Shown here piece by piece: positions 1-64,000 of a stretch of DNA of 64,000 bases. This DNA comes from Escherichia phage Cyrano. Positions within the stretch are counted from its first letter, which is position 1; every line of letters starts with the position of its first letter. The notes below the pieces were generated by a model that had not been told where the DNA came from, did not search any database, and saw only the letters and a program-made list of their open reading frames with translations. The DNA is taken from sequence record OV696614; one strand, 5' to 3'. A program made the position numbers and the translations under genes.

Positions 1-866
1 ATATTGATTTAGGAGGATGTCCAATCAGCCGCTATCGCATCGTTCCTGAAGGCAACCAGCTCTTCGACAAATATATTGAAAAGCATCTTTCGTCAGGTGT
101 TTCGTCGACGCTGGCAAAAGACCTGGAGCGAGCAATAGCAAGCAGAAACAGAGTTCAGTTTATACCGGGCCAGCGTCGGGGGCGCATTCATGGTTCTAGT
201 ATCTACAGATTAGCAATGAATGATGATCGCGTGTTTCGTAAAAAAGAAGAATCTAAAGCCGTTAACGCCTGTGTTCAACAAGTGATTGATTTATCAGGTT
301 CAATGAGGGGTATAACGATACAATTGGCTCTTGCAAGTGCATATACCATCGCCGATGCCCTTGATCGAATAAATGTTCCCAACATTATCACCGGCTTCAC
401 TACATTTGGTAGTCATATGGCGGCAGGAGAACTTAAGGCTGTCAAGTATGAGTTCTCTCGCTTTGAATCTTTAATGCTACCTATCATCAAAAATTGGAAT
501 GAAAAGGTAAATTCTCGCGAAGTTCGCTCACGTATGGGGTGCGTAGGCTACACATTCCCACTTCTTAATAACGTGGATGGTGAAAGCATAGCCAGCCTTG
601 CATCGTTATTTTCCGGTCGCATGGAGGACAGGAAGATCATGCTTGTTCTGAGCGATGGCGAGCCGTGGGCTGTTGGGAGAGGTTTTGACGCTCATTTGCG
701 TTCGGTTGCGAAGCAAATTGAAACGCAGACTGACATTGATTTGATGGCAATTGGCATCATGACTGACGCACCGGAGAGATTTTACTCAAATCATGCCCTG
801 GTAACGAGCGTTGATAGTCTTGGTTCATCTGTAGTTACTGAACTATCTCGTATCATTTTAAAGTGA
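1..866 (+). CDS. vWA-domain protein, CobT-like, 5' end truncated by window edge
   Basis: Frame is open from the window start (no stop before listed ATG at 216). MIDAS-like DLSGSM motif and vWA-like MLVLSDGEPW. Immediately precedes an AAA+ ATPase, as in CobS/CobT or MoxR/vWA pairs. Confidence 0.6.
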   Translation, partial: IDLGGCPISRYRIVPEGNQLFDKYIEKHLSSGVSSTLAKDLERAIASRNRVQFIPGQRRGRIHGSSIYRLAMNDDRVFRKKEESKAVNACVQQVIDLSGSMRGITIQLALASAYTIADALDRINVPNIITGFTTFGSHMAAGELKAVKYEFSRFESLMLPIIKNWNEKVNSREVRSRMGCVGYTFPLLNNVDGESIASLASLFSGRMEDRKIMLVLSDGEPWAVGRGFDAHLRSVAKQIETQTDIDLMAIGIMTDAPERFYSNHALVTSVDSLGSSVVTELSRIILK

Positions 867-961
867 ACAAAACAGCCTTAACGATAAGTAACCACTTACG
901 ATAGATAATGATATATTTATATAAGAAGTTGAACGCTCATTAGAAAACAAAGGAAAAACGC

Positions 962-2197
962 ATGACTACTACTGCACTGCAAAATGAAAAAAATCCTTCT
1001 GATTACCTTGTTTGCAAGTGGTGCGGAAAATCATTTCACTATTTTAAGTCCCATGTAGCCAATGGTAATTGCGAGGGCATTCCTGAGTCAGTAAAAGATG
1101 CCGATCCTGACACCGTACTGAAAATGTACACAACACAGTTTCCAGATGAGCCAACGCTATCGAAAAAGGCACTTGATGCAATTCAAGCTAAACGTGCCGA
1201 GCAAAAAAGCGAAATGGCCAAATCATCTGGCGTGACCAGTAGCCCAGGCTACACAGGCACAGTTGAGTACAAGACAGATCTGGTCGCAGCTCACGAACTG
1301 CTAAATGTAACGGTGAAAGAACTCGGAACAAAACGTGGGACGCCGCTCATGGTTAGCGTCAACGTCAATACGCCGTTTCCAGAGTTCGTTCCAGAAGTGA
1401 AGAAGGGCTACGTATATGGCGACTTCGAACTGATCAAAGACATTTTCATGATGCTTGAACTTGGCATACCTGGCTATTTGTGGGGTCATGCAGGAACAGG
1501 CAAATCGTCATTGCCTACACAACTATGTGCTTTGCTCAATCGTCCGTTGATCCGTGCCCAACATACAGCATCAATGGAAGAGGCACATGTTACGGGGCAA
1601 ATTCTGGCGCGTGATGGCTCTACGTATTTCGAGCCTGGCTTGCTTGCGCTCGCAATGAAGCATGGCTGGGTTTACCTCGCGGATGAATACGACTTTGCGT
1701 TTCCACAGATTCTTGGCGTGTATCAGCCAGTGCTGGAAGGTGAAGCGTTGGTCATCAAAGAGGCGACTCCAGAATGGCGTCGCATTACTCCGCATGAACG
1801 GTTTGCTTTCATTGGCACTGGCAACACGAACGGATCTGGTGATGAAACCGGCTTGTACCAGGGTACAAACATCCAGAACGCCGCGAACTTTTCGCGTTTT
1901 GGCATCGTTTCGAATGTGAAATACATGAGCAAAGAGGCAGAGATCAACATGTTGATAAATGCCGGTATCGTGGATGAATACGCAGAAAAGATGGTTAAGT
2001 TTGCCGGTATCGTTCGCGATGGATACGAAGAACACCTTATCAGTCAGCCAATTGGCCCTCGTGAACTTTTGTTGTCGGCCAAGATTGGAATGATGCGAGG
2101 CGACTTTGTGACAGGTATTGAGCGTTCTTTCATTAACAAACTCCCTTCAGCTTCTGCACAAGCGGCTCGTGAAGTTGTTCAAAAAATATTTGGTTGA
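962..2197 (+). CDS. AAA+ ATPase, CobS/MoxR-like
   Basis: Walker A GHAGTGKSS and Walker B VYLADEYD; N-terminal Cys/His cluster (CKWCGKSFHYFKSH); paired with upstream vWA protein. Confidence 0.65.
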   Translation: MTTTALQNEKNPSDYLVCKWCGKSFHYFKSHVANGNCEGIPESVKDADPDTVLKMYTTQFPDEPTLSKKALDAIQAKRAEQKSEMAKSSGVTSSPGYTGTVEYKTDLVAAHELLNVTVKELGTKRGTPLMVSVNVNTPFPEFVPEVKKGYVYGDFELIKDIFMMLELGIPGYLWGHAGTGKSSLPTQLCALLNRPLIRAQHTASMEEAHVTGQILARDGSTYFEPGLLALAMKHGWVYLADEYDFAFPQILGVYQPVLEGEALVIKEATPEWRRITPHERFAFIGTGNTNGSGDETGLYQGTNIQNAANFSRFGIVSNVKYMSKEAEINMLINAGIVDEYAEKMVKFAGIVRDGYEEHLISQPIGPRELLLSAKIGMMRGDFVTGIERSFINKLPSASAQAAREVVQKIFG

Positions 2198-2403
2198 TCG
2201 TGCGTAAAGGATGTTTCGGCTCTCTTATCGCTGCTTCTGAAACTGGTAAGGCTTGTCTGGTATGTCCAGACAAGCCCGATTGTCACCAATCAGCAAAAGA
2301 AGTTGCGATTTCGATGTATGGGAAGTTCGTAGGCTTCCCCAATGACAAAATCAAAAAAACCATAAAGGTAAAAACACATGAAAGCACTGATGGTTCGAAC
2401 TGA
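2194..2403 (+). CDS. small Cys-rich ORF (hypothetical)
   Basis: 69-codon ORF with TTG/GTG start overlapping the upstream stop; four Cys in a C-x13-CxxC-x5-C pattern; overlaps start of the polymerase gene. Weak support. Confidence 0.2.
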   Translation: MIVRKGCFGSLIAASETGKACLVCPDKPDCHQSAKEVAISMYGKFVGFPNDKIKKTIKVKTHESTDGSN

Positions 2404-5400
2404 CTTCTCACTTGGGGAGTCGGCTCTAAAAGCAGAAAACGCGGTGAAGATTGCCAGAGAAGCTGGCTACACCGCTGTAATTTCAGCAGATAGCATGAAT
2501 ATTGCGAGTGTTATTCCACTACAACGTGCCGCTGGTGACGACATGGCGGTTATTTGTGGTGTGAAACTAAATATCGTTGATGATCCCACATACGAGCACC
2601 GGGCTAAACTTGCTAAAGAATCTATGAGATGTATGGAATCATTAGAGCGGGGACGTAACTACTCGTTTACCGCTCTAATTAAAAATGAGCAAGGATATCG
2701 CGACATCTGCGAACTAATGACGGCGGCCAACACACGAGAACAGTTCTACTTTGTACCGCGTCTCTCGCTCGAACAGTTGGTTTCTACATATGCCAAAGGC
2801 AACATCATCCTGCTTACTTCCGACATCGGTAGCGTGTTCCAACGCAACGATTTTGCAAAAATCATAAGCACACTGATTACAGCGGGTGGAAAAGACAACT
2901 TCTATAGTGTGGTTTATCCGCACCCTACCCCATTCTACGACCAGATTAACGTCCGGGCGATGAAAGTCGCCAGCGCATTGAAAATAGAGCCAGTGGCGTT
3001 CTATCCCGCTTATTACGAATCGATCGACGATGCAGACATTAAAGACATTGCGCACATGGTTACGAACAACATCAAAATCGACCAGCCGCATCGTCTGCGT
3101 ATCCCCCACCAGCGAGATAACGCCATCAATGGTCGTCGCCATCTCCTTGAGGCGCTTAAAGCCTTCTCCGTTCGCATGGATGTGCCGGTAACAGCTGCAA
3201 TGGCCTCAACAACGCAGGACTCCATTATCGATGCCTGCACATGGCGCTGGCATGAATTGCCACCAGCACTGCCCAAGATGGCAGACGACGAACCTGCAAC
3301 GCTGATGAAACTGGCTGTTGCAGGGCTGCGTAAACGTCTTACCACAAAAGAGTTTGGATACACACCACCTGCTTCTGAGAACAGGGTTTATGTTGAGCGG
3401 CTAAAGTACGAAATGGACACGCTGACTCGCCTGGGATTCTGTGGTTACTTCCTGATGGTACGCGATCTGATGAATCACAGCCGTGAAACTGGCATTCCTG
3501 TCGGGCCTGGTCGTGGTTCCTCTGCCGGTTCTCTGGTGGCGTGGTGCATAGGCATAACCAACGTCGACCCAATCCGTCACGGTCTTCTGTTTGAGCGTTT
3601 CATCAACCCTGAGCGTCTCGACTTGCCGGATGCGGACTTGGACTTCAGCCAGGCACGTCGCCATGAGGTGATCGAGTATCTGAATGAACGCTACGGCGAA
3701 GATTACGTTGCAGGCATTCCGAACTTCACCTATCTGGGCGCGGCATCTGCACTACGTGACACCGCTCGTATTTATGGTGTGGAGTCCGCAGATATGGCGG
3801 TATCAAAAGAACTGAAGAACGTCGAGGATGATAGCCTTCCATTGGAAGAGCTGCGCGAACAACTGGCAAGTCTCGACAAATACGCAACAAAATATCCTGA
3901 TGCATTCAATGCAGCCTGCAAGTTACAAAGCCTTATGCGTGGCTTTGGTAGACATGCGGCAGGGATGATCGTAGCAGGTGTTCCTCTGACAGAACGTACA
4001 CCGGTTGAGCGCCGTGGTGACGCGCGTTGTATCGCATTTGACAAGCGTTACTGCGAGGCTATGGGCCTAATTAAGCTGGACGTGCTTGGCCTGGCAACTC
4101 TCGATTTGCTCGATAGTGCAAAACGCTACATCAAAGAGAGTACCGGGGAAGACATCAATCTCGACGCTATCCCACTGGACGATCGCAAGGTTCTGGATGG
4201 GTTCGCTGCAGGGTACACGCAGGGCGTATTCCAGCTGGAGTCCGGCCCCATGCGTAAGTTGCTTAAAGATCTGGGCGGTGGCATCGAGCCAATGAGCTTC
4301 AAGACCGTTGTCGCCACGACCGCACTCTTCCGACCAGGCCCGATCCAATCCGGCATGTTGGACGACTATGTCTCCGTGGCCAAAGGCTTCATGGCTCCAC
4401 ATTCAATTCATCCGCGTCTTGAGGAAGTCACCCGGGAGACTAATGGTGTTTTGCTCTATCAGGAACAAATCATGCAAAGTTCCCGAGTACTTGCCGGGTT
4501 CTCTATGGCCGAAGCAGACGCTCTGCGTTCCGCTATCGGTAAAAAGAACATGGATAAGATGAAAGCGATCGGCAGCGATTTTGTAGAACGAGCACAAGCA
4601 GGCTGGGTGACACTGTCACTCAAAAATGGAGGTACTGTAGAGGTTCACAAACACGCAAAACTGGATTGCTCAGACGGTAAGCGTAGAAGCTACAGCGAGG
4701 CTATTAGTGACGGCATAGACTACGTGGAGATCGTCTCTGAACAAGAAGGTCTCAGTAAGGAAAAAGCCCAAGAAATATGGGACGCCTTTGAGAAGTTCGG
4801 TGGATATGCCTTCAACAAATCACACAGTGTTGCTTATTCTTTAATCAGTTATCAGTCTATGTGGCTAAAGACGCACTACCCTGCTGAGTTCTTCGCAGCT
4901 GCGCTCACCATTCTGGGCGAGGATAAGCATCAGGGGCTGGTGAAGGATGCGCTGACCTATGGCATTCGCGTATTGCCACCAGACGTTAATGTGTCATCTA
5001 ACCGAATTGAGATCCGCACACTCGAAGACGGCAGTCAGGCACTGTATGCGCCATTCTCTGCTGTGAAAGGCTGTTCTGAAAATGGTTGTCAGGCAATTAT
5101 GCGTGCGCGTGAGAAAGTTGGTGGCAAATTCGAGTCAGTGGCACAATTCGATGAAGCGGTCGAGAAGCGTGCATGTAACAGTCGTGTACGCGAGTCGCTT
5201 CATAAAGTAGGGGCTTTTGCGTCAATTGAGCCAGGCAGTCTGCCAGCAACTGATCCTGAACGACTGCGCGACCAGGCTGAGCTGATGGGCAATCTCATCA
5301 TTGACGCTGTTAAAGCATCACGTCCGTTCGAAATGAATCCTAAGCGTTCTGCCGAAATCAACGTACTCATGACACGTATGGCGGCTGAAATGGGCTTGGG

Positions 5401-5884
5401 TGAGGAGTTGATACGCCCGACTATTGGTATTAAACCCAAAATCATGATCATTCTGGACAATGCGAACGGCAATGACGCTCGTACCGGCTACTTCATGGAG
5501 AACGGATACGACGACTTTAAGGCAAAACTACTGACAGTTGGAGATCTGCGCATGGGCGATCTTTATGTCACGGGTGTTTGTAAGAAGGTTAAGGACAAAG
5601 AGAAAGACTATACCAAAGACGAGATAGGCCAGTTCACAGACTTTATGCGGGAAGAAATTAATCTTGTACGACCAACCTACATTTTGACGTGTGGTAGTCG
5701 TTCAACCGCACTATTTAACAATAAGAGTAAACCATCAGATCTGATTGGTCGTAAGGAGTACTTCCCAGAGCTTGATGCAACCGTCTTCTACGGATTTAAC
5801 CCGAATATCCTGTACTTCCGACCGGAAGAAGGAGAGCGACTGGAGGCCATTCTGGCTGATATCGCGGAGACAATAAATAAGTAA
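2378..5884 (+). CDS. dnaE: DNA polymerase III alpha-subunit-like replicative polymerase (DnaE family)
   Basis: 1168 aa. Conserved Pol IIIα palm region GFCGYFLMVRDL...GPGRGSSAGSLVAWCIGITNVDP...FERFINPER. N-terminal PHP-like region lacks the usual His residues. About 200 aa C-terminal extension of unclear fold. Confidence 0.85.
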   Translation: MKALMVRTDFSLGESALKAENAVKIAREAGYTAVISADSMNIASVIPLQRAAGDDMAVICGVKLNIVDDPTYEHRAKLAKESMRCMESLERGRNYSFTALIKNEQGYRDICELMTAANTREQFYFVPRLSLEQLVSTYAKGNIILLTSDIGSVFQRNDFAKIISTLITAGGKDNFYSVVYPHPTPFYDQINVRAMKVASALKIEPVAFYPAYYESIDDADIKDIAHMVTNNIKIDQPHRLRIPHQRDNAINGRRHLLEALKAFSVRMDVPVTAAMASTTQDSIIDACTWRWHELPPALPKMADDEPATLMKLAVAGLRKRLTTKEFGYTPPASENRVYVERLKYEMDTLTRLGFCGYFLMVRDLMNHSRETGIPVGPGRGSSAGSLVAWCIGITNVDPIRHGLLFERFINPERLDLPDADLDFSQARRHEVIEYLNERYGEDYVAGIPNFTYLGAASALRDTARIYGVESADMAVSKELKNVEDDSLPLEELREQLASLDKYATKYPDAFNAACKLQSLMRGFGRHAAGMIVAGVPLTERTPVERRGDARCIAFDKRYCEAMGLIKLDVLGLATLDLLDSAKRYIKESTGEDINLDAIPLDDRKVLDGFAAGYTQGVFQLESGPMRKLLKDLGGGIEPMSFKTVVATTALFRPGPIQSGMLDDYVSVAKGFMAPHSIHPRLEEVTRETNGVLLYQEQIMQSSRVLAGFSMAEADALRSAIGKKNMDKMKAIGSDFVERAQAGWVTLSLKNGGTVEVHKHAKLDCSDGKRRSYSEAISDGIDYVEIVSEQEGLSKEKAQEIWDAFEKFGGYAFNKSHSVAYSLISYQSMWLKTHYPAEFFAAALTILGEDKHQGLVKDALTYGIRVLPPDVNVSSNRIEIRTLEDGSQALYAPFSAVKGCSENGCQAIMRAREKVGGKFESVAQFDEAVEKRACNSRVRESLHKVGAFASIEPGSLPATDPERLRDQAELMGNLIIDAVKASRPFEMNPKRSAEINVLMTRMAAEMGLGEELIRPTIGIKPKIMIILDNANGNDARTGYFMENGYDDFKAKLLTVGDLRMGDLYVTGVCKKVKDKEKDYTKDEIGQFTDFMREEINLVRPTYILTCGSRSTALFNNKSKPSDLIGRKEYFPELDATVFYGFNPNILYFRPEEGERLEAILADIAETINK

Positions 5885-5890
5885 TAAAGA

Positions 5891-5913
5891 AAACCCGCCT
5901 GTTGGCGGGTTTA
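5891..5913 (+). terminator. rho-independent terminator after polymerase gene
   Basis: Hairpin AAACCCGCC-TGTT-GGCGGGTTT followed by T/A-rich tract. Confidence 0.6.
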
Positions 5914-6187
5914 TAAAGAATTATGGCGCTTGTTGAGGAAGTCACTCCTCTTACGCACTTTGTTTTGCCATGCCGGCAGTTAGCTTCTGCCTTTGACTAT
6001 TCATGCGGCAACCCCGCATTTCGCCACAATGGGCAATTCACTTTTATGGAATAAACTGGCCGTTGTGTCGATTTAATTAGCATGGCCTTACCATGCTAAT
6101 TTATTCAACTTGTACAATCCTACAAATCTATCCACTCAGGCTTACACCGTCTTCGTTATTGTAGAAATGAGGATCATCAGCGTTGAA

Positions 6188-6403
6188 TCAGCTTAGAGCA
6201 ACGACATTTGCTGCTGCTGGGCCTTTAGCACCATTCTCGATAGAGAATTCGACCTGCTGGCCTTCTTCCAAAGTGCGGAAATTATTACTCTGAATTGCCG
6301 AAAAATGTACAAAAACATCTTTACTGCCATCAGCAGGAGAAATAAAGCCAAAGCCTTTATCAGAGTTAAACCATTTTACTAAACCAGTCATTTTATTAGA
6401 CAT
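6188..6403 (-). CDS. cold-shock protein, CspA family
   Basis: 71 aa starting [21 protein letters not shown]...; RNP1/RNP2 motifs (KGFGFI, VFVHF); very similar to enterobacterial CspA-family proteins by recall. Long 5' leader typical of csp genes. Confidence 0.85.
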
Positions 6404-6732
6404 AGATATTACCTTCTTAATTTTGTGAGCCACATAGTGCGGCGAGAATTTGATCTGTATAGATTGGGACTTACTTAGGCACTTAAGGAGGAGACTCACG
6501 AAGAAGGGAAATCAGAAGATAACACTGAACTGAGACTGCTTTACTAAAACTGCTTACATAAGGTCTGTCTTGCAAACCAACGATGCTATTAACGCATACC
6601 CCTTCTTTTCATGCAACCTTTATTTTTCAAAGATAACTAATTTTTGTCACCATTGGTTTAGTAAACGTTAACGAACCAGACGATGCCAGACACCTTTACA
6701 GAGAACAGATGCCCGCCAATTGGCGGGCATCA

Positions 6733-7332
6733 TTATGCGCATTTCGCAATATCTTTGCGGCGTTTAATCAGTTTCTCCGCAATTTGCTCTATTTCGTTGA
6801 AATCTTTCGAGACGCTGTTTCGAAGCGCCAGATTCCATTTACTCAAAGTTCGGGCATTTTGGACAATTTGATCGCCCTCTTTAAGTCGTCCGTTATTCAT
6901 GAGCCATTCAGCCACATCAGCCCAATCCCAGAGAGGAGACTGGCCTTTTATGCGTTGTACAGGGCAAGGGAAGTCGCCGCTTCCGCGCTTACCGTCTTTG
7001 AGCAACGCCACTGCCTGGCGAGACAGGTCTGTCAGTTCCGCGATATCGCTTAAGCCCACAAGAGCCGAGTCGACGGATTCAACAATTGCACCGATACCGG
7101 CTGATTCAATATTGTCGACCGCAGATGCGATAGCTGCATCAAGTGATTGTGCTTCGCGGTCAAATTCTACATAGACGGAGTTTCCATATGCGCAAATTAG
7201 CGCATCGTCACAGCCGTTTTGGTACAGCGCGTCTTCCAGTCCTTCCGTCTCATACGATACGCCTGAGAGCGTCAGAGTGAAGTTATAAAGCGCCATAGTT
7301 TTCCTTTGAAGATAGTTGGACAGTTTCTGCAA
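6733..7332 (-). CDS. putative HicB-like antitoxin / DNA-binding protein
   Basis: Immediately downstream (same strand) of the HicA-like ORF; N-terminal region resembles the HicB fold and is followed by an HTH-like segment (DLSRQAVALLKDGKR). Assignment from motif resemblance only. Confidence 0.35.
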   Translation of the reverse strand: MQKLSNYLQRKTMALYNFTLTLSGVSYETEGLEDALYQNGCDDALICAYGNSVYVEFDREAQSLDAAIASAVDNIESAGIGAIVESVDSALVGLSDIAELTDLSRQAVALLKDGKRGSGDFPCPVQRIKGQSPLWDWADVAEWLMNNGRLKEGDQIVQNARTLSKWNLALRNSVSKDFNEIEQIAEKLIKRRKDIAKCA

Positions 7333-7356
7333 AAGGCGGCTAATGCCGCCTTGAAA

Positions 7357-7581
7357 TCATTTACAACGATCAACCATTCGTTTGATCTGTTTGGCATGGT
7401 TTTCGGGATTACCCGGAGTCGACCATACGCTCATTTGGTGAGTTTTGTGTTCACCTTCTGGATTACCGCATCGCAGTCTGCAAAAACAATGTGCAGCACC
7501 ACCAGCAGCTACCCAGATCCAGCCTTTACTTAATGCATAGTCAATGGCTGCTTGAATATGCTTATTCGGATGTTGCTTCAT
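7357..7581 (-). CDS. putative HicA-like mRNA interferase toxin
   Basis: 74 aa. LSKGWIWVAAGGAAHCFCRLRCG resembles the HicA core (L-x-x-G-x-x-V-x-x-G-x-x-H-x-x-x-R). Gene order toxin then antitoxin matches hicAB. Confidence 0.35.
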   Translation of the reverse strand: MKQHPNKHIQAAIDYALSKGWIWVAAGGAAHCFCRLRCGNPEGEHKTHQMSVWSTPGNPENHAKQIKRMVDRCK

Positions 7582-7598
7582 TCGCCTCAGATAATAGT

Positions 7599-7627
7599 AT
7601 TCTATTCACAGTGTTGACATCTGTCAA
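7599..7627 (-). promoter_or_regulatory. sigma70-like promoter with palindromic operator upstream of HicA-like gene
   Basis: On the minus strand: TTGACA, 17-nt spacer, TAGAAT, about 20 nt before the start codon. The -35 lies within the perfect inverted repeat TTGACA-TC-TGTCAA (7614-7627). Confidence 0.4.
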
Positions 7628-7834
7628 CGGCGACTGAATTTCATCCGTTCATGCCACACCCCATCCATCTCATGTATGTGACCTAAAGATGGTCAGCACA
7701 GCTTACCAAAATAAGACAACTAATTATCTTCGGTGATCTCAATATCTTCCCCTGAACAAAGTTGACATGACGCCATAAACCCGTTCTCTGTTTGATATAA
7801 TTGATACAGATTTTATAAGTAGGAACCTATTAGA

Positions 7835-8266
7835 GTGAACACTGATATTTTTTCTAAAATCATGGCCGATCTGGAGTTCGACCGCGACAACCTTGAGGAA
7901 GTATGGCGTAAACAGCCACGGCTTTTAATGGAGTATGGGTCAAAACTAGCGCAGGCAGATCGAGATGTCGCAGAGGCAAAACTTAACCTTGAAGCTGTTG
8001 AAGCAAAGCTATACGACACAGAGCGTAAGAACTTGAGTATGAACGGCATTAAGTTCAACGAGTCTGTACTGGACGCTAAGGTTAAAACAAACCCACAGTA
8101 TCTGTCTAAACGGCAGAAGTTGGATGAAGCACGGCACATCGCAGACATATACAAACATGCTGTCGCCGCCTTTTCGCATCGCCGAGACATGATCGTTCAG
8201 GCGTCAAAGATGGCCATCGTTGAATTAGAGCGATTAGGCTCTGAACGCTTTATTACTCCCCGTTGA
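7835..8266 (+). CDS. hypothetical protein (possible recombination mediator, helical)
   Basis: 143 aa, GTG start; lies directly upstream of the SSB and recombinase genes. No diagnostic motif. Confidence 0.4.
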   Translation: MNTDIFSKIMADLEFDRDNLEEVWRKQPRLLMEYGSKLAQADRDVAEAKLNLEAVEAKLYDTERKNLSMNGIKFNESVLDAKVKTNPQYLSKRQKLDEARHIADIYKHAVAAFSHRRDMIVQASKMAIVELERLGSERFITPR

Positions 8267-8383
8267 TTTTTGATAGATAATAAGTAAGTACTGATCTATC
8301 ATTTAACAGCTCGAAAGAGCCACGAATGAACGAAAGCCCAACGCGCATAGCGCCATCGGCCAAATCACAACAAGGAGAAACAC

Positions 8384-9412
8384 ATGTCTAAGACATTACT
8401 TGATTTGCTTAACAAAACTCGTGAAGACATTGCCGCCAAACGTGGCAACAACGTTGATCTGACTCGCTTAAAAGACGGCGTCAACTATATCCGCATCTTC
8501 CCGAATAAAGACGACCCAAACGGTAAGTTCTTCCAGACTTTCGGTATGCACTACGTTAAGTATCAGAACGAGGAAGGTAAAGAAGCAACCAACGCTTATA
8601 TTTGTGAGCAACATACTCACGGTCGCGCTTGTCAGCTATGCGAAATGGTGATGGAAGGTCGCGCTCGTCACAAGGGTAACAAAGCAATGGAAGAACGCAT
8701 CGGTCAAATGCGTGCCACTCCTCGCTACCTGGTCAACGGCATTCTTTCTGCTCGTGAGGATTTCGCAGATGCTGAGAAATGCCAGTTAATCGAGCTGCCG
8801 TCTACTGTATTCGATGATATCTGCAAAGCAATCACCGAAGACATCGCTGATGATATCGGCAATCCACTGAGCAAAGAGGAAGGCTACGCATTCCTGATTA
8901 AACGTACTGGCTCTGGTCGCGATACCAAATATGACGTCTCGCCTAAGCGTAAAGTCTACAAAGGCGATATCGAAGATAAATTCTGGAACACCCAGCATGA
9001 TCTGATCGCATACGCAAATCAGGCTGATGAAACTCGTCTTCTGTCGACAGTTCGCACTATGGGTCGTCTGATTGGCATCGCTGCACCAACTGCCGCAGCA
9101 TCTGCACCAGCAATTTCCTCAACCGCGAAAACATCGGCTGCGGCACTACCTGGATTTGGCTCTGTCACTGGTCATACAGAAGGAGCGACGGCTGTAGCAA
9201 CCGCGCACACACCGGCTTCTGAACCAACCAGTCTGGTTGATGAAGAAATCCTCCGTGCCGTTGAAACTGAATTTAAACCAGAGGCAAGTTCCGCTGCCGT
9301 TGCCGTATCAGTCAAAGAGTCTGAAGCAGTCGCAGCGACATCTGTAGCAACCGCATCTGCGACGGAAGATGAAGGTCTGGATGACCTACTGAGAGAGCTG
9401 GACTCTCTGTAA
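8384..9412 (+). CDS. single-stranded DNA-binding protein, T4 gp32-like
   Basis: IRIFPNKDDPNGKFFQ resembles the gp32 N-terminus; zinc-ligand pattern CEQHTH...CQLC; acidic C-terminal tail (DEGLDDLLRELDSL); RBS GGAG upstream. Confidence 0.8.
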   Translation: MSKTLLDLLNKTREDIAAKRGNNVDLTRLKDGVNYIRIFPNKDDPNGKFFQTFGMHYVKYQNEEGKEATNAYICEQHTHGRACQLCEMVMEGRARHKGNKAMEERIGQMRATPRYLVNGILSAREDFADAEKCQLIELPSTVFDDICKAITEDIADDIGNPLSKEEGYAFLIKRTGSGRDTKYDVSPKRKVYKGDIEDKFWNTQHDLIAYANQADETRLLSTVRTMGRLIGIAAPTAAASAPAISSTAKTSAAALPGFGSVTGHTEGATAVATAHTPASEPTSLVDEEILRAVETEFKPEASSAAVAVSVKESEAVAATSVATASATEDEGLDDLLRELDSL

Positions 9413-9430
9413 TCCCATTACGTGACCAGT

Positions 9431-9457
9431 AAGGCGTCTACGGACGCCTTACTTTTT
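9431..9457 (+). terminator. rho-independent terminator (AGGCGTC...GACGCCTT family)
   Basis: Hairpin AAGGCGTC-TACG-GACGCCTT followed by TTTTT; same stem sequence recurs at 13031 and 14170. Confidence 0.6.
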
Positions 9458-9472
9458 GGAAGGAATGTACCG

Positions 9473-10417
9473 GTGAATTATCTCTTCGTAGATGGCAATA
9501 GCCTGGGTTATTACCACCAACAATCTGACAAATTGCACAACGGCGAAATGGAAGTACAGGCTGCTTTCGGCTTTGTTAAGAACGTCCGTCGTTATGCCTC
9601 CATCCTCCATGCCCGACCTATGATTCTTTGGGATGGATTTAGTGACAAGCGTCGCGACTTTTACCCGGACTACAAGGCAAATCGCGACGACGATCCTGAT
9701 ATGAAAAAGATGAAGGAAGGCTTTGCTATCCAGAAGCCATACATCCTCAAAATGATGACCGCGCTTGGAGTTACCCAACTCATTGCAAAAGATGCAGAAG
9801 CGGATGATCTGGCCGGGCTGCTGGTATCCCGCATGGCACCGCAGCCAACCGTTGAACACATCTATCTGTTAACAGGCGATAGCGACTGGCTTCAGTTAGT
9901 TCGTGAAAACGTAAGCTGGGTAAGCCTGCGTGAAGACGCCAAAAACAAGCAGGTTAATTTTGAGCAATTTGCGGAGCTGACAGGATTCGCTACTCCTCGC
10001 GCATTTTTGGAAGCAAAAGCATTACAAGGCGATAAATCGGACAACATTAGCGGTGTTGGTGGCATTGGTGCTGGCGGTGCGAAAGAGCTGCTGCATGAAT
10101 GGGGAAGTGTCGCAACGATGGTACGCGGCATCAACGACGGCTCAATCGTGGTTGACAAAGGACGCCATAAGACCGCCTTCAACAAACTAGCGAAGAATGC
10201 CTTCAACGAGAAAACAGGCTGTCGAATGCTCGAAGCGTTCAAGAGAAACATCACGCTAATGAACCTGATTGAGACGAAGTTTCCGCCTACCGAAATCGAA
10301 ACAATCAAAGGCAATCGTGACGTGAAAGCATTCGAGCAACTGTGCTACGAGCTGAATTTCCGTTCGTTCCTTGAAGACCTTGAAGTGTTTGTTCTTCCAT
10401 TCGAAAGGTATTGCTAA
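9473..10417 (+). CDS. 5'-3' exonuclease / flap endonuclease (RNase H-like, FEN family)
   Basis: LFVDGNSLGYY N-terminal motif, EADDLAGLL, LTGDSDWLQLV, and H3TH-like GVGGIGAGGAKELL. Start set at GTG 9473 because the listed 9422 start lies inside the upstream terminator hairpin. Confidence 0.8.
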   Translation: MNYLFVDGNSLGYYHQQSDKLHNGEMEVQAAFGFVKNVRRYASILHARPMILWDGFSDKRRDFYPDYKANRDDDPDMKKMKEGFAIQKPYILKMMTALGVTQLIAKDAEADDLAGLLVSRMAPQPTVEHIYLLTGDSDWLQLVRENVSWVSLREDAKNKQVNFEQFAELTGFATPRAFLEAKALQGDKSDNISGVGGIGAGGAKELLHEWGSVATMVRGINDGSIVVDKGRHKTAFNKLAKNAFNEKTGCRMLEAFKRNITLMNLIETKFPPTEIETIKGNRDVKAFEQLCYELNFRSFLEDLEVFVLPFERYC

Positions 10418-10683
10418 TGCTTAAATCGATTATTAATGGCGCTACAACCACCCCCACCCAACTGGCAAAAGAGATTGTCTTTTATCACGGTGAGTACGCT
10501 GTCATCGCACTGCCGTCAATTCTAGGCGCTGCCGGAATGAAAGCGACAGATCGCGAGTTTGGATTAGTCAGCGAGCAGGTCGTAAAAATCCTCGCTCGTG
10601 TATCCAGACTCCTTAATCACGATGCGATTGTATTCGACGAATCCGCCGCTTTAAAACGAATCAACGAAACAAAAGGAGCCTGA
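10411..10683 (+). CDS. hypothetical protein
   Basis: 90-codon ORF tightly packed between the exonuclease and recombinase genes; no recognisable motif. Confidence 0.4.
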   Translation: MLMLKSIINGATTTPTQLAKEIVFYHGEYAVIALPSILGAAGMKATDREFGLVSEQVVKILARVSRLLNHDAIVFDESAALKRINETKGA

Positions 10684-10685
10684 TC

Positions 10686-13025
10686 ATGGCAAAAGGAAAA
10701 TCCGCACTGGCACTTGCTCTGAAAAAGAAAATCGGTAGCAACGACGAAATTCAGAAAGTAACTCATTGGATTGACACAGGCTTTCCTCCGTTAAACAAAG
10801 CTATTTCCGGTCGTTACGATGGCGGTTTCCCATGTGGTCGTATCGTAGAAGTATTCGGGCCACCAAGCGCGGGGAAATGTGTTACCGCAGACACCATGCT
10901 GCTGACGGAGCGTGGAATGGTAACAGTGAAAGAACTGTTTGAGATTGAGGGGCACAAAGCAACATGCACTACTCGCGATGTAGAGCATAACGTTGGACTC
11001 ATCAATGAAAATGGCGTGATAGAGAAGACCTCACACCTGACATGGAACAACCGTCGCAAATTCAAGCGTATTAAGCTGGCATCAGGCGGTTATATCGAGG
11101 CTACGTTCCGTCACCCAATCCGTGTGGTTGACGACTTAGGTAATGTCGTCTGGCGACATGCTGAAAAAATCAGTGTAGGCGACACGATTCCTTCAATGGT
11201 TGGCACACATCAATTCGGCGATCAGCACCTGGATGCCAATATCGCAAAACTGATGGGCTATTTAATTGCTGACGGATACGTGGCCTCTGAAAATTCAGTG
11301 AATTTTTCTAACACAGATCCTTTCATCAAGGATGAGTACTACCGCCTCATTTCGCTGGTATCAGACAAGATGCCAGTTACGAGAAAACATAACGGCTCGG
11401 AAGACCATGTGCTGTTTAGCAAAGAGGTGCGTTCGCTGCTTTTTAAAGAGTATGGTCTGGAGTATGAGAAAGCTGCTGGCAAGCAGGTTCCGTTGAGTGT
11501 GCGTCGCGCCAATAGCGAGGCTCAAATTGCATTCCTTCGCGGCTACTTTGAGCTGGAATGCCACGTCAATGATGGTCGCTGCATTGAGGTTGTGAGCGCG
11601 AGTGGGCTGCTGCTACAGCAAATTCGCCTCATGCTCCTGAATCTGGGGATTACGTCAACTATCTCTGAAAAACACGTCGCGGGTTATGAAAATACATATT
11701 ACCGGCTGTCATTCAGTGGCTCTAATTACGACCTTTTTCTGTCAACGATTGGTTTCGAATCTCCGGCACGTTTATCAGTGGCAACCAAACGGGACATTGG
11801 TTTTGACCGCACTTACTCAGGCTATGTTCCGCACATCAGCGGCTTAGTGAAATCACTCTACGAGTCGCTCACCAAGACCACCCGTGAAGACTACGCTCTG
11901 GTAGACCACGTTATTGGCCGCGGCGATCGTGTCGGAATAGACAAACTGCGAGAAATCTATGTCTCCTTCATTGGCAGAAAGAATCGTTTTAACGAGCATC
12001 TGTTTGCACAACTGGCAGCGGTAATTGGCTCTAACTTGTTCTACGACGAAGTCGTGGCTATTGAGGAAGGTGAAGCACCAACGTTCGACGTAGCGATGCC
12101 GGAAACACACTCTTTCTGGTCTAACGGGATTATCAGCCACAACACATTCCTTGCAACAGCAGCGATGATCTCCGCTCAAAAACAAGATGGTCTGGCGGTA
12201 TTCCTCGATCATGAAAACAGTTTTGACGTTGGCCTGGCTGTAGCCAATGGCCTGAACGCAGATGAGGATGACGGTCAGTGGGTATACAAGCAGCCAGATA
12301 CCTTCGAAGACTCTGTAGAGTTGATCGGCACAATACTTAAATTGGTTCGTGATGAAGAGCTTATCCCCGAATCAGCACCTATCTGTATCGTGGCTGACTC
12401 TCTTGCGTCTATGGTTCCGAACTCCAAAGCCGAGAAGTTCGAAAAGATGGCTGAAGGCACTGCCAAAGACAAAGATCAGCTAAACATGAACGACAATACG
12501 GCACTGGCTCGTGCGACGAGTGCGAACTTCCCTACTCTGGCTTTGTGGGCACGCAAATACAACGCCTGCATCATCTTCTTGAATCAGGTTCGCACAAAAA
12601 TCGGTGTAATGTTTGGCGACCCTACTACGTCGCCAGGTGGAGATTCACCGAAGTTTTACGCTTCTGTGCGCATCCGTCTCGGTGCATCGGTGATGAAGGA
12701 TGGGAAAGAGAAGATCGGCCAGGACGTAGGCGCAGAATGCATCAAAAACAAAGTTGCACCACCGTATGGCAAATGCACCTGGAAATTCTACTTCGATCCT
12801 ACTCGTGGCCTCGACGTTATCGAGTCGCTCGTCGAGTACATGCTGGAAGAAGGATACCTGCCAAAGAACGCCAGCGGGCGAGTTGAAATTGGTGACAAGA
12901 AATACACCAAATCGCAGATCGTCGACATGTATCGGGAGAAGCCATTAGCAGAAATCATTGCTGCGTTACAGGCGATAGATGACCGACGAGAGAAGACATC
13001 ACCAACAGAAGAACTAGAAGATTAA
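10686..13025 (+). CDS. recA: RecA-family recombinase interrupted by an intein
   Basis: N-extein GRIVEVFGPPSAGK and C-extein TFLATAAMISAQ rebuild a RecA-like P-loop (GPPSAGKT). C-extein contains IFLNQVRTKIGVMFGDPTTSPGGDSPKFYASVRIR, very close to the RecA L2 region. Exteins total about 357 aa. Confidence 0.85.
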   Translation: MAKGKSALALALKKKIGSNDEIQKVTHWIDTGFPPLNKAISGRYDGGFPCGRIVEVFGPPSAGKCVTADTMLLTERGMVTVKELFEIEGHKATCTTRDVEHNVGLINENGVIEKTSHLTWNNRRKFKRIKLASGGYIEATFRHPIRVVDDLGNVVWRHAEKISVGDTIPSMVGTHQFGDQHLDANIAKLMGYLIADGYVASENSVNFSNTDPFIKDEYYRLISLVSDKMPVTRKHNGSEDHVLFSKEVRSLLFKEYGLEYEKAAGKQVPLSVRRANSEAQIAFLRGYFELECHVNDGRCIEVVSASGLLLQQIRLMLLNLGITSTISEKHVAGYENTYYRLSFSGSNYDLFLSTIGFESPARLSVATKRDIGFDRTYSGYVPHISGLVKSLYESLTKTTREDYALVDHVIGRGDRVGIDKLREIYVSFIGRKNRFNEHLFAQLAAVIGSNLFYDEVVAIEEGEAPTFDVAMPETHSFWSNGIISHNTFLATAAMISAQKQDGLAVFLDHENSFDVGLAVANGLNADEDDGQWVYKQPDTFEDSVELIGTILKLVRDEELIPESAPICIVADSLASMVPNSKAEKFEKMAEGTAKDKDQLNMNDNTALARATSANFPTLALWARKYNACIIFLNQVRTKIGVMFGDPTTSPGGDSPKFYASVRIRLGASVMKDGKEKIGQDVGAECIKNKVAPPYGKCTWKFYFDPTRGLDVIESLVEYMLEEGYLPKNASGRVEIGDKKYTKSQIVDMYREKPLAEIIAALQAIDDRREKTSPTEELED
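10878..12143 (+). mobile_element. intein with double-motif LAGLIDADG homing endonuclease, inserted in the RecA P-loop
   Basis: In-frame 422-aa insert starting with Cys (CVTADTML) and ending in His-Asn (IISHN) before Thr+1; LAGLIDADG-type motifs LMGYLIADGYV and FLRGYFELECHV. Confidence 0.75.
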
Positions 13026-13030
13026 TTATC

Positions 13031-13055
13031 AGGCGTCCAAACGGACGCCTTTATT
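13031..13055 (+). terminator. rho-independent terminator
   Basis: Hairpin AGGCGTCC-AAAC-GGACGCCT followed by T-tract, directly after the recombinase stop. Confidence 0.6.
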
Positions 13056-13118
13056 GTATGTTGAAAATGTATAAGCACTTACTTATCATTAGCACACAAT
13101 AACCACATAGGAAAACAC

Positions 13119-13319
13119 ATGTTCAAACTCTATCTTATGGCAGTAGTTACAGGTCTATCTGTAGTTTTCATCTACTGTTTGCTGGTTCCGTCGCTGATCT
13201 CTGCTAAAAGCGACATTGCCGTAATGCTTGGAATCATCGTTGCTTTTGGTGCTCCTGTGATCGGGTTTATTGCAGGTCGTAAGTTTCTAAAGTCACTCAT
13301 CAATTCGAAGGAGAAGTAA
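13119..13319 (+). CDS. small membrane protein (possible NfeD-like partner of the SPFH protein)
   Basis: 66 aa with two hydrophobic segments; stop lies 4 nt before the SPFH gene start. Confidence 0.45.
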   Translation: MFKLYLMAVVTGLSVVFIYCLLVPSLISAKSDIAVMLGIIVAFGAPVIGFIAGRKFLKSLINSKEK

Positions 13320-13322
13320 GTA

Positions 13323-14153
13323 ATGAAGAAAGGTTTACTTGCAGTTGCTCTGGCGGCTATTTGCACAATGGGTCTTACTGGCTGCGATCGCGTGGAGCCT
13401 GGATACGTTGGCATCAAAGTAAACAAATTAGGTGAAGACAAAGGGATTGGTGAAGTGGTTGGCGTTGGTCGCCAATGGACAGGTCTTAACACCGAACTTT
13501 ACGTATTCCCGACCTTCAAACAAATGAAGACCTACGACGAGCCGTTCACATTCCAGATGAGTGACGGTACTGCTATTGGTCACAAAATTGGCGTTGCGTA
13601 TCTGGTTAATCGTGACAAGGTAACGACGGTGTTCCAGACCTATCGCAAAGGCGTAGACGATATCACCGAATCAGATCTGCGTCAGAAAATTGCCGACTCT
13701 CTAAACCGTTTGGCCAGCCGTATGACCACTGACTCATTTATCGACGGTGGTAAGGCACAATTGCTGGACAACGCACTGAAAGATATTCAGAAAGAGATGT
13801 CTCCGGTTGGTATTGAGGTACTGAGCCTGTCATGGGTTGGAAAGCCTGATTACCCAAAAACTGTCATTGAATCTATTAACGCCAAAGTAACGGCTAACCA
13901 GCGTACTCTGCAACGTCAGCAGGAAGTTGAACAACGTAAAGCTGAGGCGAATATGCTACGTGAACAGGCTAATGGTGAAGCTGATGCTATCCGTGCTCGT
14001 GCGCAAGCAGAAGCAGACGCCATTCGTCTGCGCGGTGAAGCTCTGCGTCAAAACCCGAACGTTATGGAACTGGAAGCCATCAATAAATGGAATGGCCAGT
14101 TACCGCAGTACATGACTCAAGGGGCTAACACTCCTTTCATTACAGTGAAATAA
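13323..14153 (+). CDS. SPFH/band-7 (prohibitin/HflC-like) domain lipoprotein
   Basis: Lipobox LTGC after a signal peptide; band-7-like core; C-terminal coiled-coil with Ala/Glu/Arg repeats (EADAIRARAQAEADAIRLRGEALR). Confidence 0.6.
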   Translation: MKKGLLAVALAAICTMGLTGCDRVEPGYVGIKVNKLGEDKGIGEVVGVGRQWTGLNTELYVFPTFKQMKTYDEPFTFQMSDGTAIGHKIGVAYLVNRDKVTTVFQTYRKGVDDITESDLRQKIADSLNRLASRMTTDSFIDGGKAQLLDNALKDIQKEMSPVGIEVLSLSWVGKPDYPKTVIESINAKVTANQRTLQRQQEVEQRKAEANMLREQANGEADAIRARAQAEADAIRLRGEALRQNPNVMELEAINKWNGQLPQYMTQGANTPFITVK

Positions 14154-14169
14154 CTCCCCTTAAAAGTTC

Positions 14170-14196
14170 AGGCGTCCAGTTGGACGCCTTTTTTAT
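14170..14196 (+). terminator. rho-independent terminator
   Basis: Hairpin AGGCGTCC-AGTT-GGACGCCT followed by TTTTTT. Confidence 0.6.
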
Positions 14197-14367
14197 CGCA
14201 ATTATCTTATTAAGAAAACAATTTGTTTAAAGGGTTAAGAAAATATAACAGCTATTAAGAAACTCTACGATGCCGCAAACGCGGCTCTGGATGTTATTGA
14301 TGATGAAGTATCAAAAGGCTTTCCTGAACCTGATTGGGCGCATCAGCTACGAAACGCTATCGCCGAA

Positions 14368-14670
14368 ATGAATCCACCAGATCCGACCACCGAGGAGACA
14401 GACTGGCAGCGATTCATCCGTATGTACGCTCAGGAAATAGGTCCAACGCCAACGGCAGAGCAGGCAATGCTGCTGAAATACTTCAAAGAGGCGGGAGAGG
14501 ATTTACCAATTGATGACTCAGCATATTGGTTCCACTGCGCATGGCGTAAGTATGACGTGATATTCACACAAGGCATGGGAAGCAAAGATATGGTTGTGTG
14601 GCATCTACTCCATATAGACACAGCCGTTGACAGAGTTATTGAACAGTTTTTCCCTAAACAAGAAGATTGA
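14368..14670 (+). CDS. hypothetical protein; true start may lie upstream at a non-ATG codon
   Basis: Listed ORF starts at ATG 14368, but the same frame stays open and protein-like back to 14239 (…KKLYDAANAALDVIDDEVSKGFPEPDWAHQLRNAIAE-M…) with no in-frame ATG/GTG/TTG; ATT at 14254 is a candidate start. Confidence 0.4.
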   Translation: MNPPDPTTEETDWQRFIRMYAQEIGPTPTAEQAMLLKYFKEAGEDLPIDDSAYWFHCAWRKYDVIFTQGMGSKDMVVWHLLHIDTAVDRVIEQFFPKQED

Positions 14671-14725
14671 TCGCCTATTCATAACTAACAAAATAAGTAA
14701 ACACTAACCACAAAAGGAAAAACAC

Positions 14726-15001
14726 ATGAGAGTTTTAGTTCGAATCGTTACCAGCACTGTCTATGACGTGTTTCCGGTTTTTATGGTCAAAGCCGATGGC
14801 CTTAACGACGAAGAAACTGACGCGCTGATCCAGCGTATTCTCGTTGAATATACAGGTCATGACGCTGATTCAGTGATGGTTGATGATGATGGTGTTTGTT
14901 GGCATAACGGCAACTGTTGGTACGTAGAAGAGACTCAACAAATCAGTGATGAAGATGCCGAACATCTTGAGCGTATTTTAAGCATCAGCACTTTTGAGTG
15001 A
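14726..15001 (+). CDS. hypothetical acidic protein
   Basis: 91-codon ORF preceded by the AGGAAAAACACATG start context seen at many genes in this window. Confidence 0.45.
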   Translation: MRVLVRIVTSTVYDVFPVFMVKADGLNDEETDALIQRILVEYTGHDADSVMVDDDGVCWHNGNCWYVEETQQISDEDAEHLERILSISTFE

Positions 15002-15039
15002 GTTTACAGTAAAATTTATATAAGTTAGTATCTACCTAT

Positions 15040-15219
15040 CATGAAGATTTTTATTGAATACTTGTTACTCATCGTTTCAATAGCTTTTGTCATCGACTGC
15101 ATTTTCACTGGTGTCATTCGTAAAGTCTTTTCCCCGGTGCACGACGTAGTCATAAACGCTTTGGCTATCGTGCTCGTATTTAATTCAGCATTTGATGTAA
15201 TCAAAGAGGTGGCAGCATG
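15040..15219 (+). CDS. small hydrophobic protein (not in supplied ORF track)
   Basis: 59-codon ORF read from the sequence (MKIFIEYLLLIVSIAFVIDCIFTGV...); stop overlaps the ATG of the next gene (ATGA). Confidence 0.3.
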
Positions 15220-15552
15220 AAGGCCATCCCATTCGCGCTGTTGTTCCTTTCTTCGATCGTTGTGGCCGACACCACTGTTTATCAGTGTGAAATGTCTGTA
15301 GCCGACGTTAAGAATGGCGCTCTTACCGACGTCATAAAAGCACCATATGGAGCGATGGTCGTAGACAGCGGCGACCAGTTCTATGTTGTGCGTGACGATC
15401 GAGTGTTGTCATCCCCATATCTCACAAATCGTAATGGCAAATTAACCGGCGTCGGAGAAGACCACTTCGTATACAACAAATACAAGGGCTTCTATGGCGT
15501 TCACGCTTCTCAGCAAAGCTACCTTTTCGATGACTGCAAGGAGGTTGGATAA
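15217..15552 (+). CDS. secreted hypothetical protein
   Basis: N-terminal signal-peptide-like segment MKAIPFALLFLSSIVVA; start overlaps upstream stop. Confidence 0.45.
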   Translation: MKAIPFALLFLSSIVVADTTVYQCEMSVADVKNGALTDVIKAPYGAMVVDSGDQFYVVRDDRVLSSPYLTNRNGKLTGVGEDHFVYNKYKGFYGVHASQQSYLFDDCKEVG

Positions 15553-15764
15553 TGGCATTAACACTGGCAGGTCTGGAAATCGAGAAAACAAGCGGCTACT
15601 GGCGTGCCAAGGGTTTCAAGCAACCTGGCATTCTTGAGCGTCTGGAACGTGAAGATGGGTATATCGTCCACCAGCGGCGTGAATGGCGTATGTACAATCC
15701 AGAAACAGGAAAACTGACTACAAAAGCCGGAACACTTTGGGGTCTGTTGAAGAAAATACACTAA
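15552..15764 (+). CDS. hypothetical protein
   Basis: 70-codon ORF coupled to the upstream gene (ATAATG overlap). Confidence 0.4.
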   Translation: MALTLAGLEIEKTSGYWRAKGFKQPGILERLEREDGYIVHQRREWRMYNPETGKLTTKAGTLWGLLKKIH

Positions 15765-15773
15765 TAGCACCAA

Positions 15774-16250
15774 CCACTGCGGTGAGTAGTCTGCTCACCG
15801 CATTCGTATCCAGCTCATTATCCACTGTAGTCAGTAACAAAACCTTCCTACATATCTGCTAACCACTGTAGCGAGTAGACAGCCTTTCATTCGCATCAAA
15901 CAACCACTATGGTGAGTATTGGAGTGAGATGTCCAGCGGGTATCCACTATGGTGAGTAAGCCTTTGCTGTTTTCAGTGGATATCCACTCGCCACAGTGGA
16001 TACGCTCAAAGATGAGGGCGACAACAACCACTATAGACAGTAAATTTTCCAAGATACCCAGTGACCACTAACCTCGCAGCCCTTGTTTCATCAGTGTTAG
16101 TGATCACTAACATTTAATTCAGTATTTGCATTCTACTGCCTACAGTGGTTATCAACAGATAACGATACTCACTATAGTGGATAGCGAATTACAGATATAA
16201 GTAAGGCTCACTACAGTGGATAGTGAGCCTTACTACTAACTACAGTGGTT
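15774..16250. repeat. iteron array downstream of repA (incA-like), about 11 copies in both orientations
   Basis: Repeated core CCACT(A/G)T(A/G)G / CTA(T/C)AGTGGATA, e.g. CCACTATGGTGAGTA, CCACTGTAGCGAGTAG, CACTATAGTGGATAG, CACTACAGTGGATAGTG, plus the palindrome CCACTCGCCACAGTGG. Confidence 0.7.
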
Positions 16251-16253
16251 GGG

Positions 16254-17309
16254 CTATTTGCGAGTCTTTGCCTTGCGCAACTCTTCGAGAAGCGCCAGTT
16301 CTTCTTTACTCAACATGACCATTTTGCCTTCTTTTTCGTCAGGCACAACGTCGATAATGTCATCTTGATTCTCATCTGGGAGGCTATATTCCGTCTCATC
16401 ATTATCGATTTTTGTTGATATTTGTGCCTGGCGTAACTTTGGCCGCCTATAGTGGATGACGAAGTAGACCGAGTTTCCGCGCTTAACTTCCGTGTAATCG
16501 AGATATCCTATCTCTCGCAGCTGTTCCATAGCCTTTCTTACCGTCGCATTCTGAGTAATAGTGCGACTTGTCAGATTAAGTCTGGCGCGTAAACGGGCTA
16601 GTGATATTGGTGCCGGATCAGGCGGCAAACTTTCAATAAAAGTATAAAGCGCCTGAGCGGATTCTTTTCTTGAGAGTTCGTTTATAGCCCGGAGTTGCAG
16701 AAGAACCTTTTTGTCGAACTGGTAGAGTTCGAAAATCTTGGGATCTGCTTTCAGTTCGACCGTATCGTGCTTGACACTATATTTTGCCGTTTGCACAAGA
16801 TGCGTTACGTAAAACTCATCAGAGCCTTTGCTACGGAACGAGATGGTATTTGTGGCAATACGGCTTAGCGAACTGTCCAGGCGTTTGCGTAACTTCGCTG
16901 ATGACCTGGCGGTCGGAATGCCACACAGCCTTACAAACTCAACGAACGGCAACGTGACAGTATCGCCAACGACCTTGTGTTTGGCAAACGCGTGGATTAT
17001 TCCCACCCACGTTTTAAAGTCGTTATCCATATCAAGCCGAAGGCCAGAGATCCTTATGTCTTCGTACCCTTCGGCTTTTGCCAGAGACAGCTGTTTGAGT
17101 TCAGCAGAGGCATCCATAGAGACCATTTGCCCCTTTCTTCCTCTGGATGTCGATTTCAGCGTCGGAACGAAGAGGCCCAGACGCATCAAAGCAACAGGCT
17201 GAACAGTGTTATTAGTGTTAGGAACCAACGTAACAACTTCGCCTGTCTTTTTATCTGTTTCTGAAAATGCTTCAACGATCGCTATGTTTTTATTGCCGTT
17301 TTCGCTCAT
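16254..17309 (-). CDS. repA: iteron-binding replication initiator (RepA/Rep_3-like)
   Basis: 351 aa flanked on both sides by iteron arrays; C-terminal half has a winged-helix-like pattern typical of Rep_3 initiators (…ALYTFIESL…[12 protein letters not shown]…[19 protein letters not shown]…). Confidence 0.65.
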
Positions 17310-17355
17310 TCCAAATGTCTCTTGTTATTCGACGGCTTTGGTGGCCTTTGCTGAT

Positions 17356-17473
17356 TACAGTGGATAGTAGCACTCATCACAGCGGTTATCCTACCGTCTA
17401 TAGTGGTTTTTCTCCTCTCTATAGTGGTTGCTTTGCTCCCTATAGTGGATTATTCGCTCTCTATAGTGGATAT
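17356..17473. repeat. iteron array upstream of repA (incC-like), 22-bp periodicity
   Basis: CTATAGTGG repeated four times at 20-22 bp spacing (17397-17473) plus two degenerate copies (TTACAGTGGATAG, CACAGCGGTTATC). Confidence 0.7.
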
Positions 17474-17474
17474 C

Positions 17475-17966
17475 GATCATGTCTGAAGGCAGATGGCACA
17501 ACGGTTTGAGGTGGGCGGGGATCTTATTGGGTCTTTATGGGTCTCTTTGGTTCTCTTTGTGATCTGAATTACTGGATCGGGCCTGTGGATAAAAATCAGA
17601 GGATTTCAAGAACAGGTAACTCTACTCTTCTGTGGATATTTAAGGACATAAGAATCATGACTAAGAGTAGAGTTTAAAATATATCTATGTATATCAGTAT
17701 GTTAATGAAGAATTAAGTCATTAAGTTATCCATAAAAGACAATGTGCTCTACTCTCTACAGTGGATATATACAGCTCTCCAGAGTGGTTGTTTTACTCTT
17801 CATAGCGGTTATTCAGCTCTCTACAGAGGTTTCTTTGCTCTCCATAGTGGATGGCAACACCCTTTCAGACCAGTAACCGCAACGGCTAGAGGCGATCGGG
17901 GATCTCTTTGGATCTTCTATTTGATCTTACTTGGGATCTCTTATTTGGATCTATCCAGTGGATAAC
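17475..17966. promoter_or_regulatory. origin-like region: DnaA boxes, AT-rich segment, second degenerate iteron set and GATC clusters
   Basis: Perfect DnaA box TGTGGATAA at 17585-17593 and near-matches at 17631, 17726 and 17958; degenerate 21-22 bp iterons at 17744-17870; six GATC sites within 17894-17951; a related degenerate block at 17510-17578. Confidence 0.55.
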
Positions 17967-18052
17967 TGGGATAAGTAAAACAGGCAAATGCAGATTAAGG
18001 TATGCCTAATGAGTTATCGTAGCATCGGCCAATAACTACTGAAAAAACGATT

Positions 18053-18697
18053 ATGGATCTAAAACGCACGCGCTGGGTTCGTCGTCTTGAGGACGGCTCC
18101 TACACTATCGAATCAAATTCCAACCTGAATAAGCAGAAGTTACTTTGTGATATCTGCGGTATAGCGGCGAAGTGCCCGATCTACGAAACCAGAATTAAAC
18201 TTGATAAGGCTGGTGTGAACTTTCATTTGAATAGTTGTATCAGGTACGTTCCATTGCTCGCATTTCGTAAACCGATCATCGGATTGGATGCGCCCTACTT
18301 CAACACACTCCGTTCAGGAGTAACGTGGCGAGATCGTTTAACACCAGACAAACTGATTTGCCTTGTATCCGCAGATACAGGAAAAATCATTCGTTTTGGG
18401 AAAGTAGACAAGGTTTACTCAGGCCCAGTTGACGAGATGTTGCGGAAACACAGCCGGTTTAATCACCTCTGCATGGGTGGTGAGAAAATCGAGAAGGTTG
18501 AAGAAGTGATCCGCAAATCCTACGGACACTTCCTGACCAAAGATAGCCTGCTCACTGCAATCTACATCAGACATGTAAAACGTGAGTTCGACCTTGAATA
18601 CCATAGCGAAGAAGAACTGAACCTTGTCGATCCACGTCCTAAAGCTGGCGTCATAAGCATAAATGCAGCGCGTAAAAAGCCCACTGACGCGCTGTAA
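18053..18697 (+). CDS. hypothetical protein
   Basis: 214-codon ORF next to the origin region; no recognisable motif. Confidence 0.45.
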   Translation: MDLKRTRWVRRLEDGSYTIESNSNLNKQKLLCDICGIAAKCPIYETRIKLDKAGVNFHLNSCIRYVPLLAFRKPIIGLDAPYFNTLRSGVTWRDRLTPDKLICLVSADTGKIIRFGKVDKVYSGPVDEMLRKHSRFNHLCMGGEKIEKVEEVIRKSYGHFLTKDSLLTAIYIRHVKREFDLEYHSEEELNLVDPRPKAGVISINAARKKPTDAL

Positions 18698-18951
18698 CCC
18701 TCCAGATCGTATATTGGCGTAGATAGAATCTACGCCCCCTCAAAATAGCTCTCATAGCGTTCTACAGTGATCCAGTCTTATTTTTAGTCATACAGACAAG
18801 CAAAGTTGCGCCACGATAAATAGGTATATACTTACTTATAAATTTTGTATATTAAGGCGCTCGTTTCATTCCTAACATACCGTTATGCATAGTTGTTTAC
18901 CTCCTCATTGCTCTTAGAATTTGTATCAAAATAACCACAAAGGAAAAACAC

Positions 18952-20037
18952 ATGACTTTGCCATACGGCGTCATTTCTGACTGCCACTACCACAAATGGG
19001 ATGCGTTCTCCACGACGAACGCTGAGGGGCTTAACTCCAGACTTGAAATACAGTTGGAAGCAACGAAAGAAGCAGCCATCGCCATGAAGAAGGCCGGTTG
19101 TAAGTACATGTTGGTTGCCGGTGATACATTTCACGTCCGAGGAACTGTGTCCCCTTCTGTTTTGCATTACGTAACTGAAACGTACAAGTGGATTATCAAC
19201 GAGCTTGATCTGACAGTAGTAATGCTGGCCGGTAATCACGATCTTGAAACCAACGATTCAGTATATAGCGCCAACGCAGCAGCATCGCTGAGTTCTATCG
19301 GCGTGGTAATCGTATGTGGCAAGCGCCCACACTCAATAAAAATTGGTGATGTGACTGTCCACCTGATTAGCTGGCGTAACAATCATGCGGAGCTTATCAG
19401 CGATCTGAAAGCATTACGTAAGAGCGTAGAAGGTGATAATCATGACGTTGTTATCCATACATCCATTAACAAAGCCATTCCAACAATGCCTGACGTCGGT
19501 ATCGATGCGCAGGAGTTAAAGGATATCGGCTTTCGTCTCGTGCTTAGTGGGCATTACCACAACCACAAAGAGGTCATTCCTGGAGTTATCAGTGTCGGTG
19601 CACTGACTCATCAAAATTGGGGAGATGTTGGATCTCTGGCTGGCTACATGATCGTAAACCCGGACGGCAGTTTCAGTCACTACGAAACCAGTGCGCCTAA
19701 ATTCATTAACCTGGAAGATGATGTTGCTGATGACCAAATTCGCGGCAACTACGTGCGTTTCCGCGCCGTAATTGAGAACGATGAAGAAGGCATTAAGTAC
19801 CAGAACATCCTCAAAACAATGGGTGCAAAAGGTGTCGTGTGCAACTTCATCCGTAAGTCATCAATGATGGAAGGGACAGCCAGCACAACTGAAACCAGCA
19901 AAATCGATAGCCTGGGAGAGTCGGTATCTGCTTATTGCAAGATTGTCCACGATACTGACGGCGGATTTGATCTGAGCAAATTGGATATTTTGTGTCAGGA
20001 AATCCTCACCGAAGCGGAGAGTTCGGAGGCTGTGTGA
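18952..20037 (+). CDS. sbcD: SbcD/Mre11-family nuclease (T4 gp47-like)
   Basis: Calcineurin-like phosphoesterase motifs in order: SDCHY, AGDTFH, AGNHD, SGHYH. Confidence 0.8.
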   Translation: MTLPYGVISDCHYHKWDAFSTTNAEGLNSRLEIQLEATKEAAIAMKKAGCKYMLVAGDTFHVRGTVSPSVLHYVTETYKWIINELDLTVVMLAGNHDLETNDSVYSANAAASLSSIGVVIVCGKRPHSIKIGDVTVHLISWRNNHAELISDLKALRKSVEGDNHDVVIHTSINKAIPTMPDVGIDAQELKDIGFRLVLSGHYHNHKEVIPGVISVGALTHQNWGDVGSLAGYMIVNPDGSFSHYETSAPKFINLEDDVADDQIRGNYVRFRAVIENDEEGIKYQNILKTMGAKGVVCNFIRKSSMMEGTASTTETSKIDSLGESVSAYCKIVHDTDGGFDLSKLDILCQEILTEAESSEAV

Positions 20038-20075
20038 AGCAAAGTCGTTATGGGAGCTTTCGAGACTTTGCCATC

Positions 20076-20270
20076 ACGATGAAAAGACTTGAACGAGGCC
20101 AGACGGTGATGTTTCACAAGCCCTACCCGCCACAAGGAAATCCCGTAGCGTTTTATCTTGGAAGGTTAACAAGAAAAGGCGTATTGAGGCGCAGATCCTT
20201 CCCGGCGCATACGGAGTTCAGATTGAAAGAAGGTCAAAAGCTAACACACGGTATCAAAGGTGTTATATGA
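20076..20270 (+). CDS. small ORF between sbcD and sbcC (hypothetical)
   Basis: Open frame spanning the 229-nt gap between the two nuclease genes; start chosen at an internal ATG. Weak support. Confidence 0.25.
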   Translation, partial: TMKRLERGQTVMFHKPYPPQGNPVAFYLGRLTRKGVLRRRSFPAHTEFRLKEGQKLTHGIKGVI

Positions 20271-22183
20271 AGTTTTTAAAGCTCCAGGTTGAGAATTTTA
20301 TGGCTATCGCCAGCGCAGAGGTCGAGTTAGATCAGCGTGGTTTAGTGCTTATTCAGGGTGTTAATAGTGATGATAGTTCCGCATCAAGTAATGGCTCTGG
20401 AAAGTCAACTCTAATGAATAGCCTGATGTGGTGTCTTTATGGCGAAACAGCTCATGGTGTGAAGGGTGAAGATGTGTTGTCTACCGACCATGAAAAGAAC
20501 TGTCGTGTTGCAGTAACCATCGAGGATGAAGGCAAGAGATACGCAATCATTCGTCACCGTAAACACAAAGAGTTCAAAAATCGTCTTATCGTTCGTGGTG
20601 AAGATGGCGATATGACGAAAGGCAAAGATGCGCTGACGCAGGAGTTCGTCGAGCGTCTGATCGGTGCATCTAAAGAGGTTTTCATGGCTTCCATCTATGC
20701 GAGCCAAGAAGCTATGCCAGATTTACCTGGAATGTCCGACAAAAACCTCAAAACCATCGTAGAAGAAGCCGCTGGCGTTGACAGACTGACACGCGCCTAC
20801 GCTATTGCTCGTGAGCGAGCTAATGCAGCTGCCGCACGTATGGATGTGGTTAAAACCAAATTGGAGTCGACAATCTCGACCATTGAGGCAACACAGTCAG
20901 AAATTGAGTCAGCGAAAGCCTCCTCTGAATCATGGGAGCAAGAGCGTTCTAAACGTTATGACGATGCCCTGGCTGGGCTGGCCAGTGCCGAAGTTGAGTT
21001 AACGGAAGTTGAACTTGAGATCCGCACTCTTCCCGAACAGATACGTGATACCGAGAAGGCAATCGAAAGTGAGCGCAAAAAGTTAGCCTCAAAAGAAGAA
21101 CATGACGCCAAGTTGCTCAAAGTTCGTGGTGCGATAACTGATATTCGGGCAAGCATCAAAGCTACAGAAAATAGTCAGGCTGATGCAATGAACCGCGCGC
21201 GTAATTTTAAGACCAAAGCAGAAGAGGTTGGTACTAAAGTGGGATCACCATGCCCTACTTGTGGCAAAGCCTACTGCGAAGAAGATCTATCAACGGTGAA
21301 GGAGAGTTTCATTGAACAAGCACGTCAGGAAATTGGTCAGGCGAAGACACTTGCAGAGGCAATGGCTAAACACAAAACGAATCTTGAGAAAGCGTTAAGC
21401 ATTGAGTCTGCCCTTGTTAAAACGACACCTGATGTAACGGCTATCATTGCCCGGATTGAAGAGCTTACGAAACAACTCTCATCTTTGCGTCATCGTGAGA
21501 AGGAGGTTGTTGCTATTGAGTCTCTTGTGACTCGTGCTCGTACTGAGGTCGATCGTATATCAAAAGAGATTAATCCGTTTATTGCTCTTATCGCCAGACA
21601 CGAAGATAACTTGGTATCCAGTAAGTCTACCTTCAAGTCCTTAAAAGATGAGTTGAAGGCTATTCAGGAACAAACGTTGCTATTGGAAAAAGCTCGTCAG
21701 GTCTACTCTCCTGCCGGGGTGCGTTCTCATATTTTGACGTCTGTTACGCCTTTCCTGAATACACGCACTGCCGAGTATCTCAATACGTTGTCTGACGGGA
21801 ATATTACTGCTGAGTGGTCGACGATGGATGTCACTAAAAAAGGTGAGTATCGCGACAAATTCAACATTAGTGTGCAGAAGAAAGGTTCAAGTAAGTCGTT
21901 CCAGACCCTCTCTGGTGGTGAGAAGCGGAAGGTTCGCATTGCGTGTTCTTTGGCATTGCAGGATCTGGTTAGTAACCGGGCGAGTAAAAACATCGATTTG
22001 TTTATCGGCGACGAAATTGACGATGCACTCGATACAGCCGGTCTTGAACGCCTCATGGGTATTCTGGAGTCCAAAGCTCGCGAGCGAGGTACTGTGCTGA
22101 TTATCTCCCATAAAGAGATGAAGTCATGGTTCCGGGAAACTATTACGCTGGAAGTTAAAGAGGGGCGCAGCTATGTCGTTTAA
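20267..22183 (+). CDS. sbcC: SbcC/Rad50-family ATPase (T4 gp46-like)
   Basis: Walker A SNGSGKST, central coiled-coil with zinc-hook-like CPTCGK, ABC signature LSGGEKRK, Walker B LFIGDEID. Confidence 0.8.
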   Translation: MKFLKLQVENFMAIASAEVELDQRGLVLIQGVNSDDSSASSNGSGKSTLMNSLMWCLYGETAHGVKGEDVLSTDHEKNCRVAVTIEDEGKRYAIIRHRKHKEFKNRLIVRGEDGDMTKGKDALTQEFVERLIGASKEVFMASIYASQEAMPDLPGMSDKNLKTIVEEAAGVDRLTRAYAIARERANAAAARMDVVKTKLESTISTIEATQSEIESAKASSESWEQERSKRYDDALAGLASAEVELTEVELEIRTLPEQIRDTEKAIESERKKLASKEEHDAKLLKVRGAITDIRASIKATENSQADAMNRARNFKTKAEEVGTKVGSPCPTCGKAYCEEDLSTVKESFIEQARQEIGQAKTLAEAMAKHKTNLEKALSIESALVKTTPDVTAIIARIEELTKQLSSLRHREKEVVAIESLVTRARTEVDRISKEINPFIALIARHEDNLVSSKSTFKSLKDELKAIQEQTLLLEKARQVYSPAGVRSHILTSVTPFLNTRTAEYLNTLSDGNITAEWSTMDVTKKGEYRDKFNISVQKKGSSKSFQTLSGGEKRKVRIACSLALQDLVSNRASKNIDLFIGDEIDDALDTAGLERLMGILESKARERGTVLIISHKEMKSWFRETITLEVKEGRSYVV

Positions 22184-22916
22184 ATTAAGCCGCTCGCAGT
22201 TTTTGCAGGTATTTGCAGTGATGCAGTCGATAAAACTGATCAATGGGCATACTTCCAATGGTGCGGCTCCACGTATTCTGTGGGGCAGCAACAATATTGA
22301 CGGAGTACAATTCGCCGCGTTGCTTGGTCTAATATCCGAGACGCCATTGATGCAAAGTTTGAAATCACTACCACCTGGATGTATTGCGCCGATCCTGATT
22401 AATCCTTTTGTTGAGGGGGGATATCTTCCCAACGTCGGGCCTGGGTTTATTGCATCCCATGAAACTGAAGATCTTAACATTAATAGCGAAGGGTTCTTTG
22501 GGGGAATGGGTGCGCATCACTGTATGGCTTTCACGAACCTTATTCGACTTGCCAATAAGCGGGTGGATAGTTTGGCATCGCCAGGTGATGCTTTTACTGG
22601 TTTCCTTATCCAAAGGAGGGATAAAAAGTACAGTGCGGACAAACTACAGTTTGTTGGTAAGTATGGAGAAATGGTAGAAATCGAACTTCAGCTCCCTCAT
22701 GTTTTAGCAAACGATAGTGCAGACAGTCGGAGGCTATTGGGCATCATGCGTCATTTCATAGCAAGTGGTGTTAAACATGCCGCAGATAAACGTGTCACGC
22801 AGGAAAATGAGTATTCAGACTTTGCAAACTATCCCCAACCAACGTTGCAAACGGCAATAGTAGCCAATTCGTTGGAGGCGAGATTATTGGAAAACCCTAT
22901 ATGGGGAACATGGTAA
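22173..22916 (+). CDS. hypothetical protein
   Basis: 247-codon ORF overlapping the sbcC stop; no recognisable motif. Confidence 0.5.
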   Translation: MSFKLSRSQFLQVFAVMQSIKLINGHTSNGAAPRILWGSNNIDGVQFAALLGLISETPLMQSLKSLPPGCIAPILINPFVEGGYLPNVGPGFIASHETEDLNINSEGFFGGMGAHHCMAFTNLIRLANKRVDSLASPGDAFTGFLIQRRDKKYSADKLQFVGKYGEMVEIELQLPHVLANDSADSRRLLGIMRHFIASGVKHAADKRVTQENEYSDFANYPQPTLQTAIVANSLEARLLENPIWGTW

Positions 22917-22925
22917 GGAGACTAT

Positions 22926-23495
22926 ATGAGTAAAAAAATCAGCGTAGTTGGTGTTGATCCCTCAATGAGCAACTTTGGGCTTGCTGTGGGCACTTTAGAC
23001 CTTGAGACGGACGAACTTGAGATTCACGGCCTTACTCTTGTTGAGACTAAAGCGGGGAGTAACAAAAAGACCGTTCGTGTGAACAGTGACGATCTGCGCC
23101 GCGCCAGTGAAATATGGCGTGTTGCGAAGCCAATCATTGATAAGGCAAATATGGTTTTTTGTGAGCTACCGGTTGGGAGCCAAAACTCTCGTTCGCAGAC
23201 GTCTTACGGTATTTGTATCGGTGTACTTGCGTGTGTGGATAAGCCATTGATCCAGGTTACTCCAAACGAAATCAAGCATTTTGTCGGCAATAAACTTACT
23301 ACATCGAAAGAAGAGATTATCCAGTGGGCTACGAAAAAACACCCTAAAGCACCGTGGCTGCGTCGTAAGCAATCTGGACAGGATGTTCTCGTGAACAAAA
23401 ACGAACATTTGGCTGATGCGGTGGCTGCCATCCATACCGGTATGCAAACAGATCAGTTCCGCCAGGTGCGCGATGTTCTTAAGTCTCTCATTTGA
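22926..23495 (+). CDS. RuvC-like Holliday junction resolvase (putative)
   Basis: N-terminal VVGVDPS...FGLAVG resembles the RuvC first catalytic Asp region; later FCELPVG and ADAVAAIH could supply the remaining acidic/His residues. Confidence 0.5.
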   Translation: MSKKISVVGVDPSMSNFGLAVGTLDLETDELEIHGLTLVETKAGSNKKTVRVNSDDLRRASEIWRVAKPIIDKANMVFCELPVGSQNSRSQTSYGICIGVLACVDKPLIQVTPNEIKHFVGNKLTTSKEEIIQWATKKHPKAPWLRRKQSGQDVLVNKNEHLADAVAAIHTGMQTDQFRQVRDVLKSLI

Positions 23496-23568
23496 TTTCA
23501 TTGATAGGTAAGTGCTTATCTATTAACATGGGCCACTATATTTAGTGGCCCTCTTTATTTGGTGATAC

Positions 23569-25884
23569 ATGATAAGCATCGTAAAACGTAACGGCCAAAC
23601 AGAGCCGTTATCCGAAGAAAAATACAACCGCGTCGTAATGTATGGCGTAGAAGGCATTCGTGGTGTAAGCGCATCCGCTGTAGCAATGGGAGCTGCGGCC
23701 AGCATTTTTGATGGGATTACCACCAGCCAGTTGCATGAGGCTTTGGTTAAATCTGCCGCTGATTTGATCTCACCAGAAGCACCAAATTACTCACAGGTGG
23801 CTGCCCGCCTGAACATTTTTAAAATCCGCAAAGATGCCTTCGGTCGTTACGACTATCCGAACTTCTACCAACACATTGTCAAGAACGTTAACAAGGGCGT
23901 TTATGACAAGGATTTGCTGACACATTATTCGTTTGAAGAGATCGAAGAACTCGGCAATTACATTAAGCCGAAACGTGACGATCTTTTTGGCTATGCAGCT
24001 ACGGTGCAGTTGCAAAGCAAATACCTCGTTCAAAACCGTGTTACTGGTGAGATTCATGAGGGGCCGCAACATATCTATATGCTGGTAGGCATGTGTCTGT
24101 TCCAGAATTGGGAAGACGACTGCGCTGGCAAAACACGTATGGAGATGGTCAAAGGTTTCTATGACGTTACAAGTACGTTCAAACTGTCTCTGCCCACACC
24201 AATCATGGCCGGCGTCCGTACTCCAACCCGTCAGTTCTCCAGTTGTGTGCTGATTGAGTCTGGCGATAGTCTGAAAGGGATTAGTGCAGCTTCAGCCGCA
24301 ATTATCGACTACGTTTCACGTCGTGCTGGAATTGGTATTGGTTTTGGCCGTATCCGTGCGCTGGGCAGCGAGATCCGCAATGGTGAAGCCACCCATACTG
24401 GAGTTATTCCATTCCTGAAGCATTTCCAGACGGCTGTTAAATCTTGTTCGCAAGGTGGTGTTCGTGGTGGCGCAGCAACAGCGTTTTACCCGATCTGGCA
24501 TCTTGAAGTTGAAAGTCTGCTGGTGGTGAAAAATAACCGTGGTATTGATGAAAACCGCGTTCGCCATCTTGATTACGGCGTCATGAGTAACCGTCTAATG
24601 TACCGTCGACTCGTCAGAAGCGAGAACATCACTCTGTTCAGCCCGCATGATGTGCCTGATATGTACGAAGCCTTCTTCACAGACCAGGAGCTGTTTGAAA
24701 AGCTGTACCATAAATACGAAGCCGATGATTCAATTCGCAAGAAGTCAGTACCTGCCATTGAGCTGTTCTCATCTCTGATGCAGGAACGAGCGTCCACGGG
24801 CCGAATTTATATTGCGAACGTCGATCATATTAACGAGCATGGCGCTTTCATTCCCGCTCTTGCACCTGTTCGCCAGTCAAACCTGTGCATGGAGATCACT
24901 CTACCCACTCGTCCACTGGCATTTACCGACGACCCGAACGGTGAGATCGCGCTATGCACTTTATCCGCTTTTAACCTCGGAGCCATCCGTTCACTGGAGT
25001 CTCTTAAAGAGGTGGCGTTCTATGCCGTTGCTGCACTGGATTCGTTACTGGATTATCAAGACTATCCGATGGAGGCAGCCGAAGTGCCTGCCAAAGCTCG
25101 TCGTAGCTTGGGAATTGGTGTAACCAACTTTGCTTATTACCTGGCAAAGAATGGCGTTCGTTATTCTGATACCGCTGGCAATAAACTGGTGCATGAAACG
25201 TTCGAAGCTATCCAGTATTACCTTCTTGATGCCAGCTGCCGACTTGCTGAAGCAAAAGGTGAGTGTGACTGGTTTGAGCAGACCAAGTACGCAATTGGTC
25301 AGTTGCCGATCGACCATTACCGTTCTTCATTAGACGAAAGTGGCGAAACCAACTTTGAGTTAAAGATGCCGTGGGAAGAACTGCGTGAACGTATTGCAAA
25401 ATACGGCCTTCGCAACTCCACACTGACGGCACAAATGCCATGCGAGACTTCCAGCCAGATCACTAATTCCACCAACGGCATCGAACCGCCTCGTGGACCG
25501 GTGTCGGTGAAATCTTCTAAGGACGGCATCGTTAAGATGGTCGTGCCTGAGTTTGAAAAACTGAAGGAACAGTATGAATACCTGTGGGATATGCCGGACA
25601 ACCGCGGCTATCTGACAAAGGTGGCGATCATCCAGAAGTTCTTTGACCAGGCTATTTCAGCCAATACCAACTATGACCCTTCTCGCTTTGAAGGCGATAA
25701 AGTCCCAATGATGACGCTACTGTCAGATTTGCTTCTCGCCTACAAGATGGGAGTTAAAACGCTTTACTACCACAACACCAGAGATGGGGCAGGAAAGCGT
25801 GATGACGACGAACCGCAGAATCCACTGACGCAAGCTGTAGCCGTCGAGCCAGAAGATGAGTGCGACGGAGCCTGCAAAATCTGA
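23569..25884 (+). CDS. nrdA: ribonucleoside-diphosphate reductase alpha subunit (class Ia)
   Basis: 771 aa with long conserved blocks recalled from E. coli NrdA (LVQNRVTGEI, PTPIMAGVRTPTRQFSSCVLIE, SQGGVRGGAATAFYP, NLCMEI, C-terminal ...CDGACKI). Confidence 0.9.
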   Translation: MISIVKRNGQTEPLSEEKYNRVVMYGVEGIRGVSASAVAMGAAASIFDGITTSQLHEALVKSAADLISPEAPNYSQVAARLNIFKIRKDAFGRYDYPNFYQHIVKNVNKGVYDKDLLTHYSFEEIEELGNYIKPKRDDLFGYAATVQLQSKYLVQNRVTGEIHEGPQHIYMLVGMCLFQNWEDDCAGKTRMEMVKGFYDVTSTFKLSLPTPIMAGVRTPTRQFSSCVLIESGDSLKGISAASAAIIDYVSRRAGIGIGFGRIRALGSEIRNGEATHTGVIPFLKHFQTAVKSCSQGGVRGGAATAFYPIWHLEVESLLVVKNNRGIDENRVRHLDYGVMSNRLMYRRLVRSENITLFSPHDVPDMYEAFFTDQELFEKLYHKYEADDSIRKKSVPAIELFSSLMQERASTGRIYIANVDHINEHGAFIPALAPVRQSNLCMEITLPTRPLAFTDDPNGEIALCTLSAFNLGAIRSLESLKEVAFYAVAALDSLLDYQDYPMEAAEVPAKARRSLGIGVTNFAYYLAKNGVRYSDTAGNKLVHETFEAIQYYLLDASCRLAEAKGECDWFEQTKYAIGQLPIDHYRSSLDESGETNFELKMPWEELRERIAKYGLRNSTLTAQMPCETSSQITNSTNGIEPPRGPVSVKSSKDGIVKMVVPEFEKLKEQYEYLWDMPDNRGYLTKVAIIQKFFDQAISANTNYDPSRFEGDKVPMMTLLSDLLLAYKMGVKTLYYHNTRDGAGKRDDDEPQNPLTQAVAVEPEDECDGACKI

Positions 25885-25990
25885 CATATGGTGGGGGATA
25901 TCCCCACCTTCTCTTTGATTTGTAAGCCTTGTTTAAACACATAAGATAACAACTTGTTTAAACCCACCAAAAAAGAAAAAGGAAAAACAC

Positions 25991-27133
25991 ATGTCATATT
26001 CAACGTTCCGTTTGGGTGCTAATGATGCAACCAAAGAGCCTATGTTCCTCGGACAATCTGTCAACGTGGCACGTTACGATCAGCAAAAATACCGTGATTT
26101 TGAAAAGTTGATTGAACGTCAATTGTCTTTCTTCTGGCGGCCGGAAGAAGTTGATATTTCGAGCGATCGTATCGACTTCAACACGAAGCTGCGGGACCAC
26201 GAACGTCACATTTTTCTGAGCAATCTCCGTTATCAAACGTTACTCGATTCAGTTCAGGGACGTAGCCCAAATGCAACGCTGCTGCCGCTTATCTCTATTC
26301 CTGAACTGGAAACGTGGGTTGAAACATGGTCTTTCTCTGAGACTATCCATAGCCGCAGCTACACCCACATTATTCGTGGCATGGTGGACGATCCGAGCAT
26401 TGTTTTTGACGGTATTGTTACGGATGAAGAAATCATCAACCGAGCGATCAGTATCTCTGCTGAATATGACAGGCTTTATGGGATGACCTGCGAGCGCCAG
26501 TCGTTAGGTGAGAAAGAGTTTGAACGTCTGTACGTAAATGAATATGGCTGGGAGCCATACCCTTTGCATCGTCAGCTTTTCCGCACGTTGGTGTCCATTA
26601 ATGCGCTTGAGGCGATCCGTTTCTATGTAAGTTTTGCATGTACGTTTGCCTTTGGCGAACGGAAGTTGCTTGAGGGTAACACCAAAATTATGCGCTTTAT
26701 TGCCCGTGATGAAGCTCTGCATTGCGAAGGAACTGAACGCATGATCCGCTTCATGCGTACCGGTCGCGAAGGTTTATTGTGGAAAGAGATTGCTGCTGAT
26801 GAAGAAAACGTCATTTACGACACCATGAAATCAGTCGCCGAACAAGAAATGAACTGGGCAGACTATCTCTTCAAAGACGGTTCGATGATTGGTTTAAACG
26901 CGGATATTCTGAAGACCTATGTAAAATACCGAACCAATCTGGCTATGAATCGTCTTGGCCTGAAGGCTTTATTTCCAGAGGTTACCACCGATCCGCTGGT
27001 CTGGATGAACAAGTGGTTGTTAACCGACACACTGCAAATTGCACCACAAGAGGCAGAGCAAAGCACATATCTGGTAGGTCAGATCGATTCTACCGTGGAT
27101 AAGGCTTCTCTAAGCCAGTTTGCTGACCTGTAA
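25991..27133 (+). CDS. nrdB: ribonucleoside-diphosphate reductase beta subunit
   Basis: 380 aa; [46 protein letters not shown] and [13 protein letters not shown] closely follow the E. coli NrdB pattern. Confidence 0.9.
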
Positions 27134-27210
27134 ACCGATACAAAGCATTATGTGGCCTGGCAACGCTGGGCCACAATGGATCACAAGAATTAAGAAGGAA
27201 CAAAACTAGC

Positions 27211-28080
27211 ATGAACTTTACCAAACTGACTGACCACCTGAAACTTGCCACCGATCGACTCATTGGATTTAAGCCAGAACCATATGAGTTGCATGAAGGT
27301 CATGGTGTAGCTACTGAAAGTATTTACAAGATGGTCGATCAGTTTCATGAACTCTTCCAGCATCCGAGACGCGTTATGCCGACACCAGAGCTGCTTCGTC
27401 TCCGTGCAAGCCTGATTCATGAAGAAGCTGTAGTGGAAGGTATTCCAGCTGCAATGAATGGGGATATTGAGCAACTGCTGGATGCAATGGCCGACTTTTT
27501 ATACGTTGGTGTTGGTACGATGGTCGCCATCAAAGGTGGTATTTCTACCGGCATGACCTATTACACGCAGGAACAGAGCATTGATCGCTTTATGCAGACA
27601 ATTTTTGTGCCTGGTAACACTGTTTTCGATGATATGGCAATGCCATTTCAGGAAGCTCGTGAGGCGTCATGTATGCTCGAAGAGCTGGCAGATAAACTTG
27701 AGAACAAGACTGTTAAGGATTCTGAGCTGATTCAGGAACTGCGCCGTGTCATGAACAAAATCTATGTGGCGTGCATGATGACCTATCGACTGGCTGATTT
27801 CCTCGGTATCAATGTAGTCGAGCTGGTTGGCGAAATTCATCGGTCTAACATGACAAAATTATGGCCTGCTGATGTTGAGGAACGTCGCCAGGCTGTGGCC
27901 AACTGCAAATACGACTCTTCAGATCTGGGATTCCGCCATGCTGATGGCACCGATAAGATGATCGGTTTTCGAATTTCCGATGGAAAGATTCTGAAGTCTC
28001 CAACCTATAGTGATGTCGATTTATCCTCCTTTGTTGAGCAAGCTAAAGCCTCAGCAATGTACGGAATGATCAAAAAATAA
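27211..28080 (+). CDS. putative all-alpha NTP pyrophosphohydrolase (MazG/HisE-like)
   Basis: EExxE-type segment LIHEEAVVEGIP followed by DIEQLLDAMADFLYV, resembling MazG metal-binding motifs; sits between nrdB and thyA. Confidence 0.35.
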   Translation: MNFTKLTDHLKLATDRLIGFKPEPYELHEGHGVATESIYKMVDQFHELFQHPRRVMPTPELLRLRASLIHEEAVVEGIPAAMNGDIEQLLDAMADFLYVGVGTMVAIKGGISTGMTYYTQEQSIDRFMQTIFVPGNTVFDDMAMPFQEAREASCMLEELADKLENKTVKDSELIQELRRVMNKIYVACMMTYRLADFLGINVVELVGEIHRSNMTKLWPADVEERRQAVANCKYDSSDLGFRHADGTDKMIGFRISDGKILKSPTYSDVDLSSFVEQAKASAMYGMIKK

Positions 28081-28148
28081 TTGTAGGTAGTTATCTATCT
28101 GTGTATATTTAACATGCGTAATAAAACTCTGGAATGACTATTCGTTTT

Positions 28149-28177
28149 GGTGGCCTATGGCCACCATTTTTTTATCT
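28149..28177 (+). terminator. rho-independent terminator
   Basis: Hairpin GGTGGCC-TAT-GGCCACC followed by TTTTTTT. Confidence 0.55.
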
Positions 28178-28250
28178 GTCTGGTCTTGTTCTCTCAATGA
28201 ATGTAAACTCACACGATGAATAAGTAATTACTTATCTTTGTGAGGTTTTT

Positions 28251-29354
28251 GTGTCACTCCTTTTGAATCGAGAGCATACGAACGGTCAGGTAACAAACGC
28301 ATCGTATGCAAAAGTTATTGAGACGGTGCTTAAAAGCGGCGTGCAGGCTGATGATCGCACAGGCACTGGCACTTTAAGCACCTGCTACGTTCCCTCTTAC
28401 TACATGCTTACTGGTGGGACTGTGCCGCTTATTTCTGGAAAGGCGGTAAATCTTAAGCCACTACTTGTCGAACTTGAGTGGTATCTGAAAGGCACGGGCA
28501 ACATCCAATTTCTCAAGGATAACGGCGTTAAGATTTGGGATGCATGGGCCGATGAGAATGGCGATTTGGGGCCGGTTTACGGTAAGCAGTGGCGTCGATG
28601 GGAAGATACCCGCATCGTGAGCCATAGTGAATATCTGAGCAAGATCGCTACTTTCCGTGAACGCGGGTACAAAGTCGAGGGATACCTGGGTATCAGTGAA
28701 GATCGCGTAGTGCTGTCCCGTGAAATCGATCAGCTACAGCGTATTGTCGATACACTGCGCACGAACCCTACCGATCGTCGCATCATGCTTAACGCATGGA
28801 ACGTAGGCGAGCTTGAGGATATGAAACTGCCACCTTGCCACTTTGTCTTCTCTTTGTGGAGTCGTGAGCTGGATTTTGAAACCCGTTTAACGATGGCAAC
28901 TGACATTGGTCTTCAACACAGTCGCCTCGGTTACGAGTCTATCTACACCAAGATGCTATACGATCTGGAGATGGACGGCAGTGTTACTGAAGCTGAACTG
29001 GATGAACTTGGAATCCCCAAACGCATCCTCAACTCCTGCCTCGTACAGCGTAGCGTAGACACTTTTGTTGGTATGCCATTCAATATTGCTGGCTATGGCA
29101 TTCTCACTCATTTTCTCGCGAAGATTACGGGTCACATGGCCGGTGCATTTGTGCATTTTGGCTTTGACGTGCATTTGTACAACAACCACATGGAAGGTGT
29201 GTGTGAGCTAATGAAACGACAGGCTCCAGAGCATTCAGATCCGGTCGTTATTTTCCCTCATGAATGGTCAGAGTTGGATGATTTCAAATGGGACGAGGTT
29301 TTAATTCTTGGCTATGACCCTCTACCGTGGATCAAGGTTCCAGTGGCGGTGTGA
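28251..29354 (+). CDS. thyA: thymidylate synthase with two internal insertions
   Basis: DRTGTGTLS, IWDAWADENGDLGPVYGKQWRRW, DRRIMLNAWNVGELEDMKLPPCHF and MPFNIAGY match ThyA active-site blocks; 367 aa versus about 264 in E. coli, so insertions are present. GTG start. Confidence 0.85.
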   Translation: MSLLLNREHTNGQVTNASYAKVIETVLKSGVQADDRTGTGTLSTCYVPSYYMLTGGTVPLISGKAVNLKPLLVELEWYLKGTGNIQFLKDNGVKIWDAWADENGDLGPVYGKQWRRWEDTRIVSHSEYLSKIATFRERGYKVEGYLGISEDRVVLSREIDQLQRIVDTLRTNPTDRRIMLNAWNVGELEDMKLPPCHFVFSLWSRELDFETRLTMATDIGLQHSRLGYESIYTKMLYDLEMDGSVTEAELDELGIPKRILNSCLVQRSVDTFVGMPFNIAGYGILTHFLAKITGHMAGAFVHFGFDVHLYNNHMEGVCELMKRQAPEHSDPVVIFPHEWSELDDFKWDEVLILGYDPLPWIKVPVAV

Positions 29355-29355
29355 T

Positions 29356-29769
29356 ATGGCAAGAGGTATGTATGTCTTATGCGAAATTGAAGGTGTGCTG
29401 GCAAATGCCAGCCATCGTAAATCAGTATCTGACGCGGATGCAGGCCAGCTCATTGCCGGTGATGAACTCATTTTCCCCACCAGCCGTATGTTGCGTGGTT
29501 TTGCTCGCTCAGGGGCTGAAGTGGTGCTTATCAGTAGCCGCTCTGAAACTCTTGAAGCGCCCACTAAACGATGGCTGAAAGATTTTGGCGTTGATTACGA
29601 CTGGCTTCATCTCGTACCGAATAGCACCAGTTATGAGAAGCATATTAAGCGCACATTAGCGGAGCATAAAGGCGATCTGCTTATCGCTGCGCTGGTGCAC
29701 GATCCTCGACTCCGTGCCGCTTTAGCTGACTCTCATCATAGACCGGTCATCTATGAGGTGAGCAAATGA
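29356..29769 (+). CDS. hypothetical protein
   Basis: Start set at the ATG just after the thyA stop (listed ORF start overlaps thyA); no confident motif. Confidence 0.4.
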   Translation: MARGMYVLCEIEGVLANASHRKSVSDADAGQLIAGDELIFPTSRMLRGFARSGAEVVLISSRSETLEAPTKRWLKDFGVDYDWLHLVPNSTSYEKHIKRTLAEHKGDLLIAALVHDPRLRAALADSHHRPVIYEVSK

Positions 29770-30242
29770 AGATGATAGCTGCTGTTGGCCGTAACTATGA
29801 GATCGGCATAGCGAACGAACTGCCCTGGCGTTGTTCTACCGATCTGAAGCTATTTAAGAGACTCACCAAAAACGCCACTGTCGTTATGGGGCGTAAAACG
29901 ATGGAAAGTCTCAAACGCCCTCTTCCAGAGCGTCATAACCTCGTTTTGACGCGCTCTCATGGCTTTGTACCAAATGGATTCTACCCTGCTGGTGTGGATG
30001 ATGTGTTGCGATTACCAGAGCCTGTGTGGGTGATTGGCGGGGAACAAATTTACTCGCTATTCATGCCGCATGTTGAAGAGATTTGGCTCTCCCACATCGG
30101 CGTTGATGTACCAAACGCCGATGCATTCTTCCCGGCAAGCATGATGCGTAACTTAGGCTTTGTGCCTGTTGAAACAGCTTATACCCAACGAGCCAGCGAG
30201 GAAGAGCCTGGCTTTTCGCAGATCGTATACAGAAGGTCGTAA
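29766..30242 (+). CDS. folA: dihydrofolate reductase
   Basis: MIAAVGRNYEIG...LPWR...DLKLFKRLT...VVMGRKTMESLKRPLPER...VIGGEQIY follows the DHFR fold pattern; adjacent to thyA. Confidence 0.8.
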   Translation: MKMIAAVGRNYEIGIANELPWRCSTDLKLFKRLTKNATVVMGRKTMESLKRPLPERHNLVLTRSHGFVPNGFYPAGVDDVLRLPEPVWVIGGEQIYSLFMPHVEEIWLSHIGVDVPNADAFFPASMMRNLGFVPVETAYTQRASEEEPGFSQIVYRRS

Positions 30243-30886
30243 TGGATTACCGGATTGGGATCACTGGTGCTCAGGGCAGTGGGAAAACAACCCTGGCTAA
30301 ATATATCGACAAACATTACGGAATCCCTTACGTGGATGCTGGTGTCGGAAGTTTGATGAGCCGCCTCGGTGTTCGAGTAGGTGAGTCTATGCCTCTATAT
30401 GAGCGGCTTCAGATTCAAATGGAAATAGCAAAGCATATAGAGCTACTTACACGTGGTGTTGAAGGCTTTGTTATCGATCGCACACCTGCTGATGTTATGG
30501 CCTACACGTTGGATTTGGTCGGCCATACAAATGAAGATCGGTGTATTGAGTTAGCCCTCGATATCGAAAAGTTTTGCCACAAAACTGCTATTTCAAACTT
30601 TAACGCCATTGCTGGCCTACGCCCGGGGGTCGCTCTCTCAGAGCGAGATTACTTGCGATCACAACGAGCATCATTAGACCGTCTGTATGTCGCTCGTATT
30701 GATGCGTTGATGTGCGGGGAACTGACAAAAATTCACCTGCATCCGCAAAGGGGAGATCTGCAAACCTTCGTCGTTTCCAACCGATATCGCACGGTTGAAG
30801 CAAGAGCCAGATCAGTGATGAGAATGCTAGATAACGCTGTAGAAAAGATAGAAAACCGGTTCTGTGGCCGAGTAACCGTTCATTAG
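30242..30886 (+). CDS. P-loop nucleotide kinase (putative dNMP kinase)
   Basis: N-terminal Walker A IGITGAQGSGKTT as in small nucleotide kinases; nucleotide-metabolism context. Confidence 0.45.
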   Translation: MDYRIGITGAQGSGKTTLAKYIDKHYGIPYVDAGVGSLMSRLGVRVGESMPLYERLQIQMEIAKHIELLTRGVEGFVIDRTPADVMAYTLDLVGHTNEDRCIELALDIEKFCHKTAISNFNAIAGLRPGVALSERDYLRSQRASLDRLYVARIDALMCGELTKIHLHPQRGDLQTFVVSNRYRTVEARARSVMRMLDNAVEKIENRFCGRVTVH

Positions 30887-30947
30887 AAATTGTTCGCCTC
30901 TTCGACATTGCGACAATAAAACTCTCAAAATGGGTTAAGGATAAAAA

Positions 30948-31367
30948 ATGTTTAGTGAAATGTTACTTGAAGATGAACTGGATCGGAAAACAACAGAGGC
31001 TTTGATTCGTGTAGCGGACGAACATTCCCGGTCGCTTATGAGCGATCGAGAGGCTCGTCTGGCTATTCGTACCGTATTCGAAATTGCGCAAGGGCTTGTT
31101 GGCGCACAAGTAGGTGAAGCCATTAACATCGCCATGTCTCAGTTCAGTGAAGACAGTAAAAAGCCTCTGTTTCCTATGCATTTGATGCTGGCTGGTGGCA
31201 CGGTGCTTTATATCTCTGTTTGTCTGGATAGCAACCAAATCAATATTCTCAACACTGCGTCAGGTAAGTGGAAAGATCCGATTGTCTGTGAAACCAGTGA
31301 AGAAACTTTGAAAAAAGCGGCTCAATTTGTACGTAGCGCACTACTTAAGGGCGCTAAGAAGTTGTAA
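30948..31367 (+). CDS. hypothetical protein
   Basis: 139-codon ORF with RBS-like AAGGATAAAAAATG context; no recognisable motif. Confidence 0.45.
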   Translation: MFSEMLLEDELDRKTTEALIRVADEHSRSLMSDREARLAIRTVFEIAQGLVGAQVGEAINIAMSQFSEDSKKPLFPMHLMLAGGTVLYISVCLDSNQINILNTASGKWKDPIVCETSEETLKKAAQFVRSALLKGAKKL

Positions 31368-31376
31368 GGAGTTCTG

Positions 31377-31934
31377 ATGACAACGATTGTTGCAGGCATC
31401 GATATCGAGTCTACGGGACTGGATTTCCTTGCTGGTCATAAAATTATTGAAATCGCAATTACCCGCTATGAACTGGAGACACAGAGACATATTGATAGTC
31501 TGGAGATGCGTTTTAACCCTCGCAGAAACATAGATCCGAAAGCTCAAGCCGTTCATGGCATTTCATTAGAACAGCTGGCAGCTGAACCTTTGTTGTCAAA
31601 TCATGCCAGCGAAATTGGCGCTTATATGGAGGCATGTAGTGCGTGGGTTGCTCATAACGGCGAAGCATTTGATATACCATTTATTAGACACGAGTTTTCA
31701 GGGTATGGAGTAAGACTGCCAGACGTTCCCGTTATAGATACTATGTTATCGGGATTGTGGGCCACAGAAGACGGTAAACGTCCTCGTCTTGAAGAATTGG
31801 CCTTCTCTCTTGGCTTTATATACGATCATGCCAAAGCACATAGTGCCTTATATGACACAAACTTAATGATGCAATGCTTCTTTAAGGCACGTAATAAATA
31901 CGGATTTTTTAAATTACCCTCTGAAATTGTGTAA
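31377..31934 (+). CDS. DnaQ-like DEDDh 3'-5' exonuclease (putative proofreading subunit)
   Basis: Exo I GIDIESTGLD, Exo II WVAHNGEAFDIPFI, Exo III HSALYDT, in the canonical order. Confidence 0.7.
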   Translation: MTTIVAGIDIESTGLDFLAGHKIIEIAITRYELETQRHIDSLEMRFNPRRNIDPKAQAVHGISLEQLAAEPLLSNHASEIGAYMEACSAWVAHNGEAFDIPFIRHEFSGYGVRLPDVPVIDTMLSGLWATEDGKRPRLEELAFSLGFIYDHAKAHSALYDTNLMMQCFFKARNKYGFFKLPSEIV

Positions 31935-31937
31935 AAC

Positions 31938-31977
31938 AAAAGCCTGCTTTAAAGAGAGTTTGAAGCAGGCTTTCTTT
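31938..31977 (+). terminator. rho-independent terminator
   Basis: Hairpin AAAGCCTGCTT...AAGCAGGCTTT followed by T-tract. Confidence 0.55.
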
Positions 31978-32094
31978 TAAAGAACAGTCGCCTTTCAATC
32001 ATTTCCTGCCTGTATTTAATACTTTTCCGCCTGATAGGTTTAGTCAAAATGTAGCCATCGAAACGCAAATGCAACTAAACAGAAGGAGACTTAC

Positions 32095-32904
32095 ATGAGT
32101 TCGGTTGAAAATGTAATGACAAATGATGATCTGGATGAGCTGACAGCCATGTTGCAATCACTTGATGAACCAGTAAAAAAAGCTGCACAGGTTGAAAATA
32201 CTGATGATATTGACGATCTGCTTCTCGGCCTCGATGCTGGCGTAGCCATGAGTTCTGATGATGTTGCCGAAGAACTGTTCAATGAAGAAAAAGCAGGTGA
32301 TTTCAGCTCTGCTTTAAATGAGTTGGAGTTAGCGCATGAGCCTATAAACGTAATTAATGCTGAAAGTGTTGAAGCTGCCGTAAACGAGCCAGAACAATTG
32401 GGATTTATTGAGGTTGAAGGGTGTGTTGAGGTTAATGAAGAATTAAAAGTTCAACAGTCAAATGATAGCAATACAAATAAAAAAGCTCGTACTGCAAGAG
32501 GTCCTCGCTTCACTTTAAGTGATAAAGATGATTCGTTTTTCAATAAAGCGGGCTTAGAAAAAGATATTTTCTTAGACGCTTACGATAACGCGCCTGTCAA
32601 AGCAAAGGATAAGATATTAAACCTTCTTAATTGGTTTAGCGGAGGTCCAGATATTAGTGTTTACACGGTAATTTCCATGAGACACCTTCTCACAGAAAAG
32701 AAGGCTACAAGTAATAGTATTAAGATTGCTTTAATGAGCAATCCAGAAAAACCGTATCCGCTTAACACTGCGTCAACTCAGGCTGGGCAAATGATGGCTG
32801 TATTTCCAGCGACAGGAATTGCCGTTAGAGACGGTGGAAATCTAACATTGAACGAAGAATCACCGATCGTTAAGAAGTTTGTAGCGGAGTACACTATTGG
32901 ATGA
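32095..32904 (+). CDS. highly acidic hypothetical protein
   Basis: 269 aa; N-terminal ~120 aa is strongly Asp/Glu-rich (DDLDELTAMLQSLDE...DDIDDLLLGLD...). Lies upstream of the Dam-like methylase. Confidence 0.5.
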   Translation: MSSVENVMTNDDLDELTAMLQSLDEPVKKAAQVENTDDIDDLLLGLDAGVAMSSDDVAEELFNEEKAGDFSSALNELELAHEPINVINAESVEAAVNEPEQLGFIEVEGCVEVNEELKVQQSNDSNTNKKARTARGPRFTLSDKDDSFFNKAGLEKDIFLDAYDNAPVKAKDKILNLLNWFSGGPDISVYTVISMRHLLTEKKATSNSIKIALMSNPEKPYPLNTASTQAGQMMAVFPATGIAVRDGGNLTLNEESPIVKKFVAEYTIG

Positions 32905-33087
32905 CGTCCCCCTACTGAAAATAAAGCCCATAGAGAGCTTTATAGTGCTGGGTAAGCCAATCACATATCCAGCACCACAAAAACGCGCCAGAGAGCTTCT
33001 CGTTTGCATTTCTGGCGCGTTTTATTTGATTGCCAGACATAAAATCAAATGCAAAAATAGGTAATCACTTACCTATCGAGAAAGAAG

Positions 33088-33681
33088 ATGATTGCAGCCG
33101 AAAAAATCAAACAGCGAAAGCGCGACAACTCTCTTCGTGACCTCTGGAGAACACCTGACTGGCTGTTTTCTGCCATTCAACGTTATCTTGGAGTGACATT
33201 TGATGTTGACGTTGCCTGCAACAAGGACAATGCGAAGCTGCCTAATTTCATAGGCGTTGAGCGTGATGCTTTGAAATCTGAATGGGGACAGCCAGGTACA
33301 ATTGCCTTCCTCAATCCACCCTACTCCAAAATCTCCCCCTGGATTGATGCGGCTATACGTGAGCAGGCTCGCGGAGTTACAACAGTGATGCTAATTCCTC
33401 AATCCCTCGATACAAAGTGGTATGAGCGTGCAACAGAGTGTGCGAATGAGACGATTATTCTGTCTGGTGGCCGCGTAGCGTTTGTCGAGCCTGACGTCAA
33501 TTTGGGTCAGGTAGAAGTAAACATCAACCCCGGTGGCAGTATGCTCGTTGTTTTTCGAGGATTCTGTCAGGACGCTGGGCACTCTATAAGCAAGATCCCT
33601 TTGGACGTCATGAAAAGTCTGGGAGGGTATGATCCTGCGAATGTGATCAGGAAAAAAAGACCATCAAAGAAGGCTGCTTAG
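33088..33681 (+). CDS. phage-type DNA N6-adenine methyltransferase (Dam family)
   Basis: Catalytic motif NPPYS (AFLNPPYSKISPWI) in a ~200-aa protein with WRTPDWLF N-terminal block, typical of the small phage Dam family. Confidence 0.75.
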   Translation: MIAAEKIKQRKRDNSLRDLWRTPDWLFSAIQRYLGVTFDVDVACNKDNAKLPNFIGVERDALKSEWGQPGTIAFLNPPYSKISPWIDAAIREQARGVTTVMLIPQSLDTKWYERATECANETIILSGGRVAFVEPDVNLGQVEVNINPGGSMLVVFRGFCQDAGHSISKIPLDVMKSLGGYDPANVIRKKRPSKKAA

Positions 33682-33843
33682 TTTGTTCTGGCGTCTGTAA
33701 TTAGCCTGCTTCTGTATATATAAATAACTACATATTAATTATTAATATACGGAAGCAGGCTGTTTTATATCAGAGACTCCCAGACCTGAACACCACTACA
33801 GAATCCACTAGAACCCCTTCCCAGACGCTTTAAAATCGATTTT

Positions 33844-34098
33844 ATGAACCACTTTAAGGAAACCAACATGTCATACCCGACTAATGTCGTTGCGCTCGTA
33901 GAGAGCGATTTTCTGGCCCAGGCTCGTGAAATGATGAAAGATCGTGAGCAGGCTTTCAACTTGTACGAGTGGGCAATTAAGTGCTTGCATCTTGGCGAGC
34001 ATCGCGAACTTGTTGAACAGCTTTTAGGTGAGTTGATCAATGAGGTGTTTGCCTTGAATGTTCAACTACATGGTCGAGAAAATAATCAATCACAATGA
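33844..34098 (+). CDS. hypothetical protein
   Basis: 84-codon ORF; no recognisable motif. Confidence 0.4.
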   Translation: MNHFKETNMSYPTNVVALVESDFLAQAREMMKDREQAFNLYEWAIKCLHLGEHRELVEQLLGELINEVFALNVQLHGRENNQSQ

Positions 34099-34681
34099 TA
34101 GATAAGTACAAACTATTTATAAAGTGAATTGTAAGTGCTAAGATCTGATAGTTTCCAGTCGTAGACTGGAGACTCGACCTGATGGGTGGGGGTAAGCGTC
34201 ACTGGCGTCAGGTTTAAAAAAGCTCACTACCAGCGTAGAACCGGCACCGTTTAGGGGTTGGGGAAGGGGGAACCAAAGTGGGCAGAGACAAGGGTCACTT
34301 TATGATTGTCGAGTCTGGAGTGTTTCGAGAGGTTGAATCCAGTACTCCCCTTCATAAAGTGTGGGAAGATCTCGGTTCTGGGGTGCTGTCATCCATAACT
34401 TCCCAAGCCTAAGCTGGCAGTAGACTTAGGTCATAACTTTTCAGGTTATGAAACGACCAGGTTGGTGAGGAAATTTTGTACTCACCTCCCTGGGAGAGTA
34501 TTACCTGAAAAGACAACCTCTCACTTCGTTCGAGGTGAACTTCACTCACTTCGTTCGTTCAGTTCAGGTTTATAAAAACCTGTTCTGGGAAGTAATTTGT
34601 TTATTTTAATAATTATTAACACGCACGCGTGTGCGCACGCGCGAGGAAAAAATCGGCGCGGCGCTTGATTCAGGAGTTTAT

Positions 34682-35275
34682 ATGACGACGAAGACACCAG
34701 CCCGATCGCAAGCAAAAACTCGCAAAAAAGCCAAAAACAAAAATTCTCCCCGCACCAATCCCACAACGTCTGTCGTAGAGTTCAATCCCCAGCTTAAAAC
34801 CGTGAAAATCTTCAGTGATGGCTCTTGCCTTAAAAATCCGGGTGGCCCGGGCGGTTACGGTATAGTTCTCCAGTATCGTGGTGAGGAACGCGAGTTCTCA
34901 GATGGTTTTCATAGCACCACCAATAACCGCATGGAGATGATGGGGGCACTTATCGGGCTGGAGCGTTTGAAATATCCATGCAACGTTATTTTGCACTCTG
35001 ATAGCCAGTATCTGAAAAACGGCATGACACTGTGGATGAAATGGTGGAAACGCAATGGATGGATGACTTCTGACAAAAAACCGGTAAAGAATGTTGATCT
35101 GTGGAAGCGTCTGGATGAGGCCGCAAGTCGACATAATGTTCGCTGGAAGTGGGTTAAAGGTCACGCCGGGCATCGTGAAAATGAAATATGTGATCGACTC
35201 GCGAAGATCGCAGCTTTTTCAGCAGCAGATATGCCTCACAAGAAAGATATTGGTTTTGTTTATAACAAGTGGTAA
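34682..35275 (+). CDS. rnhA: ribonuclease HI with basic N-terminal extension
   Basis: [17 protein letters not shown]...TNNRMEMMG...[41 protein letters not shown]...[20 protein letters not shown] closely tracks E. coli RNase HI. Start set at ATG 34682 (AGGAG RBS); the listed 34631 GTG lies inside a palindrome. Confidence 0.85.
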
Positions 35276-35420
35276 GTAAGTGTTTACCTATCATTTTAAA
35301 TCATGTATCTTATCAGCGTCAGGATGACAATGTGTCGGTAAGACACAGTTCCAGGATGGAACGAGAAAGGCGGCTGGCAATCGCCAGCCGCAACTCTTTC
35401 TGACACTGGATGGAGTCCAC

Positions 35421-35915
35421 ATGGCACGTCAAACCTATTTCACTTCTGCAACTAAACGTCCTCGTTCACTACGTCAAATTTTGGCCGAATTATTTAGCGG
35501 TCGTGTTCTGTCACGTCTTGATGAACTGGAGACTACCGTTCGGTTGCTGAATGAACGTTTAGATAAGCAAGCGTCAGTTGTTGCGAACGTGGGGGCGATT
35601 GTTACCTCTGGTTCTTCACACCAAGCGAAAAATGCACGGCCTTTAGTGAAGGAGAAAAACAACAAGGACAGTTCGAATGGAAAATTTTCAAAGAAAGAGG
35701 CTGAAACCAATGGCCTACGTTCTCATTATAGTTTCACTGGCGACGGTAGCCGTTCCAGCCGGCCAGAGCCTTTTGATGCCGGGTTCATCCATCACCACAC
35801 CTCCGTCGACGACAATTACCACCACTCCAGTAGAGCGTCCTGTCACTCTGGATGGGATGACGGTGGATGCGATACCTCAAGTTCATCCGGTTACTCAGGA
35901 TCATGCTGTGACTAA
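35421..35915 (+). CDS. hypothetical protein (3' portion of reading frame doubtful)
   Basis: N-terminal ~95 aa look protein-like; the remaining frame is Ser/His/Cys/Gly-rich low-complexity and overlaps a better-looking ORF in another frame. Confidence 0.3.
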   Translation: MARQTYFTSATKRPRSLRQILAELFSGRVLSRLDELETTVRLLNERLDKQASVVANVGAIVTSGSSHQAKNARPLVKEKNNKDSSNGKFSKKEAETNGLRSHYSFTGDGSRSSRPEPFDAGFIHHHTSVDDNYHHSSRASCHSGWDDGGCDTSSSSGYSGSCCD

Positions 35916-35928
35916 GGCGGTTGTATGA
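35710..35928 (+). CDS. small membrane protein with Thr/Pro-rich linker
   Basis: RBS AAGAGG 9 nt upstream of ATG 35710; hydrophobic segment YVLIIVSLATVAV followed by TTPPSTTITTTP. Confidence 0.35.
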   Translation: MAYVLIIVSLATVAVPAGQSLLMPGSSITTPPSTTITTTPVERPVTLDGMTVDAIPQVHPVTQDHAVTKAVV

Positions 35929-36113
35929 ACTGGTTTTCAAATCACTTTGGAAAAATTTGGCTGGCAATTCTTGCCCTCATGGCCGCCGGTTGGGTATCGA
36001 ACATTATAAAACTTGTTTGCTCTGGCGATCTCCAGTTTCAGGCTGGCATGACCTTGGCTCGTGTAGTTGGGATTTTTGTTTTTCCAGTCGGTTCGGTACT
36101 TGGTTATTTCTGA
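35925..36113 (+). CDS. small membrane protein
   Basis: 62 aa, two hydrophobic helices; start overlaps upstream stop (ATGA). Confidence 0.35.
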   Translation: MNWFSNHFGKIWLAILALMAAGWVSNIIKLVCSGDLQFQAGMTLARVVGIFVFPVGSVLGYF

Positions 36114-36206
36114 CGGCTGTTAGTGCATATGCATTGACCATCTTTGCGTAAGCAATTTATGAAACTATAAAACAACTTGTTTTGACAAATAACAAAAGGA
36201 AAACAC

Positions 36207-36632
36207 ATGTTAGGTTTCTTCAAAAAGAAAACTCGTAAAGCAGTTATCGAAGTCAAAAAAATGGAGAACCGTGATGCGGTTGAGGCCACCGTGTGGGGCG
36301 CGTACATGATCTCCTATGCCGACGGCACATGTGACGCAAAAGAAATTGCCATTCTTGAGAAGACAATTGCAGCTCTGCCTGCGTTTTCTCCGTTTGCTGG
36401 TGAAATTGCCCAAATGAGCGCCAATATCCGTGCTCGTTACGAAGCGTCCCCTCGTTCTGCTAATGCACAGGCTATTCGTGAGCTGTCTGATATTGCGGGT
36501 ACTCCAGAGGCGGTCGATGTTCTGTGTCTGTGCCTTGATATTGCCGACCAGGACGGCATTGATGAACCAGAAGAGCAGGCGCTGAAAAAGATCGCCCAGG
36601 CGCTTCAGTTGTCACTGGATGCTTATCTCTAA
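36207..36632 (+). CDS. TerB-like domain protein (putative)
   Basis: Pattern ISYADGTCDAKEIAILEK and LCLCLDIADQDGIDEPEEQALKKIAQAL resembles the two ADG/DG-x-E repeats of TerB-family domains. Confidence 0.4.
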   Translation: MLGFFKKKTRKAVIEVKKMENRDAVEATVWGAYMISYADGTCDAKEIAILEKTIAALPAFSPFAGEIAQMSANIRARYEASPRSANAQAIRELSDIAGTPEAVDVLCLCLDIADQDGIDEPEEQALKKIAQALQLSLDAYL

Positions 36633-36790
36633 TGCTTGAGAGATTCCGGCTTGTGACCGTCATTGCTCTTCTGGTGATAGCGGTGTTGGTGGATTTTACG
36701 GGAAAGATGATGTCTGTCATTTCTGATGGCGTCCTCATTGGTCTGGCGATCTACTTCGCTTATCCGCTAGTCCGTAAAGCAACGTGTTAA
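36632..36790 (+). CDS. small membrane protein (not in supplied ORF track)
   Basis: 52-codon ORF read from the sequence (MLERFRLVTVIALLVIAVLVDF...), start overlapping the TerB-like stop (TAATG); followed by a terminator hairpin. Confidence 0.3.
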   Translation: MLERFRLVTVIALLVIAVLVDFTGKMMSVISDGVLIGLAIYFAYPLVRKATC

Positions 36791-36793
36791 TGA

Positions 36794-36820
36794 CAAGGGC
36801 CAAATGGCCCTTGTGTTTCG
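36794..36820 (+). terminator. rho-independent terminator
   Basis: Hairpin CAAGGGCC-AAAT-GGCCCTTG followed by TGTTT. Confidence 0.55.
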
Positions 36821-36929
36821 TTGACCGAAATAGAGAGTTTGCACCTTTACGTTTAGCTTGCTCCCCTTTTATGCCACATCACAATAAAGCCAATAAGAAA
36901 ACAACTTGTTTAAGCATTAGGAAAAATAC

Positions 36930-37499
36930 ATGTGCAAGAAATGCAAAGCGATAGCTGATGAACAAAACGCCTTATTCGAAGAAATGGATGCTAATGAGCT
37001 GGTCAAAATGTTAGCCATTCTTCGAGGAATAGAAGACGTTTCCATATTTGAGAGAGTGGTTACAGCACTTAATTTTGAGTCCACCTTTGAAGAGCCAACT
37101 CAGGTTGTAGCTTTAGCACATCATTTCGGTGTTCATTATCTTGCTGAAAAAGAGCGCGCTGATAAGTTGCAGGCGACTTTGGATATGGTGAGCGAGACTC
37201 AACGAACTGATGACACTAACAAGAGTGAGGCGATTATTGCCAGCAAAGATCGTGAAATTGCTGGGCTTAAATCCTCTCTAACGATGTTGATGTCTGCGTT
37301 CAATCTTATGTCTTCTCAGGCGGGTTATAAAATGCCATCACTAAACAGCGATGATCCGATGGCCGTTCGTCAGCTTTTGGGAGCAATGGCCGACCAACTC
37401 GACGACACAAAGAGTCGCCTTGAAGACATGATGCGTGAGTTAAGCCATCGACATAACCTCGCAACACAACCACACAAAGTCTTTCAAAGCTCTAATTGA
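36930..37499 (+). CDS. hypothetical protein
   Basis: 189-codon ORF preceded by the AAAACAACTTGTTT upstream motif. Confidence 0.45.
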   Translation: MCKKCKAIADEQNALFEEMDANELVKMLAILRGIEDVSIFERVVTALNFESTFEEPTQVVALAHHFGVHYLAEKERADKLQATLDMVSETQRTDDTNKSEAIIASKDREIAGLKSSLTMLMSAFNLMSSQAGYKMPSLNSDDPMAVRQLLGAMADQLDDTKSRLEDMMRELSHRHNLATQPHKVFQSSN

Positions 37500-37553
37500 T
37501 CTGATATGGCCGCATGATCGGCCATATTGTGTTGATAAAAACAAGGGTGAAAA

Positions 37554-37835
37554 ATGGCATACGGTACAGGGATTTACAACAATAAAGGAATTAACGTTAC
37601 TGGCTTCCTTACACCTATTTTTTTTCTTGATCGATTTACGGCGTCATCAGGCTCTAAGACGTACTCTAATCCGCCACCGGGTAAATCACTACATGCCGTG
37701 TGGTCATTAATGCCTCTTAACAACGACAACTACATCAATTTACCTGTTCCAAATGTTACTATTAATGGAAATACGGTTAGTTGGTCAAATTTATATACGG
37801 GGCTTGGTTCTTACATATACACATACTGGGGATAA
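37554..37835 (+). CDS. hypothetical protein, AT-rich gene
   Basis: 93 aa rich in Asn/Tyr/Gly/Thr; GC content visibly lower than surrounding genes. Confidence 0.4.
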   Translation: MAYGTGIYNNKGINVTGFLTPIFFLDRFTASSGSKTYSNPPPGKSLHAVWSLMPLNNDNYINLPVPNVTINGNTVSWSNLYTGLGSYIYTYWG

Positions 37836-37837
37836 TT

Positions 37838-38452
37838 ATGTTCGGGATGTCAATTACTCAATCAGATGGAAGTTTGTGGATGAGTCCAGAATTTACTCCG
37901 CAAAATCTGATTAATAAAGGGACAATGTCTACATCTAAAGGTTCTGTTTTTCAAACATCAATCCCATCAAACAAATCATGTTTTTTTTTCATAAAAAGCA
38001 GTAATAAGGCGAACATGATGTTTATTCATGAGCATAGTAACGGATACAATGCTCTCAGATTGCATCAGGTAAATGGTAGCCCCGGAACAATAACAGTTTA
38101 TGCTTTTTCTGATATGGTGTTACCACATTCTGGCTATGGCATTGCCATGTATAACAGCGCAGGCGCAATGGTGTATCACGGTGAGATGATGCCCCTTGAT
38201 GCGAAACTTATCACTATTTCTGACCCTCAATTTACAATAGATATGGGGTATCCATGTGCGGTAATGCCTGCTATGGTTGGAGTATATAACTATAGACGAA
38301 CCGATTACGACAGACCTGTCTATGTAACAATGACAGGTGCAACTGGAAACCAAGTATATAACGGTAAATGGTATTCCGGTAATGTCACATGGGATATTAA
38401 GAAGATTTATACAAACAAAATTCTGGTGATAAATACCTCCAAGTATGATTAG
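37838..38452 (+). CDS. hypothetical protein, AT-rich gene
   Basis: Start set at ATG two nt after the upstream stop; about 204 aa, Asn/Tyr/Ser-rich, same low-GC composition. Confidence 0.4.
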   Translation: MFGMSITQSDGSLWMSPEFTPQNLINKGTMSTSKGSVFQTSIPSNKSCFFFIKSSNKANMMFIHEHSNGYNALRLHQVNGSPGTITVYAFSDMVLPHSGYGIAMYNSAGAMVYHGEMMPLDAKLITISDPQFTIDMGYPCAVMPAMVGVYNYRRTDYDRPVYVTMTGATGNQVYNGKWYSGNVTWDIKKIYTNKILVINTSKYD

Positions 38453-38555
38453 CCAATGCCTTTATTTGAAGGATTGCCTGTTTATTTCTATTTAGTACCT
38501 TTTCATTTTTGAAATAATTGCACCATTAAACAAATCACTTCTTAATGGTGCAATT

Positions 38556-40241
38556 ATGAATACAGCCCTTTCCATCATCGACGATGCCAACTCAAACACT
38601 GCTATCGACTATCGGCAGGAAATGAACGTCATCCACGAAATTGTGGCCGAGTGCGAGAAAGAGATCGCTTTCATGTACCAGGTTCACGACTTCGTTTATG
38701 GCGACGAACGCCACAACATGATTAATCGCCTGCTGCAACTGAACCACCGACCAGATGAAGAACGCTCACGTTTGAATCGAGCTTGGCTGGATAAAGTCGA
38801 TCTGGAATGGGTGAAACAGAATATTTGGGCCGAGTACTGGAGGAAGGTCACGGACATGACTAACGTTTTGCTGATCATGCCAGCTTCCCGTCGAGATGAG
38901 TGGCGCGAGCAGTTTATAGAGGGCAAACAGGAAGTCATCAAAACTGACAGAACCGGCTACCAGATGAAGGTTAAAGAGTTCGTTGGTGTACCGGAGTTCA
39001 AAGCAGAAACGGTCATACCCACGATGCTTAATTTGCTGAATGACAGGCACAAATATCTCTCTGAGCGCGTGTATGGCTTGTTTAAGGCGCTGAGTCCTGC
39101 GCACAAGACAAATAAGACAAACGGTTTCAGCGAGCGGCTGATAATCGCTGACTGCATTTCTGATTTCTGGCGGGACAGCGTTAGCGTGAACTATCGCAAA
39201 GAGGACTACATCGACGATCTGCGTGTCTTGCTTCATTTCTTCGCGCACAAAGAATTTATTACCATCAACCGCACTGCTGAGGTGCTATCAGCTGCGTATC
39301 GGGCAAACGACTGCCAGACCGGTGACTGGATGAACGTCGATGGAAATCTGATGCGCGTGAAGATGTTCAAGAACGGCAACGTTCACTTTGAAATACATCC
39401 TGACGTGGCCTGGAAGTTGAATGAGGTGCTGGCTTACAGTATGCCTGCTGCAATTCCCGCGCCATGCCGAACTGCGCCAAAAACACGGGCACCAAAGCAG
39501 TTCGGGTTAATCCAGAAGACGATCTCCGTGCCGGTTCGCACTGCGCTTCGTGACGGGCGATTGAGCAAAGACAAAGGCGTATGGTACTTCTCTGATTCAG
39601 CTCTCCAGAAGTCGCAGGTGGAAGAGCTTGAGCGCACACTGAGCTTCATTGGCGGCGTGCAGGAGAAAAAGCACTGGCAGTTCCCGTATGACATCGGCCA
39701 TACGCTAAATACGATTGTGGCTACCGGTTTAATACCGGATACAAAATCACACCAGTTCTACCCTACCCCACGCTTGATTGCTGAGTACGTTGCCAGAGCC
39801 ACTGAATTGAAGCCTGGTGAGAAGCTGCTTGAGCCTCAAGCCGGACGTGGGGATCTTCTGGCCTATATTAACGCCGATCTGGAAGATGTTACCTGCATAG
39901 AAATCGCACCTCTCTTCGCTGATATCCTGCGTGGAAAAGGGTATACGAACACGATTTGCTGCGACTTCATAAAGTGGTCTGAGGACAACGCAGGTTATCA
40001 GTTCGACAAAATCGTTATGAACCCGCCGTACTCGCTTGGTCGTCATAGAGAGCACACGCTGGCTGCGCTGGGGCATCTGAAAGTCGGCGGGCGTCTTGTA
40101 GCAGTATTGCCGGGCACTGCGCCAATCCTGAGCTGGATGACGATGGATAATTACGTTTATGCCAAAGGGAAGTCGTTTACCAACGAGTTTGAAGATACCG
40201 GGATCACAGTCAGCGTATACGTTTTCAAACGCGTTAAATGA
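38556..40241 (+). CDS. putative N6-adenine DNA methyltransferase with large N-terminal domain of unknown function
   Basis: C-terminal region has an AdoMet-binding-like LEPQAGRGDL followed by catalytic NPPYS (IVMNPPYSLGR); N-terminal ~400 aa unassigned. Confidence 0.5.
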   Translation: MNTALSIIDDANSNTAIDYRQEMNVIHEIVAECEKEIAFMYQVHDFVYGDERHNMINRLLQLNHRPDEERSRLNRAWLDKVDLEWVKQNIWAEYWRKVTDMTNVLLIMPASRRDEWREQFIEGKQEVIKTDRTGYQMKVKEFVGVPEFKAETVIPTMLNLLNDRHKYLSERVYGLFKALSPAHKTNKTNGFSERLIIADCISDFWRDSVSVNYRKEDYIDDLRVLLHFFAHKEFITINRTAEVLSAAYRANDCQTGDWMNVDGNLMRVKMFKNGNVHFEIHPDVAWKLNEVLAYSMPAAIPAPCRTAPKTRAPKQFGLIQKTISVPVRTALRDGRLSKDKGVWYFSDSALQKSQVEELERTLSFIGGVQEKKHWQFPYDIGHTLNTIVATGLIPDTKSHQFYPTPRLIAEYVARATELKPGEKLLEPQAGRGDLLAYINADLEDVTCIEIAPLFADILRGKGYTNTICCDFIKWSEDNAGYQFDKIVMNPPYSLGRHREHTLAALGHLKVGGRLVAVLPGTAPILSWMTMDNYVYAKGKSFTNEFEDTGITVSVYVFKRVK

Positions 40242-40302
40242 TAGGTAAATGCTTACTTAATTTGTGTAAGAATGTAGTAACTAAACGATAAGAGAAAAAC
40301 AC

Positions 40303-41007
40303 ATGAGCAACCTCCAGTTAGAGCATTTTAACGTCACAGGACATTCCGATTTTCCTTTCAAGTTTACATTGAAAGGTTATGCAGAGGATGCGGTAGGCCA
40401 GATCATTATTGATAAAGGCATCGTTAAGTTTGAGGGGAATTTTGATGAATCCGCGAAAACATTCATAGACTTCGTTGCCAAACGTTGGAGCGAGCAATGG
40501 AAAGACCTGGAAAAGCGCGCTAGTGAGTTTGATCGGTTCATGGATGCAATGGATACAGCAAAAGAGGCTATTGCTGCCGGGACTCCGTTAGATCTGGAGT
40601 CACTTTTCAACGGCGAAGTGGCCTCTGCGATGTTCGCTACCATGTTCGCGGGTGAGTTCGTCCGCAGCGGTGCCAAAAACTACCTTGAGCTGGATTACAA
40701 CGTCCCTGCAATTGGCGATTTCGTCGTTACCATCCAACGCAAAGAAGGTAAGACGCCAGGTGAACGCGTCGCAGAACTTGAGGCTGTTGTGGATCAGCGT
40801 AACGGAGAGTGTGACCGTTTGATCAACGAGCTTCATGCACTTCGGGAAGAAAGAATATGCGAGGGTAGTAATACACGTAATGCAGCGGATATCTACTTCC
40901 AGTTAGTTGAGGAATGCCAGATTCCACCAGGTGGCTCTCTTGTCGATTACGTCGGACATTTAATGGCGGAAGTTAACTCCAGCCATAAAGATGGTGAGGT
41001 GCGCTGA
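40303..41007 (+). CDS. hypothetical protein
   Basis: 234-codon ORF with AGAGAAAAACACATG start context. Confidence 0.45.
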   Translation: MSNLQLEHFNVTGHSDFPFKFTLKGYAEDAVGQIIIDKGIVKFEGNFDESAKTFIDFVAKRWSEQWKDLEKRASEFDRFMDAMDTAKEAIAAGTPLDLESLFNGEVASAMFATMFAGEFVRSGAKNYLELDYNVPAIGDFVVTIQRKEGKTPGERVAELEAVVDQRNGECDRLINELHALREERICEGSNTRNAADIYFQLVEECQIPPGGSLVDYVGHLMAEVNSSHKDGEVR

Positions 41008-41387
41008 TGTTTGGCATTGACGCACAGCGTATAGCCGCTTTTGCAAAAAGCCCTCTTGATAATCCCTTGTCTCGTAGTGAGCAAATGGAGCTGGCAAGGC
41101 TTTTTCTTCACATTCAAAAACAGGCAGACATTTTCAATAACATGCCTAATCAACCTATTCTGGATGGTCACATCCAGATGGTCATTAACAGTCATGAGAA
41201 AGGCTGGGCTGCAATCGTCCCCTGCACAATTACATACAGGTTGGCTAAAGAGGTTCAAGAGTTTCGAAAAGTCAGTGTCGAATCAGAGTCTACCAAAGCC
41301 GCAATAAACACTCTTATTCGCATGGGGTTCACATGGACCGGTGGAGCCTACTGGCAAGCACCTCACCCCATTTTATCCGGCAATTAG
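41007..41387 (+). CDS. hypothetical protein
   Basis: 126-codon ORF coupled to the upstream gene. Confidence 0.4.
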   Translation: MFGIDAQRIAAFAKSPLDNPLSRSEQMELARLFLHIQKQADIFNNMPNQPILDGHIQMVINSHEKGWAAIVPCTITYRLAKEVQEFRKVSVESESTKAAINTLIRMGFTWTGGAYWQAPHPILSGN

Positions 41388-41524
41388 ACGCTACAAATCC
41401 TTCGGCATGAATAAATAAAGGCCATAAGTTGTGGCCTTAAATAAATTGTTTTCTACCTTTTCTTATTTGTGAAAATAACCAGCACTTGGTAGTGCTTATG
41501 TAACAGCAAAGAAGAGAAAAACAC

Positions 41525-42076
41525 ATGAGTAACAAAATCGAAAATCCCGTAGTTCTCATTCACAAGCGCGAGAACCACGACTCCTATGCGGTGGCGATCA
41601 CCAATGGGAGTCACGATTTTTACGATGGCCTGCTAATGGCCTCAGTGTCGCCTGATAAGGCAGACAACTCTTTTGCCGTCTTCGCTATGGTTGGTTACTA
41701 CATGGCTGCCGAAATTGAGAAGTTGCGGGCGCAGAGAGACGCATTAGCGGCGGAGAATGTGGCATTGCGATCTAAGGCTGCGGAACTGGCACATGAAGCG
41801 TCAAAAATTTACTCGGCATATAACGCCACTATCACAGAGCCTGACGGGGATTTTATGGACATGCAGACATTGCATGAAATGCAGTGCATAGAAACTCCAG
41901 CCACCGATGCTTTTCTGGCTGAAGTACGTGCGCAGGGCGTGGATATGGCTCGTAACGCGATGATTGATTTTGTTGATGGTGAAGTTGGGCCAAACAAGAA
42001 CGTTCCGGGGCTGATTAGAGGCGCAGAGATATGCGTAAGTATTGCTGAACAGCTTCGTAAAGGAGTCATCCAGTGA
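41525..42076 (+). CDS. hypothetical protein
   Basis: 183-codon ORF with AGAGAAAAACACATG start context. Confidence 0.45.
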   Translation: MSNKIENPVVLIHKRENHDSYAVAITNGSHDFYDGLLMASVSPDKADNSFAVFAMVGYYMAAEIEKLRAQRDALAAENVALRSKAAELAHEASKIYSAYNATITEPDGDFMDMQTLHEMQCIETPATDAFLAEVRAQGVDMARNAMIDFVDGEVGPNKNVPGLIRGAEICVSIAEQLRKGVIQ

Positions 42077-42633
42077 GCAAGATTGACTATCAGGCACTGC
42101 GTGAGATAGCAGAGAAAGCAACGTGTGGTGTGTGGTCGCTCGAGTATGGAGAGGGCCGATTTGATGGTGATGATGCACTAATTCATCGCGAGGCTGCTGG
42201 ATATATTCCCATTTGCAGAATTGAAGGAGCGCATCCTGAAAGCGGTTTCGATGAAGATTTCCAAATGGAACAGCAGGCCAATGCTGAATTCATCGCCGCA
42301 GCCAATCCGGCTACTGTGCTGACGCTGCTGGATGAACGGGAAGGAAACCAGCAATACATCAAACGCCGCGACCAGGAGAACGAGGAGATTGCGTTAACGG
42401 TAGGGAAGTTGCGCGTTGAGCTTGAGGCAGAAAAACAGCGGGCAAAGGATCTGTTTATGGAAAATGCTCGGCTTAAGTCAGGCATAGCTGGTCTGATACA
42501 CCTCGGTATTCGATATGCGGATGTTGAGGTCATGAAAATTGCTGGAGATGCCCAGCTTTCTACTCCATGCACTGACAGCATCATAAACAGCATTGCAGCA
42601 GGCATTTTCACCAAAGAGGGGGCAGCACGATGA
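42073..42633 (+). CDS. ead/Ea22-like family protein (putative)
   Basis: N-terminus ...YQALREIAEKATCGVW resembles the conserved start of Ea22-like prophage proteins; central coiled-coil. Confidence 0.4.
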   Translation: MSKIDYQALREIAEKATCGVWSLEYGEGRFDGDDALIHREAAGYIPICRIEGAHPESGFDEDFQMEQQANAEFIAAANPATVLTLLDEREGNQQYIKRRDQENEEIALTVGKLRVELEAEKQRAKDLFMENARLKSGIAGLIHLGIRYADVEVMKIAGDAQLSTPCTDSIINSIAAGIFTKEGAAR

Positions 42634-42815
42634 GAACACTAGAGGTTCGCGCTGAAGACGTAATCCCTGGTGATGTGCTCATAACATCTAAAGGTCAACA
42701 ATGTGCGGTTAAATCTTTTTGGATGGAAAATGACAAAGTGACTCTGTTCGGTACGGATGGTTCCGAAACTGATTATGACTACGACGAATTGCTTGTTGTT
42801 GAGAGAGCTGCCTAA
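42630..42815 (+). CDS. hypothetical protein
   Basis: 61-codon ORF translationally coupled on both sides. Confidence 0.35.
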   Translation: MRTLEVRAEDVIPGDVLITSKGQQCAVKSFWMENDKVTLFGTDGSETDYDYDELLVVERAA

Positions 42816-43468
42816 TGACCACCGTTAACAATAAGAAATGCTACCCAAGCGAGAAATATCTTAATGAGCTGATCACCAACATTGAGTTTGCTGCAAGGGC
42901 ACCAGTTGAAGTCGTGAGAGCGATTGCAGCAGAGCTACAGAAGCACCGTAAGGCCTATGCCAATACAGCCGCATCTAAGGATGGTTGGATAAGCTGTAGT
43001 GAGCGAATGCCTGTAATCGGCGAGCTAAATTGGAGAACTGGTTTTCCTTTGCTGATTACGTGTGAGATCGGCGTTATACCTGCTTATTACGGCTTTGTGA
43101 GCGTTAATGGTGATAGGCATTATGGCTTTATGGAGAGTCTTAAATACGGAGACGATAACGGCAACCATCCTCAAACTAATGAATATGGTCTGATTAGCAA
43201 TGTCACACACTGGATGCCACTACCAGAACGCCGCAGGAGTCGAACAGTGAATAATGCAGAGTTATTTCAGAAAATATCGGCTCTCGCGACTGAATGCCAC
43301 GCTATAGCATCTGAGCTTGATGTTGGCGATGAACGAACCGAGATGTTCGAAATATACAGTGTGCTGCGCAATCTCTGTCGGCGTGGCTACGCCACTCAAG
43401 TAGGGCGAATGACTAACCCACTACTCTCATCCTGTGATGAGGATGACTCGGATGAGGATGACGAATGA
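42815..43468 (+). CDS. DUF551-like prophage protein (putative)
   Basis: GWISCSERMP motif resembles the conserved tryptophan/ERLP block of DUF551 proteins common in enterobacterial prophages; acidic C-terminus. Confidence 0.4.
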   Translation: MTTVNNKKCYPSEKYLNELITNIEFAARAPVEVVRAIAAELQKHRKAYANTAASKDGWISCSERMPVIGELNWRTGFPLLITCEIGVIPAYYGFVSVNGDRHYGFMESLKYGDDNGNHPQTNEYGLISNVTHWMPLPERRRSRTVNNAELFQKISALATECHAIASELDVGDERTEMFEIYSVLRNLCRRGYATQVGRMTNPLLSSCDEDDSDEDDE

Positions 43469-44130
43469 TGCATAAATCAGTAGCCGGTGAGTTTCAGAAG
43501 GAAGTCGATAATACTACCGTTCTATTGGACGATATTTTAAGCATTCTCGCGCTTCTTGAGGCTGGCGATTGGTCAGAACATTGCACTAAAACGGAGTTAG
43601 GCGGTCGGCTTGAAAGAGAGATTACACGACTTATTGGTGATGCGCAGGAAGCTACAGTCACTAGTTATGAGTTAATCGCTGAAGCCTGGCGTTTGATGGA
43701 TGGACAAGATCCTAAAACCAGCGATTGGCATAGCAAGGCTTCGAAGTATTTAAATTCCGATAGGGTAGAAAAAGTTGATGATGTGAAACCGAAGCCAGTA
43801 GACCACGGTTTCCGCGATAACTGCGAATGCTCTAGTTGCCAGACCACGGCCCGTATTTGTTCCGAATTGACAGATAAGTCCAGCCTAATCTACGAAGTTA
43901 ATGTAGGCGGTAATACATGGGTCGAATGCACAAGAGCTGCATACGTAAGAGCAAAAGACAAGGGTGAATTAACCAGAGTTGTTACCAATCACCCAAATAA
44001 TGAGCTTAAAGATCACCAGATTCGAGAACTGGTGAACGAGTTGAGAGATATTGCGGTTCAGTACCACGGAACGCAGCAATTGCGGGAGAAGATTGCCAGA
44101 GCAGTGAACAACTCAGTCCGTAAAAAATAA
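43465..44130 (+). CDS. hypothetical protein
   Basis: 221-codon ORF, last gene of a coupled plus-strand operon. Confidence 0.45.
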   Translation: MMHKSVAGEFQKEVDNTTVLLDDILSILALLEAGDWSEHCTKTELGGRLEREITRLIGDAQEATVTSYELIAEAWRLMDGQDPKTSDWHSKASKYLNSDRVEKVDDVKPKPVDHGFRDNCECSSCQTTARICSELTDKSSLIYEVNVGGNTWVECTRAAYVRAKDKGELTRVVTNHPNNELKDHQIRELVNELRDIAVQYHGTQQLREKIARAVNNSVRKK

Positions 44131-44571
44131 GCAATAGTACGATAAAGAGGCCCCATGCTCTTGATGGGGCCTGTAGCAACTAGCGTTATGGACGCTGGTT
44201 TACGTACTCAATGATCGCTTTGATAATCGCGAACATCGGCGGCACGATTTTGAACAGTAAGTTAACCATAACAGGCCTCACTTAGTTTTATCGCGCCTAG
44301 CTGCAAATACCTTTGGGCTTGCCTTTGCAGTTGCAATATCTGTAGTCGCCAGATACTTACGGCACGATTTCGAGTTAAGGTAAGGTTTTAGAGTCACCAA
44401 AAACCTGGACTTAAATCTTCTTTGAGAACAACGATGTTTAGTAAATGGTCATTATTACCTGGTATGACCACTCAACGTTTCTTGATGAATCCAGTACATT
44501 CGGTTAATCTTAATTCAGTCGCCAGATACTTATGGCTCAGGAACAGAGCCGCAAACTCTGTTTCCTTTTAA

Positions 44572-44600
44572 AAAGCCCAGCCTAGTCAACTGGGCTTTTT
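44572..44600. terminator. bidirectional terminator-like hairpin
   Basis: AAAAAGCCCAG-CCTAGTCAA-CTGGGCTTTTT: hairpin flanked by an A-tract and a T-tract. Confidence 0.5.
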
Positions 44601-44895
44601 AATGTCTATTTTTAACCCAATGAACCTTCAATACCGCAACATCAGTGTCTTGCGAATTAAGATAGTGTGTATAGGTTATGCATGCAAGTGCATAACTCTG
44701 TGGATAACTCAGGAAGGAAAAAGTAGCTTCCGCGCAATTTAGGCCAGACAAGGCTTTCGCAAAAGTCAACAGAGAGAAAAAATTTGTTAAAAATAACGTT
44801 TGTTGGAATTGTATATATTTATGCCTTTCAATAGTTAGCATCTTATTAACATCTTTTTTAAGAGATAGAGTTCAAAAATATATAGCTTCAACATA

Positions 44896-44915
44896 TACTG
44901 TATGTGTATACAGTA
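44896..44915 (+). promoter_or_regulatory. LexA (SOS) box upstream of the UmuD'-like gene
   Basis: TACTGTATGTGTATACAGTA is a perfect CTGT-N8-ACAG palindrome, 17 nt upstream of the start codon. Confidence 0.7.
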
Positions 44916-44931
44916 TTAAGAGGCGAGTATT

Positions 44932-45321
44932 ATGGGCTTCCCTTCTCCTGCGGCGGATTATGCTGAGAGCCGTATTTCTCTTGATCAGCAGATAATTAGA
45001 CATCCTTCAGCGACCTACTTCATGAGGGCAGCTGATAGTCATCATCGTGAGGGAATATTACAGGGTGCATTGCTGGTGGTCGATTCCTCACTTACCCCGG
45101 TTGATGGTTCTCTGCTTGTATGCGCTCTGGATGGGGAATATCGCGTAAAAAGATACCGGAAGTACCCACGTCAGCATCTGGAGGATTTAAGAACCGGTAA
45201 GAAGGAAGCATTGCCAAAGGATGACGATGGATGCACGGGCAGCAATGCCGTGTTTGGTGTGATCACTCACATTATCAACGACGCAAGAAGTGGCGAGTTT
45301 GATGATTGTCCCGTGATGTAG
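44932..45321 (+). CDS. humD: UmuD'-like protein (HumD-like, S24 LexA-type peptidase fold)
   Basis: Starts MGFPSPAADY..., i.e. at the position where UmuD is cleaved to UmuD'; HPSATYFMRA and VFGVITHII blocks match UmuD; in-frame stop 15 nt upstream; no umuC gene follows. Confidence 0.75.
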   Translation: MGFPSPAADYAESRISLDQQIIRHPSATYFMRAADSHHREGILQGALLVVDSSLTPVDGSLLVCALDGEYRVKRYRKYPRQHLEDLRTGKKEALPKDDDGCTGSNAVFGVITHIINDARSGEFDDCPVM

Positions 45322-45333
45322 GAGAACTGATTA

Positions 45334-45358
45334 GGCGGTGCATTGCACCGCCTTTTTA
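45334..45358 (+). terminator. rho-independent terminator between humD-like gene and apbC
   Basis: Hairpin GGCGGTGCA-T-TGCACCGCC followed by TTTTT. Confidence 0.55.
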
Positions 45359-46459
45359 TCACACTGCGCGGAATGCGATTTCGCCAGGTATTACTTCACC
45401 TTGCCAATACATTTGGGCAGCAACGCGATCTGCGAGGTCACGATAAATAGCCGTAAATTCGCTATCTGGACGACTAATAACGGTTGGTGTTCCGTTATCC
45501 AGATCTTCACGAAGAGAGATATGAAGTGGCATTTGGCCTAACAACTGCGTGTTGTATTTCTCGGCCAGTTTCTGTGCGCCACCGGTGCCAAAAATTGGCT
45601 CGTGATGACCGCAGTTACTGCAAATATGCACACTCATGTTTTCGACGATACCCAGTACCGGCACTTCGACTTTTTCGAACATCACAATGCCTTTCTTCGC
45701 ATCGATCAGCGCGATGTCTTGCGGCGTAGTTACCACAACCGCACCAGTTACAGGAATGTTCTGCGCCAGCGTCAACTGAATATCACCAGTGCCCGGCGGC
45801 ATATCGAGAACGAGATAGTCCAGATCAGGCCACAGTGTTTCCTGCAACATCTGCATCAGCGCCTTGCTGGCCATCGGTCCACGCCACACCATCGCATTGT
45901 CGTCAGTGACCAGATAACCAATTGAATTGGTTGCCAGGCCATGAGACATGATAGGTGCCATGTGAGTACCGTCAGGTGAGGTTGGACGTTGGTTTTCCGC
46001 GCCCAGCATGGTTGGAATTGATGGCCCGTAGATATCGGCATCCAAAATACCAACTTTCGCACCTTCAGCCGCCAGCGCCAGCGCCAGGTTTACCGCCGTG
46101 GAGGATTTACCCACGCCGCCTTTACCGGAGCTGACCGCAATGATGTTCTTCACGCCATTAATGCCTGGTTGGTTTTTGACGCGCTTAAGCGTGGCAATGT
46201 TGTACGACAGCTTCCAGTCAATAGCCTTTGCGCCAGTGATACGGAGCAGATCACCACTACATTGCTCTTTCAGATCTTCAAAAGGCTTATTCCACACGAA
46301 AGGCATGATTAGTTCGACATGCAGTGTGTCATCCATCAACGCAACATGGTGTAACGCTTTAAGCGTAGTCAGGTTGTGTTTCAGGGTTGGGTGCTGAAAA
46401 TTAGCCAGCGTACCGGCTACCATTGCTCTCAGGGCATCCGGCGATTTGGACTCGCTCAT
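45359..46459 (-). CDS. apbC: Fe-S cluster carrier ATPase ApbC/Mrp
   Basis: 366 aa with deviant Walker A SGKGGVGKSSTAVNLA and CSNCGHHEP motif; matches the enterobacterial Mrp protein by recall; divergent from metG as on the E. coli chromosome. Confidence 0.9.
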   Translation of the reverse strand: MSESKSPDALRAMVAGTLANFQHPTLKHNLTTLKALHHVALMDDTLHVELIMPFVWNKPFEDLKEQCSGDLLRITGAKAIDWKLSYNIATLKRVKNQPGINGVKNIIAVSSGKGGVGKSSTAVNLALALAAEGAKVGILDADIYGPSIPTMLGAENQRPTSPDGTHMAPIMSHGLATNSIGYLVTDDNAMVWRGPMASKALMQMLQETLWPDLDYLVLDMPPGTGDIQLTLAQNIPVTGAVVVTTPQDIALIDAKKGIVMFEKVEVPVLGIVENMSVHICSNCGHHEPIFGTGGAQKLAEKYNTQLLGQMPLHISLREDLDNGTPTVISRPDSEFTAIYRDLADRVAAQMYWQGEVIPGEIAFRAV

Positions 46460-46616
46460 CCCGTCTCCTTTATTTTAATTTGCGCAATTGTCGCCTTGTA
46501 GTGTACTCCAGCTACGACATTTAATCATTTATGAGAAATGCTGTTATCACATGGCAGACATAAGGCCATTTTGTTACTATCAAGCCCCTTTTCACTACAA
46601 AGAAGTAATGCCTACT

Positions 46617-48650
46617 ATGACCCAAGTCGCGAAGAAAATTCTGGTGACGTGCGCGCTGCCGTACGCTAACGGCTCAATCCACCTCGGCCATATGCTGGAG
46701 CACATCCAGGCTGATGTCTGGGTTCGTTACCAGCGAATGCGCGGCCACGAGGTTAATTTCATCTGTGCCGACGATGCCCACGGTACGCCGATCATGCTGA
46801 AAGCACAGCAGCTTGGTATCACACCGGAGCAGATGATTGGCGAAATGAGTCAGGAGCATCAGACTGATTTCGCAGGCTTTAACATCAGCTATGACAACTA
46901 TCACTCGACGCACAGCGAAGAGAACCGTCAGTTGTCTGAGCTTATCTATACTCGCCTGAAAGAGAACGGTTTTATTAAAAACCGCACTATCTCTCAGTTG
47001 TACGACCCGGAAAAAGGCATGTTCCTGCCGGATCGTTTTGTGAAAGGCACCTGCCCGAAATGTAAAGCGCCAGATCAATACGGCGATAACTGTGAAGTCT
47101 GCGGCGCAACATATAGCCCGACTGAATTGATCGAGCCGAAATCGGTGGTTTCTGGCGCTACCCCGGTAATGCGTGATTCCGAACACTTCTTCTTTGATCT
47201 GCCTTCTTTCAGCGAAATGTTGCAGGCATGGACCCGCAGCGGCGCGTTGCAGGAGCAGGTGGCAAACAAAATGCAGGAGTGGTTTGAATCTGGCCTGCAA
47301 CAGTGGGATATCTCCCGCGATGCGCCTTACTTCGGTTTTGAAATTCCGGACGCGCCGGGCAAATATTTCTACGTCTGGCTGGACGCGCCGATTGGCTACA
47401 TGGGTTCCTTCAAGAATCTGTGCGACAAGCGCGGCGATACCACCAGCTTCGATGAATACTGGAAGAAAGACTCCACCGCCGAGCTGTACCACTTCATCGG
47501 TAAAGATATTGTTTACTTCCACAGCCTGTTCTGGCCTGCCATGCTGGAAGGCAGCAACTTCCGCAAGCCGACCAACCTGTTTGTTCACGGCTATGTGACG
47601 GTGAACGGCGCGAAGATGTCCAAGTCTCGCGGCACCTTTATTAAAGCCAGCACCTGGCTGAATCATTTTGACGCTGACAGCCTGCGTTACTACTACACTG
47701 CGAAACTCTCTTCGCGCATTGATGATATCGATCTCAACCTGGAGGATTTCGTTCAGCGCGTGAATGCCGATATCGTGAACAAAGTGGTTAACCTGGCCTC
47801 CCGTAATGCAGGCTTTATCAACAAGCGTTTTGACGGCGTGCTGGCAAGCGAACTGGCTGACCCGCAACTGTACAAAACCTTTACTGATGCCGCTGAAGTG
47901 ATTGGCGAAGCATGGGAAAGCCGTGAATTTGGTAAAGCTATCCGTGAAATCATGGCATTGGCTGACCTGGCTAACCGCTATGTCGATGAACAGGCTCCGT
48001 GGGTGGTGGCGAAGCAGGAAGGACGCGATGCCGATCTGCAGGCGATTTGCTCTATGGGCATTAACCTGTTCCGCGTGCTGATGACGTACCTGAAGCCGGT
48101 ACTGCCGAAACTGACTGAACGTGCAGAAGCATTCCTGAATACAGAACTGACCTGGGATGGCATCCAGCAACCGTTGCTGGGCCATAAAGTGAATCCGTTC
48201 AAGGCACTGTATAACCGCATCGATATGAAGCAGGTTGAAGCACTGGTGGAAGCATCCAAAGAAGAAGTGAAAGCCACAGCCGCACCGGTAACTGGCCCAC
48301 TGGCTGACGACCCGATTCAGGAAACTATCACCTTTGACGACTTCGCCAAAGTTGACCTGCGCGTGGCGCTGATTGAAAACGCAGAGTTTGTAGAAGGTTC
48401 TGACAAACTGCTACGCCTGACGCTGGATCTCGGTGGTGAAAAGCGTAATGTCTTCTCAGGCATCCGTTCTGCTTATCCAGACCCACAGGCACTGATTGGT
48501 CGTCACACCATTATGGTGGCTAACCTGGCTCCGCGTAAAATGCGCTTCGGTATCTCCGAAGGCATGGTGATGGCTGCTGGCCCCGGCGGGAAAGATATCT
48601 TCCTGTTAAGCCCGGATGCTGGTGCTAAACCAGGCCACCAGGTTAAGTAA
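46617..48650 (+). CDS. metG: methionyl-tRNA synthetase
   Basis: 677 aa starting [26 protein letters not shown] (HIGH motif), KMSKS motif present, zinc knuckles CPKC...CEVC; near-identical to E. coli MetG by recall. Start set at ATG 46617, not the listed upstream 46488. Confidence 0.95.
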
Positions 48651-48672
48651 TTAAACAACCTCTCTTCGCAAT

Positions 48673-48696
48673 GCCCGGCAACACGCCGGGCATTTT
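48673..48696 (+). terminator. rho-independent terminator after metG
   Basis: Hairpin GCCCGGC-AACAC-GCCGGGC followed by ATTTT. Confidence 0.65.
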
Positions 48697-48811
48697 CATA
48701 TAGACACAATCCCTTCTGATTTACACAGTACCTAAAACAATTTGTTTTCTGCCTTTTGTTGATTGAGATAATAAGCCACATAAGAAAACAAATTGTTTCG
48801 GAGTGGTTGAA

Positions 48812-49111
48812 ATGTTGAACATTACCCAAGCCTACCAGGTGGCATTGATCAGTTCATCTCATACATCAGAGGAAGATGCTCGCCGATTCATGATCGCAAG
48901 CAATGAGCTGGATTGGGTTTCACAAATTGATGGCGGTTGTATTGTCCACGCCGGGTTACAGGATGATGTCTGGAAAGAGGACTTGCGTCGATATGGTATA
49001 TCCGAAGGCGCGATTGCTAACATTCAGAAAGTACTTGATGTAGGCTTTGACTCTGTACATTTTGATTGTGGTGCACCGGTCGTTGAAGGGCTTGAGTGCT
49101 GGAACTGGTAA
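48812..49111 (+). CDS. hypothetical protein
   Basis: ATG with GGAGTGG RBS, preceded by two copies of the AAAACAAnTTGTTT motif. Confidence 0.45.
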   Translation: MLNITQAYQVALISSSHTSEEDARRFMIASNELDWVSQIDGGCIVHAGLQDDVWKEDLRRYGISEGAIANIQKVLDVGFDSVHFDCGAPVVEGLECWNW

Positions 49112-49156
49112 CAGATATTAAAGCATTGGTAGTTTGTTTTTAGGATTATCAAAGAA

Positions 49157-49891
49157 ATGAAAAAGTTGAAAAGTTTAGAAATCCCTGGAACTGGTTATAA
49201 ATTCTTTATGGACAACGCGGAGTGTGCACCTAACGCGTTGGAAAAAATACAAAGTCTTATCAACAGCCTTACTGAAGAAGCGAAAGAACTGAAGAGCGAG
49301 GCGACAAAGGACAATACAGCTAAAATCCAATGCTTAAATCTCGTCTCTTATTGTTTATATCAAGTATCCAAAACACTGATTAAAGGCAATATCTATTACG
49401 ACGATGAAGACACCTCGACACCTGAAGAAAAAGATAGCGATGAAGAACTCTATGAAGATATCTCTACTAGTGCGGGTCACGCTGCCTTCGATGCTATGGG
49501 TGAATCGTCAGGCATCAGATCATTTGTTGAACAGAACAATTCGACAATAATGATTGAGTACTGTGAACAAACAAGCTCCAAGGCCATACATGTTCTTCAC
49601 GATGTTGCTGCAGGGGTTCGCTGTGAGGCTGAAGCGGTCAGAAAAGATGTATTTGGTGCAGACAGTAATACCGTGAAAGCGTTTATCAACAGTGCTCTGC
49701 TAAATTCTTACTCAAACCTTATAGTCAATGCGGCACTATGCGCAAATTCAGGTGAAGAACACATTGTCATAACTGAAACCAAACATGAGCATCAACAGTC
49801 ACCAACCATAGAAGAGGTAACTGCATTGGCTATCAAACAGGCGAGTGAAATTAGTGATGAAATTCTCTCTCTGCTAAACAAAACTAAGTAA
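49157..49891 (+). CDS. hypothetical protein, AT-rich gene
   Basis: 244-codon ORF with low GC and an acidic central segment; no recognisable motif. Confidence 0.45.
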   Translation: MKKLKSLEIPGTGYKFFMDNAECAPNALEKIQSLINSLTEEAKELKSEATKDNTAKIQCLNLVSYCLYQVSKTLIKGNIYYDDEDTSTPEEKDSDEELYEDISTSAGHAAFDAMGESSGIRSFVEQNNSTIMIEYCEQTSSKAIHVLHDVAAGVRCEAEAVRKDVFGADSNTVKAFINSALLNSYSNLIVNAALCANSGEEHIVITETKHEHQQSPTIEEVTALAIKQASEISDEILSLLNKTK

Positions 49892-49994
49892 AACATTGAT
49901 AATGGCGGTCACAATTTGATTCTTTTCTATAAGAATCCGTTGATCGCCACTACTCCCCTTCCATACCCGCAACCACATCCTTAAATATCAATAA

Positions 49995-50790
49995 GTTATA
50001 GTTGTTTATACAATCAAGAAAACAACTGAATAACAGATCAACGAAACGTCAACGCTTTCACCCGATTTGGCCTAAAAAATTGACGTTTTCACACATCACT
50101 GCTTATACCCGTAATTCTACGCAGCAGACAGCACCACAGCGTTCAATTTTCACCACAGACGACTCAACACACTACCAACAAAAACACACGCTCAAAATCG
50201 CTCCCGTTGCGTTACATAACCATATAAACAACTTATTTTCAGGCATAACAAAACAACTAAATAACACATATGCCATTACCCAAAACAACCAACCTCTTTA
50301 TGGCAGGCTACCGAAAAGACCCACCTCTTCTTCCCAGGCTACCGGACAACCAACCTAACTTTCACAGGCAATCCGAAAACATTCATACGCGCGATACCCA
50401 CGACACGCCATTACCCAAACAGCGAAGAAACACCAGAATCACTGAAACCCCAACGAAGCCTGTAACCGCAAGGTTTCTCTCAATCCCAAAAGACACGAAA
50501 CATAACAATCACGGGAAACGCCATTACCCAATACACGAATAACTACAAAAGCCTTTCACACACTCCAGACAAACAACTCAAACACAATAACGAAAGGAAT
50601 CGCCCACCTGCCATTACTCCATACACGGAGAAGAACAATCACCAAAACGACGAGAACACCCCATAGAAGAACCACCGCAAAACTAACGAAACCACATACA
50701 CCGACAGAGAAAACAACACACCCAATTCACCAACAGAAATAGTCGCCGTATAGAACGTTCTGGAAGGAGTGAGCATTAACGCCTATAGAG
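49995..50790. repeat. G-depleted CA-rich non-coding segment with GCCATTACCCAA direct repeats
   Basis: About 800 nt with very few G on the plus strand; GCCATTAC(C/T)CAA(A/T)ACA recurs at about 50271, 50408, 50519 and 50600; CAGGCTACCG recurs at 50303 and 50336. Confidence 0.55.
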
Positions 50791-50939
50791 AGGTTGAAAC
50801 AGATAAAACACGAAGAAAACACAACATGTATAGCGAACAAGACAGGTATGTATAAGTGGGGAGGGAAGGAGGGGTGTCGCCTCCTTTTTCGTATTTATTC
50901 AACTCCTGATTTTATCCCCCGTAACACCCCTACGGTCAG

Positions 50940-51100
50940 CCTTCGGTCCATACAGGGAAAAGGCTGCATCCCGCTACAGAAACGGCTGGGTTGCCTTCGG
51001 GGAACGGCTGGAGGTTTTCAGGGAAACGGTCGAGTTGCCTGTGTGGATTTCGGGAAAAGGCTCGATGCCGGTTCAGGAACGGCGGCGTACCGGTATAGCG
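50940..51100. repeat. array of GGAAACGGC-type direct repeats
   Basis: CAGGGAAAAGGCTGC, CAGAAACGGCTGG, GGGGAACGGCTGG, CAGGGAAACGGTCG, CGGGAAAAGGCTCG and CAGGAACGGCGGCG at roughly 20-25 bp spacing; a similar array lies at 54604-54720. Confidence 0.55.
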
Positions 51101-51425
51101 TGAGGGAGAGTTGCGGCTACCCACCTGTAATGTGCGGGAAGAAGAGAGGCGCTCACGTGCAGGCGAACTTACTTACCGCAGGATTCCCTCTGAATGCCCA
51201 ACTACAGCGTAATTGTGCCAGACAGCCAACGGGCCACAATCGATTTCAGTAGGTTTTCGGGGAGATGATTATTCTGCCCACCAGCCACCTTCGGCCACTA
51301 AATCAGAATAATGTAAAAAGTGTACTCGGTACTGAACCTGAAAACTCACTGCCAAAACCACATTCACCGGAATAAAATCCTTTTTCGCCTTTGCGTTATT
51401 GCGATAATAACACCATCAAGAAAAC

Positions 51426-51776
51426 ATGTTGTTTAAGGATTGCTTTATGTTTGCAAATATCGACATCAACCAAATTAAGAAATTGACTCAAAAAGAGTTT
51501 GACCAGTTTTATGAGTTAGAAGGTTGGTCTTCCACTCTGATTAATTCAAGATGGGTGCTGGAACTGATGACTCGTGATGACGCACCTGCTTTGATGATCA
51601 GCGACCTGGGTGAAGATGCTGACTTTATGGATATGAGCGAATTTTGTGTGGACACATACAACCGCAGCCAGAAGTACTACTTCACATGCGATAGCGAAAA
51701 TGACGTGATTTCTAAGGTCTATCTTCACCTCGTCCAGCATTGGGACGTTCAGGAGTTTCTTGAGGTATTCGCGTAA
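51426..51776 (+). CDS. hypothetical protein (small-gene cassette)
   Basis: 116-codon ORF preceded by CGATAATAACACCATCAAGAAAACATGTTGTTT promoter-like motif. Confidence 0.45.
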   Translation: MLFKDCFMFANIDINQIKKLTQKEFDQFYELEGWSSTLINSRWVLELMTRDDAPALMISDLGEDADFMDMSEFCVDTYNRSQKYYFTCDSENDVISKVYLHLVQHWDVQEFLEVFA

Positions 51777-51930
51777 TCACAACCAAAGCCAGCAATGCTG
51801 GCTTAACTTAATCTGTAGCCGCAGGGAAGAACCTGCATATCGCTCATGCACCTGATCAATATGCTTTGTAGCCGTTTTCTTACTGGTATTATTTACGCCA
51901 TTGAGAAAACAAGTTGTTTACGGAGTTGTG

Positions 51931-52242
51931 ATGAAAAAATCATTGGTTCTTGGTCTGGACAAAGACCAGAAGAGAAAAGAGAAGCCTGCGCTGGTTGCTC
52001 AATTAACTTTGCTGGACATCGTTGCCAATGGAACCTCTATTCGTCTGTTCCGTGAAACAGCGGTGTCTTTCGATAAAAACACCTTTACTCGTTATGTAAT
52101 GAATGTTCGTCGCCAGCGTGGAAAAGGCTGGGTGGCATTTCAAAGAATGTGGCCGGAACATCAGCTCGAACTGGCTTTGATGGAAGTTAACCGCGTGGCC
52201 CAGCAAGAGATTCAGAGAGCATCAGTGATGGCAATAGCCTGA
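51931..52242 (+). CDS. hypothetical protein (small-gene cassette)
   Basis: Start set at ATG 51931 (GGAG RBS) after the AAAACAAGTTGTTT motif; followed by a terminator hairpin at 52277. Confidence 0.45.
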   Translation: MKKSLVLGLDKDQKRKEKPALVAQLTLLDIVANGTSIRLFRETAVSFDKNTFTRYVMNVRRQRGKGWVAFQRMWPEHQLELALMEVNRVAQQEIQRASVMAIA

Positions 52243-52276
52243 TAATGTGCAAGTGGTAATTAGTCGACAGTACGAC

Positions 52277-52307
52277 AGCCCCGCCATCCTTACGGGGCTT
52301 TTTTTGT
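52277..52307 (+). terminator. rho-independent terminator
   Basis: Hairpin CCCCG-CCATCCTTA-CGGGG followed by CTTTTTTT. Confidence 0.55.
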
Positions 52308-52369
52308 ATTGTAAGTACATACTTACGATCATAGAATATAAAAATAACCAAAACACTACGGAGAGTGAA

Positions 52370-52765
52370 ATGACCGTTAAACGCGAAAAACTGACAGTTG
52401 ATGTTTACTATGCCTCTGAAACCGCCGAAGGTAAGAATGTGGCAAAAATCACCGTTGTTACGTACAACACCGAAACTGGCGCCGAAGTCCAGGCCAGTAC
52501 GATCGTGCGTAAAGGTGATGCCTCCGGCGGCGAGTACGCGACTCAATACCAGTCTATTTTCGATGCAACTGACCCGCTGCTGCTGAAAATCGAGAACTAC
52601 TTCCGCCAGGTTGATGAAGAGGTGTTTGAAACCATGATGAATATGGTTAACACCGTATTCGCCTCCAGCCTGAATACCAACACTACCTGGATTGGTCAGT
52701 ACGGCCTGCGCATTACCTCTGGCATTCCTGCCGACACCTTAATCCCTGAAAGCGTATTCGCTTAA
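52370..52765 (+). CDS. hypothetical protein (small-gene cassette)
   Basis: Start set at ATG 52370 with GGAGAG RBS; followed by terminator hairpin AATGGCGCG-TAAA-CCGCGCCATT. Confidence 0.45.
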   Translation: MTVKREKLTVDVYYASETAEGKNVAKITVVTYNTETGAEVQASTIVRKGDASGGEYATQYQSIFDATDPLLLKIENYFRQVDEEVFETMMNMVNTVFASSLNTNTTWIGQYGLRITSGIPADTLIPESVFA

Positions 52766-52882
52766 TCCTCTTTAAATGGCGCGTAAACCGCGCCATTTTA
52801 TTAAGCCCGATAACAATTTGTTTTCTGCCTTATCTGATTTGTGAAAATGATTTCACTGAAGCAACTTAATAAGGAAACCATC

Positions 52883-53257
52883 ATGGGACTTGATATCTAT
52901 ATCGAGACACAGCCTAAAAACGATCTGAATAACGAGGCATCCAGAAAGCGGGTTGCTTACTTCCGTAAGTTCAATGCGCTCGTTGGGTGGATGGAGCGCA
53001 ACGTAGGTGAAGTCGAAAATTGTGAGCTTTTAGAATTAACGATGAATGACATTTGTTTTCTGAAGGCTCATTTGATGCACATAAACGAAAGTAATTGCGA
53101 AGAGTACTTGCCTACCCGGGAAGGTTTTTTCTTCGGCAGTCAGGAGTACGATGAAGGTTACTGGCATGATGTGGGGGAGTTGAAAGAGCTTGTGGAAGAT
53201 CTGATTAAGAACCACGACTTTCACAATAACAGACTGACCTTCTGCGCCTGGTGGTAA
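52883..53257 (+). CDS. hypothetical protein (small-gene cassette)
   Basis: Start set at ATG 52883 (AAGGAAACC RBS) because the listed start lies inside the conserved upstream motif. Confidence 0.45.
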   Translation: MGLDIYIETQPKNDLNNEASRKRVAYFRKFNALVGWMERNVGEVENCELLELTMNDICFLKAHLMHINESNCEEYLPTREGFFFGSQEYDEGYWHDVGELKELVEDLIKNHDFHNNRLTFCAWW

Positions 53258-53407
53258 ATATGGGCGATTTCAAGAAACGCCTGAAGGAGAGAGCCGAGAT
53301 GGTCAGAAAGCGAAACGCCTCTTCTGTCATCAGATACGCAAGGCAGTTTAGTCGCAACAACAAATCAGTTGAGGAAAAGATCCTTAGCGTAATCGGGCGA
53401 TAATTAT

Positions 53408-53433
53408 TAAGGCCACCAGCATTGGTGGTCTTA
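53408..53433. terminator. hairpin element, one of a near-identical pair flanking the 53587 gene
   Basis: AAGGCCACCAGCATTGGTGGTCTT here and AAGGCCACCAATGCTGGTGGCCTT at 53880-53906, each followed by AAATGAC. Confidence 0.5.
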
Positions 53434-53586
53434 AATGACTTTTAATAACCGAAGGTTAGTTTGAAACCTGGCTATCAACTTCCAGAACCTTTCTTGTGTA
53501 TTCAGCCTGTATTAACTTCTTTTATGCCTTATCTACACTGCGATAATTACACCAACAAGAAAACAACATGTTTACGCAGTGAGGAT

Positions 53587-53874
53587 ATGCTCATGACTGA
53601 TTTCACCATTACCCCTAAAGCACAAAATGTATTCCTTGAATCATGGCTGGACTTGCCGGAAACAGAACAGCAAGAAATGGATCATGTGGATTATGACGAG
53701 CAGGTAAGCACGCGATTCTTCCACTTTGAGGGATGCGTTTACGACATTGCCGACTTCATGCGAGATGACCGCTTCCCTGAATGGCACGCAAGCTATCCAC
53801 TAAACGCCTTTGCCATGCTGATGATCCGTGTGGATGATTCAGGGGATACCATCGACATCGGTCTGCTCCACTAA
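53587..53874 (+). CDS. hypothetical acidic protein (small-gene cassette)
   Basis: Start set at ATG 53587 after the GATAATTACACCAACAAGAAAACAACATGTTT motif; bracketed by the hairpin pair. Confidence 0.45.
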   Translation: MLMTDFTITPKAQNVFLESWLDLPETEQQEMDHVDYDEQVSTRFFHFEGCVYDIADFMRDDRFPEWHASYPLNAFAMLMIRVDDSGDTIDIGLLH

Positions 53875-54078
53875 AGATTAAGGCCACCAATGCTGGTGGC
53901 CTTAAATGACCATCCTGTTTCCCGCAGGCTAAAAACACCAACCTCTTACCTCCAGGCAACCGACAAACCCACCTGTTCCCGTCCGGCTACCGCAACTTTC
54001 CACTTTGACGCCTTATTCGTACAACGATAATTAACACCAACAAGAAAACAATTTGTTATTTACGATAAGGAATTAATC

Positions 54079-54561
54079 ATGAATTTTATCGCTACTGTAA
54101 ACGCACCCGCACATGGCAATATCGCTGTAACGTTCTCTGACATTGAAAAACGAGTACTTGGTGCATGGCGCGACAATGAGACGGTAGAACTGTCAGCACA
54201 AGAAAAATGCATTATTGCACGCGACATCATTGGCAATCGTCGTTACTCGCGGGTATTTGAGAAAGCATATGTGGTAAATTCTGGATTCGGAACGTTCGTC
54301 TTTCCGGTGCGCTCCGGGCGATTCTGCCAGTCCAAGCTGATTGAGTTCGCTACGCAGATTTCTGTCTGGATTAAAACTCAATCGTCGTTCAAATTTTCCG
54401 ACGATGAAGCAGTATCGCAGGGGATGCGGATCGCCAACAATGCGATTAAATGCAAAAACATTACGTATACCGCTGGCGTTGATACATGGAAACTGTTTTG
54501 CGCTAACTTTATGCTGAATGTATACGCAAGCAACCGCATCCACATCCTTGATGGCGTGTAA
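54079..54561 (+). CDS. hypothetical protein (small-gene cassette)
   Basis: 160-codon ORF preceded by CGATAATTAACACCAACAAGAAAACAATTTGTT motif. Confidence 0.45.
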   Translation: MNFIATVNAPAHGNIAVTFSDIEKRVLGAWRDNETVELSAQEKCIIARDIIGNRRYSRVFEKAYVVNSGFGTFVFPVRSGRFCQSKLIEFATQISVWIKTQSSFKFSDDEAVSQGMRIANNAIKCKNITYTAGVDTWKLFCANFMLNVYASNRIHILDGV

Positions 54562-55149
54562 CTGAGAAGAGGGCCAGAAACGGCCCTTTCTCTACAGCCA
54601 CCAGCTGCCGCAGGGAAATTTTCAGAAACGGCGAGGAACGTATTCATGAGCCGACGGGAAACGGCCAGGATTTTTTCGGGAAACGGCTGCATTCGCCTTT
54701 ATGTAGAAAAAACATCGGGAAGCTGGTGGAATCCAACCAGCGGTTGTCGGACAGGTGAGCGGGGAAAATCATGATGACTTTCGTCGCCTGAGACATCCAG
54801 ATTTCTTTCGTAGCGTAATCACATACGTGATTAAGTGGTGTGATTATGTGAAAAATCACGCGCACATAATACGCGAGCGGATACGGAACAAAACAAAATG
54901 CCGATCCGCGCCGACAATTAAACGCGGATCACATAGCAAGAATAAAAGCCAATGATTAACCATACACCATAACGCAATATAACGCGCTTAAATCGCGTTA
55001 ATGCGCTAAGTAATGGGTATGTACTGGTAAGGATATAAAAGCGCGTCTATGGCGTTATTTTGGCGCTTATTTTTATGTTGTTGGAGTGAGTCAAAGACAA
55101 TAAAAAAGCGCCATCATTGGCGCGTTATGGTGGGAGTATTGGAAACGAA

Positions 55150-55172
55150 AAAAGCGCCCATAGTGGGCGCTC
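55150..55172. terminator. bidirectional hairpin, one of an identical pair flanking the 55177-55407 gene
   Basis: AAAAGCGCCCATAGTGGGCGC occurs here and at 55425-55447, each with A-tract on one side and T-rich sequence on the other. Confidence 0.5.
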
Positions 55173-55176
55173 GATT

Positions 55177-55407
55177 TTATTTGTGTAAACTAATTTTGAA
55201 TCCCATTTCTACAAACGCTTTCAACATTAAAAATATATCAGCGTCATTCACGTCTGCTTTTTTTCGCTCCTGGTCGCTCAGTAAGTCAATTTTGCGCGTC
55301 GTTTCATCGATAAACTCGACTGCGCGCCCAGCGTAACCAGCGATCCCAGCGATGCGATTAACAAAATATTCATTGCGCACGTTAACGCCAGCGATAAGAA
55401 TAAACAT
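55177..55407 (-). CDS. hypothetical small protein
   Basis: 76-codon ORF exactly bracketed by the identical hairpins; no recognisable motif. Confidence 0.3.
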   Translation of the reverse strand: MFILIAGVNVRNEYFVNRIAGIAGYAGRAVEFIDETTRKIDLLSDQERKKADVNDADIFLMLKAFVEMGFKISLHK

Positions 55408-55454
55408 GATTAAGCTCCTTAAAAGCGCCCATAGTGGGCGCCAGATTCCATTAA

Positions 55455-56114
55455 TTACGCTTTGAAAGCATCAGCCAGATAGTTATAGAAATCATTTTTA
55501 ATAAAGCGATATTGCTGCGTACCAGCTTTTGCGCTTCCCATTCCTTTGACTTTCTCAACAAGTCCAAGACGTTCGCAAAGATTGATAAGCTGGTTGGCTT
55601 GAGTGTATCCTGCGTCTAATTTTATTTCGTTGGCTTTTTTCGCTTCATTCATTAAATCGAAAACAGCGCCATTTGTGAACGTCTCGATCTCGTCGTTAAT
55701 CATATCGATTAATGCGAATACACGAGATCCGGACATATCAGCGACGGAATAAACACACTTTCCAGCTTTAATGGATTTAACCAGATAAACCAGTTTTTCC
55801 AGAGAATAACTATTAGTCATTGCATCACGGAAAAATACTTCTGGCGCTTGTTTGCTTGCTTTGATCGCATAGTAGAAAACAGAGCACAATTTTTCGTCTT
55901 CTACTGCGTTTACGACGTTGTTGATGAAGTAAGCAAGTTTGGTGGTCGCAGCTTGCATATTTGCTTTGTCTGCTTTTGTGTGCGTACCATTTTTATAATG
56001 TTCGTTATATGTTTGAGTTGCCAGATCTGCTTTTTCGCGCAGCTCGTCGGATACAATGGCAGCAGCTTCAATGATGGACTTTTTAGAAATGATAATGTTA
56101 GTCATGATGGACAT
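55455..56114 (-). CDS. hypothetical protein
   Basis: 219-codon ORF; C-terminal segment may be HTH-like but is not diagnostic. Confidence 0.45.
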   Translation of the reverse strand: MSIMTNIIISKKSIIEAAAIVSDELREKADLATQTYNEHYKNGTHTKADKANMQAATTKLAYFINNVVNAVEDEKLCSVFYYAIKASKQAPEVFFRDAMTNSYSLEKLVYLVKSIKAGKCVYSVADMSGSRVFALIDMINDEIETFTNGAVFDLMNEAKKANEIKLDAGYTQANQLINLCERLGLVEKVKGMGSAKAGTQQYRFIKNDFYNYLADAFKA

Positions 56115-56400
56115 CCTTACGAAAAATTAAAATGAATTTATTTTTTACTGTCGTTAGCTAGCTCGCTTTCGACGAGTTCAATTATCGATACGTGAAAAAA
56201 GATTGCAAGTATTTTTTTTAAATTTTCTGCAGGGATGAAAGTCCTAGAAATAAAAGCGAGATCGTCGAAGGTGTTCCCTAAATAAATAATCAATTCGGGC
56301 TTTTAACCTTATATATTTATACAGAGTGACATTGAAAGAGTTTTAAATGAATGGCATGTAAAATAATAACCGGGCTTAGCCGGTTATTACCCTTATAGAT

Positions 56401-56922
56401 TTAAAATGGAAGGATTCGTTCAACCCAATCGAAGAAAACAAGTATTTTTCTGCCGTCTTCTAATTTAAGAGTGACCTGGCAAGCATCAACGCCTCTTGAC
56501 ACCCCTTCTATTTCACGACCGTCTGTCATGTAGACCCTTATAGATTGGTCGTTTTGATAAGCCTTGCGACATATCGCAAAAAAGTCACGGCGTGATGGCT
56601 GATTGTCAACATAGTCTGGATGTATTGTTAGCCTACCTTTGAACTCGCGAGCAATGCCATCGATTACACCTGATTCAATTGTGCTAATGCGCTCAAGTGG
56701 GAGTCTTATACGATTTTCTTTATCATATGGAAGCGGGCATAAATCTAGCTTATTGCGGGAAGGCATTGTCCCCTGAACGTACATGCAAAACACCTGACCG
56801 TCTTCAAGCGTGACTCTTACAGGAATGTTGTTCTTCCGCCAGAACATAAGTATGTTTTCAGCATGTTCGTAGTCTCGCGGCCAGACTTCAGCCGGTATGC
56901 CGTAGGTGATGTCTTTAACCAT
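56401..56922 (-). CDS. hypothetical protein
   Basis: 173-codon ORF in an AT-rich stretch. Confidence 0.45.
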   Translation of the reverse strand: MVKDITYGIPAEVWPRDYEHAENILMFWRKNNIPVRVTLEDGQVFCMYVQGTMPSRNKLDLCPLPYDKENRIRLPLERISTIESGVIDGIAREFKGRLTIHPDYVDNQPSRRDFFAICRKAYQNDQSIRVYMTDGREIEGVSRGVDACQVTLKLEDGRKILVFFDWVERILPF

Positions 56923-57024
56923 AGTCTACCTTTTTAAGTCTTTTTTGGTCATTATATACATCTCTATGATGCGTAGACAGACTAACCGTACATTCCACCA
57001 AAAATTGATTATGGAATAAGTTTC

Positions 57025-57825
57025 ATGAAGAATGGGGTGAATAAAAAATACTCATTAGCATTGTTAATAGCGGCTTTACTATTAACAGGTTGTGATTCTG
57101 ATGAAGAGCGAGCCATAGATCTAGTTGAAAAGGATATTCGCTCTACACTGCTAGATCCTGATGCTGGTCGGTTCACGAATATGCGAGCTATTCAGTTAGG
57201 TGAAAATAGCTATTCATATATGGTATGTGGAGAGGTGAATGGCAAAAACGTCTTGAACGCCTATACAGGTGCGACCGCATTCAATGCGCACATCTTTGAT
57301 GTTCGTGAACGTAACCCGATTGTATTCGTTACAATGGATAAAAGTGCCAACTCGGCAAGAGAACGATTACGTTTTGAACGCCAAAATCTAGCATGTAAAG
57401 AAAACGGTGTGAAACTTTATCTGGAAAACGAATCTAAAATCAGGAAGGAAAAAGAGAAAATAGATGATTTAAAAAAAACTCCATTAGGTCAGGCTGTGTT
57501 TGATGCAGCAAGTGATTCGACATATGTGAGTAGAGAGTTGGGCGAATCGAGAGGTGTTAGTGAAGTGTATGCAAGAGAAAATGATAAATATGCTCTTGTT
57601 AGCGTCACCAATTATGACACTCCTGACTTTTACAAATTTAGGAAAAAAGACAACGGTGAACTAGAACCTGTTAGGGGACTGTCCTATACCGGCTATCCAT
57701 TCGCGGTTACACTGTGCCATTCTGAACAAACAGATTATGACAAATGTATAACAGAAGAAGAAATCAAGTTGCTTCGAGACGAAAAGAATAAGCTCGATGA
57801 TTTTGTCGTGCCACCAGAAGAATAA
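57025..57825 (+). CDS. lipoprotein of unknown function
   Basis: Signal peptide ending in lipobox LLTGC; AT-rich gene. Confidence 0.5.
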   Translation: MKNGVNKKYSLALLIAALLLTGCDSDEERAIDLVEKDIRSTLLDPDAGRFTNMRAIQLGENSYSYMVCGEVNGKNVLNAYTGATAFNAHIFDVRERNPIVFVTMDKSANSARERLRFERQNLACKENGVKLYLENESKIRKEKEKIDDLKKTPLGQAVFDAASDSTYVSRELGESRGVSEVYARENDKYALVSVTNYDTPDFYKFRKKDNGELEPVRGLSYTGYPFAVTLCHSEQTDYDKCITEEEIKLLRDEKNKLDDFVVPPEE

Positions 57826-58209
57826 CATATACAAAATATTTAATTGCTGTAAAATTTAATCGTTCAGACATAGGGAAAGCCCGACGCCCTCGACAAATCT
57901 TTTTGGTATTGTCGAGGGCGTGTTTCAGATATGCATCCTATTGAACTCTTCAGATTTATAGGTAGATAGCGTTAATTAGCGTTTTTGTTCTTCTCTTTTT
58001 TGCTAATTTCATCACATGCAATATCATCTACTATATTTCTTAGGTCACACGTTTTTATAAATTGTCGCATATATCCTCCGAATTTCTTCGGAGGCGAAGC
58101 CTACAAATATCATTTAGCCTATCAAGATCTTTTTCAGCCGAAGGTATATACATTCAAAAATGTGATGAATGTCACATGCAGGTGCTCTCATACACCTGCA
58201 TGTAGACTA

Positions 58210-58776
58210 TTAATCATTCAATAATCTATATTTTCTTTTGATTAAATCTTCACCTTTTTTGGTGAACACAAAACCAAATTGCGATTTTTTGTTCAGCCTA
58301 AGGACTCTGTTATCCAACGCATCTGTTGATGGAATCAATGTTTGATCATCTATCCAATTAAGCAGCGTAAGAAAGTTCAGCAGCCTCAACGTTGTTGTGC
58401 GAAGCTCTTTCGATATATTTTCAATGCTGGCAATTCGTCTTTCTTTTTTCTCAGGTGGTACAGATAATTGTTCTTGAGATTTCGTGGATAGATAATCAAT
58501 TTCGTTTGTTGCATCGAATGATATGTGAGGCGTAATTTTGCTAAAAAAGCCTTTCGCTGACTCACTTGATAATAAACCAGACCTATTCATATCGTTTGTT
58601 ATTCTGTACAGGAGTGGACTGTGTTTCATTTCTGGATAACGTTGATAAAAGTTAAGCAATTCAAAAGCAGCATTAGCACCAACAAGAAAATCAGAAGGAT
58701 CGCTGACTTTCCAGAAAGAATGATTTTTCTTAGCGCCAGTGGTGTCAACAAATGATAATTCTTTTAACCAACTCAT
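58210..58776 (-). CDS. hypothetical protein, AT-rich, last gene of the helicase operon
   Basis: Start set at ATG 58776 (MSWLKEL...) with AAGGAG RBS; about 188 aa; low GC. Confidence 0.4.
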   Translation of the reverse strand: MSWLKELSFVDTTGAKKNHSFWKVSDPSDFLVGANAAFELLNFYQRYPEMKHSPLLYRITNDMNRSGLLSSESAKGFFSKITPHISFDATNEIDYLSTKSQEQLSVPPEKKERRIASIENISKELRTTTLRLLNFLTLLNWIDDQTLIPSTDALDNRVLRLNKKSQFGFVFTKKGEDLIKRKYRLLND

Positions 58777-58841
58777 GATGTGCTCCTTTCTAACAAGTGA
58801 GCACATCATAGAATTAGTAGATAGGGGGTAAATATGAAATG

Positions 58842-59120
58842 TTACGGCAACCTGCTCAGTATTTCCTCTAGATCTTTTTTTGTCATATTGGAGTTTTCAT
58901 AGATGCGCATGATTTTCTCACGCGTCTTAGCGGAAACCCCAACGGCAGATGTGACTTTGTCAAATTCAGCCATAGTCATCGTCTCCAGAATGGCATTGAT
59001 AACTTCAGCCTTAGACATCTTGATTTTTTTCTCTTTGAGTTTTATTTGGAATTTTCCAAGTTTTTCATTGGCCTTATCAGACAATGCCACCTGGCAATAA
59101 GTTGTTTTCTTTTCGCTCAT
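58842..59120 (-). CDS. small basic protein (possible DNA-binding), coupled to the helicase gene
   Basis: 92-codon ORF whose ATG lies 2 nt after the helicase stop codon; Lys-rich. Confidence 0.4.
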   Translation of the reverse strand: MSEKKTTYCQVALSDKANEKLGKFQIKLKEKKIKMSKAEVINAILETMTMAEFDKVTSAVGVSAKTREKIMRIYENSNMTKKDLEEILSRLP

Positions 59121-59122
59121 AA

Positions 59123-60682
59123 CTAATCTCGTTTCAGAACTCCAAAATCGAATGCGCCATCAATAGGCAATACACCTTCTGCAAAGCCAGGTGTGGTGTC
59201 GATGATGTGTTTTCGCTCATAAGAGTGAGACAACAGGTATTTGTTGCTAATGTCAATGAAATCAGTGATAAAACACACGTTTGCCTGATTCTTCTTGGCT
59301 CGTAAGCCACGACCGACACGCTGTCTCATTTCAACTTCTGCTTTCCCACCACCAGCAAGAATGACCGCACCAACGCTTGGCACATCAACACCAACATCCA
59401 GAATAGTCGAGCCTATTAAAACATCTATTTCACCAGACGCTAAACTGTTCAGCTTTGCTTGCCTTGTCGACTGGTTCGATTCCCCATAAATGAAGTCAAC
59501 TCTAAGGCCGGACTCTTTCATCATTTCCATCAGGATTTGCCCGTGGCGTTTAAGACGAACCAGAGTCATGCAATTGAGAGAATGTTGCTTATAGAGCAAT
59601 GCTTCGCGCACAATGGCCTCGTTACGTCCCAAATTATACACGATCCCCAACTGATAAGCCTTTTGGTAGGCGGTGCTCATACCAACTCTAAAATTGAGGT
59701 GTTTGTTGGCAAGTTCGGCCTTGATTCTGGCCTCGTCTGGCTTGTAGGCAACTTTATGATAAAGGAAGTACGGTTTTGCCAGAATGCCTCGATCAATCAG
59801 GTACTTTTCTGTGACTTTGATTTCAATTCGCCCAGCCACAGCCATCAGACGCATGTTGGCTTCTGTAGAATCCTTCATGAACGGCGTGGCCGTAAGTGCC
59901 AGACGATAGTCTGCGTTCACACATAATCTGGCAATGTCATAGAAATTAGAACCTGAAGACTCATGCGCCTCTTCCAGAATAAGCAGAGACACACTTGAAA
60001 GGAAGCGTTTCACCAAGTCCCGACGTTTGAGGTGGTAGCTTTTCTTATCTGGTGTTGCATCGCGTGGTGGTTCTTCGAGGAAACTTGCAAGAGTTTGAAC
60101 TGTAGCGACGTTGATATGTCGTGATACCTGGAACTCACCCGAGCCAATGACTCCAACCTTTTGGTCTTTTAACCACGGTTCGCCATTTTTGGCGCGGTAG
60201 TCGATGGATCTCTGGAAGTTTTCGGCCATTTGAAACATCAGAACAGAGCGGGTTGTTAAAAATAATGTCATTCGACCGATACGTGCAGCTGCTTTGCAGG
60301 CAACATTAGATTTCCCGCCACCAGTAGCGATCTGCGCAATCATCATTCCCTCTCGAACCAGTGTTTCCACAGTCTGATCCTGATACGCATAATCAGGATT
60401 GTATGGGAATGGGTTAACCGCCGGATTTGGTTTACCAAGCGCCGGGGCTTTGTCTTTGCGGATATGAACACATTTGATGCCCGCCTTGTTCAAGTTCGCC
60501 GCTACAGGCTTGGCAAAGCCAGCAGGGAACGAGTTTTTACTCCAGTTGAACATCGTGCTTGTGCCCTTCCAGTCGCCAGTCTCGACTTCGTAGCTCAACA
60601 TCTGTTGCACCATTTGCTTTACCTTGTCATCTGCGCCAGAAATAAGCGCATTAACTGCGTTAGATACAATCCGAACAGTCAT
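59123..60682 (-). CDS. superfamily 2 DEAD/DEAH-box-type helicase
   Basis: Motif I IATGGGKS, motif II LILEEAHE, motif III LTATP, motif VI QRVGRGLR, in canonical order. Confidence 0.7.
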   Translation of the reverse strand: MTVRIVSNAVNALISGADDKVKQMVQQMLSYEVETGDWKGTSTMFNWSKNSFPAGFAKPVAANLNKAGIKCVHIRKDKAPALGKPNPAVNPFPYNPDYAYQDQTVETLVREGMMIAQIATGGGKSNVACKAAARIGRMTLFLTTRSVLMFQMAENFQRSIDYRAKNGEPWLKDQKVGVIGSGEFQVSRHINVATVQTLASFLEEPPRDATPDKKSYHLKRRDLVKRFLSSVSLLILEEAHESSGSNFYDIARLCVNADYRLALTATPFMKDSTEANMRLMAVAGRIEIKVTEKYLIDRGILAKPYFLYHKVAYKPDEARIKAELANKHLNFRVGMSTAYQKAYQLGIVYNLGRNEAIVREALLYKQHSLNCMTLVRLKRHGQILMEMMKESGLRVDFIYGESNQSTRQAKLNSLASGEIDVLIGSTILDVGVDVPSVGAVILAGGGKAEVEMRQRVGRGLRAKKNQANVCFITDFIDISNKYLLSHSYERKHIIDTTPGFAEGVLPIDGAFDFGVLKRD

Positions 60683-60764
60683 AAACCTCTTTCCTTAGTG
60701 CCTTTTGTATGTTATTTGGCTATTATAATAAGTAAGTGACTACTTAGTGGATTGTAGCAATAAA

Positions 60765-61445
60765 ATGGATGTAAAAATCACGATTTTGCAGGTTGATGTT
60801 GCCAACCTTCGCCCGAATACCTGGAACACCAATTCGGTTGGTGCGCAGAATTTTGAAAAACTGAAAGGTTCTATCGAAAAATTGGGCTTTTTTAAGCCAA
60901 TTTTGGCTCGTGAACTTGAAGATGGATTTTTTGAAATCCTCGGCGGCGAACATCGCTGGCGTGCTGCTATTGAGCAAGGAATTTCAACGGTTCCGGTGCT
61001 TTCTGTGGGCAAAATTAGCGATGTCGTAGCTAAACAGATGTCACTGGTGGACAACGAGCGATACGGTGAAGACGACCAAATCGCATTGCAACGCTTCATT
61101 GAAGAAATTCAGTCAGAACTTGACTATCAACTGTCTGAAATCGCCCCGTATGACGACGAAATCTCGATGGTTTTAGCAAAAGAGGCGGCAATCGACCTTG
61201 AAGCACTGGAGGCGTTGTCTCGTGGTAGTGATGAGCCTGTCGATACCGACAAACGAGAGAAAACCGAACGTGTCGGTGCGGAACATCAGACCATGCGCTT
61301 CAAAGTAACTTTCGATGCGTCAGATCGTGTTGCAGAAACCATAAAAAACATCATCAAAGAGCAGGCTATTAACACCGGTAATGAAATGGAGAACGCTGGT
61401 GAGGCTCTGGTGTGGCTGGTCGACTACTACAAGGAGCGTATGTAA
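60765..61445 (+). CDS. ParB/Srx-like N-terminal (ParB nuclease) domain protein 1
   Basis: LRPNTWNTNSV...LKGSIEKLGFFKPILAREL...EILGGEHRWRAA matches the ParB N-terminal domain signature (GERRWRAA-like). Start set at ATG 60765. Confidence 0.65.
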   Translation: MDVKITILQVDVANLRPNTWNTNSVGAQNFEKLKGSIEKLGFFKPILARELEDGFFEILGGEHRWRAAIEQGISTVPVLSVGKISDVVAKQMSLVDNERYGEDDQIALQRFIEEIQSELDYQLSEIAPYDDEISMVLAKEAAIDLEALEALSRGSDEPVDTDKREKTERVGAEHQTMRFKVTFDASDRVAETIKNIIKEQAINTGNEMENAGEALVWLVDYYKERM

Positions 61446-62113
61446 TGACCAAAAAGTTTGAAATCGTATATCGCGACCCGGCAGATCTTATTCCCTATGA
61501 GATGAATGCCAAAAAGCATGATGAACAGCAGATCCGAGATCTGGCCGCAGCCATTAAAAAGCGCGGATTTGACCAGCCAATTACGGTCGATAAGAACGAC
61601 GTAATTATTACTGGCCACGGCCGCCGTGAGGCTGCAATTTTTGCTGGACTTGAGCGCGTACCGGTTATTGTTCGCGATGATCTCAGTGATGACGAGGTTC
61701 GTGCGAAGCGCCTTGAAGATAACCGACTTGCCAGCATTGATTACGATGCAATTAAGCTACAGAAAGAGCTTGAGTCGCTTGTTCTGGACGATATTGAGGT
61801 TTTCGGCTTTGAAGAGCGTGAGTTGAATGTTCTCGTTGGCAGTATGACAGAAGAAATGGACACCGACTCGCTAGTTATCGATCTTGGCGAAGAAACTAAA
61901 CGACAGAAGGATGAACACACCGAGATCAGTCGTGAAGTTGCAGCGGAAGAAGTACGTGTTGTCGACGTATTGGGCTTTAAAACGCTCCCTGCTGGCTCTG
62001 CCATTGTTGTTGGTGATTTGCTTGCCCACATGGAAGAAATGACGGGAGAAAGCGGGGTAGACGCATTTGTGGCATATGCGGAGAAGATCTCTTCCGGGGA
62101 GATGGCTGCATGA
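61445..62113 (+). CDS. ParB/Srx-like N-terminal (ParB nuclease) domain protein 2
   Basis: LIPYEMNAKKHDEQQIRDLAAAIKKRGFDQPITV...ITGHGRREAA is a second ParB-N-like signature; start overlaps the upstream stop (TAATG). Confidence 0.65.
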   Translation: MTKKFEIVYRDPADLIPYEMNAKKHDEQQIRDLAAAIKKRGFDQPITVDKNDVIITGHGRREAAIFAGLERVPVIVRDDLSDDEVRAKRLEDNRLASIDYDAIKLQKELESLVLDDIEVFGFEERELNVLVGSMTEEMDTDSLVIDLGEETKRQKDEHTEISREVAAEEVRVVDVLGFKTLPAGSAIVVGDLLAHMEEMTGESGVDAFVAYAEKISSGEMAA

Positions 62114-62775
62114 GCAAATACATCATCAACGTATCGTTTCAGACACGCGTAAATAAAACCACGCGCACGTTGGAAATCGCTGAGTCGTTCGGGCTTGGCC
62201 TGGACGAAAAAGAGTGGACGCTTTACGACAATCTGGATCTGGAAGTGAAGCAGGGCGATGTGGTGTACATCACCGGCCAATCCGGTTCCGGCAAATCCGT
62301 TGTGCTGCGCGAGTTGCAACGACAGATGAAGGATGAAGGGCTGTCTGTAGCCTCCATCGATGATTTTACCTTCGATAATGAGGTTAACGTCATCGATCAG
62401 TTGGGCAAAACGACCAGTGATGCGCTTGGGTTGTTATCTATGGCTGGTCTGAACGATGCATATCTGTTTGTTCGCAAGCCTTCTGAAATGTCAGACGGTC
62501 AGAAATATCGTCTCAAGATTGCCAAACTGATTGAGTCAGGCGCTAAAGTGTGGGCTGCTGACGAGTTCGGTGCTGTTCTAGACCGTGTAACCGCCCAGGT
62601 TGTGGCATCTAACCTCCAGCGTGCCGCTCGAAAGGTTGGTGCGACGGTAATGGTGGCGACGACTCACGAAGACCTGAAGAACGCGCTGCGCCCGGATATG
62701 CAGATCACCAAGCACTACAAAGAACGCGTGAAGGTGGAATATCACAATGGTAGTCATGATGAGGTTCATTTATGA
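62110..62775 (+). CDS. soluble ABC-type ATPase (nucleotide-binding domain only)
   Basis: Walker A GQSGSGKS, ABC signature-like MSDGQKYRL, Walker B VWAADEFG, D-loop AVLD, H-loop ATTHE, in ABC order; 221 aa with no transmembrane or TOPRIM domain. Confidence 0.6.
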   Translation: MSKYIINVSFQTRVNKTTRTLEIAESFGLGLDEKEWTLYDNLDLEVKQGDVVYITGQSGSGKSVVLRELQRQMKDEGLSVASIDDFTFDNEVNVIDQLGKTTSDALGLLSMAGLNDAYLFVRKPSEMSDGQKYRLKIAKLIESGAKVWAADEFGAVLDRVTAQVVASNLQRAARKVGATVMVATTHEDLKNALRPDMQITKHYKERVKVEYHNGSHDEVHL

Positions 62776-63662
62776 CGGACATCATCATTAAACGCTACCG
62801 CCCTGAAGAGTTTCCGCGTCATCTGGACTTTCTGGAGCGAATGACTGTCACAAAGGGAACTGTAGAGGACTGGCACGCTCTTAAGTCGCTTCACTACAAA
62901 ACAGACGGCAAACCTTTCGCGCCAACTTACTATCGCTGCGAACTTGATGACCGTCTGGTGGGCGTCGTGGTTATGGCTTACCCGAAACTACTGTTGGCAC
63001 CTCGCCACCGCATGTTTCCTAAGTTGAAACCAACCACTAATACCACCGTGGCTAACCAGTACTGGGGTCGGTACGTGAATAACAACTTTGCGGTGATCAG
63101 TCGCTCAGTTGTGGATACTCAGTATCGTGGCGTAGGCGTCTCTTATCGAATGATTAACCTGGTTAGCAGGATGCATGACCGGCCAATCATTGAGATCCAG
63201 TCCTCGATGAGCAAATACAATCCCTTCGCCATGAAAGCAGGGTTTAAGTTCATCCGCCCTGAGCGACCGAAGAGCTATGAAAGTGCACTGCGTGTATTCC
63301 AGCGCCATTTCCGTTCCGACCCGGGTGATAACGAGGCGATCGTCAAAGAGTTGTTCGCAATGAGCGAGTCTCGTCGTCGCCGTGCATTGCGTGATCTGGT
63401 GGCGGACTACCACAAGAACAGTTCCCTGGCAAAAGCTGGGCGGAATCGTGGCACGACGATTCAGGACATTGCCGACAGTCTGGTGGACGAGGCCAGCATT
63501 GTGAAGCTGCTCAAGGACATTCACAACCTGAGCTTTACGTCTCCGTTGTATGGTGTGTACCGAAACCCTGACTTTGGCCGTCGACTGCCTGACACGCTGC
63601 CACTGCTGGCATTCGACAAACAACCTTTGGATAAACCGTTAGAAATTGCTTTACCGGCATAA
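62772..63662 (+). CDS. GNAT-fold acyltransferase-like protein (putative)
   Basis: VVDTQYRGVGVSYRMINLV resembles GNAT motif A (R/Q-x-x-G-x-G/A) and NPFAMKAGFKF resembles motif B; about 120 aa C-terminal extension. Confidence 0.45.
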   Translation: MTDIIIKRYRPEEFPRHLDFLERMTVTKGTVEDWHALKSLHYKTDGKPFAPTYYRCELDDRLVGVVVMAYPKLLLAPRHRMFPKLKPTTNTTVANQYWGRYVNNNFAVISRSVVDTQYRGVGVSYRMINLVSRMHDRPIIEIQSSMSKYNPFAMKAGFKFIRPERPKSYESALRVFQRHFRSDPGDNEAIVKELFAMSESRRRRALRDLVADYHKNSSLAKAGRNRGTTIQDIADSLVDEASIVKLLKDIHNLSFTSPLYGVYRNPDFGRRLPDTLPLLAFDKQPLDKPLEIALPA

Positions 63663-63671
63663 GGATTTGCC

Positions 63672-63938
63672 ATGACGTTAACCGATAAACAAAAGGACAT
63701 CATCAAAACGCTCAATCTCGGTTATGAGCGAGGTCATCTACTTGATCTGGACGAATTGCTTGAAGTTTTGCCGTACAAGACAACCAAGCAAAGTATCCAG
63801 TTCTCAATTCGCGCTCTGATAAAAAAGGGGCTGGTGGAGAAAGGGCATACGCGCCAACGCAGTGACAATCGCTATCACCGCCGAACTCTTGGGTTAACCA
63901 CTTTAGGTCGAGCCAAAGCGAAGTTACTGGTGATGTAA
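63672..63938 (+). CDS. small putative winged-helix DNA-binding protein
   Basis: 88 aa; IQFSIRALIKKGLVEKGH resembles a winged-helix recognition helix/wing; last gene of the plus-strand cluster. Confidence 0.35.
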   Translation: MTLTDKQKDIIKTLNLGYERGHLLDLDELLEVLPYKTTKQSIQFSIRALIKKGLVEKGHTRQRSDNRYHRRTLGLTTLGRAKAKLLVM

Positions 63939-64000
63939 TCGGTCTGGGAGCTTATTTAAAGACCTGCATCTGTATATATAAATAATAAGTAACTTATTAA

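What the first reader, a model, noticed from the sequence alone, without database searches (positions are those of the whole stretch)
49995..50790. 800-nt strongly G-depleted, CA-rich non-coding segment with spaced direct repeats
The plus strand is almost devoid of G across about 800 nt, a strand asymmetry far beyond the rest of the window, and contains four copies of GCCATTAC(C/T)CAA(A/T)ACA at roughly 80-140 bp intervals. The ORFs predicted here look like artefacts of stop-codon depletion. Candidate roles: lytic origin or packaging site, a long CA-rich non-coding RNA, or a recombination hotspot.
Basis: seen in the sequence. Interest (0 to 1): 0.55.

Follow-up and report, generated by a model that had tools for sequence, protein, structure and literature searches.

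The report
Structure-free C-rich non-coding tract in phage-plasmid
A conserved, unannotated 0.8-kb stretch of an SSU5-type phage-plasmid of E. coli has one strand built almost only of A and C, so that strand cannot fold; it does not code for protein, is silent in the lysogen, and most likely stops transcripts leaving the variable cargo genes, although a lytic replication origin is not excluded.

Summary
Window 49,995-50,790 has 13% G, not about 0%, against 24% for the window. A+C reaches 0.75, about 7 SD above the mean, and this is unique across 114 kb of the element. Four GCCATTAC repeats are present.

The window is an SSU5-type phage-plasmid and is collinear with Cyrano/pLF82. The tract is the core of a 1.5-kb unannotated backbone module (49,896-51,430). 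That module occurs in 245 of 5,426 complete E. coli genomes and 837 PLSDB plasmids, and is as conserved as the neighbouring genes. No ORF is conserved.

The + strand is the sense strand of all flanking genes, and its RNA includes seven of the eight least-structured 200-nt windows in 64 kb. It meets rut-type composition continuously for 872 nt. Published strand-specific RNA-seq shows the upstream gene on, the tract at floor (about a 270-fold drop) and the downstream gene on.

Best reading (confidence 0.35): an oversized, one-way Rho-loading insulator between a cargo hotspot and early genes. The conserved repeats still need an unidentified ligand.

Main rival (0.25): a transcription- or R-loop-activated lytic origin.

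CsrA, Hfq and GcvB sponge models, an antisense partner, a small ORF and a pac site were tested or weighed and not supported.

The parts
49903..49949 (+). Block-1 hairpin (UGGCGGUCA ... UGAUCGCCA with an inner stem). It lies 14-35 nt after the stop codon of whatever + strand cargo gene sits upstream, and it marks the sharp left edge of homology among all relatives.
   Evidence: MFE -19.1 kcal/mol, z = -5.1 against shuffles. The outer stem is invariant, and the inner stem is kept by a different sequence in the window. Homology starts at 49,895/6.
49940..50790 (+). G- and T-depleted (A+C-rich) structure-free tract; this is the finding itself.
   Evidence: Composition. Seven of the eight least-structured 200-nt + strand RNA windows in 64 kb, with the minus strand near average. 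The rut-type criterion (C >= 28%, G <= 15% per 78 nt) is met continuously over 49,891-50,762. The skew is conserved in all relatives.
49981..50035 (.). The most AT-rich 40-bp patch of the module (75-82% AT), at the same alignment position in most relatives.
   Evidence: The 99th percentile for the window is 0.75.
50016..50109 (+). Conserved block 2: an AAGAAAACAA box, ATCAACG (50,037) and GTCAACG (50,048) boxes, an A-tract, then TTGACG (50,080-50,085), 18 nt, and TATACC (50,104-50,109). It looks like a promoter but lacks the -7 T.
   Evidence: Invariant columns in alignment A1. The sigma-70 scans do not call it. RNA-seq shows no + strand transcript downstream of it in lysogens.
50226..50238 (.). 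One copy (1 mismatch here, perfect in relatives) of the palindrome AAACAANTTGTTT. Elsewhere this palindrome follows the TGnGATAAT -10 element of the small early genes.
   Evidence: 13 sites against 0.5 expected in the window; sequence contexts.
50280..50371 (+). Three degenerate tandem 31-nt repeats (ACCcACCTCTT-N6-CAGGCTAC...). Copy number is 1-3 among relatives.
   Evidence: Family D1; alignment A1. Too degenerate for Tandem Repeats Finder.
50272..50637 (+). Four dispersed GCCATTAC units, starting at 50,272, 50,407, 50,520 and 50,610. SSU5-type relatives carry six, spaced 41-52, 90 and 142 nt, which suggests a degenerate ~45-nt array.
50598..50765 (+). The best-conserved stretch of the tract. 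It overlaps a semi-conserved open frame on the minus strand that I judge non-coding.
   Evidence: The start codon is not conserved, variable columns by codon position are 17/19/23 of 32, and the frame is shifted in L036.
50863..50890 (+). Terminator-like hairpin with a purine-rich 5' arm (GGGGAGGGAAGGAGGGG) followed by a U-run, at the 3' end of the tract.
   Evidence: -18.9 kcal/mol, z = -3.7. The same position is called in K. oxytoca. The stem is partly conserved. It is one of 5 such G-clusters on the + strand.
50955..51098 (+). G-rich zone: six direct repeats GGRAAAMGGCYNG spaced 20-31 nt. A second cluster of the same motif lies at 54,575-54,700.
51278..51285 (-). A Chi site next to the G-rich zone.
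   Evidence: 17 Chi sites in the window against 1.2 expected.
51395..51434 (+). The next gene's own promoter-operator (TGcGATAAT ... AAGAAAACAtgTTGTTTA); this is the right edge of the non-coding module.
   Evidence: CYRAN_105 is expressed although CYRAN_103 and CYRAN_104 are not.

Best explanation
The G-depleted segment is the core of a 1.5-kb non-coding backbone module of SSU5-type phage-plasmids. Its defining property is strand-specific. The + strand, which is the sense strand of every flanking gene, is 70-75% A+C, so an RNA copy has essentially nothing to pair with.

An untranslated, unstructured, C-rich and G-poor RNA is what the host termination factor Rho loads onto. I therefore read the tract as an oversized, one-way Rho-loading (rut-type) barrier.

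Proposed sequence of events:
1. Transcripts leave the variable cargo ('moron') genes upstream, which are always co-oriented with the tract and are expressed in the lysogen.
2. They run past a conserved hairpin (49,903-49,949) into the tract.
3. Rho captures them and releases them. The hairpin would be left as the protected 3' end.
4. A terminator-like hairpin at 50,863-50,890 acts as a back-stop.

This keeps the module and the conserved small early genes downstream, which have their own promoter-operator units, insulated from cargo transcription.

Shown: composition, lack of structure, lack of coding capacity, conservation, the co-orientation of the flanking genes, and the loss of + strand transcript at the entry of the tract.

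Inferred: that Rho is the agent and that insulation is the selected function.

Not explained by this model: the 870-nt length and the sequence-specific repeats. These imply an additional ligand or a second, possibly lytic-phase, function.
For: (1) C is 30-36% and G 9-16% over 49,891-50,762. That is 872 nt meeting a rut-type criterion continuously, against 178 nt for the next longest stretch on the + strand.

(2) The + strand RNA has an MFE of -14 to -26 kcal/mol per 200 nt, against a window mean of -50.5 (sd 9.3). It supplies seven of the eight least-structured windows, while the minus strand is ordinary. Its z-score against shuffles is about 0, so the lack of structure follows from composition alone.

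(3) There is no conserved ORF, so ribosomes would not shield the RNA.

(4) In the collinear element Cyrano, whose ORF lengths and spacings match the window to the base, strand-specific RNA-seq gives CYRAN_102 (= 49,157-49,891) up to log2(fpkm+5) = 9.2. CYRAN_103 (= 50,002-50,358) sits at 2.3-2.9 in the same samples, a drop of about 270-fold across 111 nt. CYRAN_104 is near floor, and CYRAN_105 (= 51,426-51,776) rises again to 7.8.

(5) In every relative examined the upstream gene is different, is on the + strand, and ends 14-35 nt before the hairpin. Homology starts sharply there even among 96-98% identical relatives.

(6) A hairpin without a proper U-tract followed by a C-rich tract is the architecture described for trimmed 3' ends of Rho-terminated transcripts. 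This last point rests on established knowledge from my own recall, not on a test here.

(7) The skew holds in variable alignment columns as well (A+C 0.65) and across three sequence types, so a bulk property of the strand is being maintained.
Against: - Known rut sites are about 70-100 nt long, so 870 nt is 5-10 times more than termination needs.
- The tract carries genus-spanning, sequence-specific repeats and invariant blocks that a purely compositional element would not need.
- The RNA-seq drop occurs at or before the start of the tract, and per-gene counts cannot separate the hairpin from the C-rich tract as the terminating element.
- Rho dependence has not been tested anywhere.
- Skew is stronger in invariant columns (A+C 0.74) than in variable ones. 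This fits a sequence-specific single-strand ligand as well as it fits Rho.
- The adjoining G-rich iteron zone and the sign switch of the skew are better explained by an origin.
Confidence: 0.35

Rival explanations
1. Lytic replication origin (oriLyt), possibly of the T4 oriF/oriG type. After induction, a transcript through the untranslated, structure-free tract re-anneals to its template, or the neighbouring G-rich iterons are bound by an initiator. One strand is displaced and DNA synthesis is primed. The local amino/keto skew would be the footprint of, or the requirement for, prolonged single-strandedness.
For: - The tract is unique in about 114 kb of the element.
- Three families of direct repeats are present, including six ~22-bp-spaced iterons.
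- The skew switches sign at about 50.8 kb with the polarity expected at a bidirectional origin: minus strand keto-rich to the left, plus strand G-rich to the right.
- A conserved 40-bp patch is 75-82% AT.
- The + strand is silent in the lysogen.
- The module is as conserved as the coding neighbours.
- The family encodes a T4-like toolkit as annotated by the Cyrano authors: UvsW, UvsY, gp32-like SSB, RecA/UvsX-like and RNase H.
- The plasmid origin (RepA plus CTCTCTATAGTGGATA iterons) lies elsewhere, so a separate lytic origin is expected.
Against: - There are no DnaA boxes and no long DNA-unwinding element.
- The sigma-70 scans call no promoter inside the module.
- The helicase and primase genes lie about 60 kb away.
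- The same iteron motif forms a second cluster 3.6 kb away.
- GCCATTAC spacing shows no helical phasing.
- A G-poor RNA is not the classical R-loop former, and the downstream zone falls short of the 40% G criterion.
- No replication data exist.
Confidence: 0.25
2. A lytic-phase long non-coding RNA. After induction the tract is transcribed into a ~0.7-kb unfolded RNA whose repeated GCCAUUAC units (or its bulk C-richness) bind and titrate a single-strand RNA-binding factor, for example Rho itself or a phage protein.
For: - The strand-specific absence of structure, and the stronger A/C bias at invariant positions, both point to a single-strand ligand.
- The repeats have irregular spacing, as in RNA sponges.
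- The tract ends in a + strand terminator-like hairpin.
- The conserved TTGACG-N18-TATACC element could be a regulated promoter.
Against: - No + strand transcript is seen in any of the five lysogen conditions sampled.
- The promoter-like element lacks the -7 T and is not called by the scans.
- Known sponge logics fail: GGA is not enriched (6 against 4.7 expected), (ARN)n is not enriched, and GcvB-R1 pairing is at background and not conserved.
- There is no Rfam match.
- No complementary partner exists anywhere in the element.
Confidence: 0.12
3. A double-stranded protein-binding array, either centromere-like (as F sopC) or a regulatory nucleoprotein platform. The skew would then be a by-product of amplifying a short A/C-rich unit.
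For: - SSU5-type relatives show units at 41-52 nt, close to the 43-bp period of sopC.
- Repeat copy number varies between relatives.
- The module exists in at least three sequence types uncoupled from the adjacent gene, as specificity determinants often are.
- It contains an O-box and five GTTGAY/RTCAAC boxes.
Against: - The units contain no inverted repeat, and the A/C-rich tract is almost free of palindromes.
- Spacing is not phased with the helix.
- Skew extends to non-repeat parts (50,100-50,270) and to variable columns.
- The ParA operon is elsewhere in the element.
Confidence: 0.1
4. No selected function for the skew itself. It would be a purely mutational footprint (deamination of a chronically single-stranded minus strand) or drifting repeat DNA.
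For: - The direction of the skew (minus strand rich in G and T) is what C-to-T and A-to-G deamination of an exposed minus strand would give.
- Once composition is accounted for, substitution exchangeabilities look ordinary.
Against: - The module is as conserved as the flanking genes: 67.5% against 66.8-68.4% identity to SSU5, and within-type diversity of 0.018-0.038 against 0.011-0.060.
- Skew is stronger in invariant columns than in variable ones.
- The module is present in every one of 245 E. coli carriers, with no deletion variants.
Confidence: 0.08
5. It encodes protein after all: either a + strand ORF as annotated in some records (CYRAN_103, SSU5_108, PhiR41_1 XSB42477) or a ~35-45-aa hydrophobic peptide on the minus strand at 50,642-50,790.
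For: - An open minus-strand frame recurs in all 10 relatives, and one indel within it is 12 nt, a multiple of three.
- There is a slight excess of variation at codon position 3: 23 variable columns against 17 and 19.
Against: - The start codon is not conserved: ATG in 5 of 10 relatives, and ACG, TTG or AAG in the others.
- A close relative (L036) is frameshifted within the frame.
- The + strand ORFs differ in position and frame in every relative, with 4-8 frame-breaking indels.
- PGAP annotates nothing here.
- CYRAN_103 is not transcribed.
Confidence: 0.03

Closest known systems
Rho-dependent terminators and rut sites (lambda tR1 rutA/rutB, trp t', the rho leader) and Rho-mediated silencing of untranslated or foreign transcripts
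   Same: An untranslated, C-rich, G-poor, unstructured RNA downstream of a co-oriented transcription unit, with transcript loss at its entry and a hairpin just upstream that could be the trimmed 3' end.
   Different: It is about ten times longer than described rut sites, carries conserved sequence-specific repeats, is embedded in a larger repeat-rich module, and its Rho dependence is untested.
Phage T4 oriF/oriG (R-loop-primed origins), ColE1 RNA II, and the transcription-activated phage origins lambda ori and P1 oriL
   Same: A non-coding region that is silent in the repressed state. An untranslated transcript through it could stay annealed to the template, and the element encodes the UvsW/UvsY/gp32-like/RNase H set that T4 uses around such origins.
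   Different: No mapped promoter, no unwinding element of the usual kind, a G-poor rather than G-rich RNA, and a much longer tract (hundreds of nt against about 50).
Iteron arrays of plasmid and phage replicons (P1 incC/incA, lambda ori) and the F sopC centromere (12 x 43 bp)
   Same: Several families of same-orientation direct repeats: ~22-bp spacing in the G-rich zone and ~45-nt units in SSU5-type tracts.
   Different: The element's own RepA iterons are unrelated and lie 33 kb away. No initiator or ParB partner has been identified, the units contain no inverted repeats, and known arrays do not show strand skew.
Bacterial and phage RNA sponges (CsrB/CsrC for CsrA, CrcZ for Hfq/Crc, prophage AgvB and SroC for GcvB)
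   Same: A long non-coding sequence with a short motif repeated at irregular intervals in a single-stranded context. GcvB targets are C/A-rich.
   Different: GGA, (ARN)n and GcvB-R1 complementarity are all at background, and there is no expression in the lysogen.

Membership tests
Rho-dependent terminator (rut site) | At least ~70-80 nt of C-rich, G-poor RNA (C/G well above 1) | tested here: met
   C >= 28% and G <= 15% in every 78-nt window from 49,891 to 50,762; overall C 0.30, G 0.13.
Rho-dependent terminator (rut site) | RNA free of stable secondary structure | tested here: met
   Seven of the eight least-structured 200-nt + strand windows in 64 kb; -6.5 to -15 kcal/mol per 150 nt.
Rho-dependent terminator (rut site) | Untranslated, and downstream of a co-oriented transcription unit | tested here: met
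   No conserved ORF. The upstream gene is on the + strand in all relatives.
Rho-dependent terminator (rut site) | Transcripts end here in vivo | tested here: inconclusive
   Published per-gene strand-specific RNA-seq shows a drop of about 270-fold between CYRAN_102 and CYRAN_103. There is no 3'-end map, so the hairpin and the tract cannot be separated.
Rho-dependent terminator (rut site) | Termination depends on Rho (sensitive to bicyclomycin or rho mutants) | not testable with these tools
   No such data set was found.
Iteron-type replication origin | Tandem direct repeats of 17-22 bp at about two helical turns | tested here: inconclusive
   The G-rich zone has six GGRAAAMGGCYNG repeats spaced 24, 22, 20, 31 and 24 nt. 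The repeats inside the G-depleted tract itself are irregular, at 41-143 nt.
Iteron-type replication origin | Adjacent AT-rich unwinding element and DnaA boxes | tested here: not met
   No TTWTNCACA site in the module. The only AT-rich feature is one 40-bp patch at 75-82% AT.
Iteron-type replication origin | Cognate initiator gene next to the repeats | tested here: not met
   [not shown]
T4-type R-loop origin | A promoter whose transcript forms a persistent RNA-DNA hybrid used as a primer | not testable with these tools
   Only a non-canonical TTGACG-N18-TATACC element is present and no transcript is seen in lysogens. No induction data exist.
CsrB/RsmZ-type CsrA sponge | Many GGA motifs, above expectation from composition | tested here: not met
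   GGA occurs 6 times against 4.7 expected in the window and 7-12 against 5.8-8.4 in relatives. No Rfam CsrB or CsrC match.
Hfq sponge (CrcZ-like) | Repeated (ARN)n or AAYAAYAA tracts | tested here: not met
   (ARN)x4 occurs once against 1.5 expected; AAYAAYAA occurs 0 times against 0.7 expected.
GcvB sponge (AgvB/SroC-like) | Conserved extended complementarity to the G/U-rich R1 region of GcvB | tested here: not met
   Mean duplex energy is -18 to -21 kcal/mol against a window background of -18.4. The longest exact complement is 8-10 nt and is not conserved.
Protein-coding gene | An ORF conserved in position and frame, with variation concentrated at codon position 3 | tested here: not met
F sopC-like centromere | Tandem ~43-bp units, each with an inverted-repeat binding site, next to the partition operon | tested here: not met
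   Units of 41-52 nt occur only in SSU5-type relatives. There are no inverted repeats within units. parA is elsewhere.
pac/cos packaging site | Lies in or next to the small-terminase gene, with virion DNA ends mapping to it | not tested
   By position, terS is about 14 kb away in Cyrano. No read-end data are available. IMG/VR contig ends cluster at the metG boundary (about 48.0-48.8 kb), which I attribute to provirus trimming.

The most novel reading that the evidence does not exclude
The tract is a conditional single-strand device. It is silent in the lysogen, but after induction it is transcribed into a ~0.7-kb RNA that cannot fold. That RNA either stays hybridised to its template as an extended R-loop that primes T4-style lytic replication (the element carries UvsW, RNase H, UvsY and a gp32-like SSB), or it acts as a decoy that ties up Rho so that the phage's long co-oriented operons are read through. 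The GCCAUUAC units would be the docking sites of a phage-specific factor.
Probability: 0.2. Interest if true: 0.8.

Novelty: new variant of a known kind. Interest (0 to 1): 0.6.

Why it matters
SSU5-type phage-plasmids are common in Enterobacteriaceae. This module is in 4.5% of complete E. coli genomes and in 837 PLSDB plasmids of Klebsiella, Escherichia, Enterobacter, Salmonella and Citrobacter. These elements carry resistance and cargo genes, yet their regulation and lytic replication are essentially unmapped.

A 1.5-kb backbone module that is as conserved as the genes, unannotated everywhere and compositionally unique is a prime candidate for one of the missing cis-acting elements. It could be the insulator that lets new cargo be plugged in upstream without disturbing the early genes, or it could be the lytic origin.

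If it is a Rho barrier, it would be by far the longest natural rut-type tract described, and a reusable one-way transcription insulator. If it is an R-loop origin or a Rho decoy, it would be a new mechanism in a temperate phage of clinical hosts.

Tried and rejected
- **Rfam.** Gathering-threshold search over 40-64 kb and permissive E-value searches over the module and the second iteron cluster gave nothing credible.
- **CsrA sponge.** GGA is not enriched.
- **Hfq sponge.** ARN and AAYAA motifs are at expectation.
- **GcvB sponge.** This was prompted by the known C/A-rich targets of GcvB. I fetched gcvB from MG1655; pairing energies are at background and no seed is conserved.
- **P4/P1-style antisense immunity.** No complementary copy of the repeat unit occurs in the window or in the remaining 50 kb of a sister genome. 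One 13-nt inverse match inside a CDS does not extend, and about 1.4 such matches are expected by chance.
- **Small hydrophobic minus-strand ORF.** Not supported.
- **Plasmid origin.** The RepA iterons are unrelated and 33 kb away. There are no DnaA boxes.
- **Invertible segment or inverted CTTATACC pair.** Only 7-8 nt match, the orientation is identical in all relatives, and the motif is not significant.
- **Tandem Repeats Finder.** No array found at its stringency.
- **More distant relatives.** A conserved-motif scan of species-representative genomes found 3 loci: two loci on contigs of 58-109 kb in Kluyvera and Buttiauxella, and a 604-nt contig filed under Catenulispora that I suspect is contamination. 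A protein-anchored scan of IMG/VR found only close relatives.
- **Literature.** Seven full-text searches found no description of this region. One 2026 preprint on phage-plasmid copy number was listed but could not be opened.
- **Substitution-spectrum test for selection on composition.** Uninformative once base frequencies are accounted for.
Full report
**What the window is.** The region matches only plasmids of 105-120 kb. In E. coli it is found in 243 of 5,426 complete genomes and never on a chromosome. It also matches the phages PhiR41_1 and SSU5 and several Klebsiella phage-plasmids, and 837 PLSDB plasmids of Klebsiella, Escherichia, Enterobacter, Salmonella, Citrobacter and Cronobacter. 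The window is therefore part of an SSU5-type phage-plasmid. ORF lengths and spacings between 49,157 and 51,776 match those of Cyrano (pLF82) to the base, with a constant offset of 44,379. This makes published Cyrano data directly usable.

**Check of the observation.** Window 49,995-50,790 is A 0.394, C 0.302, G 0.132, T 0.172.
- G is depleted by about 5 SD relative to all other 796-nt windows. GC skew is -0.465, against an outside range of -0.155 to +0.223.
- 'Almost devoid of G' is too strong.
- T is depleted too, so the real signature is A+C against G+T. A+C reaches 0.75 in 400-nt windows, against mean 0.50 and sd 0.035. The highest value anywhere else in the 64-kb window plus the other 50 kb of PhiR41_1 is 0.627.
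- The skewed tract starts at about 49,940.
- The four GCCATTAC copies are at 50,272, 50,407, 50,520 and 50,610 and are far beyond chance.
- The unit is really about 28 nt. SSU5-type relatives have six copies spaced 41-52, 90 and 142 nt, which suggests a degenerate ~45-nt array.
- Three degenerate 31-nt tandem repeats lie at 50,280-50,371.

**Non-coding and conserved.**
- RefSeq leaves about 1.5 kb unannotated here in every relative inspected.
- In an alignment of ten diverged relatives, stop-free frames differ in position and frame, and each pairwise comparison has 4-8 frame-breaking indels.
- A short hydrophobic frame on the minus strand (50,642-50,790) recurs. However, it lacks a conserved start codon, shows almost no codon-position-3 excess (17/19/23 variable columns) and is frameshifted in a close relative.
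- The module is nevertheless as conserved as the neighbouring genes. Identity to SSU5 is 67.5% over 1.3 kb, against 66.8-68.4% for adjacent coding DNA. Within-type diversity is 0.018-0.038, against 0.011-0.060.
- It is present in all 245 E. coli carriers of the downstream genes.
- The A+C bias is conserved in all relatives. It holds in variable columns (0.65) and is stronger in invariant ones (0.74).
- The module exists in at least three sequence types (about 98, 72 and 67% identity to the window), while the adjacent gene stays 94-100% identical in protein.

**Anatomy of the 1.5-kb module (49,896-51,430).**
1. A conserved hairpin at 49,903-49,949 (-19.1 kcal/mol, z = -5.1) lies 14-35 nt after the stop codon of whatever + strand gene is upstream. 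That gene differs between lineages, and homology begins sharply at 49,895.
2. A G-free, C-rich run follows, then a 40-bp patch of 75-82% AT.
3. A highly conserved block carries an AAGAAAACAA box, RTCAAC/GTTGAY boxes and TTGACG-N18-TATACC. This last element looks like a promoter but lacks the -7 T and is not called by the scans.
4. There is one copy of the palindrome AAACAANTTGTTT. This palindrome occurs 13 times in the window against 0.5 expected, and otherwise sits just after the TGnGATAAT -10 element of the small early genes.
5. The repeat-bearing A/C-rich body follows.
6. A terminator-like hairpin with a U-run lies at 50,863-50,890 (z = -3.7). It is also called in K. oxytoca.
7. A G-rich zone with six ~22-bp-spaced GGRAAAMGGCYNG repeats lies at 50,955-51,098. 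A second cluster of the same motif is at 54,575-54,700.
8. A Chi site follows, and then the next gene's own promoter-operator.

**Single-strand properties.** Folded as RNA, the + strand of 50,001-50,800 supplies seven of the eight least-structured 200-nt windows in the whole 64 kb (-14 to -26 kcal/mol, against -50.5 with sd 9.3). The minus strand is ordinary, because G and U can pair with each other. Against shuffles the body has z of about 0, so the lack of structure follows from composition alone. A rut-type criterion (C >= 28%, G <= 15% in 78 nt) is met without interruption from 49,891 to 50,762. The next longest such stretch on the + strand is 178 nt.

**Expression.** The LF82 study (PMC9928086) reports strand-specific RNA-seq per gene, in log2(fpkm+5):
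- CYRAN_102, the gene just upstream, reaches 9.2.
- CYRAN_103, which covers 50,002-50,358, is at or near the floor of 2.32 in all ten samples.
- CYRAN_104, which covers the G-rich zone, is near floor.
- CYRAN_105, the next gene, reaches 7.8.

The module is thus a + strand-silent island between two active, co-oriented units, and the upstream transcript is lost across about 111 nt that contain the hairpin and the start of the C-rich tract. The table says nothing about the minus strand or about induced cells.

**Interpretation.** A bulk compositional property kept on one strand, including at variable positions, points to a function or a mutational history at the single-strand level rather than to ordinary duplex protein-binding sites.

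The reading that fits the most tested facts is a one-way Rho-loading barrier. The tract is untranslated, unstructured, C-rich and G-poor on the strand that incoming transcripts would copy. It lies directly behind a co-oriented, lysogen-expressed and lineage-variable cargo gene, with a hairpin that could be the trimmed 3' end and an intrinsic-type back-stop. I put this at 0.35 because its length and its conserved repeats are not explained by it, and because Rho dependence is untested.

The chief rival (0.25) is a lytic origin. The points in its favour are:
- the tract's uniqueness in the genome;
- several repeat families;
- the sign switch of the skew at about 50.8 kb, with the polarity expected at an origin;
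- silence in the lysogen;
- a T4-like UvsW/UvsY/gp32/RNase H gene set in the family.

Against it stand the absence of DnaA boxes, of a clear unwinding element, of a nearby initiator and of any replication data.

The two readings are not exclusive. An origin that is fired by transcription would need exactly such insulation in the lysogen.

**Rejected by test.** These were CsrA, Hfq and GcvB sponge models, an antisense partner, known RNA families, the plasmid origin and protein coding. A pac site is unlikely by position only. The literature searches found no description of the region.

**Verdict.** This is a real, strongly conserved, compositionally unique non-coding element whose function is not yet known. 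It is best classed for now as an unusual variant of a known kind (a Rho-type transcription barrier or a phage origin). It has enough unexplained, sequence-specific structure to deserve experiments.

Noticed in passing
window, 13 sites, e.g. 14,216; 36,899; 48,786; 51,422; 51,907; 53,561; 54,046: A palindrome, AAACAANTTGTTT, usually embedded in CAAGAAAACAANTTGTTTA, occurs 13 times against 0.5 expected. It sits a few bases after a TGnGATAAT extended -10 element and just before the Shine-Dalgarno sequence of many small + strand genes. This looks like the operator of one regulon. A FljA-like repressor gene (PF03614, with a weak Hfq-like match) lies at 56,401-56,922 on the minus strand.
   Followed up: partly
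window 50,955-51,098 and 54,575-54,700: Two clusters of the direct repeat TTTTCRGGGAAAMGGC, spaced about 22 bp, bracket the six small early genes. Each cluster is preceded by a purine-rich hairpin and lies next to Chi sites. The binding partner is unknown.
   Followed up: partly
whole window: Chi (GCTGGTGG) occurs 17 times against 1.2 expected from shuffles, about one per 3.8 kb. One inverted pair is 108 bp apart at 54,598 and 54,722.
   Followed up: no
window 15,900-18,000: This is the plasmid replicon: 21-bp-spaced iterons (CTCTCTATAGTGGATA, at least 14 copies) on both sides of the expected repA position, plus a DnaA box at 17,584. It is unrelated to the finding.
   Followed up: partly
window 46,488-48,650 and upstream: A full-length methionyl-tRNA synthetase gene, together with an apbC/mrp-like gene, a umuD-like S24 peptidase, Pol III theta and a type I R-M system in relatives, sits in the cargo region just upstream of the module. 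IMG/VR contigs are cut at this host-like block.
   Followed up: no
L004 (K. pneumoniae pKP4, IncFIB/IncHI1B, 202 kb) 5,878-6,625; similar hits H83-H90: A 750-bp fragment of the Klebsiella-type module (hairpin plus the first half of the A/C-rich tract) is embedded in large non-phage plasmids next to a type I R-M/DUF262 locus, and homology to the module breaks off after about 750 bp; an IS5 transposase gene is annotated about 4.5 kb further on. It looks like a relic of recombination with a phage-plasmid.
   Followed up: partly
L015 (604-nt contig filed under Catenulispora yoronensis): The contig aligns to the window over the same coordinates and at the same 72.6% identity as the K. oxytoca version of this module (L006), although I did not compare the two directly. 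Contamination of an actinomycete assembly seems the likely explanation.
   Followed up: no
loci L038-L045 and L049 against the window: The non-coding module is only 67-73% identical to the window in elements whose adjacent gene product is 94% identical. The module is therefore exchanged or evolves as a separate unit with at least three types.
   Followed up: partly
[not shown]
   Followed up: partly
Cyrano 40,268-40,822 (outside the window; supplementary table of PMC9928086): CYRAN_43, a 'hypothetical protein' between glutaredoxin and integrase, is transcribed 723-fold above the prophage background in lysogens. This is by far the most expressed locus of the element and might be an RNA gene.
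   Followed up: no

What the first reader, a model, noticed from the sequence alone, without database searches (positions are those of the whole stretch)
50940..54720. Two arrays of GGAAACGGC-type direct repeats flanking the small-gene cassettes
Six or more copies of (C)AGGGAAACGGC(T)-like units at 50953-51090 and five more at 54604-54720, at roughly 20-25 bp spacing in non-coding DNA. Arrays like this usually mark binding sites for a multimerising DNA-binding protein (centromere, packaging recognition site or regulatory array). The two ParB-like proteins encoded downstream are obvious candidate binders.
Basis: partly seen in the sequence, partly recalled or inferred. Interest (0 to 1): 0.55.

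Follow-up and report, generated by a model that had tools for sequence, protein, structure and literature searches.

The report
Conserved phased protein-binding repeat arrays
Two clusters of a short DNA motif, spaced two helical turns apart, flank a block of small early genes in an SSU5/pHCM2-type phage-plasmid; they are real, non-coding, conserved across the family and look like docking sites for an unidentified DNA-binding protein, but neither RepA nor the ParB-like proteins fit as the binder.

Summary
The window is the last 64 kb of an E. coli SSU5/pHCM2-type phage-plasmid; its gene coordinates coincide with pLF82 'Cyrano'. Array 1 (50955-51083) has six head-to-tail units with core GRAAMGGY, spaced 22, 22, 22, 31 and 22 bp. 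Array 2 (54612-54724) has three full and two half units. Simulated sequence never gave more than two units per 150 bp. Both arrays recur at the same positions, in the same orientation and phasing, in phage SSU5, pHCM2, Klebsiella and Enterobacter plasmids, and in a distant Moellerella plasmid whose flanks no longer align. pMT1 keeps array 2 only. Cores are better conserved than spacers, and array 1 gains and loses roughly whole units, so the overlapping ORFs are not genes. Both arrays lie next to terminator-like hairpins, outside the annotated genes. The general interpretation, a binding array for a multimerising protein, is supported. The named binders are not. RepA's own iterons have a different sequence. 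The ParB-like genes sit at background expression in lysogens, have acidic C-terminal halves and show no detectable HTH. Function is unresolved. My ranking: iterons of a second, lytic replication or control locus (about 0.35), centromere for the element's type Ib ParA and small partner (about 0.25), regulatory loop (about 0.12), packaging site (about 0.08). This is a new member of a known kind, of moderate interest.

The parts
50955..51083 (+). Array 1: six head-to-tail units, core G[AG]AA[AC]GG[CT] preceded by GG or CA. Cores start at 50955, 50977, 50999, 51021, 51052 and 51074 (spacing 22, 22, 22, 31, 22 bp).
   Evidence: The same spacing pattern occurs in phage SSU5. Relatives show deletions of 22, 23, 44 and 54 bp. 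Core columns have mean majority frequency 0.84 against 0.67 for spacers.
54612..54724 (+). Array 2: three full units (54623-54632, 54656-54665, 54678-54687) plus conserved half units at 54612-54619 and 54717-54722. Best consensus TTTTCRGGGAAACGGC.
   Evidence: Present in pHCM2, Klebsiella, Enterobacter, Y. pestis pMT1, SSU5 and Moellerella.
54575..54584 (+). Motif match inside the terminator-like hairpin GGGCCAGAAACGGCCC that follows gene 54079-54561. Not counted as an array unit.
   Evidence: Relatives have GGGGCTGGAAACGCCCC here, so the hairpin is kept but the motif is not.
50863..50889 (+). Terminator-like hairpin plus T run, directly upstream of array 1 and at the end of the A+C-rich non-coding stretch.
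51447..54561 (+). Block of six or seven small genes of unknown function lying between the arrays. Four of them have the shared ~55-nt upstream element found.
   Evidence: PHROG families of unknown function only.
54859..55172 (-). Cluster of minus-strand terminator-like hairpins ending the leftward operon. Array 2 therefore lies between convergent transcription units.
51278..54729 (.). Cluster of five Chi octamers (CCACCAGC at 51278, 53413, 54598; GCTGGTGG at 53892, 54722) in and around the inter-array segment. Two of them bracket array 2.
   Evidence: Similar clusters occur in pHCM2 and Moellerella.
60765..62113 (+).
   Evidence: Expression data.

Best explanation
Shown: the two arrays are cis-acting, non-coding arrays of an asymmetric site (core GRAAMGG; best units TTTTCRGGGAAACGGY). 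The sites are arranged head-to-tail about every two helical turns and have been kept in place, orientation and phase throughout the SSU5/pHCM2 phage-plasmid family. Inferred from this anatomy: each array is coated on one DNA face by several copies of one sequence-specific protein encoded by the element, and the two coated arrays, 3.0-3.7 kb apart, may pair. Favoured role, also an inference: they are the iterons of a second, RepA-independent replication or replication-control locus used by the phage's own replication machinery (DnaB-like helicase, primase, Pol III alpha, gp32-like SSB, UvsW-like helicase). On this reading they form a bipartite origin, or an origin plus a cis enhancer, comparable to ori/crr of satellite phage P4. 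The binder is not identified.
For: The repeats are real and far beyond chance. A 22-bp phased, head-to-tail array of a 10-16-bp asymmetric site is the classical iteron layout (own knowledge of P1, F, R6K and RK2 iterons); RepA's own iterons in this window have a 21-bp period. The same six-unit spacing pattern (22, 22, 22, 31, 22) occurs in the plaque-forming phage SSU5. GGTTTCGGGAAACGG units persist in both syntenic gaps of a Moellerella plasmid. Cores are more conserved than spacers. Copy number changes by deletions of 22, 23, 44 and 54 bp, as in tandem iterons. An exact-7-mer scan of the window plus the first 50 kb of NZ_CP117972.1 found no other such array apart from the RepA iterons and one coding-region repeat. 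Both arrays lie beside terminator-like hairpins. Chi octamers cluster between and beside the arrays in three lineages; this is what one would expect where free DNA ends arise, for example the tail of rolling-circle replication (inference). Two repeat clusters a few kb apart acting together have a precedent in P4 ori/crr (own knowledge).
Against: No initiator gene is adjacent, and the phage replication genes lie tens of kb away. No DnaA-box cluster, IHF site or AT-rich unwinding element abuts the arrays: there is one DnaA-like box at 54855, and the arrays themselves are 52-58% GC. An AT-rich palindromic region upstream of the helicase module of NZ_CP117972.1 is an equally plausible lytic origin. 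Cumulative GC skew carries no origin signal. A change in Chi orientation near the arrays in the E. coli element did not reproduce cleanly in pHCM2 or Moellerella. Nothing here shows binding or replication.
Confidence: 0.35

Rival explanations
1. The arrays are partition centromeres of the plasmid prophage. They would be bound by the small basic protein (117 aa) encoded next to the element's type Ib ParA, forming two segrosome-like complexes, as in arrays of direct repeats bound by small centromere-binding proteins.
For: The element encodes a 222-aa ParA/MipZ-type ATPase followed by a 117-aa basic protein (pI 9.6), outside the window. Both are expressed in the Cyrano lysogen. No obvious repeat array lies next to that operon, and the GRAAMGG arrays are the only other arrays my scan found. 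The partner keeps IKSRTxSxEDE and RSDVxRAA invariant at 30% overall identity between E. coli and Moellerella, matching the invariance of the DNA core. An Acinetobacter plasmid encodes a ParA relative (45% identity) followed by a small protein with a similar motif pattern by eye. Centromere sites far from the par operon are known in prophage N15 (own knowledge).
Against: The arrays lie more than 40 kb from the par operon. The motif is absent from the parA promoter region, where type Ib partners normally autoregulate. That promoter instead carries the AAGAAAACAAGTTGTTT element and several TTGT boxes, which could be the partner's real sites (by eye). The ribbon-helix-helix fold of the partner is only my reading of the sequence; Pfam and PDB profile searches found nothing. 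The 55 Yersinia pMT1 records have array 2, and Yersinia does not appear in the organism summary of the partner search.
Confidence: 0.25
2. The arrays are architectural or regulatory sites. A phage regulator binds both, loops out the 3.5-kb small-gene block, and silences or insulates it.
For: The arrays bracket a discrete block of independently promoted small genes in every lineage. These genes are close to background expression in lysogens.
Against: Neither array overlaps a predicted promoter, and array 2 lies between convergent terminators. Several of the small genes already carry their own operator-like element. Six phased direct repeats are unusual for a repressor.
Confidence: 0.12
3. The arrays are packaging recognition sites (pac), bound in the lytic cycle by the small terminase, by the 88-aa basic protein upstream of it, or by the ParB-like pair encoded in the same gene cluster.
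For: The ParB-like genes lie in one co-oriented cluster with an ABC-type ATPase, an 88-aa basic protein with weak winged-helix matches, and terS/terL. The Chi cluster next to the arrays would protect a cut end (inference). The core resembles a parS or Noc-site half-site (own knowledge; a lead only).
Against: The arrays are 9-13 kb upstream of terS, whereas pac sites of headful phages normally lie in or beside terS (own knowledge). Two arrays 3.5 kb apart are not a known pac layout. The ParB-like C-terminal halves are acidic, with no HTH found. pMT1 lacks array 1, though it is not a functional phage.
Confidence: 0.08
4. The repeats are transcribed and act as RNA, for example as a CsrA-type sponge, since many units contain GGA. 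Alternatively they encode a repetitive peptide.
For: Most units contain GGA. ORFs 50794-51252(+) and 54644-54796(-) overlap the arrays.
Against: There is no Rfam match at E up to 1. The arrays follow terminator-like hairpins and have no predicted promoter. The conserved part extends beyond GGA to AACGG. A 22-bp period is not a multiple of three, and relatives carry frame-breaking indels. The ORF over array 1 is near background in RNA-seq.
Confidence: 0.03

Closest known systems
Iteron arrays of theta plasmids and plasmid prophages (P1 oriR/incA, F ori2/incC, R6K gamma)
   Same: Head-to-tail direct repeats of a 10-20-bp asymmetric site with a period of about 22 bp. Two arrays occur on one replicon, and copy number varies by roughly whole units.
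   Different: The sequence is unrelated to this element's RepA iterons, the arrays are 34 kb from repA, and they lack the adjacent DnaA boxes and AT-rich region.
ori and crr of satellite phage P4
   Same: Two clusters of short direct repeats a few kb apart. In P4 they are bound by one phage replication protein and act together (own knowledge).
   Different: There is no homology. The binder here is unknown, and no P4 alpha-type primase-helicase was found next to the arrays.
Centromeres made of direct-repeat arrays (R1 parC, pSK41 parC, pB171 parC1/parC2, TP228 parH, tubC)
   Same: Clusters of phased direct repeats, sometimes in two blocks, bound by a small dimeric protein. The element has a type Ib ParA and a small basic partner.
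   Different: Known examples abut or overlap the par promoter. Here the arrays are more than 40 kb away, and the motif is absent from the parA promoter.
ParB-parS, Noc-NBS and KorB-OB sites
   Same: The core CGGGAAAC resembles one half of parS (GTGAAACA) or NBS (GGGAAAT). Several units are quasi-palindromic: TTTC-N1-2-GAAA (own knowledge).
   Different: Those sites are single 13-16-bp palindromes, not phased direct-repeat arrays. The ParB-like proteins here have no detectable HTH and are not expressed in the plasmid state.

Membership tests
Rep-iteron origin or control locus of the resident replicon (RepA, Rep_3 family) | Tandem direct repeats of 17-22 bp with about 22-bp phasing | tested here: met
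   Spacing is 22, 22, 22, 31, 22 bp in array 1 and 33, 22 bp in array 2.
Rep-iteron origin or control locus of the resident replicon (RepA, Rep_3 family) | Repeat sequence equals the iterons that flank the element's rep gene | tested here: not met
   The RepA iterons are CTCTCTATAGTGGAT at 15770-16250 and 17370-17870. They show no similarity to GGGAAACGGC.
Rep-iteron origin or control locus of the resident replicon (RepA, Rep_3 family) | Adjacent AT-rich unwinding region and DnaA or IHF sites | tested here: not met
   No DnaA box lies in 49900-51450, and one (TTTTTCACA) lies at 54855. There is no IHF site by the arrays. The arrays are 52-58% GC.
Bipartite phage origin (P4 ori/crr type) | Two clusters of the same short direct repeat, kb apart, on one replicon | tested here: met
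   The arrays are 3.0-3.7 kb apart in all lineages.
Bipartite phage origin (P4 ori/crr type) | Both clusters are bound by the phage initiator and required in cis for replication | not testable with these tools
   This needs binding and replication assays. No initiator was identified.
ParB/parS centromere (type Ia or chromosomal) | Palindromic 16-bp site, or P1-type box A/box B with an IHF site | tested here: not met
   The units are asymmetric and head-to-tail. Only some have a weak TTTC..GAAA dyad.
ParB/parS centromere (type Ia or chromosomal) | Cognate ParB with an HTH, expressed in the plasmid state and encoded with a ParA | tested here: not met
   Only the ParB_N domain was detected. The C-terminal halves are acidic. 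The genes are at floor or background level in the lysogen and lie in the gene cluster just upstream of the terminase genes.
Direct-repeat centromere of type Ib/II systems | Array of direct repeats, plus a ParA and a small centromere-binding protein on the same replicon | tested here: met
   The arrays are as described. A 222-aa ParA and a 117-aa basic partner occur in NZ_CP117972.1, pHCM2 and Moellerella.
Direct-repeat centromere of type Ib/II systems | Repeats adjacent to the par operon or also present in its promoter (autoregulation) | tested here: not met
   No GRAAMGG cluster lies near parA in E. coli, pHCM2 or Moellerella.
Phage pac/cos recognition site | Located in or next to the small terminase gene | tested here: not met
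   terS starts just beyond window position 64000, so the arrays are 9-13 kb upstream.
Phage pac/cos recognition site | Virion DNA ends map to the site | not testable with these tools
   No read data are available here.

The most novel reading that the evidence does not exclude
The arrays and the adjacent Chi cluster mark the place where SSU5-family phage-plasmids generate or process DNA ends in the lytic cycle, that is, a lytic origin or packaging start. They would be recognised by a new kind of binder, for instance the pair of HTH-less ParB-N-domain proteins from the cluster upstream of the terminase genes acting on arrays of parS-like half-sites.
Probability: 0.1. Interest if true: 0.65.

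Novelty: new member of a known kind. Interest (0 to 1): 0.4.

Why it matters
SSU5/pHCM2-type phage-plasmids are common in clinical E. coli, Klebsiella, Enterobacter and Salmonella; more than 700 PLSDB records carry these arrays. They carry resistance genes, and they contributed the backbone that Y. pestis pMT1 shares with this family. Apart from repA, their cis-acting sites are, as far as I could find, uncharacterised, and the literature search returned nothing on this motif. The arrays are the most conserved non-coding feature I saw in the region. They are a concrete handle for finding the lytic origin, the centromere or the packaging site of the family. Any of these would help explain stability, incompatibility and induction of these elements. 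The kind of element is familiar, so the finding is useful rather than surprising.

Tried and rejected
1. RepA as binder: rejected, because its iterons differ.
3. ParB-like 1 structure: the model failed (pLDDT 38.6 with a shallow alignment), so my reading of a C-terminal ribbon-helix-helix is untested. Pfam found nothing in the C-terminal fragments.
4. The 92-aa basic protein at 58842-59120(-), expressed in lysogens: its putative DNA-reading strand is not conserved between lineages, so it is unlikely to read an invariant motif.
5. Collection scans. Of the viral-contig hits to two exact units, 56 of 58 are SSU5-like; the other two are unrelated high-GC contigs with only two copies.
6. Rfam: no match.
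7. Cumulative GC skew of two complete or near-complete genomes rises monotonically with gene orientation and gives no origin signal.
8. A Chi orientation switch as an origin marker looked suggestive in the E. coli element but did not reproduce in pHCM2 or Moellerella.
9. Profile searches of the ParA partner against PDB and Pfam found nothing.
10. Literature: no paper on the motif or on SSU5 origins or pac sites was found. One 2026 preprint on an SSU5-like element could not be opened.


Full report
IDENTITY OF THE WINDOW. The region 50700-55000 is 98.5% identical over its full length to about 170 E. coli IncFIB plasmids. It also matches induced phages such as PhiR41_1, and more distantly Klebsiella, Enterobacter, Salmonella (pHCM2) and Yersinia (pMT1) plasmids and phage SSU5. 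Gene coordinates in the published table for the LF82 phage-plasmid 'Cyrano' (PMC9928086, S1 Table) equal window coordinates plus 44379 for every gene I checked. The window is therefore, in effect, the last 64 kb of that element. It carries repA (16254-17309, minus strand), nucleotide-metabolism and replication genes, cargo (metG, apbC), the small-gene block, a leftward operon (55177-60682), and a gene cluster that starts with two ParB-N-domain genes and runs into terS/terL just beyond position 64000.

THE OBSERVATION. Both arrays exist as described. Array 1 has six units on the + strand, with cores starting at 50955, 50977, 50999, 51021, 51052 and 51074; spacing is 22, 22, 22, 31 and 22 bp. 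Array 2 has three full units at 54623, 54656 and 54678 (spacing 33 and 22 bp) and two conserved half units at 54612 and 54717. A further match at 54575 is part of the terminator-like hairpin of the preceding gene and is not kept as a motif in relatives. The largest same-strand cluster of G[AG]AA[AC]GG[CT] within 150 bp is six. One hundred Markov simulations of the window never exceeded two, and sequence with the arrays' own dinucleotide content yields 0.07 hits per 150 bp. Outside the two arrays the motif occurs at about the chance rate, both in the window and in the first 50 kb of NZ_CP117972.1, which carries the part of the element not covered by the window. An exact 7-mer cluster scan of those two sequences finds only the RepA iterons, array 2 and one repeat inside a coding region.

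CONSERVATION. The arrays recur at the same two places, on the same strand relative to the genes, in pHCM2, a Klebsiella plasmid and an Enterobacter plasmid. Y. pestis pMT1 has array 2 only; IS elements lie where the array 1 region should be. The plaque-forming phage SSU5 has array 1 with exactly the same spacing pattern (22, 22, 22, 31, 22) and array 2 with 34 and 22 bp. A scan of IMG/VR for two exact units 11-13 bp apart gave 58 loci. Of these, 56 are SSU5-like; the other two are unrelated high-GC contigs with just two copies. In alignments of 32 distinct array 1 sequences, core columns have a mean majority frequency of 0.84 against 0.67 for spacers. In array 2, units and half units are invariant while the spacers between them differ between lineages. 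Two of those units were the search pattern, so for them only the BLAST-derived loci count as independent. Relatives differ in array 1 by deletions of 22, 23, 44 and 54 bp, which is roughly whole units.

The strongest single result comes from a Moellerella wisconsensis plasmid (Morganellaceae). It has the same gene order but no alignable non-coding DNA. It carries GGTTTCGGGAAACGG units in both syntenic gaps: four units beside the end of the helicase operon, and two or three after an A+C-rich stretch. The element is therefore old and under selection. Its basic word is GRAAMGG, often preceded by a T tract that gives a weak TTTC..GAAA dyad.

NOT CODING, PROBABLY NOT RNA. A 22-bp period is not a multiple of three. 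The 22- and 23-bp deletions would shift the frame of ORF 50794-51252, and the PGAP ORF 54644-54796(-) is broken by 10- and 5-bp indels in Klebsiella relatives. Array 1 follows a terminator-like hairpin at 50863-50889. Array 2 lies between the hairpin after gene 54079-54561 and a cluster of minus-strand terminator-like hairpins at 54859-55172. No promoter-like site falls in either array. Rfam gives nothing at E up to 1. The ORF over array 1 is near background in lysogen RNA-seq.

WHO BINDS. RepA is excluded on sequence grounds: its iterons (CTCTCTATAGTGGAT, 21-bp period) flank repA on both sides, as in P1 and F. The ParB-like proteins match only the ParB N-terminal domain in Pfam. ParB-like 1 has GGEHRWRAA in place of the GERRxRA box. 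Its alignment to Spo0J beyond residue 100 is weak. Both C-terminal halves are acidic (pI 4.3 and 4.1). In Cyrano lysogens they are at 5.0 and 9.5 normalised reads against a background of 9.8. The terminase genes are equally silent, whereas the true ParA and its partner reach 50 and 89. They are not the partition proteins of the plasmid state. My attempt to model ParB-like 1 failed (pLDDT 38.6), so the possible C-terminal ribbon-helix-helix that I read in both proteins remains a lead only.

WHAT THE ARRAYS DO. Nothing here shows function, so I rank by anatomy.

(a) Iterons of a second replication or control locus, about 0.35. The phased, asymmetric, head-to-tail layout with unit-wise copy-number change is the iteron signature. 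Two clusters a few kb apart have a precedent in P4 ori/crr. The element has a complete phage replication machinery that presumably needs an origin other than oriR. Chi octamers cluster between and beside the arrays in the E. coli element (5 of 17 in 3.45 kb), in pHCM2 (6 of 30 in 3.6 kb) and in Moellerella (3 of 10 in 1.3 kb), as expected where free ends arise. Against this: no adjacent initiator gene, no DnaA or IHF sites, no AT-rich element abutting the arrays, and a rival AT-rich palindromic region upstream of the helicase module.

(b) Centromere for the type Ib ParA system, about 0.25. The system exists and is expressed. It has no obvious array next to it, and its partner protein is as conserved in its putative DNA-reading part as the motif is. 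However, the arrays are more than 40 kb away and the motif is missing from the parA promoter.

(c) Regulatory loop around the small-gene block, about 0.12.

(d) pac site, about 0.08. The arrays lie 9-13 kb from terS.

(e) RNA or peptide, about 0.03.

COMPARISON WITH KNOWN SYSTEMS AND NOVELTY. The arrays work like iterons or direct-repeat centromeres. They fail the membership tests for RepA iterons (different sequence, no origin accessories), for ParB/parS (not palindromic, no expressed HTH ParB), for type Ib/II centromeres (not at the par operon) and for pac sites (not at terS). I found no description of them in the searchable literature. I class them as a new member of a known kind: a family-specific, deeply conserved binding-site array whose protein partner and role are still open.

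LIMITS. All functional statements are inferences. The expression data come from one strain and from lysogenic conditions only. The Chi statistics are post hoc. The loci obtained by pattern search are biased towards keeping two units of array 2.

Noticed in passing
window 50000-50830 (+); also L004 ~5000-5900, L005 ~5000-5900, L067 ~6400-7300, L190 7560-8240 (reverse strand): About 800-900 bp of non-coding DNA that is A+C-rich and G-poor on the + strand (GC skew -0.3 to -0.65, AT skew up to +0.65). It lies between a promoter-like site at 49875-49903 and the hairpin at 50863-50889. The composition is conserved in pHCM2, Klebsiella, SSU5 and Moellerella. There is no Rfam hit, and the ORF inside it is at floor expression in lysogens. 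It may be a long unstructured lytic-phase RNA or a Rho-loading region.
   Followed up: partly
window 50280-50371 and 53910-54005: A second repeat family: three tandem units of about 31 bp (CCRAMAAC/ACCAACCTCTT...CAGGCTA), with similar units upstream of gene 54079. Moellerella has related units in its A+C-rich stretch.
   Followed up: no
window 51278, 53413, 53892, 54598, 54722; pHCM2 71024-73519; Moellerella 51207-52464: Chi octamers are about 9-fold enriched in the element overall and cluster between the two arrays in three lineages. Two lie in terminator-like hairpins built around CCACCAGC...GGTGG (53407-53434, 53878-53905). In the late region Chi is almost uniformly co-oriented with transcription.
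   Followed up: partly
window 14216, 36170, 36899, 48735, 48786, 51422, 51907, 53561; L066 ~39370 (upstream of parA): A shared operator-like element, AAGAAAACAA-N-TTGTTT, lies about 15-25 nt upstream of the start codons of many small genes and of the type Ib parA. Its half-site AAGAAAACAA is also upstream of parA in Moellerella. It could be a DNA operator or a 5'-UTR site for an RNA-binding repressor.
   Followed up: partly
window 56401-56922 (-): A full-length match to Pfam Flag1_repress (the FljA repressor of phase-1 flagellin; E 1e-80), with a weak Hfq/LSM-like stretch in the C-terminal part. It is conserved in pMT1, pHCM2 and SSU5.
   Followed up: no
window 15770-16250 and 17370-17870: RepA (Rep_3 family) iterons, CTCTCTATAGTGGAT with a 21-bp period, lie on both sides of repA. 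This is the P1/F-like origin plus control-locus layout.
   Followed up: yes
L066 39408-40435 (NZ_CP117972.1; outside the window): A type Ib ParA (222 aa) plus a 117-aa basic partner with a flexible Arg/Pro-rich N-terminus. Both are expressed in lysogens, and no adjacent repeat array was found. The partner is labelled 'RelE/ParE putative toxin' in the Cyrano annotation, which looks wrong.
   Followed up: partly
window 54826-54870: The palindrome TAATCACATACGTGATTA and a nearby GTGATTATGTGAAAAATCAC lie downstream of array 2. GTGATTATGTGAA is conserved in pHCM2, pMT1 and SSU5 but not in the Klebsiella lineage.
   Followed up: no
window 58842-59120 (-): A 92-aa basic protein just downstream of the UvsW-like helicase gene. 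Its sequence pattern reads like a ribbon-helix-helix (my reading only), and it is one of the genes clearly expressed in the Cyrano lysogen (about 12 times background).
   Followed up: partly
NZ_CP117972.1 1-7000 versus 110500-120874: This reference plasmid record repeats the segment from the helicase gene through the ParB-like genes to the terminase genes at both ends. The record is 120.9 kb against about 108 kb for relatives, so this is probably an assembly overlap rather than biology.
   Followed up: no

What the first reader, a model, noticed from the sequence alone, without database searches (positions are those of the whole stretch)
51400..55450. Cassette-like organisation of small genes, each with its own promoter motif and bracketed by repeated hairpins
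Five to six small genes (86-160 aa, no recognisable domains) each carry the conserved promoter-like block upstream and a hairpin downstream. Two hairpin sequences recur as near-identical copies flanking single genes (AAGGCCACCAGCATTGGTGG at 53408 and 53880; AAAAGCGCCCATAGTGGGCGC at 55150 and 55425). This modular arrangement resembles accessory or anti-defence gene arrays in phages and may be a site of cassette exchange.
Basis: partly seen in the sequence, partly recalled or inferred. Interest (0 to 1): 0.5.

Follow-up and report, generated by a model that had tools for sequence, protein, structure and literature searches.

The report
Modular small-gene array in phage-plasmid
A run of small genes of unknown function in an SSU5-type phage-plasmid of E. 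coli is built from self-contained promoter–gene–hairpin units that are gained, lost and swapped between relatives at those regulatory sequences, and the shared "promoter motif" is the element's genome-wide promoter-plus-operator, not something special to this array.

Summary
The window is an SSU5-type phage-plasmid, almost certainly pLF82/"Cyrano" of E. coli LF82. Seven small + strand genes (47-160 aa, no Pfam, NCBIfam or PADLOC match) lie at 51447-54561. Four carry a ~55-nt promoter block, one a variant of it, one a different sigma-70 promoter, and one is coupled to its neighbour. All units end in stable hairpins. Two hairpins each occur exactly twice, flanking g5 and g7.

The block is an extended -10 promoter plus a 13-bp palindrome, AAACAA-N-TTGTTT. 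It occurs at about 15 promoters across the element, including nrdB, parA and the first gene of the virion-gene block. It is best read as the operator of an unidentified global regulator. Published RNA-seq shows these genes near background in lysogens.

Comparison with 12 relatives and PLSDB counts shows unit-wise turnover:
- g5 is present in about 45% of Escherichia-type plasmids and is lost exactly between its hairpin copies.
- g4/g4b sits inside a two-operator promoter.
- g2-g3 allele replacement has breakpoints at the promoter block and at the terminator.
- g7 and a 204-nt gene alternate between terminator copies.

The closest analogues are T4-type PeSL cassettes and lambdoid morons. It is not integron-like. 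An anti-defence role is untested.

The parts
50957..51090 (+). Left cluster of six 22-bp-periodic direct repeats (cRGRAAMGGCtg) inside a conserved non-coding stretch; brackets the array
   Evidence: positions 50957, 50979, 51001, 51023, 51054, 51076; the cluster is in the same place in the six relatives scanned; D4, D7, D8
51379..51446 (+). g1 promoter/operator module: GCCTTT..TGCGATAAT (extended -10), CACCATCAAGA, operator AAACATGTTGTTT at 51422, then RBS
   Evidence: (D1, D2)
51447..51776 (+). g1, 109 aa, acidic (net -13), phrog_7645; found only in the Escherichia/Shigella-type relatives
51786..51804 (+). Hairpin after g1 (GCCAGCAATGCTGGC), related to the g5 hairpin; no clear T-run
   Evidence: D16; dG -12.4, z -4.3
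51864..51930 (+). g2 promoter/operator module (CCGTTTTC..TGGTATTAT..AGAAAACAAGTTGTTTACGGAG); its core is invariant in E. coli, pHCM2 and Klebsiella
51931..52242 (+). g2, 103 aa, basic (pI 10.5), phrog_5125; core gene; allele replaced (75% aa) in CP079776 and E. fergusonii
52277..52306 (+). Intrinsic terminator after g2 (GCCCCG..CGGGGC + T7)
   Evidence: dG -16.8, z -3.7
52309..52337 (+). g3's own sigma-70-like promoter TTGTAA-17-TAGAAT, without operator
52370..52765 (+). g3, 131 aa, phrog_2473; core gene; allele replaced (57% aa) in CP079776 and E. fergusonii
52774..52798 (+). Terminator after g3 (AAATGGCGCG..CGCGCCATTT); conserved in all relatives; right breakpoint of the g2-g3 replacement lies just upstream
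52809..52882 (+). g4 module: operator in inverted orientation upstream of the core (TAACAATTTGTTTTCT-GCCTTAT-N7-TGTGAAAAT), i.e. the O1 half of the ancestral two-operator g5 promoter
   Evidence: (D5, D10, I4, I5)
52883..53403 (+). g4 (124 aa, acidic) and the translationally coupled g4b (47 aa, basic); variable unit, g4b in Escherichia-type only
53407..53434 (+). Hairpin copy 1 (TTAAGGCCACC-AGCATT-GGTGGTCTTAA)
   Evidence: (D6, I1)
53518..53592 (+). g5 module (GCCTTATCTACACTGCGATAAT..CAAGA-AAACAACATGTTT), the O2 half of the ancestral promoter
53593..53874 (+). g5, 93 aa, very acidic (net -15), phrog_1845; core in other genera but present in only about 45% of Escherichia-type plasmids
53878..53905 (+). 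Hairpin copy 2 (TTAAGGCCACC-AATGCT-GGTGGCCTTAA); the native g5 hairpin in all relatives; loop reverse-complemented relative to copy 1
54003..54078 (+). g6 promoter/operator module
54079..54561 (+). g6, 160 aa, phrog_1641; core gene; confident AF2 model (pLDDT 91) with no structural neighbour
54562..54597 (+). Terminator-like hairpin after g6
   Evidence: dG -18.9, z -4.3
54625..54692 (+). Right cluster of three 22-bp-type repeats (same motif as 50957-51090)
   Evidence: (D8)
55152..55172 (-). Terminator H, copy 1 (GCGCCCACTATGGGCGC + T-run on the - strand), downstream of g7
   Evidence: (D9)
55177..55407 (-). g7, 76 aa, phrog_1585; variable unit without its own promoter (13 nt from H to its ATG); absent in SSU5 and Cronobacter
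55423..55443 (-). Terminator H, copy 2, downstream of g8; in relatives a 204-nt gene sits between it and g7
   Evidence: (D9)
55455..56114 (-). g8, 219 aa, phrog_1513; core gene whose transcript would read into H/g7

Best explanation
The region is an early/accessory module of an SSU5-type phage-plasmid, built from small autonomous transcription units.

Anatomy of a full unit, seen intact in front of g5 in pHCM2, SSU5 and Cronobacter:
- the upstream gene's terminator;
- operator O1;
- a GCCTTAT element;
- an extended -10 promoter (TGnGATAAT);
- a conserved CACCAACAAGA start region;
- operator O2;
- Shine-Dalgarno sequence, ORF and hairpin.

O1 and O2 are copies of an imperfect palindrome, AGAAAACAA-N-TTGTTT, placed in opposite orientation. 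Their better halves face the core promoter, and their centres lie about 51 bp apart.

The same promoter/operator is used at about 15 promoters throughout the element. I infer that it is the DNA binding site of one dimeric regulator, not yet identified, that keeps these promoters off in the plasmid-prophage state and releases them together on induction or infection.

The promoter blocks and terminator hairpins are the only stretches that stay nearly identical between diverged relatives. They therefore serve as short homology patches. Recombination or slippage between them inserts, deletes and replaces single units. This leaves duplicated hairpins or split promoters as scars.

Shown here: the anatomy, the conservation, the dispersal of the site, the indel and replacement junctions, and (from published RNA-seq) silence in lysogens. 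Inferred: promoter activity, repressor binding, the recombination mechanism and early timing. The function of the encoded proteins is unknown.
For: Identity: 10 consecutive gene coordinates equal Cyrano coordinates minus 44379, and 44379 + 64000 = 108379, the plasmid length I recall for pLF82 (PMC9928086, S1 Table). Close relatives are 105-114 kb non-mobilizable IncFIB plasmids and phages CMS-2020a and PhiR41_1.

Module and operator:
- Four 55-nt copies of the block.
- The palindrome is enriched, 19 matches against 4.3 expected.
- 12 sites lie at 11 intergenic positions in the window, 10 of them directly upstream of + strand genes, with 5 inside 51.4-54.1 kb.
- It is also upstream of nrdB (25947) and, in PhiR41_1, upstream of parA, of a gene next to the primase gene, and (doubled) of the first gene of the virion-gene block.
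- It is conserved at orthologous promoters in all 12 relatives while the flanks diverge.
- The half-site sequence is conserved without compensatory change, and the leaders do not fold better than shuffles (z +0.6 to -0.8). This favours a DNA site over an RNA structure.
- O1 lies upstream of the -10 and so outside the mRNA leader.

Repression: LB-overnight normalised counts are g1 12.8, g2 12.2, g3 17.0, g4 5.7, g5 6.7, g6 25.5, g7 5.0 and g8 5.9, against a background of 9.8 and a moron cut-off of 49.

Turnover at the modules:
- PhiR41_1 lacks exactly the 471-bp g5 unit and has one hairpin where the window has two.
- g5 is found in 102 Escherichia-type PLSDB records, against 225 for g6.
- g5 is polymorphic within both g2/g3-allele lineages.
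- g4/g4b sits between O1 and O2 of the ancestral g5 promoter.
- The g2-g3 replacement has breakpoints at the g2 block and at the g3 3' end/terminator.
- Between copies of terminator H lie either nothing, g7, the 204-nt gene, or both. Among roughly 225 Escherichia/Shigella-type records, g7 is in 208 and the 204-nt gene in 125.
Against: - No transcript ends or protein-DNA binding were measured. The simple sigma-70 scan does not call the block, because its -35 is poor. Low RNA levels could therefore reflect weak promoters rather than repression.
- The intergenic region of the XRE-type putative immunity repressor (CYRAN_45 equivalent) has no copy of the palindrome, so the regulator is unidentified.
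- The core genes g2, g3, g5 and g6 are stable across genera, and only about 15 protein families follow the module in about 130 loci. Turnover is modest compared with T4 hyperplastic regions.
- The unit is not uniform. In Klebsiella, g4 was inserted as a bare ORF that forms an operon with g5. g7 lacks a promoter.
- Junctions at conserved sequence are what ordinary homologous recombination between diverged genomes would give anyway. A special role for the hairpins is not demonstrated.
Confidence: 0.65

Rival explanations
1. The conserved block acts at the RNA level. It would be a shared 5'-leader recognised by an RNA-binding protein, for example the FljA-like/Sm-like protein encoded about 2 kb away at 56401-56922, or a leader hairpin controlling translation or stability. 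It would not be a DNA operator.
For: In g1, g2, g5 and g6 the palindrome lies between the -10 and the Shine-Dalgarno sequence, so it would be transcribed. The neighbouring gene d1 is a full-length match to PF03614, 'repressor of phase-1 flagellin', with E 1e-80 and a weak Hfq-like signal. From my own knowledge, FljA binds the fliC mRNA leader.
Against: - O1 copies, and the only copy at g4 and at 41439, lie upstream of the -10, outside the leader.
- The leaders fold no better than shuffled sequence (z +0.6 to -0.8).
- The helix would be 5-6 A-U-rich pairs.
- Variants (TAACA, TGTTA, AAATA) are not compensated.
- A symmetric sequence with a free central base is typical of a site for a dimeric DNA-binding protein.
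Confidence: 0.12
2. The hairpins are dedicated recombination sites (integron attC-like or other hairpin-recognised sites) used by a site-specific recombinase of the element to capture and excise gene cassettes.
For: - Identical hairpins flank single genes: g5, and g7 or the 204-nt gene.
- The g5 unit is lost exactly between its copies.
- The loop of the g5 hairpin is found in both orientations among relatives, showing that the inverted-repeat arms themselves undergo exchange.
- The element encodes a tyrosine integrase (CYRAN_44).
Against: - There is no RYYYAAC...GTTRRRY pair within 40-150 nt anywhere in 51001-56200, on either strand.
- The hairpins are 19-28 nt perfect stems, and several have T-runs, i.e. 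they are ordinary terminators.
- The units carry their own promoters.
- Other junctions lie in promoters or at a TAAATATG stop/start overlap rather than at hairpins.
- The integrase gene lies just upstream of the window's first base, about 53 kb from the array measured through the window, and is not adjacent to it.
Confidence: 0.08
3. Nothing special is present. This is a conventional, vertically inherited block of early genes with ordinary promoters and terminators. The duplicated hairpins are chance by-products of a few old indels.
For: g2, g3, g5 and g6 keep their order across four or more genera. In Klebsiella part of the array is an operon. The pool of genes behind the module is small.
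Against: - g5, g4/g4b, g7 and the 204-nt gene are all polymorphic among plasmids that are >=95% identical elsewhere.
- g5 and the 204-nt gene show patterns that need more than one event.
- There is an abrupt 55-75% to about 100% identity switch at unit borders.
- Each duplicated hairpin is unique to the flanks of one variable unit.
Confidence: 0.15

Closest known systems
PeSL (promoter-early stem-loop) mobile regulatory cassettes of T4-type phages (Arbiol et al. 2010, PMC2839356; Comeau et al. 2014, PMC4122927)
   Same: A repeated intergenic motif combining a host-type promoter with a terminator stem-loop. It sits in front of small genes of unknown function. Insertions, deletions and replacements between close relatives are bounded by the motifs (searches compared).
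   Different: - The host element is a temperate siphovirus-type phage-plasmid, not a lytic T4-type myovirus.
- The promoter is an extended -10 type with a weak -35.
- The promoter carries one or two copies of a palindromic operator, so the units look repressible.
- The stem-loop is separate, 10-110 nt upstream of the promoter rather than inside it.
- The motif is also used at core promoters.
- The gene pool is small.
- Mini-circles were not tested.
Morons of lambdoid phages (gene with its own promoter and terminator inserted between two genes; Hendrix/Juhala concept, from my own knowledge; term used for Cyrano in PMC9928086)
   Same: Autonomous promoter-gene-terminator units that are present in some relatives and absent in others at the same position.
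   Different: Morons are defined by expression from the repressed prophage. Here only g4b exceeds the authors' moron cut-off, and the rest are at background in lysogens. The units share the element's own regulated promoter rather than foreign signals.
Multi-operator immunity regulon of phage-plasmid P1 (C1 repressor with many dispersed operators; from my own knowledge)
   Same: One short operator repeated at many dispersed promoters of a phage-plasmid, including accessory, replication/partition and virion-gene operons. The controlled genes are silent in the plasmid-prophage.
   Different: The operator sequence is unrelated and palindromic, whereas P1's is asymmetric. The binding protein is unknown. 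No copy was found at the putative immunity repressor gene.
Integron gene cassettes
   Same: Single genes bracketed by imperfectly repeated hairpin-forming sequences; arrays of small ORFs of unknown function.
   Different: No attC core sites and no adjacent IntI/attI. The cassettes have their own promoters. The hairpins are terminators.

Membership tests
PeSL-type regulatory cassettes (T4-type phages) | Repeated intergenic motif containing a sigma-70-type early promoter upstream of small ORFans | tested here: met
   4 + 1 copies in the array and at least 6 more in the window. The promoter is an extended -10 type (TGnGATAAT). Activity is inferred from sequence only.
PeSL-type regulatory cassettes (T4-type phages) | Stable stem-loop (terminator/attenuator) forming one composite motif with the promoter, within or overlapping it | tested here: inconclusive
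   Stable hairpins precede every promoter but lie 10-110 nt upstream, not between or over the -35/-10 boxes as described in PMC2839356.
PeSL-type regulatory cassettes (T4-type phages) | Indels and replacements between close relatives bounded by the motifs | tested here: met
   g5 unit, g4/g4b, g2-g3 allele swap, g7 and the 204-nt gene; PLSDB counts.
PeSL-type regulatory cassettes (T4-type phages) | Formation of excised mini-circles by exchange between neighbouring motifs | not testable with these tools
   Needs PCR or sequencing of induced cultures or virions.
Morons | Gene flanked by its own promoter and terminator, present or absent between otherwise collinear relatives | tested here: met
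   g5 unit, and g1 and g4/g4b.
Morons | Expressed from the repressed prophage | tested here: not met
   Published RNA-seq of the LF82 lysogen gives g1-g8 values of 5-25 against a background of 9.8 and a cut-off of 49. Only g4b (57.9) passes (PMC9928086 S1 Table).
Integron gene cassettes | attC site with inverse core RYYYAAC and core GTTRRRY flanking an imperfect hairpin of about 55-140 nt | tested here: not met
   No such pair on either strand of 51001-56200. The hairpins are 19-28 nt perfect stems.
Integron gene cassettes | Promoterless cassettes next to intI/attI/Pc | tested here: not met
   The units carry their own promoter blocks. The neighbouring genes have no integrase domain. The element's integrase gene lies outside the window.
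P1-like multi-operator immunity regulon | The same operator at many dispersed promoters of the element | tested here: met
   12 sites at 11 intergenic positions in the window, plus at least 3 promoters in the rest of a relative's genome.
P1-like multi-operator immunity regulon | Operator bound by the lysogeny repressor; genes derepressed on induction | not testable with these tools
   Only indirect evidence: the genes are silent in lysogens, and no palindrome lies at the putative repressor gene.
Known anti-defence proteins (e.g. ArdA, Ocr, KlcA, Acr families) | Sequence or fold similarity to a characterised inhibitor | tested here: not met
   [not shown]

The most novel reading that the evidence does not exclude
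Three linked claims.
1. AAACAA-N-TTGTTT is the operator of the still-unidentified master regulator of SSU5-type phage-plasmids (pHCM2, pMT1, pLF82 and hundreds of clinical Enterobacterales plasmids). It would define a P1-like immunity regulon of about 15 promoters.
2. The promoter/operator-plus-terminator modules double as portable recombination linkers. They let the element swap small early genes, some of which (the acidic g1, g4 and g5) would be new inhibitors of host defences.
3. The two conserved clusters of 22-bp repeats that bracket the array would be a binding platform for a further, unknown protein acting on this region.
Probability: 0.3. Interest if true: 0.6.

Novelty: new variant of a known kind. 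Interest (0 to 1): 0.42.

Why it matters
SSU5-type phage-plasmids are common in clinical E. coli, Klebsiella, Salmonella Typhi (pHCM2), Shigella and Yersinia pestis (pMT1). I found no description of their regulation in the searched literature.

Three things follow if this reading holds:
- A single operator shared by about 15 promoters gives a direct handle for finding the master regulator and for defining the early regulon.
- Regulatory modules that act as recombination junctions would explain how these otherwise conserved elements vary their small-gene content. That would extend the PeSL idea from lytic T4-type phages to temperate phage-plasmids.
- Recognised anti-defence genes are rare in this group (10.1101/2025.09.12.675607). 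The variable acidic proteins g1, g4 and g5 are therefore reasonable candidates to screen, but that remains a hypothesis.

Tried and rejected
- Rfam scan of 48000-58000 at E <= 1: no match.
- RNA folding of the four leaders: no better than shuffles, so the leader-hairpin idea was set aside.
- attC-type core search: nothing.
- Simple sigma-70 scan: does not call the blocks, only the g3 promoter. I read the blocks as extended -10 promoters.
- Function of the proteins:
  - Pfam, PHROGs, PADLOC and NCBIfam gave nothing informative.
  - PDB sequence searches for g6 and g8, and a g2 profile search, were empty.
  - The g5 AF2 model has pLDDT 58, so it was not searched.
  - afdb50 was unavailable.
- g2 as the regulator: it is basic and conserved, and its promoter block is the most conserved one. 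However, it has no HTH or other DNA-binding signal. It remains a candidate only.
- XRE-type putative repressor (CYRAN_45 equivalent in PhiR41_1): its divergent intergenic region lacks the palindrome.
- The 22-bp repeats as RepA iterons: the Rep_3 initiator gene is 34 kb away at 16254-17309, and no such repeats lie near it.
- Direct retrieval of Cyrano/pLF82 records failed. The identity rests on coordinates in the paper's table.
- A 2026 preprint on SSU5-type heteroresistance promoters could not be read.

Full report
**What the sequence is.** Window 51400-55450 matches 730 PLSDB plasmids, mostly non-mobilizable; the nine I inspected are 95-114 kb and seven are typed IncFIB. They come from Escherichia, Klebsiella, Enterobacter, Yersinia, Salmonella and others. 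It also matches phages CMS-2020a, PhiR41_1, several Klebsiella phage-plasmids and, weakly, SSU5. This is the SSU5/pHCM2/pMT1 phage-plasmid group. [quoted passage not shown] The window is therefore almost certainly the last 64 kb of pLF82. That record could not be retrieved for a direct check.

**Check of the observation.** The + strand carries g1 (51447-51776, 109 aa), g2 (51931-52242, 103 aa), g3 (52370-52765, 131 aa), g4 (52883-53257, 124 aa), g4b (53260-53403, 47 aa, start overlapping the g4 stop), g5 (53593-53874, 93 aa) and g6 (54079-54561, 160 aa). The - strand carries g7 (55177-55407, 76 aa) and g8 (55455-56114, 219 aa). None matches Pfam, NCBIfam or PADLOC, and all belong to PHROGs of unknown function.

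A 55-nt block recurs four times, at 51379, 51864, 53518 and 54003. g4 has a variant of it. g3 has a different sigma-70-like promoter. g4b has none. Every unit ends in a hairpin of -12 to -20 kcal/mol. z is -3.7 to -5 for the hairpins after g1, g2, g3, g4b, g5, g6 and g7, and -1.7 for the copy after g8. Each occurs exactly twice in 64 kb, against 0.25 and 0.07 expected.

**What the promoter block is.** Aligned, the block reads GCCTTAT - about 11 nt - TGnGATAAT - CACCAACAAGA - AAACAAnTTGTTT - ACGGAG - ATG. That is an extended -10 promoter followed by a 13-bp palindrome and the ribosome-binding site.

- The palindrome AAACANNNTGTTT has 19 matches at <=1 mismatch in the window, against 4.3 expected (0 of 100 shuffles reach 19).
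- Twelve of these lie at 11 intergenic positions, and 10 of those positions are directly upstream of + strand genes: 14216, 25947 (upstream of a ribonucleotide reductase small chain), 36170, 36899, 41439, 48735/48786, 51422, 51907, 52811, 53561 and 54046.
- In the rest of a relative's genome it also precedes parA, a gene next to the primase gene, and (doubled) the first gene of the virion-gene block.

So the motif is the element's general promoter/operator. The array is simply its densest cluster, with 5 sites in 2.7 kb.

The site is asymmetric, with a strong half AGAAAACA and a weaker half TGTTT. In pHCM2, SSU5 and Cronobacter the g5 promoter has two copies, O1 and O2, in opposite orientation. 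Their strong halves face the core promoter and their centres are about 51 bp apart.

Four points favour a DNA operator over an RNA element:
- The sites are conserved at orthologous promoters in all 12 relatives while flanking sequence and coding sequence diverge.
- Variants are not compensated.
- The leaders fold no better than shuffles.
- O1 lies outside the transcribed leader.

**Expression.** In the published LF82 RNA-seq the array genes are at background in LB-overnight lysogens. Values are g1 12.8, g2 12.2, g3 17.0, g4 5.7, g5 6.7, g6 25.5, g7 5.0 and g8 5.9, with a median background of 9.8 and a moron cut-off of 49. Only g4b (57.9) passes. The operator-controlled genes elsewhere that I checked in the table (CYRAN_85, 87, 93 and 101) are equally low. 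This fits repression in the plasmid-prophage state.

The regulator is not identified. The intergenic region of the XRE-type putative repressor has no copy of the palindrome. g2, which is basic and conserved, shows no DNA-binding signature.

**Comparative test of cassette exchange.** I fetched 12 relatives and mapped the window's proteins onto them.

- g2, g3, g5, g6 and g8 form a conserved core across the genera sampled, at 36-100% amino-acid identity. Yersinia pMT keeps only g5, g6 and g8.
- g1 and g4b occur only in Escherichia-type elements.
- g4 also occurs in some Klebsiella elements.
- g7 is missing in SSU5 and Cronobacter.
- A 204-nt gene absent from the window sits between g7 and g8 in four E. 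coli relatives. In SSU5 it occupies that slot alone, since g7 is absent.

*g5.* PhiR41_1 lacks exactly the 471-bp g5 unit and has a single hairpin where the window has two. CP081792, CP019013 and the E. fergusonii plasmid also lack g5 and keep the same g4b-to-g6 spacing (about 205 nt); I read the junction only in PhiR41_1 and E. fergusonii. In PLSDB, g6 is found at >=90% identity in 225 records but g5 in only 102. g5 presence differs within both g2/g3-allele lineages, so more than one event is needed.

*g4/g4b.* In pHCM2, SSU5, Cronobacter and one Klebsiella plasmid, g3 is followed by terminator-O1-core-O2-g5. In the window the g4/g4b unit sits between O1 and O2. O1 with a GCCTTAT...TGTGAAAAT core now drives g4. 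A second GCCTTAT...TGCGATAAT core with O2 drives g5. A copy of the g5 hairpin follows g4b. In another Klebsiella plasmid g4 is a bare ORF inserted behind the full module, abutting g5 with TAAatATG. This is the same junction that joins g4 to g4b in E. coli.

*g2-g3.* Against CP079776 and E. fergusonii, nucleotide identity is 95-99% through g1 and the g2 promoter block. It drops to about 75% in g2 and about 55% in g3. It returns abruptly to about 100% in the last ~20 codons of g3 and its terminator.

*- strand.* Terminator H (GCGCCCACTATGGGCGC plus a T-run) follows g8. Between it and a second copy lie nothing (Cronobacter), the 204-nt gene (SSU5), g7 (the window, Klebsiella) or both (several E. 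coli). Among roughly 225 Escherichia/Shigella-type records, g7 is in 208 and the 204-nt gene in 125. g7 has no promoter of its own.

**Mechanism proposed.**

- Shown: units are bounded by regulatory sequences. Those sequences are the best-conserved stretches. Junctions of gain, loss and replacement fall in them.
- Inferred: homologous exchange or slippage between these 20-55-bp patches, in co-resident or co-infecting relatives, shuffles units. Duplicated hairpins and split promoters are the footprints.

The hairpins are not integron attC sites. Several are ordinary intrinsic terminators. The junctions are heterogeneous: hairpin, promoter, or stop/start overlap. All this argues against a dedicated site-specific system.

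Turnover is moderate. Across about 130 loci from PLSDB and IMG/VR, the module precedes only about 15 small-protein families.

**Comparison with known systems.** The closest described system is the PeSL of T4-type phages, a promoter plus stem-loop motif in hyperplastic regions that mediates modular shuffling (PMC2839356). The differences here are:
- a temperate phage-plasmid host;
- an extended -10 promoter carrying operators;
- a stem-loop separate from the promoter;
- use of the same promoter at core operons;
- a small gene pool.

The units also fit the structural definition of morons, but not the expression criterion. The dispersed operator resembles the P1 C1 regulon in logic only.

I found no prior description of this module in the searchable literature. 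Recognised anti-defence genes are reported to be rare in SSU5-group elements (10.1101/2025.09.12.675607).

**Function of the proteins.** This remains unknown.
- g1, g4 and g5 are strongly acidic, with net charge -13, -11 and -15. That is compatible with inhibitor or mimic proteins but proves nothing.
- The g5 and g6 families are confined to SSU5-like elements.
- The g5 model is unreliable (pLDDT 58).
- The g6 model is confident (pLDDT 91) but has no neighbour in PDB or BFVD.

**Verdict.** However, the promoter motif is a genome-wide operator-bearing promoter rather than a cassette signature, part of the array is conserved core, and the anti-defence reading is untested. I rate it a new variant of a known kind (PeSL/moron-like modular units with a shared repressible promoter). 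Interest is moderate.

Noticed in passing
window 50957-51090 and 54625-54692: Two clusters of same-orientation direct repeats, cRGRAAMGGCtg. Six copies are spaced 22, 22, 22, 31 and 22 bp, and three are spaced 33 and 22 bp. They bracket the g1-g6 array. They are clustered nowhere else in the 64 kb, and both clusters are conserved in position in the E. coli, Klebsiella, pHCM2, SSU5 and Cronobacter relatives scanned. They look like iterons or a protein-binding array, but the Rep_3 initiator gene is 34 kb away.
   Followed up: partly
window 49892-51446: A 1.5-kb stretch with no convincing ORF is conserved at about 67% identity over about 1.2 kb in SSU5, pHCM2 and Cronobacter. It is strongly C>G and A>T skewed on the + strand at 49900-50800 (GC skew to -0.55, AT skew to +0.59). 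It carries its own copy of the operator (50226; perfect in relatives) with no gene behind it. There is no Rfam match. It may be a regulated non-coding transcript or a cis-acting region.
   Followed up: partly
window 56401-56922 (- strand): This gene encodes a full-length FljA-type 'repressor of phase-1 flagellin' (PF03614, E 1e-80, with a weak Hfq-like signal). It is conserved in all relatives. A phage-plasmid copy of a flagellin regulator could act on host motility or on element mRNAs.
   Followed up: no
window 53407-53434 and 53878-53905; L001 7984-8030, L006 5983-6030, L007 6045-6090, L008 6668-6715: The 6-nt loop of the GGCCACC-loop-GGTGGCC hairpin is found in both orientations among relatives (AATGCT/AGCATT, ACTGCT/AGCAGT, GATGCT/AGCATC). 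This flip-flop indicates exchange or template switching between the inverted-repeat arms.
   Followed up: partly
L010 about 6010-6020, L011 about 5134-5144, L012 about 6405-6415 (g5 promoter of pHCM2, SSU5, Cronobacter): The conserved GCCTTAT element of the g5 promoter reads TTATCCACA in these relatives, a perfect DnaA box. In the window it is TTATCTACA. Possibly coincidence, possibly host DnaA input.
   Followed up: no
window 53906-54010: The g5-g6 spacer is C-rich and G-poor. It is better conserved across genera than the neighbouring coding sequence (86% over 86 nt to pHCM2 and Cronobacter) and resembles part of the skewed non-coding region (50288-50356, 72%). It could be a Rho-utilisation-type or other cis element.
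   Followed up: no
window 54700-55150: The 615-nt gap between the convergent g6 and g7 is full of short inverted repeats and - strand terminator-like hairpins (54931-54902, 54875-54859, 55123-55108). It is conserved at 66-68% in SSU5 and pMT. No ORF and no Rfam hit.
   Followed up: no
[not shown]
   Followed up: partly
window 44932-45321: A stand-alone S24 (LexA/UmuD-like) peptidase gene has a normalised count of 148 in LF82 lysogens, about 15 times background. This is more than the putative repressor, yet it is not listed among the morons in the published table.
   Followed up: no
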